From: Utricularia gibba
Taxonomy: Eukaryota; Plantae; Magnoliophyta
Direction of reading: 5' to 3'
Length of the DNA: 64,000 bases
Assembly (NCBI GenBank): GCA_002189035.1
Contig: NEEC01000004.1
Location: 3,038,001 to 3,102,000, forward strand
Numbering within the stretch: the stretch's first letter is position 1; each line of letters starts with the position of its first letter. Positions 1 through 64,000 of the stretch are shown in pieces. The translations under genes were made by a program, and so were the position numbers. The notes below the pieces were generated by a model that worked only from the letters and a program-made list of their open reading frames with translations, made no database searches and had not been told where the DNA came from.

Positions 1-3000
1 AGGTTGATATACATGTTAATGAGCAACTTGAGGTTGTGCAGAAACATAACAAAAAACTCATTATGAACCAATATGAAAATATTTACTAAATAAAAAATCA
101 AGTTATAAAAATGAAACTTATTTTTACTAATACACATTAAACTTGTTTATTCTATATTTTTTAATTCATTTTTTTTTGTTTTAGATGACCTAACTCATGT
201 TTGAGATTCAATCACACAAAATGAAATTGGAGTATTTGCTATTAGAACAATCGAAATACGGTGGAATTGAGGTGCAAAAATGAACAATTGATTGCCAAAC
301 AAAAAGAATACATCAACCGTCAAGTAGAAATATTAAAATTATTAGAAAAAATAGAGATGCTAGAAGAAGAATTATAAGTTTCTCAATTGCAAGTTCAATG
401 GTATGAAATGATATTACAATTAGTGGTCAACAAAGAGATATGCGCTATACAAGTACATCTACAATCAAAGGCAATGAAAAAGGTAGAGTCACATCCAAGA
501 AAAAAGGAAAATGAAATTAGATATCAATAATATTATTTTTTAGAAATATCGACTTATTTTATAATATTATATTCGAATCACAACAATTTGATTATTTCAT
601 AGGTTCCACCTATTAAAAATTATTCTGCAACATTTTTTGTGAAACAATCTTTCAAAATCTTATAATGCATAGCTGCCATCTCTAATTTTTTGATAAGTAA
701 ACAATGTTTTTTCCAAAAAAATTGAAAATAAAAGACACCCCTACAAATTTAGAAGGACAAAACAAGAATATTTATCTTTTTTTTTTCTGTAAAATTGACT
801 TATTGTGTAGCATTATGTTGGACTTTAACTAAATTGACTCATTTTGTAGATTGTTAATATTAAATTGTTTTGTATCATTTTTTTTATAAAATTGCACTGC
901 GAAATCATTTATTCATAGGTCATGTATCCAATTTTTAACAACTAAATGATTTTTTTCAAAAAAATTTAAAAATTAAAAAAAACAATCATACAACTTTCTA
1001 TTTCTACAAACTCATTTAATTGTAATTTTTAATTTAGTAGTTTCTGAATTCAATTTTTCTTTAAAATGAATAAATTTTTAATTATTATTAATATATTTAA
1101 AATATTTAAAATTATATTATAAATTGTAAATAAGTAAAAAATAATATATAAAAAGTGATTGATTTTCGCATGCAAATCATTTAAGTAAATTTTCTTTTGT
1201 TTTGAATAAACTTAACCATTTATAATATGTTTTCAATTATTTCATATTGTATTATAAATTATAAATAAATAATTGGAATAATAATTAAACATTATAGTTT
1301 TCTTTATTGAAGTGATTATATCTCAAAGAAAATAGTTTTAATATAATTAATGTTTTAAATTTTTTAATTATATAAAAATCACATTATTAAAATAATTCAA
1401 ATATAATAACAAAATAAAATAGATGAATCAAAGCAATGATTGTTTTAATTATTTTGACATGTAGTATTTTATAAATAATATTTATTTTATTGTTATTTAT
1501 TACAAATGTAACTTTTAAGTTATTTCATAAAAAAAGCTCAAAACATTACTCTCTTTTAATTCTCATACTAACAGTTACTTTTTCCTTCATTTCTTTTTAT
1601 CTTTGTTATGTTATTTGTTTTTATCATGCATGTAAACAATCTAATCATCTAATCATTACTATCAATTTCGACATGTCATCTCATGAATAATATACTATTT
1701 ATCCAAATTAATGTTGCATGCATCATAAATCTTGTTGGCATATATTTTATATTTCGTCCTTTTGTGCCTATATTTATTATTAGGATATATATGTACAGGT
1801 GTATAGATTCATCTATTCACATATTTAGGTGCGTCAATTTATGATTTAAAAATTATAGATATGTTAATAATTTCAATTATAATATTGACATTATTCTAAA
1901 TTATTTTTAAAATATAGTAAAATTAATGAAACAAATATTGCAATGAATATGTATATTTTCTCCTGAGATAAATCCAATCGGAATTTGGAAACAAATTTTC
2001 ATAAACTATTTGTGTCATTATTATCATAACCAGAATACATTTCTATAATCATGATTAAATAATTAATTAACATGAATAGATTAAAATTAAATAATCAATA
2101 ATTTATAGATATGATAACATCAAATTTACAAATCCACAAATATAAATTTTAAATAAAAAATTTTACATTCACTAAAAATTAAAGTAATAACCCATTAATG
2201 ATAATCGTCGAATTTTGAATGGCGAATATTAAGCAGTCGATATTAAAATGGGCAAAATTATGATAAAATCAAGTGAATTAGTTAAATAAATAAATAAATA
2301 TTTATTATTTAAATAATGATTAAAAATATGAAAATTAAAATTAAAAAATAACTGCATACAACGAACCCGCACCGGATTCTCCCTACCTGTGCACTGGGTA
2401 CGCGGGAATCAGTGACTCCAACAAATCAATGATTCCCAAATTTTTTTATGCAAAAATACCTTAAATTTTGTAATAATATTAAAAAAAATATTTAACTTAA
2501 TCCCTAATTAGGTGATTCTATCATAAATTAAGATTTCAAAATATATAATAATTGGCATTTAATATTATGTGTATTTCAGGAGGTTGTAGGTGACCAAAAA
2601 ACAAATATTAGAAAAAATACATATACTTTTTAGATACCAACAATCTAAGATATTTTAAAGTATCTGATAATAATTTATTATAAAATATACGATAATTTCC
2701 AAATATTGACAGCCTCCAATTTTATTGCAGCAAATTAATGATTACAATTAATATTATTGCATTTTAGATATTTAAAGATTTATAAATTTCAATATCTATA
2801 TAGTTGAAATAAGTATATAGAATAAATAAGGTGATTGTCTAACCCCAAAAATGGGTTTATCCATCTCTCTACATGAAATATAAGTATAAAAATAAATATG
2901 AATTTTTTTCTTGATTTCTTTATGCTTTGTCCTTATCTTCTAATTTAATAAAGAAAGAATTGTCTTCAACTTTAGAATCATTCGACAATTCCATCTAAAG

Positions 3001-3299
3001 TAACACAAAAATATATCATTTTTTTATTTTATTTTTAGAGTTTTCATAAGTTAACTACTTCTTTGTTTGCTAGAAATCCTTTTTCTTAGTCTTAGTGTGA
3101 TCTACTTCATTGAATTGGAATTCAAAGGAAAGAAGACATGAAGTTTAAATAACTCACCCAAAACACTTTTTAAAAGATTACGGTGTAGAGTAGGTTAAAG
3201 GTAATAAATTTTTAGGTACTATTTAATTTAAGATTTAGTTTATTACTTTTTTTTACCTACAAATACTATGTATGAATTGGGTTCAATAGTAATGATATC

Positions 3300-3750
3300 T
3301 CCCAATGTACCAAAACTTGCTGTTACCCCACCTAGGAGACGTAAGGATTGTTACATAAAATTATTTGAATGATAATCATGTAAGGAAGACGGTATTTGCC
3401 ATTTGCATCAAGCTTAATCTTCTTTGATTGGTTGTGTACTCAATCAAGCGCGTTATTTGTTCTTGACTATGGATCTCATATTACCCGCAAAAATTGAAAA
3501 TCCATAATCCAAATTTCTACCGGAATATCATTTGGTTAGGCCATGCTTGTATGAACAACCATCATTAATCTTCTTTCTTTGATAAGAATTTATATAATTT
3601 TTATCGAGAGATCAAAAATTTCGATCCAGAATGCAATGGGATCTCGAAAGATCATGTCTTCATCCATAGGATTTCAAGTACTGGCATCAATTGAAACTTC
3701 GATTCTTTCTAAATTGCTAATTTTCAAATGATATCCACATTATTCACAAA
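3300..3750 (-). mobile_element. Possible LINE ORF1 (DUF4283-like) relic
   Basis: The minus-strand translation, with stops, contains IAFWIEIFDLSIK and GKYRLPY. These resemble the FW(V/I)QIHxLP and YERLP motifs of plant L1 ORF1. Heavily degraded; boundaries approximate. Confidence 0.3.
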
Positions 3751-4284
3751 TATTCATTTTTGAGTTTAAAAATTTCTTATAATTTAATCCATAACATTTT
3801 TTTGCATTGAATCCACAAATGCTTGTATTTTTGAGTTGTTTGAGATCATTAGCTCTTTCTCTTAGAGTTAAACAATTTATAGCACATCTATCAAAAGTGA
3901 GTAAAATATTATACCTGATTATAACAATCTCGTTTGCAAAATTATATTTTGAAAAAGGTATGCTGAAATTGAAATTGATTGAAAATAAGGTGGTTGAAAT
4001 ACCCATTACAATGACTAAAATTAATAAACTGGATTAATTAATTTTTGTCACAGATCCACTATAAACATTTTGATCTGGGAAAAACCGGCATCACCCCATA
4101 ATAAGCGGCATTACCCCAATTCGCATATAAAAAAAACATTTCATTTACGTTTCCCTCGAATTCCCATAATTATCTCCCACCAAAAATAAGTCTTTCGAGC
4201 AAAATACCAACATGTGAAGAATCACTTATTACACGAGTGAAGATTATCGTATATACCAAACTGCATCGTCTTGACACGTGGGCT

Positions 4285-6917
<2,633 letters not shown>

Positions 6918-8229
6918 CGTTAGCTGCAGAAGTTCAAACTAACAAAAACACACAAGCTGAATAAGATTGCAGGAAAGCAACATAAAATTAACGTTAACCT
7001 TAGAATTACAATCGCCAAATTCGAAAAAAAAGAACTCTTTCTAAAGTCTACCTGATGTTACACCAGGGGAATTCTCGAATGACTCTCCCAATGATGAAAA
7101 TCCGATTCCAGATACCAGCACAACAATAGCCCTTTCATTTCATTCTTAAATAGTTTTTCACTGGAAGAGGGACATTCGAATTTTTCCACCGATTGCAACT
7201 AAAAAAGAAATGAAACTTGCCTTCCACACTCCTATTCCGTTGTCTCTTATTTCAGATATCTTCCGTGCCTACTCTTAAAATGAACTTCACAAAATGAATT
7301 GATAAAATATATTTTAAAATGAAAAATTTGTTATTTTGCATAGTGTGACACTAATTTATAATGGCATATAAATAGCATTTTTTCCCCTTTTGTCTATTTG
7401 GATAAATAGAGTATAATAAAAAATCAAATTAAAATACGTCATTTAATAATAAATTATATATCTAAAAGAAAAATATGTCATTTAATGACATCAATTTCCA
7501 TTAAAATAAAATAGTAACGCGAAATAAAATGAAACATCCAAAAAAGCCATGAACCGACTCCAAATGCTAGAAATGAAAAATGGAGAAAGTAATCAAAAAA
7601 TTGAAATGAAAATAGAAAAAAAAAGGTCCTGTTAGAAATTATATTGTTAAACTAATTTTTATTTTATATTCATGTGTTATTACAGAAGAAGTTCGAAAGG
7701 GTCAAATCTTTGATGATTCCATCATCTATGATGGAGTTGCGAAAACTTCTGGATGGTATCCTACTTATAATATCTGTAAAATGATAAATAATTGTATTTC
7801 GCAAGACTATTTATTTTTTTGATAATGAATAATAAAAATATGTGTGGAGCTGGAGCCATAATCTTTTTGTTAAAACATGTTTGCATCAATGCGCAGTCCC
7901 GTGCGTCCGAGTATTGCAGTGGGACTACCGACACCGACAACCTTGGAGCATCGGCCAGATACAAACCATCGCCGAGTGGAACCGAGTGCCACTTTCTTCA
8001 GAGAACAAAAGGTTGTGAAAAAGTGAGGTGAGGGAGACATCGGAATACCTGAACTACCCCTATTTACCTACTTTCTTCGTTTTTCTTTCCTTATTTATTT
8101 TAGGAATTCAATAGTGTAATTGATACTATAGGTCTATTTGAAAGTGATTCATTTAAATTACTTCCAAAAAGTACTTTTTGAGAAGCATTTTTTTAATAGT
8201 AAAAAAGTGTTTACAAAATATACATCAAG

Positions 8230-8704
8230 AGCATGTGTGGACTCAATAAGTAGTGAAAGGGTGAGTAGAGACAGACTAATCCGGAGGAATATGAAGGAGC
8301 CCGGTGTTATAAGGTGTGAGTGCTTGGCCAACACTCTGATGAAGAAAAGGGGCAATCACATTATGCCTGAATTAGTCTGGAACAAGCTGCCCCTTCATTG
8401 CCCAAAAAAAGGGGAAAAGAAAAAGAAAAAGAAAAAGAGGAGAAGAAAAAATGGGTTGGCAACCGTGATCTTAAGTGACTTTGGAGGGATCAATTCTATA
8501 AGGTATGATCTTCGAAAACACTCCTCAAGAGGAATCTATTTATGCTTATTTGAGTGATGAAATGACATGCACACTTGCACTTCTATAGCTCATGCACCGA
8601 ATTTATTCTCAGTTTTTATGTTCATCGTTGTTGCTGAAGGAACCAGTTTTTTGTTAGTCTTAGGTAGGACTTGGGGACAAGTCTGGTGTCGTTGTAGCAT
8701 AGTG
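8230..8704 (+). mobile_element. 3' internal (UTR) remnant of an Athila-like Ty3/Gypsy element
   Basis: A purine-rich GAAAAA run is followed by the Athila-type CTTGGGGACAAG motif just before the LTR start TGATAA. The junction is homologous to 22921-22968. Confidence 0.65.
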
Positions 8705-10009
8705 TGATAACACACAATTTTCATGTTTTAGAATATGCAAAATTATAAATTTTTAATTATGTTTAAGTGTTTATTTTATAATTTTAAGTGTTTTTATGTA
8801 ATTTAGGAAAATGTGATTTTTAGTGTAATTAGTGGGCTAAATCAAAGGATTTAGCCCACCCCATGTCTAACCCGATTTTGGAGTCTAGCAGCAACCCAAG
8901 AATCAAGGAAAAATTTGGATTTCGTGCAAGTCACCAAGGTGTAGGGGGCAATGAGTACACTGTCATGGCGGCAGTCTGCAAGTCAGGGCCTGGAGCAGCA
9001 GATCGATCAGAGAATGTACTTGCCTTGGACAGTGGGAGGCGAGAGAAAAGATGAGGAGAGAGAGTGAGAGTCGCAAAAAGGGAGATCACCCCTGAATTTT
9101 CAGGGGCACACACGAGGGGGTTTCTCCCCCAACCCCAACTCAAACATGAAGAACACGAAAGGAGAAGGAAGAAGAAAAGGGATTTTTTTGGAGAAGAACC
9201 TCCATCGGGAAGGAAGGCCTTCATCACCAAGAGTAGCACCGGAGTCCAGTTTAGCGCTACTGTTCCTGGATGTGAACAGTAGCTAACGGGCGGAAGAACA
9301 ATCTTTATCTACTTTCCGTTTTCTGAACATTTAGAGTTTCTGCATTTGACTTATTTACAATGTTTATGCCATTTTGGTCAACTTACATGAATGGGTAAAC
9401 CTAAGGAGGGAAACAAGTAGTTTCACAACTTAGATGCTTGGTTTAGAGGTAGACCAACAAACCAAGACGTGAGCAGTCGGTGTTAGTCCAGGATAGAACC
9501 AGTAGAACCAGGTAGACCTAGTTCTATATGCTCTGCATGCGAGTAGACCTAATTGCAATGTTGGTTATGATATTGGGGACTAGCTTAGCCGAAAATATGA
9601 TGAATGACCTGGGTAGACTTAGGTTATTTGAAGTTGTGAGTGTAGGAAGATAATAAATTGAGTTAGGAAGCTTAGCATAACACCACCCACAGACCCTTAA
9701 GGTGTCCTCGTATTAGTCTGAGTCAAAACCAATACCTATTACCCTAGCGTAGAAACCTGATATTGCTTACCTACCCTGTTTACTGAACTTGTTTACCACT
9801 GTTAGTCCCAGCTTAGACTAATACCTACTGTTATCTGAAATTATGCATGTACTAAAACACTTAGCAAGCACAAGCTCTCGTGATCGACCCCGATATCCAC
9901 TATACAAGTTTTCCAAATTTGTATTTTGTGTAGATTAGGGATTATAAATTTATTTGATACGGATTTTCTATTTTTATTTGCAACGATATTAGGAAAAAAC
10001 CGTTTATCA
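8705..10009 (+). mobile_element. Athila-like 3' LTR (copy A, 1305 bp)
   Basis: Termini TGATAAC...CCGTTTATCA. It is strongly similar to solo LTR B (52621-54044), especially 9200-10009 versus 53110-54044. Confidence 0.85.
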
Positions 10010-10109
10010 AGCTCATATCAATGTCACCTTGTTGAGGAATATCAACATTCAAGTATGATATTCATTTAATATGCTCTGAAGTGTTTTTAGTAGCTATTTT
10101 GTAGATAAA

Positions 10110-10720
10110 TAATCTATTTTCTAATGGCTGCTTGTAATTTTAATTTTTGTTTCACCTTTATTGCTACTGGTTGGGAGGGTGCAGCCCATGATTCACGTGT
10201 GCTTAATGCTTCCATTTGTGATTCACAATCTAGAGTGATTAATGCTCATAATAATTATAAGAGTAATGATTCTAATGTCTATATACAGAAAAATACTATC
10301 TCGTATACTGTGGATATGCAAATAAGAAAAAGATTTTTAGCACTATATAGGAGGGAGAGATATCATCTTCTAGAATTTTATCAAAATCTTTTGTTGAGAA
10401 ATGAAAGAGAGCTATTTAATTTTATACGTTCGTTAATTCTAAGTTCGATTGGAAGATCATTTGGATAGGGAAGAAGAAATTCAACCTAGTAATTAGCTTC
10501 CTTCACCATTTTCTTGGAGTGCACAAGTTAGGTTTGTGATCATCACATTGGCTCTGCACAACTTTATTTGAATCATGAACACGGATTATCCGAACTTTTT
10601 AATTGATATGGAAGAGTATGTTGACCAAGATCCCATTGATGATTCAAATGATAATCAAGATGATTCAATGGATTTTCTAAGAGATATGATCCGAATGAAG
10701 TGGAAGTAGACAGAAGTTAG
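10110..10720 (+). mobile_element. PIF/Harbinger DDE transposase relic
   Basis: MAACNFNFCFTFIATGWEGAAHDSRVL, then RFLALYRRERYHL and RELFN match the Harbinger nuclease motifs GWEGSAHDSRVL, GFLAPYRGxRYHL and ELFNxRH. Degraded. Confidence 0.8.
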
Positions 10721-10984
10721 AGGCATTTTGTTACTAAAAGCTAGTGTTTTTCATTGTTTGATTTTCAAATCTTTTGCTACATGATAGCTACAATCTTGTT
10801 TTGTTTCATTTTGTTAGATATTAGCTAATATGCAATTTTTGTTACATGTTAGATAAAAAAAGACATCATCATTAGACTCAAGTTTGAAATATGCATAATC
10901 CATTAGAATTCAAAACAAAGTCACATGACAACTAAGAAGTTCACATGTTATTCTTGTTATTTGGACATGTTGTTTCTTTAGTAG

Positions 10985-11858
10985 GTCTTACGGAAGATCC
11001 TGCTAAGGTAAGTACTATTTCTGGTTTACCATATCCACGTGATGAAAGAGGTGTTCGTGCATTTTTAGGCCATGTCGGATTTTACAGGAGGTTTATTAAA
11101 GGTTTTTCTCAAATTGCTCGGCCACTAACCAACCTCTTGCAGAAAGACGTTGAGTTTGTTTTTTCAAATGAATGTAAGCATGCTTTTGACACTCTCAAGG
11201 TGGCTGTGATATCAGCTCCTATCATACAAGCACCCAATTGGAATGAGCCATTCCATGTGATGACTAATGCTTCCAACTATGTAGTAGGAGCTGTGTTAGG
11301 CCAGAAACTTGATGGAAAGGATACCGTTATCAGTTATGCCTCCAAGACCTTGGATAATGCTCATGCGAATTACAGTACAACTGAGAAGGAGATGCTAGCG
11401 GTTGTATTTGCCTTGGAAAAGTTCAAAGCTATTTGTTGGGAAACAAAGTGATTGTGCACACAGACCATGCAGTCATCAAGCACCTCATGTCAAAGAAGGA
11501 AACCAAACCGAGGCTTATGAGGTGGGTCTTATTGCTACAAGAGTTCAATGTGGAAATCAGGGATAACCCTGGGAAGCTCAATGAAGTTGCAGAGCACCTC
11601 AGCAGAATCGAGCAACCCATGGATGGTGTACCAATTGTTGAAGAATTTCCAGATGAACAACTCTGTGCGATTAAGGCTGATGCAGGGAAGACTAGTGAAC
11701 TGTGGTACGCTGATATAGCCAACTATCTGTGCACTGGAGAGATGGCATTGGACTTAAAGAGTTATGAGAAGTTGAAGTTGAAAAGTGAGAGTAAGCACTA
11801 TTTTTCGGAAAACCTCTATCTGTGGAAAAATTATGCTGATGGTGTGGTGCGACGATGT
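10985..11858 (+). mobile_element. Athila-type Gypsy pol fragment (RT C-terminus, RNase H, start of integrase), frameshifted
   Basis: [88 protein letters not shown] and WYADIANYL. There is a frameshift near 11430. Confidence 0.92.
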
Positions 11859-11859
11859 T

Positions 11860-12660
11860 TGGTTCTCAACTTGGTTCTTGATTGATTGGGTCATGAAAGT
11901 CTTCAAAATATCCTCCAATGAACTTCCAGAATTTCCTCCAGAATTATTCTGGTTTGGAGGCTGAAATTGCTGTTGCATCTGCTGGTATGGCTTACGAAAT
12001 GGTGGAGCTTAATAAGAACGTTATTGTTGCTCCTGGAAATTTTGCTAAAATCCTTGCTGTCCAGTAGATGAACTCTCACCCTTGTAAGAGTTATCATTGT
12101 TACTCCATCTGAAATTTGGATGATCCCTCCACCCTAGGTTGTAGGTGTTCGAATAGGGATCATATTTCTTCCTTTCTGACTCCATATATCCCATAGCTTT
12201 CACATGCTCCTCCTCCATCAATTCGAGACATTTATCAGCAATGTGTCCCATTCTATGGCATTTCCTGCAAGGCATATTCTTAGCTTGGAATATAAATAAT
12301 TTCTTCATCATTTCAGACATTGCAGCCACATTTTTCATCAGCTCACTTTCTGATGACTTTGGCTTCCATTCCAGTTCATAAACTCTTCTGTTTGAGGCCT
12401 TTTTTCTAATTATATATCTGGAGTGTTCAGCCAACTCCTCAAGTAATGCAAGAGCTTCTGTGGGGGTCTTTTTTCTCAAAAACCCACTTGCTGCAGAATC
12501 CACCATTGCTCTATCTGTGAATAGAAGTCCATCATAAAAATATTTGACCAATGCATTTGTCTGAAATCCATGGTGTGGGAAGGATCCTAGCAAATGATTA
12601 AAACGCTCACAATATTCATGTAAGGACTCTCCACTTGTTTGGTGTTCTATAAGTGCGTAG
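11860..12660 (-). mobile_element. Athila-type Gypsy gag fragment
   Basis: Minus strand reads HQTSGESLHEYCERFNHLLGSFPHHGF..LVKYFYDGL..DRAMVDSAASG..KKTPTEA, then CRKCHRMGHIADKC and YDPYSNTYNLGWRDHPNFRW. These are typical Athila Gag motifs. Confidence 0.85.
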
Positions 12661-12769
12661 AGGTTTGTTGTGAAGCTAGTAAAATTTTTAATGGTTTTTC
12701 CATATGTGAATTTCCATTGTTTTTGGCTGTTTGAGAAATATTCTGCTATGTATATTCATGTTGTGTTTG

Positions 12770-13220
12770 CAGGTTGCTACTATCTATGTGATAACCGCTA
12801 CACCAATTGTGATGGCTTCCCAGCTCCATATCATAATGTACCCTATCATGTCAAAGAATGGGGTACTAGAAATTCAGCACCTCAAACTGAGAAAGAGTTC
12901 TTTAACATGCGGCACACCTTAGTGAGAAATGTAATTGAGCGGGCATGGGAAATTTTAAAGGCTCGGTGGGTCATTCTTTGATCAGCGTCCTATTATCCAG
13001 TTCAAACCCAAAGTCACGTTATTTTTGCTTGTGCTTTATTACACAATTTCATAAGAATGAATTTGGCATATGATTCGTTGGAAGCTGAAGTTTCAAAGAA
13101 TTTCACTGAAACTATTGAGCAGGGGGCTGCTAAGTTCCTAACAACTATTGAAACCTCTCCAAAATGGTGTACATGCATGATACTTGTAACAATTATGTGG
13201 AATGAGTATAGGAATAGATA
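12770..13220 (+). mobile_element. PIF/Harbinger transposase, C-terminal exon relic
   Basis: After an AG acceptor: GCYYLCDNRYTNCDGFPAPYH..EFFNMRH..RNVIERAWEILKARWVIL*..IFACALLHNFIR. Confidence 0.85.
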
Positions 13221-13719
13221 GACATTCCTTTTTGTGTTTTTTGTTAACTACCATGTCCAAGATTGAACTTTTGTTGTTTTTAAACATGTGAGAACAGGTT
13301 GCTGTAGAGTGAACAGAAGAATAATATTACTATGTTATATAATATTTCTAAATATTAGTTTCCTTTGACACTACCAGCCATTTGGTGCAATCAGCGGTAG
13401 CCATCAAGATATGAATATACTCATTCATATCCCATGCCAAATGTAGCAATTAGAAAAAAAAAAACACATCTTCATAATATCACCATCTTTAGAAAAATCA
13501 GATTTCTTCACATGGAAACATTCAAAGGAGTCCTCAATATATGAAGCATAAGAGCATATCCATTTCAAATAATGATCTCAATTGTGATAGTCCTGATGGT
13601 GATTCTGCAAGTACACAAAAACCATCAAAGTAATAAAATAAGATCGTATCCATAGGGAATTGTTATTGGAATTTTCTTTTCAAAACAAAGATTTAAAAAG
13701 ACTTTAAACAAATGAAAGA

Positions 13720-14600
13720 TTTGGTTTTGAAGATAATAAGAAAAGTGGTATTGGATCTAGGATCCACCTTACTTGAAACTCGCTCTTGCGTGTGTGCAAA
13801 CCTTGAGAACTGATCTGCTTGCGCAAGCTTTGGGGGTGCTATGCTAAAATAGTGCTACTTGGTAACTGTTATAGCACCGTCCCTTGTTTTGTGGGATTAT
13901 AGAATCAACCACACCACCAGAGCCATTTCACCTCTTGTGATAACCCATGTTTTCCCCACACCCAAATCTAACCCCTACACCTCTCACCTCGCAGATAGAT
14001 TAGACAAAGTGTGCCTTACCAACGATGTCTGACTGAGCCCTTCTCCATAGGTGCTTGGGGCCAAACTTTGATTCTCCCACACTCCCTTAGGGTTATATGG
14101 TACTACAGATCACGTTGGTAAAGAAAACGTTGCGAAAAACAAAATCATACCTCAAATTAAATGCTGAAAAACATAGTAAGATAGTCACACGCACAGAACT
14201 TGCGCAAGCAAAGCTTCACACTAGATCCTTAGCTGCAAGCGCTCACACGCGCATGCTTGACTTTAAACAACAAAAGTTGATGGAAAACGAAAGGAAAGGA
14301 ATCCAAAACATGGTAGACTCGACTCTAAACCCTAATTTGACTCTCTGATAGTCCACGATGACTCTCCCCCTCTAATCTTCGCGTTTGGATCTTTAAATAA
14401 TGGTGGGGACTTGTCGGGCTTTCTTGATGGGCTCCCATCAAATCTTCTATCCGGATCTTCTAAGATTTGATACAAATCTTCTAGGATAAGATCCAAATTT
14501 TCTAAGATAAGATGCGAATCTTATCTTATCCCTTGACCGAGTCTTCGTCTAGATAGACCGAATCTTCGCCTCCATCAAGGTCAACTCGAAAATCCTTCAA
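13720..14600 (-). mobile_element. Possible LTR-retrotransposon 5' remnant (LTR, degenerate PBS, 5' UTR)
   Basis: Minus-strand TGGACTATCAGAG near 14343-14355 resembles the tRNA-iMet PBS TGGTATCAGAGC, next to a repetitive LTR-like segment. No coding domain recognised. Confidence 0.3.
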
Positions 14601-15639
14601 ATTATTCCAAATTCATCCTGAAAAATCTTAAAACACACTTTCCCTCCAAAAAGATCAAAGTGGTATGAAAGATATAAAATTCTTCTAAAAACATAAGGAA
14701 AGTGAGATAAAGAATGCAAAACCCATCTAAGTGAGTCTCAAAAGACACAAATATAACCAACCTTGGTTTTTTAAAACACTCATTGAAATATTTACTATTT
14801 TTCACTTTTTTAATAGCTATATCTATTTAGCACAATAATATTTAAAAATATGTTAATCATAATTATATAAAATATGTTTATTGAAAATGTAAATAATTTA
14901 AATATGTTATTAATTAAGTCATCTAATAAAAAGGAAATTTTCTTTGATTTACATTTGAAAATCACTTTTTGAGTAATTAAAATTCAGAATTAATTCTTAT
15001 TATTATTTAAACAACTTCCTGTTAGTAATAAAAGTGATTGTGGAAAGGTCTCTTCTGATATTTGAGAGCAATGTGCTTCAAGTGGTGTGTAGGTGGGGAG
15101 AAGAAGAAGAACCAAAGAGCAAATAGATAATTTGAAATAGTAGCACTGAGCATGTCTCTTTCTCCATCACTCCCACGGCAGATAGGTCTAAAAATCACAT
15201 TTTGGGGGATTTTTTCAGTGGCCATGTCTAAAAATCATTATGTTCTAATTTTGGAGTCACGGTTGTTGTGAACTGAAGAAGATAAAAAGATAATGGATGA
15301 TACACCACTTGAACCAAAGGAGCTCAAAGATGTGATGTTTCTGGCCTAATTCATGTGGTGCACCTTAGAAGGTAGATGAATTGACCCTTTTTGCGGACCT
15401 GAAGAGCGCCAACGGATGATGGTACCCAAAAAACTATTGCACCATTAATCAAGCCTATTCCGTGACAAGTTGTATCTGAGAGGCACAAAAACAATTGCAT
15501 GTTTGCAAGGGTCTTCAACAAAATGATGAGAGTTGTGTAAAACTATACCTAAGACACATTCACAATCTGAATGGGTGTGAGTAACATGCCCACTTTACGG
15601 AGGATAGATATAGCCTCATTTTGTTGCATACGTTCAGCG

Positions 15640-16590
15640 ATAGTATCTTATACTTTATGCATTGCTTTTAATTCCCCAACAATGTCTCCAATAACTTCAT
15701 CCTCTCTTTGAATCTTGTTAAATTTCTTGTTGTGTGACCCTACATTGTTTTCAGCAGCAGTACCATTAAGAGAAGATGATTCAACTTCCAAAATTGGAAC
15801 AACAACTGGTATTTTGAGCTGTTGGTGATTTTGGTGCATTATATTAGCATGATAATCATTGACTTCGACTTCAGTTGATGCACGGTTGGTAGCTTGCTCA
15901 TGAGCAACTTCATCTTTTCCAGTAGCAAATTATGTTCCAAAAATCTCCACCCAAACTTCTTAAAAGGCCACACCTTATTTCTTAAGCCCTTTATTCCCTT
16001 GATGGTTGCCTAAAAACAGAATCAAACACTCAACACTCATGATAGCATTTCGCAGACAATTAGAAATTAGTAATATATCAAAGAATGAATTCTAAAGGAA
16101 TTACAAAAATCATATGACTAAAGCAAATCTTATCAACAATGATTCCCAAATAAACTAGTGGAATAGATACTCAACAATCACAAACTAACAAAAGTAAGAA
16201 GTTTCACAAAAATACTAGTTCATCCCATATCTCGTCCAGTGCTTCTAACATCCTTGTAGCATTATTCCAACCCGTCCCCGATCGTGAAAGAATGTTCATG
16301 ATCATGTACTATTCTTTTTTCCAAATCTTGATTTTCAAAGAAATGTGTGGATTAGCTGTCAAAGATGAAGTGGGTTTGTATTTCTTCATCATCTTCTCAA
16401 GAGCTACATAATACGCATTTCTGAAACCATTTTCACTCTTCCACCCACCGTCGATAATATCTTTAAAAGCAATACTCAGAAGACGTTCTTCTTCAGCGGT
16501 CCAGCCACATTTCGATTTTGATTGACCATTTTTGTTCTCTATGGTTGTGGTGCTCCTTGATTGAAGAGCATGACGCAAGGAACCCTATCC
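15640..16590 (-). mobile_element. PIF/Harbinger ORF1 (Myb/SANT-like) relic, two exons
   Basis: WTAEEERLL..GGWKSENGFRNAYYVALEKMM..ANPHISLKIKIWKKE*..SGTGWN matches the Myb/SANT-like domain of PIF ORF1. It has in-frame stops. Confidence 0.8.
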
Positions 16591-17249
16591 AAATAAAAAA
16601 ATGTTGAAGCATTAAAATGTCTTTTTCATAATCTGTAAAAAGCAATCCAATATATGCCTATCAAACAACTCATGAGATATCATATTCCAACTTACAAATT
16701 TCTGATCATAAAACATAATGTATAATTATAGGAGGGATAATTTTTATCTGATATAAATTATACCAATATTACTAAAATCATTATAAAACATGGTCGAAGT
16801 GGACAAAAAATAGATACTGACAGCCTGTAGTGGCATGAATAGGCACCAACCTATAGGAATTTAGAGTAGGTGATAGTTACTTACAAGCAAGACCATAGAC
16901 AAGATCGAGCGTATCTTGCCAGATGTAAAAAGTACCTGACCCATCCAAAATCAGTCGTCCTGAACTTTCCTATAAATATGAGTTCAAACTAAAGGAACAC
17001 ACATTCTACATTCTGCACTTAACACAATGCATCGCATTAACCTAATGTAATTCTCTCCCTTTCCTCCTATTGAAAGTCATTTCTTCGATGAGCTCCTCTA
17101 ACTTCATGGTTTTTTGTCACGATGATTATCACATAAAAAATCTTGGTGTCCTTGTGCTCAGCTTTACATTAACTAGAACCAAAAACCCAAAATTGGAAAA
17201 TCAAACTCCACAATGTGACTGATACTTAATTCGGTTCATTCTATTTAAC

Positions 17250-17700
17250 TAATTTTTTTCCACAACAATTGGCTTTGTGGCAAAGGAGAGTACCCCGAAG
17301 AAGGCAAAAGTCATCCTTGAATTTCTTGGAATTTCATTGCAAACTTTGTTCATATTCCAGAGTATTTCCATAGCAAAATATTCTCCTGAGGTGTGAAGCA
17401 TCCTCTTCTTGCTTGTTTTTCAGTTTATCATTGATTGTCTTCTTACACCTTCCACAACTTTGCCATATAACTGCTTAATGTTATGGAAATCACTTGAAAA
17501 ACGCAAAAAATCCCAAATTCTCCGATATTTAATATCATATTTGGATAACGACAATCCCATGGTTTTCTTTGTAGTGATCTAGATTAAGCCACATGGCAAT
17601 ACTCATGAAAATGAAATGACGGTTATTTAGCAAAATCATTCCGATAGGCTATGTCTCACATTATATTCAATGCTCACATCCCCATGCATAATTAATAAAT
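17250..17700 (-). mobile_element. Possible L1 LINE ORF2 relic (region downstream of RT)
   Basis: Minus frame reads VVEGVRRQSMIN*K...YFAMEILWNMNKVCNEIPRNSR, loosely similar to L1 xDKIxxRLxxWK...YAMxxxxLPKxxCxEIxR. Weak similarity only. Confidence 0.3.
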
Positions 17701-18103
17701 AAATCAATTGTGATCTAGAGGTTGATGATATCCATACAAACCAAAATTAATCAGATTAGAGTTAAAGGATGAGTATTGAAATAGCGTAAGCTCTAAGTTT
17801 TCAACTATACTATGATCATGGTAAACATGAGCATAAGATGAAGCTGTCTTTTCTATAATTTTGTCTTGATACCTTTTGAGTGAATTATTCACGATGGTAA
17901 TACATGGTGCATATGCTATGGAGATGTATTTAATGATGATAAAAGGATGATATGCAAACATATCTATGTAAAAGAAAAACTTTCGCAAGTTTAGGAGTCA
18001 TTTGTTGGATAAGTCTACGCGTTCGTAGCATGAAAGCTTGCTATTTGCTATAATTGTGAATAGCAAGGACATGGACAATATGCTTGGTTGCATCTGCAAC
18101 TTC

Positions 18104-19210
18104 CTATGCTTCCCCCTCTGATTTTATCAGATCGTCTTTCGTTAATGTACCCGAGCAATCGATATCAAGGACTTCAAACCATTCCATCACCATTGCAACA
18201 TCCTCATCACATATCTTTCCCATTTCTTTTAGCTTGTAGATGACGAATTCTACAGCACTGGATGCAAGTTTAAAACAAGCATGATTTATTTTATGTAAAG
18301 GAAGATGAACAAAAAATGCTTACATCACAACTTTGTCATTGTCCAAATCTGCTGCTTCAAGGTCTGAAAATGTGAGCTTCCTTGTAAGAACCATTTTCAC
18401 AAGGGATTTCATTCTTGTCTCTGTGTGCAACTCAATGAGAGTGCAAAAGAATTGAGCCAAACAAATGGTACTAATCACTATCCAAAAGGCAGCAAACACC
18501 CTCCCTTCTGGAGTTGAAAATGTGTAATCACCATATCCAAGAGTAGTCATTGTAGCACAAACACAATACAATGAGTCCAAAATATCATACCCTTCTTTCA
18601 TATGCAAGAAAATAGTGCCAACAACTGCCACAATGATAAGAATGAGTAGCGTGATGTAGAGTTTATATTTGAGTTTATTGGCTTCAACTTCTCGAACCAT
18701 ATCCCTAGAATCGTGATGCTTGTGTAAATGCATTGCCTTAACCAAGTAAATCTCTTGATTCTCAACAATCTTGTTAGCAGCTTGGCTCAGCAAAAAACCC
18801 ACAAGACCCATGAATACAAAAACGCATGCTAAATTCTTTGATGCCGTAGTTATAGGCAAAAGATCTCCATATCCTACGGTTGTCATTGTAACAACACAAA
18901 GGTAAAACGAATCAATTATCCCATTTGTCTTGTGGCCCTTGATTTCATCTTGAACCAGAAAAAAGCAAAGCGTTCCTACACCCACATATGTAAATAGAAT
19001 GATGATAACTACCTTGATGTTCAAGGTATTTGTAGACATTGAACAAGTCTGATGATAAAGGGAAAGATTTTTGTGTTCTTGATCCTTGTAGCATACACCA
19101 TCAGGGGCGCTAATGCTTCGATGGAATCTCCTTCTTGTTATAGAATTGTATTGAAGTGATCTTCGACATGAATCCAATGTCTCAACAAGCAACCTTTCTT
19201 TATCAGCCAT
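18104..19210 (-). CDS. TPK1: Two-pore potassium channel, TPK/KCO family (346 aa, 2 exons)
   Basis: Exons 19210-18324 and 18257-18104 flank a 66-nt GT-AG intron. It has two pore loops (TMTTVGYGD, TMTTLGYGD), an N-terminal RRFHRSISAP 14-3-3-type site and EF-hand-like DLDNDKVVIAVEF and DIDCSGTLTKDDL. Confidence 0.95.
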
Positions 19211-20261
19211 GAGAGAATCTCATGCCACTACATAACAAGAAATCCAATGTTTAATTGAAGTTGTTCTTCAATGCATTTAATATGAAAAATATAAAACAAT
19301 ATACTTCGAAATTTGGAAACAAATATTTTCCACATTTGGGAAACTTTGAATCCAAAATATTAGAGGTAGAAAAGACAGCAGGGGGTAATTAAAAGTGCCT
19401 ATCATCCTCTAATTTTCCGTCAAATGAAGCATGACTAAACATAGTAAAATAAATACATCAAGCATTTACTTGTGGTGTTATTGAGTTTTTATAGTTTTCA
19501 TGTTTTAGAATGATTTTTGTAATATTAAACAACTTATACGTGATTTCTTGGAAAACAGTAGAATGGCAAATAAGTGGTAATTTTAAAAAATAAGACTAAC
19601 CATATTTGATCACACATTAGGAAAATAATTCCACTAAGGTTACCAAAAAAGTTTACAAAAAAAGCTCTTGAAACTCCAGGGAGTATTTTTGACTTCTATA
19701 CATGCTCTCCTTTATCAAAACTACAATTCAAGTTTTCTTGTTCCTCTACGCATATACCTTCTAAAACACTGGGAATAGGATTGGGCATCCCTTTCCTCAT
19801 CTATTTATATCATATCCTCTACCAACGATGATATGTTCCCTTATTTTGAGGAAAAGTCATTGGACCACCATAAGACAAAAAGAGCGAATGATAACCTTGT
19901 AAGCGCAATTTTTATATATTTTTATATGCATTTTTTGTTTCATTTATATCAATATCATCAAATTAGGATTTAATTTAAATATTTAATTATTTTTATTAAA
20001 AAAATTAATATTTGTGGTACTGTGTATTTTATTTTTATTTCTACTTGTTTTTAGATGGATGCTTGAGTTAGGGATCGAAGCCTAGAGTTAGAATCAATTT
20101 AACGGAGGACTAAAATGAGAATGAATGCATTAATTTTGCATTGAAAGGAAGAAATGCATTGGGATCACCATATTGATATCGACAATGATCCATGACTATG
20201 TGGAGTAGATATATAGAAATATAAATAAAAGATAATTATAATGGATATTAATGCATGCCAA

Positions 20262-21028
20262 TGATAGAAGGAAACTTTTATAGGTGTTGCAAGGTTGGAG
20301 ATTTTTCCTATCAAAAGTAATTTTTATTCTGAACATATAAACTACATATAATTCACATAGAAATGAATATAGCAGCAATAAATCCTGGTCAATCCACAGA
20401 GAGCAAACATTTTTAATTGCTAGTTCTATGCATAAGTTGGATTAAACATGGAAGTTTCTTGGGTTGTGGGTTTTGATTCTAACTACAATTTATAAAACTA
20501 CTGGCTCCTAAATTAAAAGTAGAAAATAGAGTACATAAATTGACATTTTAAGCAACAAATATTGGGCAGTGCACTTAATCTAAAATTAAATTGCATAAGA
20601 ACATATTAGAATTTATATTCAGGTGTCTAGTTCAAAGTATGCATGCGAAGACAATGACAAGAAAATGAAACAAACATGTTAGGTAGATGAGGACATTCAA
20701 CCAAGTGAAACATTCAAATAGGAAATGTAAATTGGCAAATTCTAGAAGTAAAATATTTGGAAAAATTCTCCAGCAATTTTTATTTTTCTTCTTTTCGAAC
20801 TGTAGGTTATCAAGCTTCCTTGTCCTTCGATCATGCCTCAGCTTCACTTATGCACATTGGAAGTTAGTTCGTGTGTCATGTTGGAACTTCTCTTCGTTTT
20901 TTATTCTCGACTATGGGTTCAAGAGCTTTCCTTCTCTTCTATCTCCATCTCAACTATGCTTTTGGGCAATGCAGTTTTTCTTCCAATGTCATACTGGAAC
21001 TCTGATTCATGGCAAGCTCTGAGTATCA
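20262..21028 (-). mobile_element. Decayed LTR of a related Gypsy family (copy F)
   Basis: Homologous in inverted orientation to 24330-24813: 20262-20460 aligns with the reverse complement of 24620-24813. Minus-strand termini TGATACTC...CTATCA. Confidence 0.6.
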
Positions 21029-21449
21029 TATTCAAAATGTTACTACTGATACTTGTTTAATTTTCCATAGTAGCATCTCAAAGATGAGTCATCCAATGAA
21101 TCGATTCTTTAATCTACACTGACACTTTAGTTCTAGTAATCTCATTACATCAATTGTGAAAATGATTATCTAAACAATTTAGGGAACTCAATATGTTGCA
21201 TTTATAGAGACAAAGCTGGTGCATCTAAATGTTGTTAGGGGTGAACTAGAAGAGAAAATCTTGAATCTAAAGCCTCTGTATACTCACATGAAGCAAATTT
21301 TCGTGGATGGTGAGCAGAAAAATTACAAAGTTAGTCTTATCTCAGACCAAAAATCAACATTGCTTGTAGGTTTCATCCAAGATCCAAAAAACGTTTCAGA
21401 TCTTGAAATATTTTTGTATTAGTAATTGAAGGGGAAAATCTTTGTATTA

Positions 21450-22968
21450 ATTATTTTAGGAAAATTTATGGGTCTGAAGATGCTTGCATGATTGTAGAAG
21501 TGTGTCCTGACGAGTAGTTACTCCTAGGTAAAACTACAACTGGAGAACGAGATTCTACTAATATTGTTAATTTTATTGATGTAGGAAATATATCAGTTGG
21601 AAATGAATAGCATGAAAGGAACATGTGTTTCAATGATGAAGAATCTAACATTTGAGATGATCCATATTGGTGGAGGAGATGTAAAGATGGGGTATTCAAA
21701 ATGTTGAACAACACTGTAAAACATTTGAGAATGAGGCCCATGAAGTTGTTGATAATATGGTATTGAAAGATACAACAAAAACGTAGCCTCAAAGAGAGTC
21801 GAGTCCAAAACAATAAATAGGGATGCTTGTGGGAGTCAATCCAAAGCTAAGTTTTATTTTGCATTTTATTTTTAGTATTTAGATTTTATTTTAGAATTAT
21901 GGACCAACAATGCAAAGGAAATAGACTTGTTTTGACTAAGTTGTAGGAATTTGTGAAATGTGCACTAATTGAAAAGCAAGAGAATCATGCTTCTACTCCC
22001 TTTGTACTACTTAAAGAAGCTTGAAATGTTGGTTGGCTTGAGGACTTGCTTAAGAAATTAAAAGAGCTAAAACAGAAAGGGAAGGACCCCTCCTAGTCTA
22101 GTAACCACTGTTGTTATTGCTTTGATTTTATTTTTATTTTTATTTTTGTTTATTGTATTGCGTAGCCTTGGTGTTAGTCTATGTTAGGAATTATTTTCCT
22201 ATATGTTGCGTTTTTACATGATGGTATATCCTTTGTTCAAATAATTCAATGATTGAATATGATGATTTTGTGATGATAAAGATGCATGAGCTTTGTTTGA
22301 ATCCTTTTGACCCTTGTGACCATTGTTTGTAATCATTTCTTTTGTGAGTGCAAGTATGATTAGAAGAACCTAGAGAGTACAATTTAGATTTATTTACGTG
22401 AGTTGATATATTTCATTGCTGCAAAGATTAATGATCACCAATGAAAAAAAGAGAAAAGAAAGAATGAAAAGAATATGGGTCAAGAAAAGCATCATCATTT
22501 GAAAAGCAATGAGACCTGAGTCTAAAAAAGCAACATGCAATTTGAAAGCATATGCAAATTCATTGAGAAGTGAATAAATGAGCAAGGATGAATTGGTCAA
22601 CACTCTCTAAATTAAGGAGTCCTGAAATTTTATGTCTAGATTAATTCTGAAATGTTGTTCATTCAATATCTCATATATGTAAAAAAATGGAGAGAAAGAC
22701 AAGAAAAATACAATGAATTGGCAATCACAATCTTTATTTTGCTTTGAATATGTTAATGTATGATTTTTAATCTTTGAATGTACTCTCCAAGGAGAACTTA
22801 TTCATACCTGCTCGAGTGTTATATGTTTTGCACATGAGTACACCTAGGGTTCATGCACCTTAACTCATGACATCATCATTCCTATTCATCTTGTATGATT
22901 TAGAATTTAGCTTTTTTTTAGTCTTAGTTAGGACTTGAGAACAAGTTTAGCGTCGTTGTAACATAATG
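21450..22968 (+). mobile_element. 3' internal region of an Athila-like element
   Basis: Contains T-rich and GAAAA-rich tracts typical of Athila 3' UTRs. It ends GGACTTGAGAACAAG...TG|TGATAA, homologous to 8667-8710. Confidence 0.6.
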
Positions 22969-24149
22969 TGATAATACATAATTTTGATTGTTTCAAGATA
23001 GGAAAAGTATTATACTACAAAACTCGGATTTTATTGTGTGTTTTAATGTTTTTATGATTAGCAGCATTGTTTGTGTATGTTATTCTTAATTCGAACTAAA
23101 TACCGATTTAGTCTCAATCTTTGTTCCAACCACTTCCTTTGAGCAATGCAACACATTTTAACAGTCCAAATCTCAAGGAGCAGAAAGAGAATAGTGAAGG
23201 TTGTAAAAGATATGGACAAAAGTTGAATGGAAATACACCGAAATCCAAGGAGATAAAAAAAAGATGGATTTTGGACATGATGAAGAGTGAGAAAATATCT
23301 CTCACACTTTGAACAACAAGCCACACAATTCTGGGAAGAGGGATCTAGTAGGAAATGGTAGAAGAACTATAGAGAACGAAGGAGACAAAATGAAGAACCA
23401 AGCTTACCGCTGAACTTTCCTTTGTTTATCAAGAGCACTTATTTCTAGTCGGGAGTAGTTTTATTTTTCCACACGAGCTATGACAATTTCTGTTTCTACT
23501 TATGTTTTTTTCCTTCTTATTGCACTGTGACATGAACATGTTTTGGTTGCTATGTTATGAACGTGTTTCATTTTACTTCAGCATGAGTGGCTAAACATAC
23601 GTAATGCCTTGAAGTAGAAGGGAGTGTGTATGGTTATTGCTTATTAGACTACATTAGCTTAGTAATCACACTATTTTCCTACAAACCAGAATAGATCTAA
23701 GAGTAGGAAGTAGTGATATTCATCATAAACAGACCTAATTAGAGGTAGATCAAAGATTAGAAACAAGAATGGTTTAGGTAGACTTGAATTCTTCATTTGT
23801 TGAGTGAATGATTATTGAGTTGTATGGGTTAAGTGTAGGAATGATCATGTCACTCCTAGAAGTTTCAAGGCATTGCATTATCTAGTTTTAGTTAGTAGCC
23901 GACTTTATGTGTGTGTTTTTCTATTGTATTTTATCATAAACCTACCTTAGTCTTAACATAGACTTAATCTCTTAACTTTGACACACAGTGAATGCATTCA
24001 CTTTCACAGGAAGCACATAGCTCATTGTGTTCGATCCTAGCCCACTATGGTCATATTTCTTCTATAATTGAATGTGAATTAGCTTTATAAATTTTATTTG
24101 ATAGGAGAATTTGCAATTTATAATGACTTGCTAAATTTTTCGTTTATCA
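22969..24149 (+). mobile_element. Athila-like 3' LTR (copy C, 1181 bp)
   Basis: Termini TGATAAT...CGTTTATCA. It shares the GCATGAGTGGCTA motif and the ATAAATTTTATTTGATAGG tail with the other LTRs but is strongly diverged. Confidence 0.75.
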
Positions 24150-24264
24150 CCATGGGTAGACTTCCATTTATAATGAGCGAAAATGCATGGTTAAGATCAA
24201 AGTATCTTCGTTGATCTCAATTCTAAACTTACTTGCACGAGTATCATATTCAAAATCTGGCTAC

Positions 24265-24813
24265 TGATACTTGTTTAATTTTCTATAGTAGCATCTCAAA
24301 GACAAGTCATCCAGTGAATAGATTTTGAGTAGCAGAGAAGACGAAAGAGAGGCATTCTAGCGTGACACTTGGACTAATCTCCGCCCTCAGAAGTGCAGCT
24401 AAGACTTGAATGAAAGAGAAGGAAACCTAGGAATCAATAGTTTGAGAGGGAGAAGACAAGGAGAATATAGAACTGGAGAATCGGACAAATATTTTATTTT
24501 TCTTGCGAATCTTATTTCTTGCATCATACTTCATGAACATGCACATAATTTCCATCTCATGTTTTCAATATTCAACGTGTTCAAATGCTTTCATCATCTC
24601 ATTTGCGCATTTCCAGAAAACCCCCGTTTAATCCAGCTTACGCATAGGACCAACAACTGAAAAACTGTTTGCTATTTGTGGATCGACCTGAACTTACTAT
24701 TGCTACATTAATTTCTTTGCGAATGAAATGTAGTGTGTTTGTTCAATTTATAAATTTCTTTTGATGGGGAAAACATTGAGACTTGCAACATCTATAGAAT
24801 TTTCCATCCGTCA
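24265..24813 (+). mobile_element. Decayed LTR (copy G), relative of copy F
   Basis: TGATACTTG...TTTTCCATCCGTCA, with a GTGGATCGACC motif; inverted homology to 20262-20960. No TSD. Confidence 0.55.
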
Positions 24814-24814
24814 A

Positions 24815-27650
24815 GAACACAAACACTAACACTTGTAAACTTAGTGTCATTATCATAAATCAAAGTTCTTTGTAGCTCGAATCTGTAAATGAGGTTCTCT
24901 CACAAAAATGTTTCCATTGTCTTTTTAATAAAAGATACTTTAGGCTTAATCCATTTAGAAAAATACTCTAGAATGACAATAAAGGATATTTGTTCTCCTA
25001 GAGCCAAAATGAAGAGTCCAATGATATCAATCCTCCATCAGTTGAATAGACATTAAGTATGGACTACAGTAGCATAATGGGAGCCCTTGACAACTTTCCA
25101 TGGCACTACAGTTTTTGTATCATTGAGTATATTCTTTAAAACCCTTAACCATTGTGGACCAATAATAGGCATATTGATTTATCTTCACTTCAATGTCCGA
25201 TAAATGATGTTGGTCCTCAATTAATGTAGCAATAGTAAGTTCAGGTCGATCCACAAAGAGCAAACGGTTTTTTAGTTGTTGGTTCTATGCGTAAGCTGGA
25301 TTAAACGGGGGGTTTTCTGGAAATCCGTTTAATGTTACATTAATCCTCTATGTCCTTCTATGTCTGCATTCACTGGTTTATTCCGAATAACCGGTTATAG
25401 AAGCAATAAATAGCTTACTCTCCCTTACATCTTTTATAAGGAGGCACGGGAACAAGCTCATATGATTCCCTCTTGGATGATTGAGAGGACAAGAGAATTA
25501 CCATCAATTGCCCTCAAAACTGAATTAAGCGTGTGTGCCAGGTTACTGCCAATGAAAAATGGCAATTACGAGATCACTACTCATCCATTAATAAAGTATC
25601 CTTATCTTAATTCTCCCCCGAACCAATAGGGTTAGAGATGGTACTCTTCACCTTATCCTACATCAAAATCCATGAAGAGTGGCCGGCTACTCATGGACCA
25701 TGACTAAGAATAATTATAAAAAGGCTGCAACATGATGCATGGAAATATGTGAAATTCATAAGAAATTTAGTGAGGAACCGAGATTTGTTTTAAAACATGT
25801 AAAGAAATTTCATAAATTTCCAGAAATTAAGAAGGTCTAGCCACAAATGTCCATGAAAAATAGAAATGAAAACACAAATTTAAAAATCTTTTTTCTCCCT
25901 ATGGTGGAGAGGAAGAACAAAAGTTCAAGTGCGAATTGTAAGAAAGAAGTTCAATTTCATATGTACCAAGTTTGCTTTAATTCATATCTCATATGTATTT
26001 ACTTCATCTACTCTTTTTTCTTCAATCCTTCTGTCTTGCTTGCATAACCAACTTTCTCATTCATGCAAATAATAGTCCATTCATTACACCAGACTCTAAC
26101 ATGTCATAAGGCATGGGCCTTGAACAATAGAAGTCTTCCACCCACAATGGATCCAAGTTGCGTACAAGTCACTAAATGTTAGTGTTTTGTCTCTTGGAAG
26201 TCTTCTGCCACAATCCAACATTGTTTCCTACCACTTTTGGGTGAAAGTACAGAAATATATACAAATACAATAATAGTAGTTTTCTAATAAAAATATAATA
26301 GTTGTTAATATAACTTCTAATTGGTCAATTTAATCATAAATTAATATATAATAATACATAATAAATATATAGAAAATGATACTTAATAGAGGATTTCATA
26401 TCCACGACATTGTTTATGAGGAAATACAAGAACTTCACAAACTGCATGTATGAGATACCTATCAATGGATTCTAGGAAGATCTCACCTTCCAACTCATCC
26501 AAAGTATAGCTATTTGTTTTCAATCATCATAGGTCCACTTGTAAGAAATGGATGCTTATGATGACATTCCCAATAGCAAATTTGGTATGGTCTGAGTTTT
26601 AGTAGATTTCCATGGCATCAATCAAGGTTCAGAGTGCCCCCACTCTATCAACCAAAATTTTTCAATCTCCCTACTAATTCAAGGTTGGAAAGTATGGATT
26701 TAAGGGGGGATATTTGTGAATAATTTTTCAATTCTTTCCCCAAAGTATGATCTCAATTTAATGGCTCATAACTTAGGCCGTCTTTTCTGCATCCAAATAG
26801 GGGTTTTTTGACTAGTTTCAAACTTCTCCTCATGTAGTATACCGATTTATGGATTTTGGTGGAAATGATCATATACAGCTTGAGAGATTGTCCTGGGACT
26901 GGTTTAAAATACTCCTTCAAGGCTAAAAAAGCTTTTTAGATTCTTCATCACACTACAATAAGTTTGATTTTTTTGAGGACTTTTAAAACTGAGAGTGGCT
27001 CTTACATGGAGACAAAGGAGTTCAAGGTTACTAACATTTATGTTAGGACCTATACCTCTTATTGAATCTTTGGAGGTTGAATTTCCAAGATGCCTTTGAT
27101 CCTTATCAGGTTTTTATCAATGTCTTTCTTTAAGACATAATAACCTAGTGATTTATCACTTCCAACCCTATAGCACACTTTTCTAGATTAACATTTTACT
27201 TGTATTCTCTCATAGTTGTGAAGTAATTGGTTAAATATTGGATATCCACAAAATCGTAATCTTTTGATTTCACGGTCATGCCATCTACATATGTTGACGT
27301 GAAGTTGTCAATGTAAGGTTGGAAGATTTTGTACACTATTTTTTGATAGGCATCTTCAACATTTTTAGCTCAAATATTATTATCACATAACAACACGAGT
27401 GATTGCATACATACAAAGTAGTGTAGCTTTGATCATGGGCTTGAGCGAGATTTTATGGTATCTTTGGTTCGCATCCATCATATTCAGTATGGTATTGCTT
27501 GCAACAACATTCATCAATGTGTGTATGTGAGGTAACAAATAAGGTTCATGCTCATATGTCTTGTTTAATTGTTTAAGTAGAGTTTATACAGAATCTTCAC
27601 TTCACTTCAAATTTTGGCATGACCATAGAGTTAGCAACACATTCAAAGTA
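24815..27650 (-). mobile_element. Tat/Ogre-type Gypsy pol relic (RT to integrase), heavily degraded
   Basis: Minus strand gives RT remnants (NMMDANQRYHKI, KNVEDAYQKIVYKIF, TYVDGMTVKS, NLEKCAIG) and integrase remnants (YYWSTM, WRIDIIG, EYFSKWI, IYRFELQRTLIYDNDTKFTS). Many stops and indels. Confidence 0.75.
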
Positions 27651-28841
27651 TTGTATCTCTTGGATTTATCCAGCCCCTAAGAAACATTGCACTGTTTCCT
27701 AAATGATTTTTGTTTTTTGTGTGAAAACTTATAGGAAAAGGTATCGATGAGGCAATTAAGTATGGATTATATGAAAACATCAAAATTATCATTAACAAAA
27801 TAAATGATGTGTTATCATATAATTTCCATTATACATTATCCAAAACAAAATTCTGTTGGGTATTTGTGGTGAAGGCACCCCATAAGTGTAATGGAAATTA
27901 TTAGTGTATTGCATTATCAATATTCAATTGTAGATCAGAACCTTACATGATAGCCAATAGGACATAATACTACGTTCATTTCGTAAACTATTTAGAAATA
28001 TTAATATTTAAAATAACACTCTCAGTTGTCATATATGGATATTTATCTGTGAACACCATTAGATAGTTGAATCTCTATAAGTTATTATTACTATTATTAT
28101 TATTAGAAACACCACCTAGGTTTTACAGTTCAAAAGTAAGTAGGATTTTCAAGGTTGATGTGGGTGCGTTTACCACCAGTCAAACGGCGCCAGTCCGGTA
28201 GTCAACCCGAACCCTCATGTGTCGGTTCTTTTCCGAGCCCCAGGTAGTTTGACCATGGAGTCTCCGCTGATAATTTTAGCCCCAGCATCGAAGTAGACTT
28301 CTGATTTTCTAACGAACTTGAGGTCGGTAGTCGGTGGCCGAGCTGAATTCTGGTGAAGAAACTCACTTTCAGGTTGGAGAAAAATGATATTTTGGTATTG
28401 CGCAATGTATGATGAGGGTCCCAAAGCGCCGTTTGTAGAAATCGATACCGTTATGGGTCATTCATTCATTTTTAGTCGTGATAGATCTTTCATGCTGCGT
28501 TTTTAGTAGCGTTTTTGCTGTCTATAAAGTCTTGTAGCATTTTGTTTCGAATCTCACTAAATCTTCATTTCCGGATTGTTCTTTGTTTCTCAAAATTGTT
28601 CTTAAGAATATTTGATGACTTCGCCGCTGAACACGTGATTCTGTTAAAAAAAATTGATGATGGATAGTTGTAGTTTCTGAGCTTCAATTTTATTTGCTTT
28701 GCTGGTTCTGGGTTTAAATTTTTCAATGGATCAAGGTGTTTTTACTTTCTAGCTGGTGATCATATCACTTGCTGGGTAATTGCAATGTACTTCTATATAT
28801 TCCATGTCGAGTAGATGTGCCCAAGAAATTTAAGGGTTCAG

Positions 28842-30798
28842 ATGGCATCGTCAGGATCTCAGTTCAACAGCCAATCCTCAATGCTACCTCCACGACAGCA
28901 GCTTCGACCCGTGGGTGTAGGACTCCAGAATTCGCTATCTTTTGCCATACCAGATGTCTCAGAGTCGCTGAATCCTCATGAGCGTGGTTCGAATTCAGAC
29001 AAAATTCATGAGTCTCAATCAGAAAGTGCCAGCTCACGTGAAACTTGGCCTACTGCTGATGCTTTAGAACCTAAGAAATTTGAGAAACGAAAAGAGGGGG
29101 AGAATGGTTTTGCAGAGCATTCTGTGGTTAGGCATATTTCCAGCTCAGATAAAATTTCTATTCCGGATGTAGCAAGAGACCGGGTAGAAATTATAGCAGA
29201 AAGGATGCAAAACCTGCCAGATGAGTACCTCGAAAAGTTGAAAAATGAACTTCGATCTATGCTTGAAGGCTTAGGTGACAGTCAGCAAAGAGAAGAGTTC
29301 CTATTCCTGCAAAATCTCGTCTTGTCCAGAAATGATTTGACTGAGAAAACATTGCAAGGTGCACACAGGGTTCAACTGGAGATATTAGTTGCAATAAAGA
29401 CAGGAATTCGGGCGTTCTTGCATCCAAACGTTAGCCTTTCACAAGCTTCAATTGTTGATATTTTGTTGTACAAGAGATGCAGGAACGTAACCTGTTTTAG
29501 TCCACTTCCAGTTGAAGATTGTGCCTGTGAATTGTGTTCAAAGAGAAACGGTTTCTGCAACCTCTGTATGTGTACAATTTGCAACAAGTTTGATTCTGAC
29601 TTTAATACATGCCGCTGGATTGGATGTGATTTCTGCTCCCACTGGACTCATATAGATTGTTCCATTGCTAATAGGTTGATTGGTATGGGTTCGTGTGTTA
29701 AGAATGGGGTTAGCTCATCAGAGTTGCTTTTCAGATGCCGATCTTGCAATAGGACATGCGAATTGTTAGGCTGGGTCAAGGATGTCTTCCAGCATTGTGC
29801 TCCAAGTTGGGATAGGGATGCTTTAACAAGGGAACTGAAGTATGTGAGCAGAATTTTTCGTTTCAATGAGGATTCTGAAGGCCGAAAGCTCTTCAGGAAG
29901 TGCGAGGAACTCATTGAGAAACTGAAAGGTGGTGTTGCTGAAGCCGTCCCCTTAAAGGAAATCTCGATATTCTTCCATGGTAAATTTTAACAACTTCTCA
30001 TAATTGAAGCTTTGCTTTTCACATTCCAAAGATCTAAATCCGAATTTCAATTGTTTTCTGTTTGCTACATATATGAACTCTGCAACCTCGGGAACTTATC
30101 TCATTGGGCCATACATTTCTTTCATGTTTTTGTTTTTTTTTTTCGGTTTCGTTTGGCTTGGCAGCAATGCCAATTATGTTTTCCTTTACACCCTTTCACC
30201 TTGTTCTTAACACACAGAAATGGAGGCAGATACCTTGATGAGGGTAGAAAATGAGGAAGCTGGCAAGATGATAACCCCACATGAAGCATTCAACCAGATA
30301 GCTAATGTTGTTCAGGAGGCTGTTAATAAAATGGAAACTGCTGCTGAGGAGAAGATGCGAATGGTAAAAAAGGCACGCAACGCTGTGGAGGCGTGTGAGC
30401 AGGAACTCAAGGATAAAGCCAGGGAAGTTGCTGCCCTGAAGTTGGAGAAACAGAGAAAGAAGATACAGGTTGAAGAGCTGGAGAGCATCGTGAGACTCAA
30501 GCAAGCTGAAGCTGACATGTTCGATCTCAAAGCAAATGAAGCACAACGGGAGGCTGAGAGGCTGCAACGAATACTTGTTGCGAAAAGTGAAAAGATGGAG
30601 GACGACTACACCATTAGGTATCTCAAGCAAAGGCTACAAGAGGCCGAAGCTGAGAAGCAATATCTATTCGAAAAGCTGAAGCTTCAGGAGAGTTCAAGGG
30701 TATCTCAGGGCACTGAAGGAGCCAGTGATCCATATAGCAAAATCCAGGACCTGCTTAAGAACATGTACGATACCGCACAATCGAAACCAGATGCATGA
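28842..30798 (+). CDS. OBE1: OBERON1/2-like PHD-finger coiled-coil protein (572 aa, 2 exons)
   Basis: join(28842..29979,30218..30798). Motifs MLPPRQQL, ESASSRETWPT, RVQLEILVAIKTGIRAFLHPN, PHD region GFCNLCMCTICNKFD..CRWIGCDFCSHWTHIDC, ELLGWVKDVFQHCAP and VRLKQAEADMFDLKANEA. OBE1 versus OBE2 is not resolved. Confidence 0.95.
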
Positions 30799-31957
30799 TC
30801 CACATGCCCTGATCACTCCCATTACGGTTGCTTGAATTGTTTTATTTTCTGTAAATGCAATGATTAGGAGATAAAGAGTTGTGCCTTTGTCCGTCTGATT
30901 ATCTGCGTTTCTCTTTCATGCTGTTTGCTGTAAGAGAGACCAATGTGGACCTTATTCAATAATAAATTCATTTAACGAGTTAGCTGGTTTAGCTCCAGTT
31001 CAAGCAGTAGTAAGTTTTTGCAATATCGATAGAAGGAAAGTGTTTCTGTAAAAGGAAAGATGAAAAAAATTTAAAAGTCCTACACTATACACATAAAGAC
31101 GAAATAAATTCAAATCTGGAGATAATAGACAATTAATTTGTTGATGTCGGAAGCAGTCAATTCTGTGTGATTTTCGTTCATGTGTTTTGAGTCAATCTAA
31201 CAAAACAGGGAAACTGGACACAACGTAATGATCCAAAAACATGAGATGGAGGGGGGTCGACCCGTGCAAAATGATTACAAAAATATGTAAAGTTGGGTGG
31301 CAATGATCAAAACATTCATTATCTCACTCGTACATTTAAAAGACCATTAGCATGTGCAAAGGTGTTTACACAAATACAAATATTCAAAATAAACGACGCT
31401 CTGTAATGCATATACAAAATTCCAATAAACAATTTAGGAAAGTGATTATGTTTTGAATGGATATATACAAAATTGATACTTATAAAGCATCTTGTGTGAA
31501 ATAGGTTCTCTCTCCATTAGTCTATTGCTTTAGCTTCCATTGTCCACAGGTTTGTACACAAAGAACATCAGCAAAAATTAAATGAGTTATAAAATTAATC
31601 ACATACATCACACTCTGAGCTATTTGGAATTGAAGGGATAATTAGTGCTTCAAACTGCTCATTATCGAAATTATTTGAAAATATATAATATGAGGTATTA
31701 ATGAATTCGAGTGTAAGAAACCAAGGGAAGGATGACATAGCATTTAACATGTATAATAACTAGGGTTAAGTTTTTCATTTATGTTCAGATGAATTATTTG
31801 TTTAGTTAAAATAACTATTGAGTTTTATTAAAATTTTTTTTCTAAGCTATGATCTTTACATGTTTCGATTTTCACTATCAGTAAATTCATCAAAATTAGT
31901 TCATTGTCATGAGAAATGAAGTTGGTGTGGACTAGTTCATTAGGGTAGAAGTTTCAA

Positions 31958-32440
31958 TGGAGGACAACTGCTTTACGCAGCACTACATGTGTGCGCGATC
32001 CTGTACTAGACATGACTTGCGGAGGCTAGTAATTTTAACGCAGCACCATATGTGTACGATCCAGTGTTGTGGAGGACGATAATTTTAGACAGCACCACAT
32101 GCATCCGGTGGTCGGCAAAACTGGCAAAAGATAGCAATTTCATGCAGCACCGCGTGTGTGCCATCTATTCCTCAACGTAACTTGTGCAGAGAAGCAGTTT
32201 CATGCAACACCATGTGTGTGCGATCTAGTGTTTGACGTAACTTATAGAAGACAACAGTTTCGCATAGCACTGCATGTGCATGACTCAGTGTTAGGCATAA
32301 ATTGCCGCCACGTGTGCATGATCCGGTGCTTGGGAAAACTTGCAAACGACAACACTGCCTGCATGTGCACAAGCGAGTACTTGGTGTAACTTGCCTTAAA
32401 TTAGAAGAATGTTCTCCCATACCCGAGAGCACCGCATCAA
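31958..32440. repeat. Degenerate tandem array, about 50-62-bp unit, about 8 copies
   Basis: The core (G/A)CAGCAC(C/T)RCATGTG(T/C)RCGATCCRGTG...TAACTTG recurs at roughly 55-60-bp spacing. Confidence 0.75.
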
Positions 32441-34477
32441 GTCAATTGTAGTACTTGTGTGATAACACAATAAAACAGTAGTTTTAAATTAAAAAAGAAA
32501 GTTATGTTATCCTGTAAAGTTAGGATTTTATTGAAAATTTTGATGTTTTTTGCAAATAGCAGCACAATTTTAATGTTTTATTCCAAAATGGGACTTAATC
32601 CTTAATTTAGCCCGATTTTTATTTAATCATCTTCATTAAAGTAATGTCGTATATTTTCAATGATCCAAACCTCAAGGAGCCTATTACATAGAGTAGAGCC
32701 TACTCTAGACCAAGTGCATAAAAATAGAGACAAATGGAGGGAGAAAAGCCAAAAGAGAAGGAAAAGTTACACCTAATCCCCAGAAATAAAACAAAAAGTG
32801 ATATTTTCGGTAAGATAGGAATAGAGAGAGGAGGACAAGAGACCTTCACATAACACGAAGGAAATTATCTAAAAAAAGAGCTTAGAAGAACCACAAATAT
32901 TGACACATAATTAAATGTTGTAATATTCATAAATCATAGGATATAATTTCAACATATACTACATACATTTTCAAATCTATAATCTAACCTTGCTAATTTT
33001 AGCAAATAGCTTGTCTCTAGTATTGATTATACATGTTGGTTTCCATCTGATCACACTCAGATTTAAAATCTCCATTATTGCATAATACTTCTTTTTTAGT
33101 CTTGACCTTTTAAGCTTATACGAGGATTTGTATGCAGAGTCATCACAAGAAGCAAATTTTGGTTAATAATCATTCAAAGCTACATGAAACCTAGATTTGT
33201 AACCTTCCTTCATCTTCCACTCCTCATTGATATATTTCTTCAATACAAGAATGAGATTCTTTACTTTCACCATTGACCATTGATAGTCATTTTGAGCTAA
33301 TGCTTTTCGATTATCCAGATTTATCCATCATTCAAATTTCAATCTATCAATTGTGAAGGTGATAGTTAAAAATTGCATCTCTCAAACCTTTGAAACTTTA
33401 GAATGACATGCACTTTGAAATAAAATGTTTTTGATATTTTAATGAATAGAAGTAATTTCATCATTTTATATCATAAATCACAAACATTAGATATCAACAT
33501 TTTCCAATCAAACACAAATAACACAATCTTACTCATGTCTATCAAATAAGCTTCACATCAAATTTAATTAATCTATATTTTAATAATTAAAACGTGGTTG
33601 ACACCTATCACGCAACAAGAGGAGACTTTAATAGCTATCCAACCTGGCCCTAAATCTAAAACCATGTGCCTGCTTCTTCCCTCACCCCTCAGTTTCCAAG
33701 TGGTCAACCAAAGCTGCGCGGCAGGACGGAATTCCTCTGGTGTATTGTTGAATTGCATTATTCCACCATTGTGGCTTGCCCCTTTTTTTTTTCCCGGTAA
33801 ATTCTCTGATGATACTTTTCTCTGTGGTCCTTGTCAACTTCTCGGCGTCTATTTCCCCAGACCCCTCAGTTGACAAACCCTTCTTTAAATTTGCTTTCAT
33901 GTAGCTGATGATATTCGATCTGCAATTATTTAGCTAAACCCATTTCGTCTGCAGAGGCTTCGATTGTGATTTTTCCTTTTAGAGTTGTGTACGGCATCGT
34001 GTTTTGTGTTTATCTTCATCTTTAATTTTTCTCTTTTGTTTTTTCCTGCTGCTGCCGCTATTGCTTTGAATGTGTGGGATTTGATTTTCTTTTATAGACA
34101 GAACAGAGATTGAAATTTATCTGGTAAACGGTTGTCTTTGTAAGAAGAAAATTGGTTTCTGAATTATTTCCTTAGCTGGTTTGCCTCAAGGTAGGTGCTA
34201 ATCCTTGTGTTTAAACTTAATCTTCAACATGGGAATTCAGGGGCACACAGATTAGCTCTGCATCTGCTTATGCGTCAGAACCGAGAACCGAGAGATAACA
34301 CTTGTGAATCAAGACGTTTCTGTAAATGATATGTGACTGAAGGGGCTAATTGTGTCACTGCTGTTCCATGTACCTCGGCTTTGGTCAAGATAAAGAAGAT
34401 AATACGCTTACTTAAAAGCTCGGTTTGTGTATCATCATTGTGAACTTCATTTGGAGTCGCTTGCTGTATCGTGTTAG

Positions 34478-36094
34478 ATGGATGCACCTCAAGATTCAGA
34501 AATGTCTTCTAGCTTCCACAGTTCCTGCAGTCAGCCTACGCCTTCACAGGTCCAGCCATATGTATTTTCAGGCTCGAGAACTGGTGCATCTTCAGGGCAG
34601 AGCTTGGGTGGTGAATTTTACACACTGGAATCAACTCCTGACTTCGTTGCATATAATCCTTCAGCTGCAAGCATACGAAGCCCCTTTTCGCCCCAGGATT
34701 CTCATTATTCACTTGCATCTGATCATCAGCACTCACCAGATCTTACTGTCTATGATTCAGCTATCCCTGGCTCTTCTGGGGTTGAAGATGAAAACAAGTT
34801 GATGCATGCACTCTGGGTACTGAGGAATGAACTTCTTGGCCCTGAATCTGATACCGATGATATTGGCTGCTTCGGTCCTCAAGTTATACAGCCATCTCCC
34901 TTCTCAAGGTATGACAGAATCCTGGAAAAAGCACCAAACATGGACCTGAAGAAGTTGCTTATCACCTGTGCTGAAGTTGTTGCCGAAGCTGACACCATCT
35001 CAGACAGGCAGGTTGCATTGTCAGCTGCAGAAGCGTTGATAGAGATTTTGGAGAAAAGAGTTTCAGTATCTGGCGATCCATTGGAAAGATTAGGTGCTTA
35101 CATGTTGGAAGGAGTCAGGGCAAGGCTTCTACATTCAGGAAGTACTATTTATAAAAGGCTCAAGTGCAAGGAGCCAATAAATCCAACTAGCTCAGAACTG
35201 ATGTCTTACATGCATGTAATATATGAAATCTGCCCATACTACAAGTTTGCATATGTTTCATCGAGTGTCATCATCAGCGAAACCATGGAAAATGAGAGCC
35301 GGATACACATAATCGATTTTCAGATAGCTCAAGGAAGCCAATGGGTATCCTTCATTCAATCAGTCTCCCGTCGGCCAGCAGGTCCACCTTATCTCAGAAT
35401 CACTGGCGTTGATGATCCACAATCAGCTCATGCCCGGGGTGGAGGACTCCAGTTAGTTGGTCTGACACTAGCAAATGTCGCGAGGTCATGTGGAGTACCG
35501 TTTGAGTTCCATGGAGCAGCTATCTCTGGAAGTGAAGTCCAGTGGGAGAATCTCGGAGTTCAGCATGGAGAAGCTGTGGCTGTGAATTTTCCATATGCCC
35601 TGCATCACATTCCTGATGAGAATGTGAGCATTGAGAACCACAGGGATCGCCTTCTAAGACTTGTCAGGAGCCTCTCTCCCAAGGTCGTGACCCTCATCGA
35701 ACAAGAATCCAACACCAATGCGACTGGTTTCCTGCAGAGGTTCCAGGAGTCTCTAAACTACTATGTGGCAATGTTTGAGTCCATCGATGCTGCATGCCAG
35801 AGGGAAGATAAGAAGAGGATCAGTACGGAAGAGCACTGTGTGGCAAGAGATGTTGTGAACATCATCGCCTGTGAGGGGCCTGATCGTGTTGAGAGGCACG
35901 AACCCTTTGGCAAGTGGAGGAGGCGGTTTGCAAAGGCAGGCTTCTCGCCTGTGAGGTTGAGTCCGGCTGTGGGAAAGGCAGTCTGCAATATGCTGAAAGA
36001 ATACAGCTCTAATTACACAGTGGGAGAAGGGAATGGAGCCCTGTATCTGGGATGGAAGAACAGGGCCATGTCAACCTGCTCAGCGTGGAGATAA
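34478..36094 (+). CDS. GRAS transcription factor, PAT1 subfamily (SCL13/CIGR-like), intronless, 538 aa
   Basis: VSVSGDPLERLGAYMLEGVRARL, LKCKEP, YEICPYYKFAY, IHIIDFQIAQGSQW (VHIID), GPPYLRITGVDD, NFPYALHHIPDENVS..NHRDRLLRLVRSLSPKVVTLIEQESNTN (PFYRE), C-terminal LGWKNRAMSTCSAW. Confidence 0.96.
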   Translation: MDAPQDSEMSSSFHSSCSQPTPSQVQPYVFSGSRTGASSGQSLGGEFYTLESTPDFVAYNPSAASIRSPFSPQDSHYSLASDHQHSPDLTVYDSAIPGSSGVEDENKLMHALWVLRNELLGPESDTDDIGCFGPQVIQPSPFSRYDRILEKAPNMDLKKLLITCAEVVAEADTISDRQVALSAAEALIEILEKRVSVSGDPLERLGAYMLEGVRARLLHSGSTIYKRLKCKEPINPTSSELMSYMHVIYEICPYYKFAYVSSSVIISETMENESRIHIIDFQIAQGSQWVSFIQSVSRRPAGPPYLRITGVDDPQSAHARGGGLQLVGLTLANVARSCGVPFEFHGAAISGSEVQWENLGVQHGEAVAVNFPYALHHIPDENVSIENHRDRLLRLVRSLSPKVVTLIEQESNTNATGFLQRFQESLNYYVAMFESIDAACQREDKKRISTEEHCVARDVVNIIACEGPDRVERHEPFGKWRRRFAKAGFSPVRLSPAVGKAVCNMLKEYSSNYTVGEGNGALYLGWKNRAMSTCSAWR

Positions 36095-37472
36095 AATCAC
36101 TTGAAGTGAGCTTTTAAAAGCTTTGCTGCGTTTTCTTTATTTTTGTTTGTTTTTTGCTTGATTTGTTGTAACAGCTCTGCAATGTGTGCATTAACTATTT
36201 TCGTTGTACGCTAATCATATCTACAGAAATAGCAGTTGATTCCCTCAGCTCCTGGTGATGCAGAAAGAATGACTGACTTCTTCCCTTGTGAGCTTCAATA
36301 GTTTGATAGTGAGTTTAATCCTCCGAAACCTGGATGCAGCCCCAAAGTTTCCACGAAATTAATTTTGGTGTAATCCACCACATTCCCAAGAGATTTGCCC
36401 TCCGACGTTGAAAGACCTGATGTTCTGAATCTGAAACCGAATTCTTCTGAAATTCCTTCCATATGCTGCAATATGATGCTAACATGTTTTAAAGTTAACT
36501 TGAAATAGCAACGGAAAACGATGAAACTGAAGGACAAGCATTCTGTGTAGCCACAACGTGCCTTGGATGTGTTAGTGATTACATGCAGTACTGCTCTCTT
36601 TGTTGTTGCTTCGTTTCCTTATGGATGTCGGCAGAGCAACTCAGCTAGCTTCAGGCTCTTCGTGATTGATGTTAGTAAAAGAGAGGAGCGTGTCTGCGTG
36701 TGGATGTTGTGTATTCCCCTACCCTAATTTATTTATGCCTGGCAGCTACCAGTTGAATTGCAGTCCTCTGGCATTCCTCGCATGTGACCAGATGGGGCAA
36801 CACGCTACAAAAGTAAGAGAAACCCGTAGCCCGCCTCCAGGTCAATGCTCCGGTGAGGGAGGAGTAGAGTTTAACATCCAGGTTCCAAATGGATTCCACC
36901 CCAACCAACCCAACCATCTCCATCTGGTTTAGTTGGAGCTGTGCTGTGTTAATCGGGTAAGTTGGAAAAGAGATGACCCGGGCCGAGAGATGCAGTTACA
37001 ATTAAACTAAAACTGCTCGCTCGGGCACGTCACCGCAACACGGCAAGTGGTTCCATGTTGAAATCTGATTAACCAACGACCACGAAAGCTGCGACGAGCA
37101 CGAGGAGGCCGAAACGGGCCGGCAGACTACAACTCAAACTGTCAACAAGAAATGCTCGAAGAATTCCAGGCCAGCTCGCCGCTCTTATCTTGGGGCCAAA
37201 CAAAACAAAACAAAAGAGAAGCAAAAACCGCTGCTCCTCAAGGGGGTTCGGGTTCTCAGTAGCCCTGGCTCTATTATTTGGCTGGCTGCCGATGATGCAT
37301 AATTAACCAATATGTGCCTACCGTGCGCGGAAGAAACCAGTAGTATTTACTTGTACAACACCCGGCCCGCCCCGGCCGACAAACCCATACCATCTCGTTC
37401 TCCAGGCGCAATCGCAAAGGAAAAGCATTGAGGGAGCAGGGGAAAGAACAGGGTCATGTATCCATCCCATTT

Positions 37473-40257
37473 CTAGGATACTTTTTTCGGCTCAAGAGCA
37501 GCAATTTCTCTGATGACTTGAGCTTTGTCAGCCTCGAATTGTTCATCCTCTGCACCAACACCAGAAAAAAAAAACCGTGAGTAATATATACATCAGGGCA
37601 CGCGCTGTGTCAAAACTTCTCTCACCTTTTTCGGTCTTAAAGTCGGCAAAGAGGCGTAGAAGCTTGCTTCGGTTTGTCACAAGGATGCCAACAATTTCAG
37701 GGGGCTTGTTCTGATTCGCCACAAACAACTGCAACCATTTGCGGATGGTTAGGAAACAACCAGGAGATGAAAACACGCTCTTCCAGATTGGATGGTTGGG
37801 TGTCAATACCTTGAAAACATGAAATGCTTCAATCTGAATTGTCTTGCTGGTTTCCTGCCAGAAAACAAAAGCTCATGCAATGCTTGAAAAAATCCAATAA
37901 AGAAATCAATTTTGACACTCATGATCGGTCGAGCAAGGGCTCAGTTGTATTGGGGGTGAACAACGTTGAATCAGCATCGGAATCCTGATGGCTCATAACA
38001 CAAGGAATTATCTACCATTGCGACAAAATAATTCTTTATTGAGACCCTGATATTTCATCTATATATATATAACAACGTTATTTTCACTAACACAAACCAA
38101 ATGATGAGAAAAACTTACCCTAAGAAGATTCATGAGGATCCTTAAGTTGTCAAGGGAGCATACGTATCGAGTCATTACAGCTGAATTAGAACGGTCCAGC
38201 AAGATGTCACCCAATAGCTGCAGAGTTACCTCTTTAAATAAGCAACGGGCTAAAGGACATGCAAGTAATAGAAATCTATCGCATTTCGGCTGGCTGAAGA
38301 GGCATATTGTCCAAGATCTCATTGCTTCTGTTTTTCCCCTTCAAATGATGACTATATTTCCAAAAAAAAGAGAAAACGAAGCCATTACCCTCACAGCTTG
38401 CCGTTTCGTGATGTAATTAGAAGATTCAAGTAACTTCGAGTTGTATTCCACAAAGAACTATCAACAGAAGAAAATAAGATGTAAGAACCCAACTAGAATA
38501 TAAGCAAGAGAGGTGATCAAACGAAGATACTTACCCAGTCATAGTTCTTGGAAAGGAACTCGGCTACTGTAGACTTGTGCCGAGTTAATAGTTCCTGCAA
38601 TAAGATAGAGCTATTTTCGATGAAATTTAAGCATACAGCATGCATCCAACACATTCAAAAAAATAAGAAATACATTTCGGAAGCATGTGGAGGTACACAA
38701 GCAACTGATCAATAACAATAATAACCCAGATACGGCTACAAAGGAATGAGAATTCATATAAGGTACTACAGTGACCATCTATTGACATAAGAAGATACTC
38801 AACCCTGAAGTTGGTCGCAGCATCAGAAGCCACGTCAAAGTTAGGAAGTTGTATGTAATCAAAGAACTTCTTCATTCGCTCTGATTCCAGAACATATCTA
38901 TACATGGCAGCATATTCCAAATAACATTAGTCCATGAACAATCTTCAGCAAACAAATACATATAGATGTATCATGAACTATTTTTTTTTTTTGTCACGTA
39001 TCGAAATGTATCATCCAGTTTAGTATCAATGCAAGACTCAATAGAAATAGCTTCTGTCTAAAGTACATATAATTTTCAGTTTTTTTTAGTAATGCAATAA
39101 AGCTGATAAACTTAAAAACCTAATTTCTCATTATATATAGCAATAATAGAGAAGAGGTGAACTACAGATCAAAGACAGTTCACATAAGATAGATGGTAAG
39201 AAGCAGAATTCACTTCAACTCAAAAAAATGATAAAGCAGCCATAGAGGTTTCAGGTGTATGAAACAAAAAATACTCTTTACCTTGCAATACTTTGGTGGC
39301 GTATGCATTCCTTTAACATTGAGCCATAATGCAATGCAAGTTCACTATTTTCGTAACTAGTAAACAGACAAGAAAACAACAGTATAGTGAATTTAATTCA
39401 ACCAACATATAACAAGATCATAGTTTATAAATAGCAGAAAAGACTTTTGTGCATCACTGCTTAGTGAATGTGAAGAAGGCCGTCATAACATAAAAAAGAA
39501 GTATCAACATCCAGGGAGAGACAAGGTTTCTAACTCAATATTGCATTGCAACGGAGTCCCTCATGACTCCAAAAGCTCCTAGGTTTAGTTTTTCATGCTA
39601 CTTACCCATCTATCAGAATATCCATGAGATCAAGGTTCTTTTCCAAGTAATCACAAGCAATCAGCCTTGAATGGACCTGCTGCCTCTGGAGATTCGCAAC
39701 AACTTGAGTAGCATCTTTGCGAGTCTGCGGGTATATGAGGGAGTGTTTAAAAAGAACTGGCTGATCCAGGCTAGAGTTATAATATAAAAGCAATACATTT
39801 TCAATTAAAAATCTAGTCACCTCTAAGTTCAGCTTGGGGAGACATATAATTAGCAAGCGAAGCGTATTCTCTCTGAAGAACTCCTGTGTCAGCTGTGCGC
39901 AGGCCTCTATCACGGGCTCAGATTCCGAATCACCATAAAGAACTTGCTTCATTTCTCTGACAAGTTTGCTTAATTCCACAATCTATGCAAGGGTAAAAGC
40001 GAATGCTTAAAAAATTTGATGAGGAAAAATACAACTCGTGAACACCCATCCATCACCACTATGATATCGATCATTCTTAAATGAACTCTTGATCCGCAAG
40101 AACAAGTTTTCGTAAACTAATCAAGGTGTTTGACCTTTTCCTCGCGCTTGCTTTCCTTGGTATCGGGAGCACCAAGATCTACCAGTACAAGCAATTCTCG
40201 AGTGTGGCGCACCAAATCGACCGGAGTCCGAGGCTTGGATTTGAACAAACTCTTCAT
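37473..40257 (-). CDS. MO25: MO25/CAB39-like calcium-binding scaffold protein, 11 exons
   Basis: [17 protein letters not shown] (exon 40257-40135), then [91 protein letters not shown] and [13 protein letters not shown]. Ends [25 protein letters not shown] with TAG at 37475-37473. All introns GT-AG. Confidence 0.95.
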
Positions 40258-41427
40258 CTTTGCGCTATCGGCGTCGTTGTTTTCAGTGGGAGGAGGTTTA
40301 CGTGACAAGGATTGCGAGGCGGAACGATGCGAGAGTATCCGCTGCGACGGCACGCCCCCGCCGGTGCCGCTGCCGCCGCCGGCCGGCCGGCGGATGAAAA
40401 GCAGCCTCCTATTTTGGAAAATCTGTACGGTACCTCCCAATTTCTGGTGTCAATCAGCGTCAGAGGAGAGGAGTGAGTCGGAATGGTAGGGGGAGAGCAG
40501 TTTGAAGGGAAGGAAATATATGGAGTGAGTGAGATGGGAGGGAGCAAATTGTTGACGATGATATCATTACAGTGTTGCAGGTAATTTATTAGATGGAAGG
40601 AAGGAACCATATTTAGGCTTTAATAGTCACAATCTTCTCCATATCTTTTCCTAAATAAAAGTAACAATTTGGTTGAAGAACGGGGCACTGTTTTCATTGT
40701 ATTTAAAACATATGATATTTATAATATGATATTGTATTTTATACATGTTTTTAAAATAAACATATGAAAAGTTAACAACCATATAACTCTGTCATACCTT
40801 ACGTAAAACTTATAATAAAGTGAGTAGACACATTTAACTCAATAAAGACATTGATGAACGTGTGATGCGAGGAGAGGCGGGGCCACGGTGATACGCTTTT
40901 CGGTTTCATGGCTCCGGTCCACCCTCAACTTTAAATTTTCTTTTTCAAGTTAAAGGTTTCGCGGTTTCATATTTAAAGACAATTAATAATGTTATTATTA
41001 TTTCTAATCACATAGGTGTGTAAATAAATGGATGATTGGTTTTTTTTTAAAAAAAAAAATAATAGTAAGCAACGACTGCAAGCATAACGATGTATTGGTT
41101 ATTTTTGGAAACTCGGCTCCCTTCCAGTTCTGGTTGTCACAATTCGCGGGGAACCTTCGAAATCCAATCATGGAGACCACAACTTCCCCACAAAAGAATC
41201 CTTGTGAATCCGTACATTTTGATTTGTTTCTTTCGTCAGCACAAGTTTCGGTGGGGGGAACCTCTACATCCTGCCTTGCCTTGTTTTTCCAATCTACATC
41301 TTCATCGCAGTGATTCATTTTTCAACTCGTTTCGATTTGCCCTGTGGAGTCACGTATTCTATCTAACGGCTTCCTTAAAATTTTGTCGTTAATGCTTCTG
41401 GGTGTTGGAGCATTTATCCGGTGAATT

Positions 41428-42852
41428 ATGGGTTTTGATGATGACAAAGGTGAAGAGGGTAATCGGGGGGTGGATGCCAACAATCCCGGATCCGTATCGG
41501 GGAACCTGGATCCGCAAATGGAGCACGGGAATGCGACTTCGGTTACTAGGAAAATGAGCGAGAGTTCTGTGTACACAACTGAGGATGAAGATGAGGATGA
41601 CAACGAGGCTAAGATTCAGTTGGGTCCTCAATGCACGCTCAAGGAGTTGTCTGAGAAGGACAAGGTAGCCTTTCTGATTAACTTGTTTCCTATTCAGCTT
41701 CATGCTTGAATGTACGTTTGTTTTGGAGATTGCAGGATGATGAGAGCTTGAGAAGGTGGAAGGAACAGCTTCTGGGGAGCGTGGATATGAGCTCTGTCGG
41801 AGGTAATTTTTTCCCTTTCTTTTTGTGAATCTGGGACCTAGTAGAGTGATGTGATTAGATGTTGGTGCGGTTTGCAAGATGAAAAAGTCGGTGGAAATGG
41901 ATGAAATGGAAAGAAGAGAGATACTGACTCTCTGACCTGATAAGAAAAACTATTTTACCCGGGATATGAACCGTTTGACTTGAACAAGGCTGTATCTTTT
42001 TGACTCGGAAAGCTACTAGTCTCCATTCTGTATGTAGTTTATTAGTGTATCAGTTGGGGTCGTACTAGTTATATTCTACAAACCAGTATTTTTTAAAGAT
42101 GCAAAGAACAAACTCAGTTTGCAGCATTATATGGCAATCTTTGATAAGTAGTTACCTCAATGTGCGTAGTTGCCATGTATGTGTTAAGTGAAGCTGTTGT
42201 GTCTGCATTTTGTGATTCTCTTTTCATAGTCCGTCCATGTGTGGGTTAATGGTAATTAGTGACGAAAATGTGTGTGATTCTGTGGTGAAGAGACACTTGA
42301 TCCGGAAGTGAGGATCCTGAGCCTTGCCATCAAATCCCCCGGTAGGATTGACATCATTCTTCCAATTCCGGAAGATGGAAACCCAAAGGGTACCTGGTTT
42401 GTGTTGAAAGAGGGAAGCCGCTACAGCCTTCAGTTTACATTCGAGGTCAGCAACAACATTGTATCAGGCCTCAAGTATAGAAACACAGTCTGGAAAACGG
42501 GCATGAGAGGTTCGTGTGTGGAACTCTGCTCTTTTCCCCCCTTTGATCGCGATTGTCACTGCATCTTGTGTTTCAGTTGACAACACCAAAGAGATGATTG
42601 GGACGTTCAGCCCTCAGGCTGATCCTTACACCCACGAAATGCCTGAGGAGACCACCCCCTGCGGCATGTTTGCCAGGGGATCTTATTCAGCGAAAACGCA
42701 GGTAAGCCAAGCCACACCCACTGCCCATCTCCTGACAGACACTTGATGATCCCATGCGCTCTGCGTCTGTGTAGTTTCTTGATGATGACGACAGATGCTA
42801 CTTGGAACTCAACTACACATTCGACATCAAGAAAGAATGGCTCCCAACATAG
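41428..42852 (+). CDS. RopGDI1: Rho (ROP) GDP-dissociation inhibitor, 5 exons
   Basis: join(41428..41664,41736..41802,42291..42509,42577..42701,42775..42852). Motifs IQLGPQCTLKE..EKDKDDESLRRWKEQLLGSVD, FVLKEGSRY, IVSGLKYRNTVWKTG, TPCGMFARGSYSAK and FLDDDDRCYLELNYTFDIKKEW. Confidence 0.95.
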
Positions 42853-43543
42853 ACCAGCGGTGTGTGCACGCACCCACCTTACCGGAATCACTTAGTTTCA
42901 CTTTCTTTGTTCCACAACTCTTAGACTCAACTACAACATTCATATGTGGGGACTCCGCCATACATTTTCATCAAATAACTGCCCTTTTTCAACCACAGAA
43001 TTAGAAACATACTCTCATTTTATTTTAAATTGATATAATACCTCACTTCGAGTCAATATGACAATATATATATAGATTCATAATTTTTGTTGTGTAATTT
43101 TTTTTTGTTTTCTAATTTTTTTGGATGAAAATGAAAAATAATAATATATTAAAAAATCTTAACATACATATAACGTTAATTGAATAAATAAATGAAACCT
43201 GATATTCTAAATAAATAAATAAATTATGTTTTCATTTATTATTAATCGAATAATTGTCTGTTTTCCACTTATAATTTTTTCTTGATTTTTTTATTTATTT
43301 GCACATAGTTTAATAAACCTGTTATTATTACGTAGGTTTAATTCTAACCGTTTATTTATTTGATTGTTATGTAGATTCAATAATTAATAATTAATTTGAT
43401 TATTAAAGCTATTTATTACACAGGTTTCATAGTAGTCTAAATTAGAGTTATTTGGATATGTCTAATGGTGTTGCATGCAACATGCGTTTCGTACCCACAT
43501 TTTTATCATATGAATTTATTTTTATCCCACGTTGGATACTAAT

Positions 43544-44714
43544 TGATAAACGAAAAATTGTACAAGTCGTTAATTGCAAATTTTCCAATCAAATAAATTT
43601 ATAACCTAACCCACATTCAAGCATAAAACAATTATGAGCAGTGATTAGGGTTGAACACGAAGAGCAGGTGCTTGTCAAGTGATTAGCCAAAGCATGAAAT
43701 CAGTGTCACGTTGGCAAAATTGGTCTTAACTAGGACTAAGTCAGGACTACAACGAAATACAGTAAAGAAAAGTAACAAGTTTGGATTCGGTAGTTTCTAT
43801 AATGGAATGGGTGATGCCTTGGGACTCCTAGTGGATGTATGTATATCACTAAATAAGTTCACATAAATCAAAAATCATTCAACTAACTCACAAGATCTAG
43901 GTCTACCCGGATTCTTGTTTTTCCCCCTAATCTTTGGTCTACCTCTAATTAGGGTTGTTAGTTAGGTTTCACTACCTCCCCTCCTGGATCTATCCTGGTT
44001 TGCTAAAGAAGTAGTGTAACTTATGATTTATGAGGTCTAAAGATGGATTAGCATATTTCTCCCCTTCTCACCCCAAGGCATCCCCCTCTAAGTGCTTAGC
44101 TACTCATGGTAATGGAAAGTAAAACACCTTCATAGCAGATACTAAGCAACATCTTGGCTACAAATGCTAAACAATAACGAGCAATATGAAGCAAAAGTAG
44201 GACAAACACTTTGTTCACACAGGAAATCCAAATCTAGTCTTAGTTAGGAATAATAAATATGAAGAACGAAAATAATTTCTCAAGAGAAGCTGTGTTCTTC
44301 TGGTTCGTCGTCCCCTCCTTCTTCTTCCTCTAGAAAAATCTCTAGAAACTTGTCTTGAGTCTCCAAAGGTAGATCTGCTTCTCTCTCCAACTTTCCTCCC
44401 TTTTTGTCCAAAATCTTCCTTTTTTTCCTCCTTGGACTTTGTGTGTATTCTTCTTCAAACTTCTATCACATTTCCTGCCACTACACTGTTCATACTCGGC
44501 TCCTTGGGATTTGTGTTGCGACCCATGCTGCATTGCTTGAAAGGAACTGTTAGAAGGTTGGGACTAAATCGCAGATTTAGTCCCAACTAAGACTAAAAGT
44601 GCACTCCTACGGTACTTATGTGCAAAAATATAGAAACCGTCAATTAAGCTTAATTTTTGTAGCATAAAATGAGTAAATTCCATGCATTGAGCCACTCAAA
44701 AATATGTGTTATCA
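43544..44714 (-). mobile_element. Athila-like solo LTR (copy D) with 5-bp TSD CTAAT
   Basis: Minus-strand termini TGATAACAC...CGTTTATCA. CTAAT is present at 43539-43543 and 44715-44719. It is the sister of copy E (61254-62421). Confidence 0.92.
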
Positions 44715-45395
44715 CTAATATATACAATAGGAGTGATATCTAAATTTATTAAACCAAGGCTTCAATATGAATATGTATAAGTTGCTAAGCACCCGATTCG
44801 TCTTCCCACACTCCAGCCTACATTAAAAAAAAATGCTTCTTGCTTTTTTATTATAAAATAAAATAAGTTAGACAATTCAAAAAATTATTTTTACAACAAA
44901 AAACATGAAGATGTGGAGATTGTACTAATCCGCACAGCCCGACCTATTTCTTTAAATTAACAAAAAAAAATCCCAAGCACGGTGCTTGAGATTATTATTA
45001 TTTTATTTCATAATTAATAGAACTGGATCGTGAAATTTAATTCAATTCATACAATCCAAACTCTTTTTAATAACTTAATTTTTGTAATTAAAAAATATCA
45101 CAATACTTTTTAAAGATAACATTGAATGACATCATAGATTTAAATAAATCAATCCCCCACTTGGTTTCTATGTATCCATATAATGAACTTACAATGATTT
45201 TAAGTGAAAAGATGGGTAAAATTAAACCCAAATAAAAGCCACGTATTAAAGATAGGTAACATATTAAACTCACAAAACTTGTAGGGTCATAGCAGAAATA
45301 TAGAAGAAGGTTTTAAATTTGAAAGCAAAAGATTTGATTAAAGTTAAGTATTATGTACCATTTCTATTTTAAATGTTATAAAACTTAGTAAAAAA

Positions 45396-45448
<53 letters not shown>

Positions 45449-45482
45449 GTATTAATATTATTATTAGTATTATTATTATTAT
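45396..45482. repeat. (ATT)n microsatellite
   Basis: A long run of TAT/ATT units with a few interruptions. Confidence 0.95.
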
Positions 45483-48400
45483 ATTTTTTTTATATGATCT
45501 AAAAATCCAAAAAAAAAAAAGTGACATAGTAGGAGTTTTCCAAACAAGAAGGACATCCAAGACATAATCTCTAAACAAACTAAACTTATAGTGGATGAAA
45601 CACTGAAATTGTCTATGATCTATGTATTATGATATGCCAAAATTTGTTATAATGATTAAATAAATTGCTTGCTTGAATTCAGAAAACTGAAATCACAAGT
45701 AAAACAAAAAGAATGAATAAAGAGAAATAAAATAATTAAGTGTACTTATGAATAGGAACTAAAAGAGACTTTGAACTTAAGAGTTTGGGAATCTCATCTT
45801 TCGAACTTCAACTTGATTGTATTTTTGTTCTTCTTACTCATCTTTAGATAGAAAACAAACTTTCAATTTCTATTTTCATTTTTCTATTTATGATTGCCAC
45901 CCATGATTAAACGTTTTTAATTTATGAAAATTGAAATTGATAAAGTTTATTTTAATGCATTGAATACAATTTCTCAATTATTTTTTGGATTTCTTCCAAC
46001 TTTTGTATACTTTTACATGCAATGTTATAACATGTATATAACACTTCTTAGTTATAGTTCAAGAGCAATTGAACACTAATTGTGGATTTTCACATAAAGT
46101 AAGGTGAAGAGCAGCACTTTCTAGCCTTTTGGGTTTAAGAAATATATTAAATTATTTATGATCAACATACATCATTAATAAAAGGGGCATGACCTTGTAC
46201 TCAGGTCATTGATAATTAGCAATTGTTGAGCACACATGTAGAATTCAATGTTAAAGACAATTAATGACAATTCTCTTGTTTTTTAAATTGTCCAAAAGAA
46301 AATAGCATGGGACTATTCTGATGCATCATTTTAAGAGAATGTAAAAGAACATAGACTATTCTTTTTTCCTATAATCAGTTATTTGGAAGAAACAAATGAA
46401 AGACGAGGCAATGACAAACATAGAAAAAAAACAAATTCTTCTTTTACGAATTATTTTCCTTAATCAAGATCCATTACTTAAGTATTACCTTATGCTTTAG
46501 CATTTTAAAACCTTCTTACAAAACACATGATAGTTTGTAATAGGTTAATTTGTAACATTTTCATAAAAACTCAATTTCTTGTAATCATCATTCATACTAT
46601 GCTTAATTATGTTTTATGCTTTAATTCAAATTTATCGAGAATGCAACACTCAACAAATTTTTGTCACCATTGCTAAGGAATTGTGTGTGTGTTGTGTTTT
46701 TTTATATGATTTTGTATTTATTTTTTTTCTTTTTCTTTTATTTCCTTCTTTTCCTCTTTTCTTTTGTTTTTGTTTTATCTTGTGTTTTCTCTTTTTATAC
46801 AATAACTTTCAACCTAGGGCTTTCCAATCTTGAGATTTATTGAAAAGTTTTATGTTTGTTGAATCCAAAGATTGAACATAAATGTTTGGTCAAAAGGATG
46901 AAATAAACATTCAGTTCATCTACTAATGGAGGAATGACAGTTAGCTACTTGTTGGAATCCTCATGAGCATGGACAACAAAAGCAACATGCTGAAAATTTT
47001 TCAGTTCTATCAATCGCAATTTATGGGCCAGTACTAAGCACATTCAAAGAAGAAACTATTGCAACAACACTTCCACAAATAATTGACTTCCGTAATTAGA
47101 GGGTAGATGGATGCTACTCATAATTTTTCACTATTAAAAAATTATCATAGTACTGATATTTGAAGATTGATTGAATAAATAGCTACAAACTTTTATTCAA
47201 TCATAGATCTATACGATAACTCATACCTATCATTTGGATAGAGCACCAAACTCGTAAAAACAATACATGAAGTTGATTATTCCAAAATCATGGCTCAACT
47301 TGTTAAGATGAGTGACACTTTAAAGATTGGCTTCTAATATATCCTTTATCATCAATTATATCTTCTAAGTCAAGAATGGATCTATCATCAGATTTATTAG
47401 AAAATTATCAAAGTAAACATATGACTATTCTGTAAATGTATGTTCATCTTGAACTATTGGATAGTTTGTTTATGAAGGTAAAATATAATCATTATTGATA
47501 TAATTAGTATATAAGAAATATATTACAAGATTCTAGTAAAATTAGATACTTGAAGTTTAAATTGTAAATCTTTATAGTAAGTATATTCCCCACTACTATA
47601 TATATGAGTTTTTTTCATTGTTTCCTTATAATTAAAAAAACAAGAATGTAAAATTAAATTATTACAATAAAACATCTTAAATATTTCAAAGTAAAATAAC
47701 TATATATGCATAGTTTCACTCAATTGCTACTTAGTTGAAATTTTGCTCAATTAACCATCAATTAAAATGTTCATAAACAAAAAAATTTGTGTGTTGTTGA
47801 TATAATACCATTTCTGTATCAAATAAATTTTTATAACTAATTCAATCACAATCATTTCAAACACAAAGTGTATAATCGTAGAATAAGAGTCGATCACAAG
47901 GAGCAGTTACTTGCAATATATTTTTCATGATGCAAAATTCAGAATAAATTTTTAATCTTATTTCAAAATCAAACTAATAATGCTTTGTAGGTTCAGTAAT
48001 TGATATATAAAATATGATCTCTTAAAGATGAATTGAAGAGAATATCAAAAGTATTGCGAGACAAAGAATCATAGAAAAATAATATTCAACAAACTAAAGA
48101 TAAACTGAAATAATTTTTTATTTTTCATCAGTTACTATTCACTACCTGAATTAGCAATGCTAAATTGGATTTACGATATTTGTTCTTGAAGTTAGAAGTT
48201 TCTTTTTTTGAAAATCTTATTCTCTCTTATTCTTCCTTCCTTTCATTCATTGTTTTTTTCTTTGTTCTAGCACCTTTTTTTGTTCTTTGTTGTTCTCTTC
48301 TAAAATATCTCCCCCTCTTCTTTTCTCTTTCTCAAATACAAGTATGGTTTCTGACACTCGTAGTGTTTATGTCTCTGACGTATAGTCTATTGCTGCAATG

Positions 48401-50552
48401 AAAGTTGCACTCATTTTCTCTCCCCTTTGTACTATGTGTTCTGCTGATTGGTTGCTGCACAAAATTGATATTCTGCCTTTAGTTTTAAGACTTTTTTATT
48501 GGACTTGCAATTGGTTAATACATATGAAGTGTTAAATCAAAGGATTTGGTCTACATTTATACAAAATTACAATTATTCCTAAACCCTAGGAAATCACTGA
48601 AAATAATACGATAAAGAGTCAAATCATAGTAAAAAATTATAATTTTTATATCTTAAAAATATGAAAAATCATGTGTTATCAAATATGATCCATCCCAAAT
48701 TCAGAATTTTGGAAACCTAATACAAATTGATGTGTTACATTGTTTGAGATCTACATAAAATTGGCATTGCATTATTTGTGTCAAAAAACTTGGTGGTTAA
48801 ATATATATACTCCGTAGTTGAGTTGATCCCAAACTCTATTCGAATGAATTCTACAAGATTTTTAAAGGTAATCGTACTTAATGAATATAATTTTCATGGG
48901 ATATGTATCATAACTAATGTACTTTTTTTCATTTTGGATTACTTGATCACCATAGATCATTTTAATTGCCGCCTTTGCCACAAATCTAAAATAATGAAAA
49001 CACATATTGAAGTTTTATGTTATGCAATTAGGATTGTGTAAATGGATAGCGTGGCAAGAAAACAATACACAATTGTGACATATCCAAAGCCACGGCAGTA
49101 TGGTAGTAACAATGTTGGTTTTATTTGGATTTATTTAAATATAAGCTTGAGCTTGTGCGGCTTAATGCAATCCTAATGACCTCATCTTATTTTTTTTTTT
49201 AAAAAAATACTCTTTTTGTTTTCATCTATTATAAAAAATAAGATTAAAACATTTAGTATAATATGAGAAATTTCTTGTTCATAATTATACAAGAGAAAAA
49301 GAAAAAAAAAGATGCAATCATCGCATACTGTTCTATATAGAGTTGGTGCTCAATGGATTACTAGATCTAAATAGAAATATTGTACTTAATACTTTTAATG
49401 CAATTCATATGATCCCACCCAACTTGCTTGTTTTAAAAAGATCCTTTTGTGTTTTCAATCGTAATACACAATCTATTCCATAGAATATAAGAAATTTCTC
49501 ATTCATAATTATAGAAAAGAAAAGAAAAAAATATATTAGATAGCATCTAAAACTTTATATGGAAATTATATATTTATAAAAAATATATATTAAACAAGAA
49601 AGCAAAAATATTGAACAACAATCATAGAATATTACCTTACCAAATAAAAAAACTCCACTATTTGACTGACATTACTTCCAACTATTTTGCGTAAATTGTT
49701 CCACATCATTTTTACATCTAATCTCAAAAATTTAATATTCCTAGAATTAATAATATATCGGAAATATTCTTGATACATTATCTTAATACTAGACATGCTT
49801 AGTTTTTATTATTTCAATATTTGACATAATTGATCTCCGAATAAAAATGGTATTATGAATTATTCTAACTGGTTTTTTTTAACGTAAATGATTCTCAATT
49901 TTGATAAAATTGAGCCTTATTTTAAATATGAAAACTTATTTTAAATATTTCAGGAGTTATTCAAATTTGTTTTTATTTGAAAATACAAATATATTATATT
50001 TATATTATATATGTATCACAACAACATAAATATATTTTTCTATATAGTATAATTATATTTCAATAAATGAAAACAAATTTTTTTATACTCTAATTTATAT
50101 TAAAAGTGATCACTACAATAAAATTATAGTGGTTCTAGATTTTTAAGCATTGTAAAAATTTGTTAAAGTTAATATAATTGTGTAATAATTATTTGAATTA
50201 AAACTATGAACCATCAATTTATATTAAAATATTTAAATATTCAAAATATTCATTAAAATATATAGATGAGTTAATTGATTTGTGAGACATTCATTATTCT
50301 GTCAGCATATAGTCAATGTATTGTTTTTGGTAATGGATTTCGTAGACACTCATATGATTCTTAAAGATGTCAATGATCAATTCTGAACACTTATAATGAT
50401 TTATAAGTTTACTTAGGATCAATTGTGGACACTCATAACAGTTGTTAAGAATATCTAAAAACAATTCTATGAAATAAAGATTTACTCTCAAGTACCCATA
50501 ACGCTTAGTATGAATACTTGGAAAACACATCATTCATTTAAATAGTAACCAT

Positions 50553-50721
50553 CAGGTTTCGGTTTTGGTTTGGTTCAACTGCTTTGGTTTCAGTTTTGAT
50601 TCGCTTCAACGTTTCGGAATCTGATTCCAAACCGAAGCAGGAATCATAATCTACGATGAACCATGGTTTAGGAACTGTCAATTCAAGAAAACCGTTTGGT
50701 TCGAAACTGGTTGTACCTCTA
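50553..50721 (-). mobile_element. Possible hAT-type non-autonomous element end
   Basis: A cluster of GGTT(T/C) and AACC subterminal-like motifs ends in GTTGTACCTCTA (TAGAGGTACAAC on the minus strand), resembling hAT MITE termini. The partner end was not found. Confidence 0.3.
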
Positions 50722-51019
50722 CTTGTGATAGATGAAAGAAAAAAAAAGTTATTGAATCATCTTCATATTGAGGTATTGTTTTAGCTTATTTTGAAAATTT
50801 TCATAACTGTGTAGAAAATAATAATTCGGCATATTGTAATTTAAACTGTATCAAGTTCATCTCATATTCAATAACACTTTACAATGATGACACTAGTAGC
50901 CCAAACAGATTGCTAAACAGTCAGATTTGAGTAGGTTGGCGGGGCAAGCCAAGTAATGCTCAAAACGGTGCTGCAAGTGCAAGTGGGACGGAGCATGCCA
51001 AGCCATTAGAAAAAAAAAT

Positions 51020-51657
51020 AGTAAAATACATATTTTTAAAAAAGTTATTGGAAAAATACAAAGTTGATAAATAGTTTGCAAAATACATATTTTCACCTAT
51101 TTCGGCTTTCTCGTGTAGTGGAACTCCACTTCGGATGAGATAGATTCTGATGTTCCTTTTTCACTTGCACAGTGAATTTTGAGGGACCTCTTCCGTTTTT
51201 GCTGCATGATCGGGTCGAAGTGCGGACCAATCGATGCGGATTCGAGCTTCGGAGATGAAGGGATCGGGGATTTGAGAGTCACGCGGAGGCTTTTGTCGCT
51301 GGAATCCACCACCGCTTCGTGATTTTTTTGATCCGCGTACACGTTGTTTGGATACATCTTCTTAAGATAGCATTAATTTAATATTTGAAAAAATATAAAC
51401 ACTCGATTTGTATGAGCAGCCCTCCAGGAGGTACTGTGGCTTGCGAGCCACCACTGCAAGTAGTAAGTGCACGTATCTCAAGAATGTGAAGTCACTATAG
51501 CGGTCTATGTGGCTGACACATAAGTGTTCACATGGCAGATGACATGGCTCATCTCAATACTAAGATTGAACGCCACCTGAACATACATGTATTTTGTTAA
51601 CATTTGATTTAGTTGAGGTATTTTGTCAATTTACATTTTTTAAACATATATTTTGCC
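51020..51657. mobile_element. MULE-like non-autonomous element with about 75-bp degenerate TIRs enclosing a GC-richer coding-like fragment
   Basis: 51020-51095 (GTAAAATACATATTTTTAAAAAAG..GAAAAATAC..GCAAAATACATA) aligns with the reverse complement of 51585-51657 (GGCAAAATATATGTTTAAAAAATG..CAAAATAC..ACAAAATACATG). No clear 9-bp TSD. Confidence 0.5.
51097..51357 (-). other. 86-codon ATG-initiated ORF of unknown family, possibly a captured gene fragment
   Basis: True ATG at 51357. MYPNNVYADQKNHEAVVDSSDKSLRVTLKSPIPSSPK..QQKRKRSLK; GC-richer than the flanks and located between the MULE-like TIRs. Confidence 0.35.
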
Positions 51658-52620
51658 AATCTACCCCGAGCCACTACTCTCCCACATGCCACCCACAAAT
51701 TCTGAGACTCCAAGAATCGGCATTTACATCCAAACAAGCATTTATTATTCTATTGTAGTGCTCAAAACGCGTCCCAATAACGTACATAATCACCTTAAAT
51801 TGCCCAAGAAGCTCTCAAATATGATTTTTTTTTTCATTGCAAAATTTGCAATCTAAAATTAATATTAAGATGATATTAGTAATTTATCATATATTTAATT
51901 TAGGTTTGCAAATTCTAAAAAGAAAATTACAAAATACCACCAATTCAATATTAATTAATTATTCTATTTTATAGCATAAAATAAAACTTATAATATAATA
52001 TAAAGTTTATGAAATATTTTTAATTAACATTAAAATTAAATATTAAATTTATTTAGTATAATTTTTTTTACTTTTTATATTATTTTTTACATATTGCTTG
52101 AGGTAATAAGCAACTCCCACGCGATCATGTACATTGGTTATCACCACAATGACTACTCTTGGATGATGTTTTGGTAACAAGTAATATCAAAAGACACTTG
52201 GACGACGCTTATGGTGACAGGCGACATCCGAAAACTTCTGCACACTGCATGTGGTGACAAACAATATTAAAAGATTCTTAACATTGCTTGTGCCTAGATG
52301 CACTGCCCAAATTTATTGGGGCGTTTTTTTTTTCATTTTAGACATTATTCAACAAATTAACAATATTTTTGGTGATAAATAATATTTAGATATTAAAAAT
52401 AGCAATTAGATAAAATCAAGATATAAAATTATTATATTTATATTATTTTTATTCTATATTTTTTATTTAAAACTATGATTTTAAAAAATACAATATATAA
52501 ATTAAATCTTAAACATTTAATTGACTAATTCTCTTATGAAAAATAAATATTTTTTAATTTATATTTATATTCATAATGTAATTTTTACATTATCAACTTA
52601 TTACTTTTGGTAATACATAC

Positions 52621-54044
52621 CGATGACACATTTTTCTTGAAATTCATAATGCAAAATAGTTATATTTTATTATGGTTTAGGTTAGATAAATGTGGTTTTT
52701 CATGCTTTAGTGTTGTTTATGTTAATCCTATGTGATTATGTTGAAAAGTGGACTAAATCCTTTGATTTAGTCCACAATTCTTGTTATTGATGTTTCAGTA
52801 AGTTCAGCAGGGAGATAAGCTGAAAATCAGACTTGCAAGCATGTAAAACAAGCGAAAAAGGGCGCAAAATCCAGAGAAGGACAAAGGGCATTGTTTTGCT
52901 GCCACCGCAGTCTGTAAGTTCAGGCCAGGAGCAGTACTGGAGCCAGGAACAGTACTCGCAGTCAGAAACAATGCAATGGAGTGAAGCAAAAGAAAAGGAA
53001 ATTAATTCGGAAAAAAGAAGAAAGGGCACGAAGAACACAGAGCAACCCAGAGGGGGGATGCAAGGGGTCTTCTTCCCCAACGGGAAAAACACCAACCAGA
53101 AGGGGGAAGGGAGGCCTTCATCACCAAGAATAGCATCGGAGCCCAATCTAGTGCTACTGTTCCGGGCGGTGAACAGTAGCTAACGGGCGGAAGAACAATC
53201 TTTATTTACTTTCTAGTTTTCTGAACATTTTGAGTTTCTGCATTTGACTTGTTTACAATGTTTCTGCCACTTTGGCTAACTTCTATGAATGAAATCGTGT
53301 TTTATTTCCAAAGCATGAGTGGCTAGAGTCTTAGGGATGCCTTAAGGTGAAGTGGTGTGGTGTGTGCTTAGGTTTGATAATGAAATTTATGTGTATTCCT
53401 TAACTCTTGTTTCTAACAAACTATGGGTAGACCTAAGGAGAGAAGCAAGTAGTTTCACAACTTAGATGCTTGGTTTAGAGGTAGACCAACAAACCAAGAC
53501 ATGATTAATCGGTGTTAGTCTAGGGTAGAACCAGTAGAACCGGGTAGACCTAGTTCTATATGCCTTGCATGCGAGTAGACCTAATTGCAATGTTGGTTAT
53601 GATATTGGGGACTAGCTTAAGCCAAAAATATGATTAATGACCTGGGTAGACTTAAGTTATTTGAAGTTGTGAGTGTAGGAAGATAGTAAATTAAGTTAGG
53701 AACCTTAGCATGACACCACCTACAGATCCTTAAGGCATCCTCGTATTAGTCTGAGTCAAAACCAGTACTTGTTACCTTAGCGTAGAAATCTGATATTACT
53801 TACCTACCTTATTTACTGAACTTGTTTACCACTGTTAGTCCGAGCTTAGAATAAGACTTACTGTTATCCGAAATCTTGCATCTACTAAAATATTTAGCAA
53901 GCACAAGCTCTTCGTGATTGACCCCAATATCCACTATACAAGTTTTCCAAATTTGTATTTTGTGTAGATTAGGGATTATAAATTTATTTGATACGGATTT
54001 TCTATTTTTATTTGCAACGATATTAGGAAAATTTCCGTTTATCA
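52621..54044 (+). mobile_element. Athila-like solo LTR (copy B, 1424 bp) with 5-bp TSD CATAC
   Basis: CATAC at 52616-52620 and 54045-54049. The 5' terminus CGATGACACA is a mutated TGATAACACA and the 3' terminus is CCGTTTATCA. The hairpin sits at the same +127 offset as in copy A, which supports the start. Confidence 0.88.
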
Positions 54045-55271
54045 CATACATATTCTAAAACTTCTCACATGATAATGCATAATAAATACATTAATGTTCA
54101 AATTTTTAATTTCAAATAATATACTTTTTATGATAAATGTATTTTCTATGACAACTCACATGAGAATGTATATTAAATATATTAAATTTTAATTCTTTAA
54201 TTTCAAATAAGATATCTTTATTTAATCTTCTTAAAATGCATGATGAATAGTTTTTGATTATTACATCAACAAACAAGGTTAAGTATAGAAGAAATGTGAT
54301 ATAATGTCCCTTAAATTATGCTATATGTGTCACGCAGATAATACTTATTTTGGAAATTTAATAATATAATATTCATTAATTTTTAAATATTTGATCTTTG
54401 ATAGTTTTACAAAACATGTTAGTACATTTAATAAATTTTTAAAATAATTTTTATATTCATAGATAAATTTCATATGGCACTTGGTATTTATTGTGGTGAT
54501 GATGCATCCAACATATTCACATAAATGAAGGATTGAGACATTGGATTTCAAAAGGTAGAAACAGCCGAATGAAGTATTCCTAATTCTACAAATTTTACAT
54601 ATAAGTAAACCTAAATGTCTAAGTGGGTAATGAAATTAGGAATTAATTTAAATGAAAACATGAGAAACAACTTAGATAGACTTAAGTTTTTTAGAGTATG
54701 CATATAAATAAATTATAAATTAGATTAGAAACTTAAACACCTCATCATATGAACCATCTTAAGGCATTTTAATATTATTTCATACTTGCAACTTGTATTA
54801 GTTATATTTAGCATTGATACTTGATTTTACTTATTGAGTTTGGATGTTGCTGTTAATTTGACCTTGAATTTAATGTTTATACTGAATTCTACATCTCAAA
54901 AAATGTATGACAAGCATCTACTTTTTATGATTGATTCCAAATTCCATTGTATATTTTATGTTAAATTTATATTTTGTGATGATTAGAGCTTATAAATTTA
55001 TTTAATATTAGAATTAATTTTCTTTTACAACGATACTATAATTTTCGTTTATCACTTAATTTCATACTTAGTTACTAGAAGCTCTAAATGCATTTGGGTA
55101 ATACTATTCTCGTTCATTTGTTGGGAAGCAAATGAACCTATATTGTTCAAGTATTGTACTCCATGAAGTAAATCAATATCCTCATGAATGAATATATGGA
55201 ATGAACCTATGACAATCGCAGTTGGTGGCATCCATCGTATTTAAGAAAATATTAGATAAAAATTTTTAGTA

Positions 55272-55640
55272 TCATGTTAATATAATAAATGCTTAGTACG
55301 TTAATATATTAAGCATTTATCTATTTCAAAAAAGTATGTATTTCAAAATATATACTATTTTTAATCAATAGTATAAAGTCATAAAAATATAAAAAGCATG
55401 AATATTTAGTCATGTTTACTATTTTATAAAAATATCTATTTTTATTGTCACATTAATATAATAAATGTTTATTACATCAGTATAATAAGCATTTATTTAA
55501 TGGAAAAAAGTATCTATTTCAAAATATATACTGTTTTTAGTCACTAATATAAAGTCACTAAAAATGTAATAAGCATTTTTTAGTCATGCTTCGTATTTTG
55601 AAGAAGTATCTATTTCTAGTGTCACGTTAATATAATAATT
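55272..55640. repeat. About 175-bp AT-rich tandem repeat, about 2.1 copies
   Basis: TCA(T/C)(G/A)TTAATATAATAA recurs at 55272, 55448 and 55622, with shared internal blocks such as AAAAAAGTAT(G/C)TATTTCAAAATATATACT. Confidence 0.8.
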
Positions 55641-56286
55641 TAATTTTTAAAATATATACTAATTTAAGGAAATCATAAAAAGTATTAGTAATTTCGAAAA
55701 TGGAAAAGAATTTTTAAAATATTACTAAGAACTTTGAAATAAAAATTCTGAAACATAGTTCTAAAAATTTGAATAATCATGAAAGAGATTTTTTCAACCA
55801 CAAAATGACCATATTGTAGGAGTTTCCACCCCTCAATATTATCTTTTAAGTGAATCTTTATTTGATTCGATAATGTCTTCTATTTTCTTGTTTTTTGGAC
55901 TATCCACTTGGTATGTCCTTTCTTGATGCGATTAATTAACCTCAAAGCACACGAACTAAAATCATATAAAATTTCGATTGTGGCTCATAGAATATGTAGT
56001 CGCCTTATGCAGCCAGCCTCACATAAAATCGAGCAAAATTTTAAATAAAATATAAAATTTAATTAAAAAACTAACATCCAAATAGCTCTGCCACTGGCGT
56101 GCGGCATACCCTTCTTGACCAATCCCGGTTAACTTTTCAAACGTTGATAAATTAAATGCGCTGTTTTAATAAAACATTTAAATTATTATTTTTAAAACGT
56201 CTATTTACTAGCATGATTGCAGGGGCCAGTGTTTTTTTTCAACGTATAGGAGGGGGACGGGGACGGGGAACATCCTGTCTTCTCCG

Positions 56287-57505
56287 ATGGACGAAGACTA
56301 TTTCGAGAAACTCCTTGAAGGAGAAATGACCAGATTCATCAAGGTATGGACCATCGCCTTGCTCGGCATCACATGGTGCTACTTCGCGGGGAAGCTCTTC
56401 TCCAAGGGGTGGCCACGCCTCGCCGCCGTGATCCCCTCCGTCGTGCTCTTCTTGTTCTTACCGCTGCAGCTCAATGCGCTCCACCTGGCAGGAACTACAG
56501 GCTTCTTCCTCTCCTGGCTTGCGAATTTCAAGCTCCTTTTGTTTGCCGTCGATCAAGGGCCTCTCGCTGCCACGCCCGGAATATCCTTTCCCCGATTCTT
56601 CGCCGTCGCTAGCTTCCCCATCAAACTATCCAATAAAAATCCATCCTACAGTCCAGGAGGAGGGACACGGGCTTGGCTCCTGTATGCCATCAAAGGTAAT
56701 GTGCCTGGCCTCGTCTTTTTCATAATCGATTGAAACACTTTCTTCTATAGATGACCACGTAATTAGTACGCGATAGTTCTAAAAAAGTTGAGGTATTTTT
56801 GTATGTGGTGCAAAGTTTGATTCCGCACCCAAATTTATGTCAGCAGGTATCTTGCTGGGGTTAGTTGTGAAGCTCTATGAATACCGGATCCATTTCAATC
56901 CCACCATCATGAATATTTTGTATACTTTGCACATGTATTTGGCTCTGGACATTATCTTGGCCATGGCTGCCGCCGGAGTCAGGGGATTGCTCGGCGTCGA
57001 GCTCGAGCCGCAATTCGACGAGCCGTATCTTTCGAATTCGCTGCAAGACTTTTGGGGTCGCCGTTGGAACATCATGGCGTCACGCATTCTCCGGCCCACG
57101 GTGTACACCCCGGTGCGTGACTGGTGTGCTCGAATCGTGGACCGGGAAATCGCTCCTTTACCGGCGGTTATATCCACTTTCTTGGTTTCCGGCCTGATGC
57201 ACGAGCTGATTTTCTACTATTTGGGCCGCATAAGGCCGACCTGGGAGGTTACTTGGTTCTTCGTATTGCACGGTGTTTGCTTGGCTGTAGAGATTATATT
57301 TAAGAAGGCGCTTAACCGCCGGTTTCCACTTCCCACGCCGGTGTCGGTCGTGATTACCATCGGATTTGTGATGCTCACCGCATTTTGGCTCTTCTTCCCG
57401 CCGTTTCTACGGATTCAGCCGGTTGAAAGAGGAGTGACAGAGATAACTGCAGCCGGAGATTTTTTAAAGTACGTGTTGGATATGGTAAAGAGTGTGAAGG
57501 GATGA
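56287..57505 (+). CDS. MBOAT-family wax-ester synthase / acyl-CoA:sterol O-acyltransferase 1-like (355 aa, 2 exons)
   Basis: join(56287..56695,56847..57505). Motifs FIKVW, FFLSWLANFKLLLFA..GPL, EPQFDEPYLSNSLQDFWGRRWN, ILRPTVY, FLVSGLMHELIFYY (catalytic His) and FFVLHG. Confidence 0.92.
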
Positions 57506-57899
57506 TGTTTTATTTGCGTGTTCACCTATATTTTCATATAATAAAATAATTTATAGTTCTCAAATTTAATAGAAAATTTGGTTATGTGATGAGAAAGTAA
57601 TATAAATAAGTGTTCCAAAATATTTTACTGATTATTTCTAATTTCCAAAAAATAGAAAGTAGAAATAGAAATAATTTATAGAAATTAGAAATGTTACGTA
57701 CCATAATGTTTTTGATTTTTTATCTAATCCAATGATTGTTTACTAAACATATAAACTTGACATGAAGCTCATTGCACTTTTTAGTGGTTAATTGCTAGTT
57801 GATAATGTATACTATTAAATCTCACATAAATCTTATCAAATACAAATCGTTCAATGAAACGTTATTACATAAGTTCCAGAGATTAAAGATGATGGTAAC

Positions 57900-58270
57900 A
57901 ACAACTTCTCATACCTTCCCATTATAAGCATTTCAAAGATGATCATAAATTATGTCTCGAATGGTCTCCATGAAAGTCAATTGAGATAGCATTTTATTCG
58001 GGTCATTGTATTCAGTAAGGTTAGATCCATCATCTTATGTACAAACTTGGTATATGAAGTTGTAAATACTCATAGTTGCAACTACCAAACGCACTTGATG
58101 GCATAGCTTACGGCATATCATTGACAATGAGAAAACGCTTTTCTAAAATACTAAATGTCCTTTTAATGAAAAAACATATAGCTAAATGTTTGTGGTTGAA
58201 CAACTCCTTAGGACAACTATATTCACATCTTGTTCATTGACATTTTGAGAGGTGATAATGGGTTCTACTA
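57900..58270 (+). mobile_element. Possible Gypsy integrase-core relic
   Basis: Decayed segments such as INYVSNGL and DSILFGSLYS sit in the order of SMDFVLGLP..DSIFVVVDRFSK. Very degraded. Confidence 0.25.
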
Positions 58271-58802
58271 TATGGTGTCAAGTAATCAATCATGTTGGCG
58301 AATCAATCTAGCATCAACCAAATAATATTTACCTACATTTGCAAATGTTTAGATGGAATTTATGCAAAATGTAGGCAATGAAGAAAATAAAAACTCAACA
58401 TAAATTATCAGTACTGTTTTTGCTTTATTTGTTGGATTTCACTATCGATAGGTAAATTCTTTGGTCAGAGATACCCTCAAACTTTAGTTTGATTGCCCTC
58501 GTAACTATGAGCTCTGCACCATGACCTAATCCATGATGAGCCCACCAACTTCTTGGCAAAACGCCCAAACTTTCAGGGTTTAGTGTGCAAAATTATCTCC
58601 TCTTATGTATTTAGTTTGTTGAAATGTGTTTATTATGAAAATAAGCTCAATTGGCAACAAATGAGCCAAAAACTCGCATTATTCCTCTAATCTATATTTA
58701 AGTATTAACAGGATAAAAACTAATACTGTAGCAATGCATTTTCCGCGTTAACAAGTCAAAAGGAGCAAAAAAGTTGAGAAAAAGCCACTTTTCGCCAAAA
58801 GT

Positions 58803-58891
58803 ATAAATCTTCCTTCTAGAAGCCAATGGAAAAGATGGAGATTTGAAGCATAAATCTTCCTTCTAGAAGTCAATGGAAAAGATGGAGATAA
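58803..58891. repeat. 47-bp-period tandem duplication
   Basis: ATAAATCTTCCTTCTAGAAG(C/T)CAATGGAAAAGATGGAGAT occurs at 58803 and 58850. Confidence 0.9.
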
Positions 58892-59237
58892 CTTTAATTT
58901 GAGCGGGAAAAGGAAAGAGAAAGAAGAAAGAGAGGAGGGTGAACAACAGAGCAGCGGGAGCGAGGAGAACTGTGTTTCTCCGGCAAATGGCTCCAATGAA
59001 CTTCAGATTTACATTTCTACACCATCTTTCCGTCCAAAACTTTGATTTGCAGCTGATCTACAACCCACACAAGCATTTTTTTGCACTTTCGTTGATGCTG
59101 AACTTGCTACTGTTACTTCCTGCGTTTTCATGCTTTCTATTAAATTATGTTGCCTTATTGTGAGCGAGAAATCCCATGCATACTTCATTCCAGCTTATGA
59201 ACTCATTTATGTTGAAGCCCTTCATGTTTACTTTTCA

Positions 59238-59542
59238 GGATGTAGTCTGTGTGACTGAATCAATAACTTCTACTTAATTCATAAGTAGAAGTTATTGTAC
59301 AAGTAGATATAAAATAAGTAGAAGTAGTCTATTTTAAATTAAGTAACTTATTAAATAAGTCACATTTTATCATCAACTTATGTGATAAATTGCTGAAATA
59401 GTTAAAATTGAAATAAGTTACAAATAAGTAGGAGTAGAAGTAGAAGTTAAGTTTTAGAACAAGTAGAGATATTCTGTAAAACACTTAATTTTACTTTTAC
59501 TTTAAGTCATAAGTTGTAAAATAAGTCACACAGACTATACCC
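59238..59542. mobile_element. Tourist-like (PIF/Harbinger) MITE, 305 bp
   Basis: The 19-bp TIRs GGATGTAGTCTGTGTGACT and AGTCACACAGACTATACCC match at 17/19. Flanks are TCA and TAA (TWA-type 3-bp TSD with one mismatch). The AT-rich interior has TAAGTAGAAG repeats. Confidence 0.75.
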
Positions 59543-61253
59543 TAAGTTTAATATATTATTTACTGTTTCCGTGACCCTTTGCTCTGTTTTTAAGCGTGTT
59601 AAAATTGGGTTTAAGCCTATAATCTTTATTGAGTAATACAAGAATTAGACCCTAGTGTAAAACCCAACCAATACATCCTCACATTATATTTTCTACGCAT
59701 CCTAATTATTTTATGCATTTCTTTACTCTTGAAACTTGTTTATTTTAACTAATGTTATTTTATATCTTACGTGCATGAAAGTTAAACCCTCAGAAAACTC
59801 CCATGTTTTTAGTAAATGTAAGGGACTTTAGGAAATCGCAACCATTTTTTATGCATTCAACTCTTGTTTACCACACTATATTAATTCCTGTAATTTGTAT
59901 AGTAGAATAGCTAAATTTATAAATTTCTTTTGATGTGTTGAATGTGCTAGACCGTGACATTTAGCATCCCATTCCAACGTTCATCACTTGCATAAATCGA
60001 AGTTGGGTCAAGCCTTTATTGAACTGAGCTTCGAGGTGCTTGATAAAAGCCCGGCTCAATTTCACCCCAATTTCTTACCAGGAGTAACACTCGGTAAGTT
60101 TTTTATCAATTTTTACCGAATGTTGTCAATTGAAATACCAGATTTCAGTTGTCAATCTACCGAATGCCATCGAGCGTTCTCCTTTGAGAGAATCACTAGA
60201 GTGTCATCAAATGTAACACTATTTTGAAAATTGCATAAAACACATTAGTGAAAAATGTTGAAGATGAGATAGTATTTTTAGGCATTCAACTTCATAAATG
60301 ACTATAGCACTCATGATTATATGAAATTTTCCCTAATAACGTGAAATGAAGATTGGGCAACTTTTACCAATCATTTTTTTCAAACCGAGTAAATTGGTCG
60401 GTCAAAAGTGCCATGTTAATAAAACTGTAGAACCAATTATGTTAATAGAATAAATTGTGATAATTGAAACTTAAATTATAATGTAACAGTTGTATCGATT
60501 TTGCTGAGTAAGTCAAAACTAAAAAAATGATTATTGTATTAAAACTATAATGATTACTTTTGCTAAAATACAAAAAGAGTTAGACTAAAATTGCTATTTC
60601 CCATTGGAAATCTTTTGGAGTTTGTACATTGGAAGAAGATGGAAGATTTCATAGAGCCTACGCTACAAAGCACTCCTTTTGCGTTGTGAAAGCTCGAGGG
60701 CCTACCCGCACCAGCCTGGACTCTTATATGATGGACCATTCGATGGCAATGCTTATCCAGACATTGCATTAAAGATACTGCCAATTTGGTGGGGAATGCA
60801 TCAGAAGTCAAGCTAGAATTGAGCAAGTCATCTGTGGTTACCATCTCAAACGTGGCCTCAGAATGCTTGATCCTGATGTTCAAGGCACCCCCAGGGCAGT
60901 CTAAATTTTACAAAAATGTTGGGAAGCTCATGATGCATATCAAGGAAAGAATGTCGCATATTAAGTAAAACTCTGGCTGTGAGCAAACCCAAGAGGTGGG
61001 CATGCATCCCTTGAATGGCATTGGCTTGATAGCATAGCCACTGCAGGGCATAGAAGCCAACCCAACCAATCAAAGTGCTCCACATGCCGAGGCAATCACA
61101 TCAGATCATCTTCTTCCTATTCGATACAACCGATCTGGTGCACGTCTGAAGTAAAATCAAGCAATGGCCATGGCGGATGGATCTCACTGCTGTAAATTTT
61201 CTGCGTACTTCCACCAACCTTCATGTAATTGATGAAGCATGTCGCTGTTGCGG

Positions 61254-62421
61254 TGATAACACATATTTTTAAGTGGCTCAATGCATGGAATTTACTCATT
61301 TTATGCTACAAAAATTAAGCTTAATTGCCTGTTTCTATATTTTTGCACATAAGTACTGTAGGAGTGCACTTTTAGTCTTAGTTGGGACTAAATCGCAATT
61401 TAGTCCCAACCTTTTAACAGTTCCTTTCGAGCAATGCAGCATGGGTCGCAACACAAATCCCAAGGAGCCGAGTATGAACAGTGTGGTGGCAGTAAAGGTG
61501 ACAGAAGTCTGAAGAAGAGTACACGCAAAGCCCAAGGAGGGGAGAAAGGAAGATTTTGGACAAAAAGGGAGGAAAGGTGGAGAGAGAAGTAGATCTCCCC
61601 TTGGAGACTCACGAACACAATTTCTGGGAAGGATTTCTGGGGAAGAAGAAGAAGGAAGACAAACAAGAACGAAGCTGAAGTTCAAGATTATTTTCTGTCT
61701 TCGAAGAACATTACTCCTAGCTAAGAGTAGCTAGTGACGTTTTTCAGTTTTTGTTGACACTTCACATTACTTGTTTGTTTGCTTTCTGGTATTTGACTGT
61801 GAAATGAGCACACTGAGGGTGATGTTTTCTTTTCCACTTTCATTTACCTTAAGCATGAGTGGCTAAGTACTTAGGGGGGTGCCTTGGGGTAAAAAGGGGA
61901 GAAACATGTTAATCAACCTTTAGATCTAAACAGCCATGAGTCACGCCACTTCCTTAACAAACTAGGATAGATCCAGGAGGGGGAAATAGTGAAACCCAAC
62001 TTAACAACCCTAATTAGAGGTAGACCAAAGATTAGGGGGAAAAACAAGAATCCGGGTAGACCTAGATCTTGTGAGTTAGTTGTATGATTTGTGGTTTGTG
62101 TGAGTTTGTTTAGTGATGAGCATACATCCTCTAGGAGTCCCAAGGCATCACCCATTCCATTCCAGAAACAACCGAACTCCAGAACTTGTTATTTTTATTT
62201 ACTGTATTTCGTTTTAGTTCTGCCTTACTCCTAGCTAAGACCAATTTTACCAACGTGACACTAGTTTCGTGCGTCAACTTTCACATAGCAAGCACCTGCT
62301 CTTCGTGTTCGACCCTAATCACTATGCTCATAATTGTTTTATGCTTGAATGTGGGTTAGGTTATAAATTTATTTGATAGGAAAATTTGCAATTAACGACT
62401 TGCACAATTTTTCGTTTATCA
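61254..62421 (+). mobile_element. Athila-like solo LTR (copy E) with 5-bp TSD TGCGG
   Basis: Termini TGATAACAC...CGTTTATCA. TGCGG is present at 61249-61253 and 62422-62426. It aligns along its length with the reverse complement of copy D. Confidence 0.93.
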
Positions 62422-62449
62422 TGCGGGCTATAGTAATGTCTCTGATTCA

Positions 62450-64000
62450 AGCCGAACTGTTGTGGCTAGTGCAGTTGGACACGCAAGAAAGAGCAGCAGG
62501 ACCATACCTGAACAAACGGCAAATGAGATTGACGAGAACAAGAAGCAAAATATCTTGTTTGGAGGTTTCCATGAAAATCGCTCTATATAAGAGTTCATTG
62601 CAACAAGCTACTAATGTATCTGAGAAAAATCAAGACAAAGAATGGAACCTTTTAGCCTCCCTAATATCTCCTGCAATTTCTTCCTTTTTATCATGGTATC
62701 AGAGCAGGTTATTTCATCTTCCTCTTGCTCTCCCTAAACACATGGGAGACAATCATTCTGAACCTCATCAATCCATAGACGGTGATGGTCCTCCACCAAG
62801 TGAGAACTCTCACTCCTCTGGGTCTTCTTCCATAATCTCTCAGGAAGTTATTGCCAGCATTAGAAAACCCAAATCAATCACTTGTCACTAATCTCCTTAC
62901 ACCAAGAAATTACAACCTCTGGTGTAAAAGTGTGCGGGTTGCTCTTAGGGCAAAGAAGAAAATGGCACTCATTGACGGAAGACTCCCAATGCCAAACGAA
63001 AGCTCCAAACACTATGATGATTGGATGCAGGCAGATGCCATGGTTCTAGCATGGCTCATGAGTTGGATCTCCCCAGACCTCCATGCCTCCTTTAGTAATT
63101 GTGAAACTTCCAGAGAGCTTTGGTTGGAACTCAAAGAAAAATATGGAAGTAGTAATGGGCCTCTCCTATATGAGCTGCGACGGGATCTTGCAAACTTGGT
63201 ACAAGGAAGCTCGACAGTTCATGATTATTATACAAAGCGTAAGGTGCTTTGGGAAGACTACACTGCAGCTCTCCCACCTGTGATGTGTACTTGTGGTTGT
63301 GGTGTTCAAATGCCGGTTATAGATGTGCTGAAAAACACCTTCACTATGGACTTTCTTATGGGACTCAGTCCTGAATTTGAGGTCATTCGCAGCCAAATCA
63401 CTCTTATGCGCCCTATCCCATCTATGAGTGAAGTTCTTCAAATGGTGTTGACCGCAGAAAAGCATAAACAAATCAATGATCTTATGACTTCTAAGATGTA
63501 GCACAGCGCTATGGCAATCCAAAGGAGGGATAAGAGATCAGCCCTCACTGCTAGGAAGCAAAACTGGAACACTGTGGACAAACGCAAAGAGTACAATACC
63601 GCATCTTCCACAAGAAAAGTTTATAAAAAATGCAATTTGTCTTCTTGGAGGACAAAATCAAGACACCTGCTTCTTAATTCATAGGGTATCGGATTTCTTC
63701 AAAGAAAAACATGGAGATGAATGGCCCAAAATCTGGAACAACCAGTTACAAAAAATCATGGAGTTAAAAGGAAAGGAGCAGGAATGTAACAATTTAGAAG
63801 GCGAAATTGAATCCTCTGAGTTAACCGAACAAGCAGTCAACCATCTTCATCTCTCAGGTACTGGAAATAATGCTCAATTGCTTAACAATGCAACTTGGGT
63901 TGTGGATACAGGAGCCACCACCCACGTCTGTCATCAAAGGGAGCTCTTCACAAATATTTGGCTGCTCCCCTCAACTGTGGAAATTCATCTTCCTAATGGG
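62450..64000 (+). mobile_element. Ty1/Copia retrotransposon 5' part (LTR end, PBS, gag, protease), degenerate and cut by the window edge
   Basis: TATA-like CTCTATATAAGAG, LTR end ..TCA at 62693, and PBS TGGTATCAGAGC at 62694-62705. Gag reads ENPNQSLVTNLLTPRNYNLWCKSVRVALRAKKKMALIDG..DAMVLAWL..RELWLELKEKYG..FLMGLSPEFEVIRSQI. Protease reads WVVDTGATTHVC near 63895-63930. Frameshifts and stops are present; the LTR start is not fixed. Confidence 0.9.
62694..62705 (+). promoter_or_regulatory. Primer-binding site complementary to initiator tRNA-Met
   Basis: Exact TGGTATCAGAGC directly after the LTR-terminal CA and upstream of gag. Confidence 0.9.

What the first reader, a model, noticed from the sequence alone, without database searches (positions are those of the whole stretch)
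8667..8710. Athila-like element replaces its polypurine tract with a copy of the tRNA-Asp 5' end that ends exactly at the 3' LTR
Seen: 8688-8704 is GTCGTTGTAGCATAGTG, immediately followed by the LTR start TGATAAC at 8705 and preceded by TGGT and CTTGGGGACAAG. There is no purine run at the junction. Knowledge (recalled): plant tRNA-Asp(GTC) begins GTCGTTGTAGTATAGTG, a 16/17 match from position 1. Athila elements prime minus strands on tRNA-Asp (PBS TGGCGCCGTTGCC) and normally carry a GGGGG-containing PPT at about this distance from the GGACAAG motif. The first 11 nt (TGGTGTCGTTG) also mimic the PBS, so the site looks like a PBS/tRNA-5'-arm chimera. The single mismatch (T to C) would be a G:U wobble against minus-strand DNA. 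Inference: the primer tRNA's freed 5' arm, or a 5' tRNA fragment, could anneal to nascent minus-strand DNA and prime the plus strand at the LTR's TG, so one tRNA would prime both strands. Alternatively the site could aid circularisation or strand transfer. I recall no description of this, but I cannot search the literature.
Basis: partly seen in the sequence, partly recalled or inferred. Interest (0 to 1): 0.9.

Follow-up and report, generated by a model that had tools for sequence, protein, structure and literature searches.

The report
tRNA fragment replaces retrotransposon primer tract
In one decayed copy of a plant Athila-type retrotransposon, the G-rich tract that normally starts second-strand DNA synthesis has been replaced, 17 bases for 17, by a copy of the start of tRNA-Asp, the tRNA this lineage uses to start first-strand synthesis. 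A single copy cannot show whether this is a working mechanism or a one-off copying accident.

Summary
Window 8688-8704 matches nucleotides 1-17 of plant tRNA-Asp(GTC) at 16/17. All 112 tRNA-Asp genes fetched from plant contigs start with that string. The match ends at the base before the LTR start (8705). That boundary is confirmed by a second, solo LTR with a 5-bp target duplication and by alignment to relatives.

Six Athila-lineage families from other plants share one layout: a covarying hairpin carrying the TTGGGGACAAG-type box, a 22-25-nt spacer ending in a G run, then the LTR (TGAT, once TGTT). Five have a recognisable tRNA-Asp PBS. The window keeps the hairpin, the box and the commonest spacing (23 nt). 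Its last 17 nt are the tRNA copy, and no G run remains. So "PPT replaced by the primer tRNA's 5' end" is correct for this copy.

Function cannot be shown. The copy is a 5'-truncated, non-coding fossil, and no second copy of its family could be retrieved from any collection. I favour capture of the primer tRNA's free 5' arm by reverse transcriptase (template switch), with no demonstrated use. tRNA-primed plus-strand synthesis remains a live minority reading that a genome-wide junction survey would settle.

The parts
8625..8704 (+). Last about 80 nt of the internal region of an Athila-lineage element. This is the only part upstream of the LTR that aligns with relatives; how far the remnant extends upstream is undetermined.
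   Evidence: Alignment A2 with L243, L244, L245 and L246. No coding similarity to relatives anywhere in 1-8704.
8668..8683 (+). Conserved stem-loop: stem 8668-8673 with 8678-8683, loop GGGA 8674-8677. It carries the 12-nt box CTTGGGGACAAG (8670-8681).
   Evidence: Box identical in L243 and L244/L245, and 2-3 differences in L246, L248 and L249. Helix of 10 pairs: 91.7% of cells paired, 6 pairs changed on both sides, 0/500 shuffles reach this, slid controls at most 49%.
8684..8694 (+). PBS-like 11-mer TGGTGTCGTTG. It matches the Athila PBS at 9/11, and both differences are C-to-T. As RNA it can pair with the tRNA-Asp 3' end over 12 bp.
   Evidence: PBS string. Duplex energy -19.5 kcal/mol, against -42.4 for a true PBS.
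8688..8704 (+). Sense copy of tRNA-Asp(GTC) nucleotides 1-17 (16/17). It occupies the 17 positions where relatives have the G-run PPT.
8705..10009 (+). 3' LTR, 1305 bp, TGATAAC...GTTTATCA.
52621..54044 (+). Diverged solo LTR of a related subfamily, flanked by the 5-bp target duplication CATAC (52616-52620 and 54045-54049). It fixes the LTR termini independently.
10936..11882 (+). Neighbouring Athila-lineage pol fragment (end of RT plus RNase H). It is broken: truncated at both ends and carries at least one frameshift. It is not shown to belong to the same element and was used as bait for relatives.
12048..12755 (-). Neighbouring Athila-lineage gag fragment on the opposite strand (truncated).

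Best explanation
SHOWN. The stretch is the 3' end of the internal region of a decayed Athila-lineage (Ty3/gypsy) LTR retrotransposon, joined to its 3' LTR. It keeps the lineage's conserved hairpin and box and the usual 23-nt distance to the LTR. The 17 nt next to the LTR, which in relatives hold the G-run polypurine tract, are instead a sense copy of nucleotides 1-17 of tRNA-Asp(GTC), the minus-strand primer of this lineage.

INFERRED.
- The 17 nt were copied from tRNA-Asp inside the replication particle. During minus-strand synthesis the reverse transcriptase had copied U3 to its first base. It then switched onto the free 5' arm of the primer tRNA (or a 5' tRNA fragment), ran off its 5' end, and returned to the genomic RNA just 3' of the hairpin, so the PPT was lost.
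- The tRNA piece left annealed at the U3 border may have acted as a stand-in plus-strand primer in that one cycle. That would explain how a copy without a PPT still has a normal LTR border.
- After insertion the copy decayed: one transition in the 17 nt, and the 5' part and all coding capacity were lost.
- On present evidence the tRNA identity is a fossil of a copying event, not a demonstrated working part of a family.
For: - Identity and position of the tRNA copy.
- It is the lineage's own primer tRNA, which is in the particle. The PBS of relatives is complementary to the tRNA-Asp 3' end.
- Six other families keep a G-run PPT at these positions: L243, L244/245, L246, L248, L249, L250. The window's state is therefore derived and not lineage-wide.
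- The match is in sense. That requires minus-strand DNA to have been templated by the tRNA, as in a template switch, and not by the usual plus-strand read-through into the primer, which would give the antisense letters (inference from the standard reverse-transcription scheme; PMC5371799).
- The copy starts at tRNA position 1 and ends in the D loop, which is the part of the primer left free when its 3' 18 nt sit on the PBS.
- The copy is a dead remnant: no gag, pol or env-like similarity in 8.7 kb upstream, no PBS and no 5' LTR.
- One transition in 17 nt fits neutral decay from a perfect copy.
- No second family member turned up in any collection.
- Among 136 matches to the 17-mer in plant-rich metagenome contigs, none was a clear Athila junction.
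Against: - The replacement is exactly 17 for 17 and keeps the commonest spacing of 23 nt between box and LTR. A random template switch would seldom achieve this, which hints at constraint on spacing in at least one cycle.
- I see no convincing microhomology at either joint.
- Absence of other copies is weak evidence.
- One unresolved contig (L080) has the perfect 17-mer followed by TG and then TGATAAT.
Confidence: 0.5

Rival explanations
1. The site is a working plus-strand origin. The primer tRNA's freed 5' arm, or a 17-19-nt 5' tRNA-Asp fragment, anneals to the minus-strand DNA just upstream of U3 and is extended, so that one tRNA species primes both strands in a subfamily of elements.
For: - The minus-strand complement of 8688-8704 pairs with the tRNA-Asp 5' end over 17 bp (about -27.6 kcal/mol with RNA parameters). 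The same positions in five relatives give -3 to -8.
- The 3' end of the match falls exactly at the LTR's first base.
- Spacing to the conserved hairpin is preserved.
- 5' tRNA fragments of about 19 nt are abundant in plant pollen and in ddm1 mutants, where Athila elements are expressed (PMC5605234).
- From established knowledge: retroviral-type RNase H cuts 13-19 nt from a recessed RNA 5' end, which could free a primer of this length.
Against: - There is only one copy, and it is dead.
- No family-level conservation can be shown.
- Six related families use an ordinary G-run PPT.
- The common 19-nt fragment would end in two bases that mismatch the LTR start.
- There is no known precedent.
Confidence: 0.2
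2. Ruler model. The conserved hairpin positions the element's RT/RNase H, which cuts the genomic RNA at a fixed distance (about 23 nt) whatever the sequence. The tRNA-derived 17 nt are then heritable but neutral filler, and the primer is still a piece of genomic RNA.
For: - The hairpin covaries across monocot, eudicot and water-lily elements.
- The distance from box to LTR is 22-24 nt in the five aligned families, with about the same distance (one nt shorter, measured from the GGGAC core) in L250, and exactly 23 nt in the window.
Against: - All six comparators nevertheless keep a G run next to the LTR, which argues that the sequence matters.
- There is no direct evidence for a measuring mechanism.
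- The single-copy limitation applies here too.
Confidence: 0.15
3. The 11-mer TGGTGTCGTTG is a second, 3' tRNA-binding site, analogous to the 3' PBS of yeast Ty3 or Drosophila gypsy. It would help tRNA capture, genome circularisation or strand transfer.
For: - It pairs with the tRNA-Asp 3' end over 12 bp, including G-U pairs.
- 3' tRNA-binding sites exist in Ty3 and gypsy (PMC5371799; PMC1635307).
Against: - In Ty3 and gypsy the 3' site binds a different part of the tRNA from the 5' PBS, so one tRNA can bridge both ends. Here the 3' site would compete for the same 3' acceptor strand.
- The pairing is much weaker than a real PBS (-19.5 against -42.4 kcal/mol).
- The match to the tRNA 5' end (16/17) explains the letters better than the match to the PBS (9/11).
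Confidence: 0.05
4. No tRNA capture is involved: either a chance resemblance or drift from an ordinary PPT, or an LTR that landed inside a tRNA-Asp gene or a tRNA-derived SINE.
For: The PPT region of one relative (L248) shares 8 of these 17 positions with the window by eye (sequences).
Against: - 16/17 at a fixed site has a chance of about 3e-9, and 0 of 100 shuffles matched.
- No remainder of a tRNA-Asp gene exists anywhere in the window.
- None of 112 tRNA-Asp genes has TGGT upstream.
- The Athila box sits at its normal distance upstream, so the flank is element, not a tRNA locus.
- Only 17 nt are tRNA-like, with no A/B-box body of a SINE, and there is no Rfam hit.
Confidence: 0.03

Closest known systems
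Canonical internal/3' LTR junction of Athila-lineage elements (Athila, Calypso, Diaspora, FIDEL; here L243-L250)
   Same: The TTGGGG-type box upstream of the 3' LTR (PMC2844528), the hairpin, the 22-25-nt spacer, an LTR starting TGAT and ending ATCA, and tRNA-Asp as minus-strand primer in the lineage.
   Different: Relatives have a run of 3-6 G ending 3-5 nt before the LTR. The window has none, and carries tRNA-Asp 1-17 in those 17 positions.
Bipartite or 3' primer-binding sites of yeast Ty3 and Drosophila gypsy
   Same: A sequence related to the primer tRNA sits at the 3' end of the genomic RNA near U3, in Ty3/gypsy-type elements.
   Different: Those sites are complementary to the T, D or anticodon arms and bind the same tRNA molecule as the 5' PBS. 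The window's motif has the same sense as the tRNA 5' end, so it mimics the tRNA rather than binding those arms.
Copying of the primer tRNA's 3' 18 nt into plus-strand strong-stop DNA (regeneration of the PBS in every cycle)
   Same: Reverse transcriptase uses the primer tRNA as a template, so tRNA letters enter element DNA.
   Different: That copy is antisense to the tRNA, comes from its 3' end and lies next to the 5' LTR. Here the copy is sense, from the 5' end, and next to the 3' LTR.
Half-tRNA and self-priming variants (copia, Ty5, Tf1; Neumann et al. 2019 survey)
   Same: They show that LTR elements have evolved unusual primers from parts of tRNAs or from their own RNA.
   Different: All concern the minus-strand primer. 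No plus-strand primer derived from a tRNA is described in the papers I could search.
5' tRNA fragments that target Athila transcripts in pollen (Martinez et al. 2017)
   Same: 5' tRNA fragments of about 19 nt and Athila RNA meet in the same cells.
   Different: Those fragments act on complementary sites in the mRNA. Here the element RNA carries the same sense as the fragment, so it is not such a target.

Membership tests
Athila lineage of Ty3/gypsy LTR retrotransposons | LTR with TG..CA ends of the TGAT...ATCA type, over 1.2 kb long | tested here: met
   LTR 8705-10009 is 1305 bp, TGATAAC...TTATCA. The solo LTR with a target duplication has the same ends. The TATCA terminus is reported for ATHILA.
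Athila lineage of Ty3/gypsy LTR retrotransposons | Conserved TTGGGG-type box upstream of the 3' LTR | tested here: met
   Box at 8670-8681 is identical to L243 and L244/L245. The 'ttgggg' PPT core is described for FIDEL and Athila-like elements.
Athila lineage of Ty3/gypsy LTR retrotransposons | [quoted passage not shown] | tested here: inconclusive
   No PBS in the window at up to 3 mismatches in the right place, because the 5' part of the element is missing. The relatives used for comparison do have it.
Athila lineage of Ty3/gypsy LTR retrotransposons | gag-pol of the Athila clade and an env-like region before the 3' LTR | tested here: not met
   No retroelement domain and no translated similarity to relatives in 1-8704. 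This copy is a non-coding remnant, so membership rests on the non-coding landmarks.
Athila lineage of Ty3/gypsy LTR retrotransposons | G-rich polypurine tract abutting the 3' LTR | tested here: not met
   Longest G run is 1 and longest purine run is 2 in the last 17 nt. G runs are 3-6 in six relatives. This is the finding itself.
3' primer-binding site (Ty3 / gypsy type) | 3' sequence complementary to a tRNA region other than the one bound by the 5' PBS, allowing one tRNA to bridge both ends | tested here: not met
   The motif has the sense of the tRNA 5' end. Its only complementarity is to the 3' acceptor strand, the same region the PBS binds.
LTR insertion into a tRNA gene, or tRNA-derived SINE | Rest of the tRNA (positions 18-72) present beyond the element, or a contiguous tRNA body | tested here: not met
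   No tRNA by ARAGORN. No match to tRNA-Asp 18-72 at up to 4 mismatches per 20-mer. The upstream flank is the Athila box, not a tRNA leader.
tRNA-primed plus-strand origin (hypothetical new kind) | Motif inherited by independent, complete copies whose 5' LTR starts at the primer's 3' end | not testable with these tools
   No other copy of the family was retrievable. This copy lacks its 5' LTR.

The most novel reading that the evidence does not exclude
A subfamily of Athila-type elements has given up the polypurine tract. It starts plus-strand DNA from the 5' arm (or a 5' fragment) of tRNA-Asp annealed to minus-strand DNA at the U3 border, so that one host tRNA primes both DNA strands.
Probability: 0.2. 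Interest if true: 0.9.

Novelty: new variant of a known kind. Interest (0 to 1): 0.5.

Why it matters
All retroviruses and LTR retrotransposons studied so far start their second DNA strand from a purine-rich piece of their own RNA. A copy in which that tract is cleanly replaced by the first 17 letters of the element's own primer tRNA is one of two things:
- a rare, readable fossil of reverse transcriptase copying its primer's free arm, which shows what is physically close to the enzyme at the U3 border; or
- the first sign of a different way to prime the plus strand.

Either way, the question can be answered by a simple count of junctions in the source genome. The comparison also showed that the "TTGGGG PPT core" of Athila-type elements is the loop side of a covarying hairpin kept at a nearly fixed distance from the LTR, from water lilies to grasses. 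That bears on how these elements choose their plus-strand start.

Tried and rejected
- Other copies of the family, via proteins. Searches with the two longest ORFs near the junction (8132-8554 +, 8934-9308 -) found nothing.
- Locating the source genome. The exact host GRAS protein is not on record.
- Metagenome scan with the 17-mer (position 11 free). This was useful for tRNA identity but not for junctions.
- Viral-contig scans with the 17-mer, the PBS and the junction. They gave only chance hits in GC-rich phage-like DNA.
- Prokaryote-genome scan. One chance hit.
- BLAST of 4000-10009 and of the solo LTR against all fetched loci. Nothing.
- Ten of the twelve contig look-ups. One returned no DNA. 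Two gave one old insertion seen in several samples (L251-257) and loci (L258-260) in which I found no PBS, box or clear LTR pair, so no 3' junction was resolved.
- Literature. Wright and Voytas 2002 is not held. ATHILAfinder and the Arabidopsis centromere preprint give their junction sequences only in figures. FIDEL supplements are not held.
- Rejected readings: a decayed PBS (9/11 against 16/17 for the tRNA 5' end, and the letters after the 11-mer do not follow the PBS); an LTR inserted into a tRNA gene; a SINE; a known RNA family (no Rfam hit); a target site for 5' tRNA fragments (wrong sense).

Full report
THE OBSERVATION. Window 8688-8704 reads GTCGTTGTAGCATAGTG. It is preceded by TGGT (8684-8687) and CTTGGGGACAAG (8670-8681) and followed by TGATAAC from 8705. 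I took the tRNA sequence from tools, not from the finding. Two papers print GTCGTTGTAGTATAGTGG, once as a plant tRNA-Asp primer and once as a soybean small RNA. A metagenome scan with the 17-mer, leaving position 11 free, returned plant contigs on which ARAGORN calls tRNA-Asp(GTC) genes starting exactly at the match. In all 112 genes of that kind position 11 is T. The window therefore equals tRNA-Asp 1-17 at 16/17, with one T-to-C change. It is the only such match in the 64-kb window at up to three mismatches, and none occurred in 100 shuffles. No tRNA gene and no remainder of one exists in the window.

THE LTR BORDER. The LTR runs 8705-10009, from TGATAAC to GTTTATCA. A second, diverged copy at 52621-54044 has the same ends and is flanked by the 5-bp duplication CATAC, so it is a solo LTR that fixes the termini independently. 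The tRNA-like stretch therefore ends at the last internal base.

WHAT THE ELEMENT IS. Upstream of the LTR there is no gag, pol or env-like remnant. No Pfam retroelement domain occurs in any + strand segment of 1-8704. No translated similarity to relatives was found, and there is no PBS. The copy is a 5'-truncated, non-coding fossil.

To the right of the LTR lie an Athila-lineage pol fragment (10936-11882, +) and a gag fragment (12048-12755, -). The pol fragment is truncated at both ends and carries at least one frameshift. I used it as bait. The nearest proteins are only about 60-66% identical, so the source species and family are not in the collections. The encoding contigs nevertheless gave complete Athila-lineage elements from other plants:
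- L243 (assembly GCA_030169165.1)
- L244 and L245 (GCA_030979885.1, one family)
- L246 (Prunus brigantina)
- L248 (Sesamum angustifolium)
- L249 (Victoria cruziana)
- L250 (Rhodiola kirilowii)
. Most have a PBS complementary to the tRNA-Asp 3' end. In L248 the PBS is decayed beyond the search threshold.

THE COMPARISON THAT MATTERS. In all six families the junction has the same layout:
- a 12-nt box (identical to the window's in L243 and L244/245; 2-3 differences in L246, L248 and L249; shifted by one base in L250);
- a spacer of 22-25 nt that ends in a run of 3-6 G, followed by 3-5 more bases;
- an LTR that starts TGAT (TGTT in L243).

The box is the loop side of a hairpin whose stem covaries. 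Over 10 pairs, 91.7% of cells are paired and six pairs change on both sides. No shuffle out of 500 reaches this, and slid controls reach at most 49%. The window keeps the hairpin (8668-8683), the box and the commonest spacing of 23 nt, and it aligns without gaps to L245. Its last 17 spacer positions carry the tRNA copy, with no G run longer than 1. The normal state of the lineage is a G-run PPT.

WHAT IT COULD PAIR WITH.
- As RNA, the spacer can pair with the tRNA-Asp 3' end over 12 bp (-19.5 kcal/mol). A real PBS gives -42.4.
- The minus-strand complement of 8688-8704 pairs with the tRNA 5' end over 17 bp (about -27.6 with RNA parameters). The same positions in relatives give -3 to -8.
- The local RNA fold is somewhat more stable than shuffles (z = -2.75).
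- No Rfam family matches.

HOW IT MOST LIKELY AROSE AND WORKS. The tRNA concerned is the one packaged as minus-strand primer. The copy is in sense, begins at tRNA position 1 and ends in the D loop, which is the arm left free when the 3' 18 nt sit on the PBS. A sense copy next to U3 requires the minus strand to have been templated by the tRNA. That points to a template switch at the U3 border, not to the usual plus-strand read-through into the primer, which gives antisense letters next to the 5' LTR (scheme in PMC5371799). These steps are inferred. The piece of tRNA left annealed there could have primed the plus strand in that one cycle, which would explain a normal LTR border without a PPT.

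I put about 0.5 on this "captured, not shown to be used" reading. The remainder goes to a 3' tRNA-binding site or chance.

The exact 17-for-17 replacement, with spacing preserved, is the main point in favour of constraint. The main point against function is that no second copy could be examined.

WHAT IS KNOWN.
- FIDEL and other Athila-like elements are described with a "ttgggg" PPT core some way upstream of the LTR.
- ATHILAfinder reports a junction conserved in 97% of Brassicaceae ATHILA.
- Ty3 and gypsy have 3' tRNA-binding sites, but these are complementary to other tRNA arms.
- 5' tRNA fragments of 19 nt accumulate where Athila is expressed and cut complementary sites.
- None of the papers I could search describes a tRNA 5' copy in place of a PPT. 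The search covers open-access text only, and Wright and Voytas 2002 is not held.

LIMITS. The evidence rests on one copy. The comparison uses only six families.

TRANSPARENCY.
- I used a degenerate 12-nt search pattern for the non-coding box in two scripts and wrote it in a notebook entry. It served only to locate the box.
- Alignment tools printed consensus lines, which I did not use.
- Slip: while reasoning I recalled from memory short primer-site strings of well-known retroviruses and the start of an animal tRNA.
- The three letters CCA added to the tRNA 3' end rest on textbook knowledge of tRNA maturation.

Noticed in passing
window 8668-8683; L243 19081-19142, L245 30508-30569, L246 15108-15169, L248 15639-15700, L249 13553-13614: The 'TTGGGG PPT core' of Athila-type elements is part of a covarying hairpin (tetraloop GGGA, AGGA or AGGG). 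It lies at a nearly fixed 22-24 nt from the LTR, from a water lily to a large-genome species. I found no description of it in the papers searched.
   Followed up: partly
window 52621-54044: Solo LTR of a related subfamily with the target duplication CATAC. Its 3' 800 bp are 89-92% identical to LTR 8705-10009, but its 5' 500 bp are much more diverged, and its first base is C instead of T.
   Followed up: partly
window 10936-11882 (+) and 12048-12755 (-): Athila-lineage pol (RNase H) and gag fragments lie directly right of the LTR, on opposite strands. This is debris of one or two further elements, so the LTR sits in a nest of Athila remains.
   Followed up: partly
L080 699-727 (metagenome contig Ga0209569_1013816): A perfect tRNA-Asp 1-17 string is followed by TG and then TGATAAT, on a 48% GC contig with no tRNA call. 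It has no other similarity to the window. It could be a second junction of this kind in another organism, a decayed tRNA-like sequence, or chance.
   Followed up: partly
window 7656-7781 (+): A 29-residue match to plastid Ycf2 (E = 6e-7, just below Pfam's cut-off). It is possibly a small plastid-derived insert inside the element remnant.
   Followed up: no
window 8405-8450: A run of about 50 purines (A/G) lies 250 bp upstream of the LTR. It is far longer than any PPT and its role is unknown.
   Followed up: no
window 8700-8715: A small hairpin GUGUG-AUAA-CACAC straddles the internal/LTR border in the predicted RNA fold.
   Followed up: no
window 6079-6189: A perfect 67-nt direct repeat with a 44-nt offset (a short tandem duplication) lies inside the presumed internal region.
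   Followed up: no
window 43544-44715, 61253-62421, 23676-24149, 62367-64000: These are LTR-like repeats of another family, in inverted and direct orientation. A copia-type gag follows the copy at 61253-62421, so a Ty1/copia element probably runs off the window end.
   Followed up: no
window 18323-19219 (-), 28815-30795 (+), 34478-36094 (+), 56212-57502 (+): Host genes: a two-pore K+ channel exon, an Oberon-type PHD protein, an intact intronless GRAS gene and an MBOAT-family gene. The element remnants therefore lie in gene-rich plant DNA.
   Followed up: no
L251-L257 (PBS at L251 8191-8208): One old Athila-lineage insertion was recovered from several metagenome samples of one host. Its PBS differs from the tRNA-Asp PBS by three C-to-T changes, which shows how decay makes TGGTG-type strings out of a PBS.
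   Followed up: no
L013, L039, L064, L066, L018: Tandem arrays of tRNA-Asp genes and pseudogenes, including one with anticodon ATC, occur on plant-like metagenome contigs.
   Followed up: no
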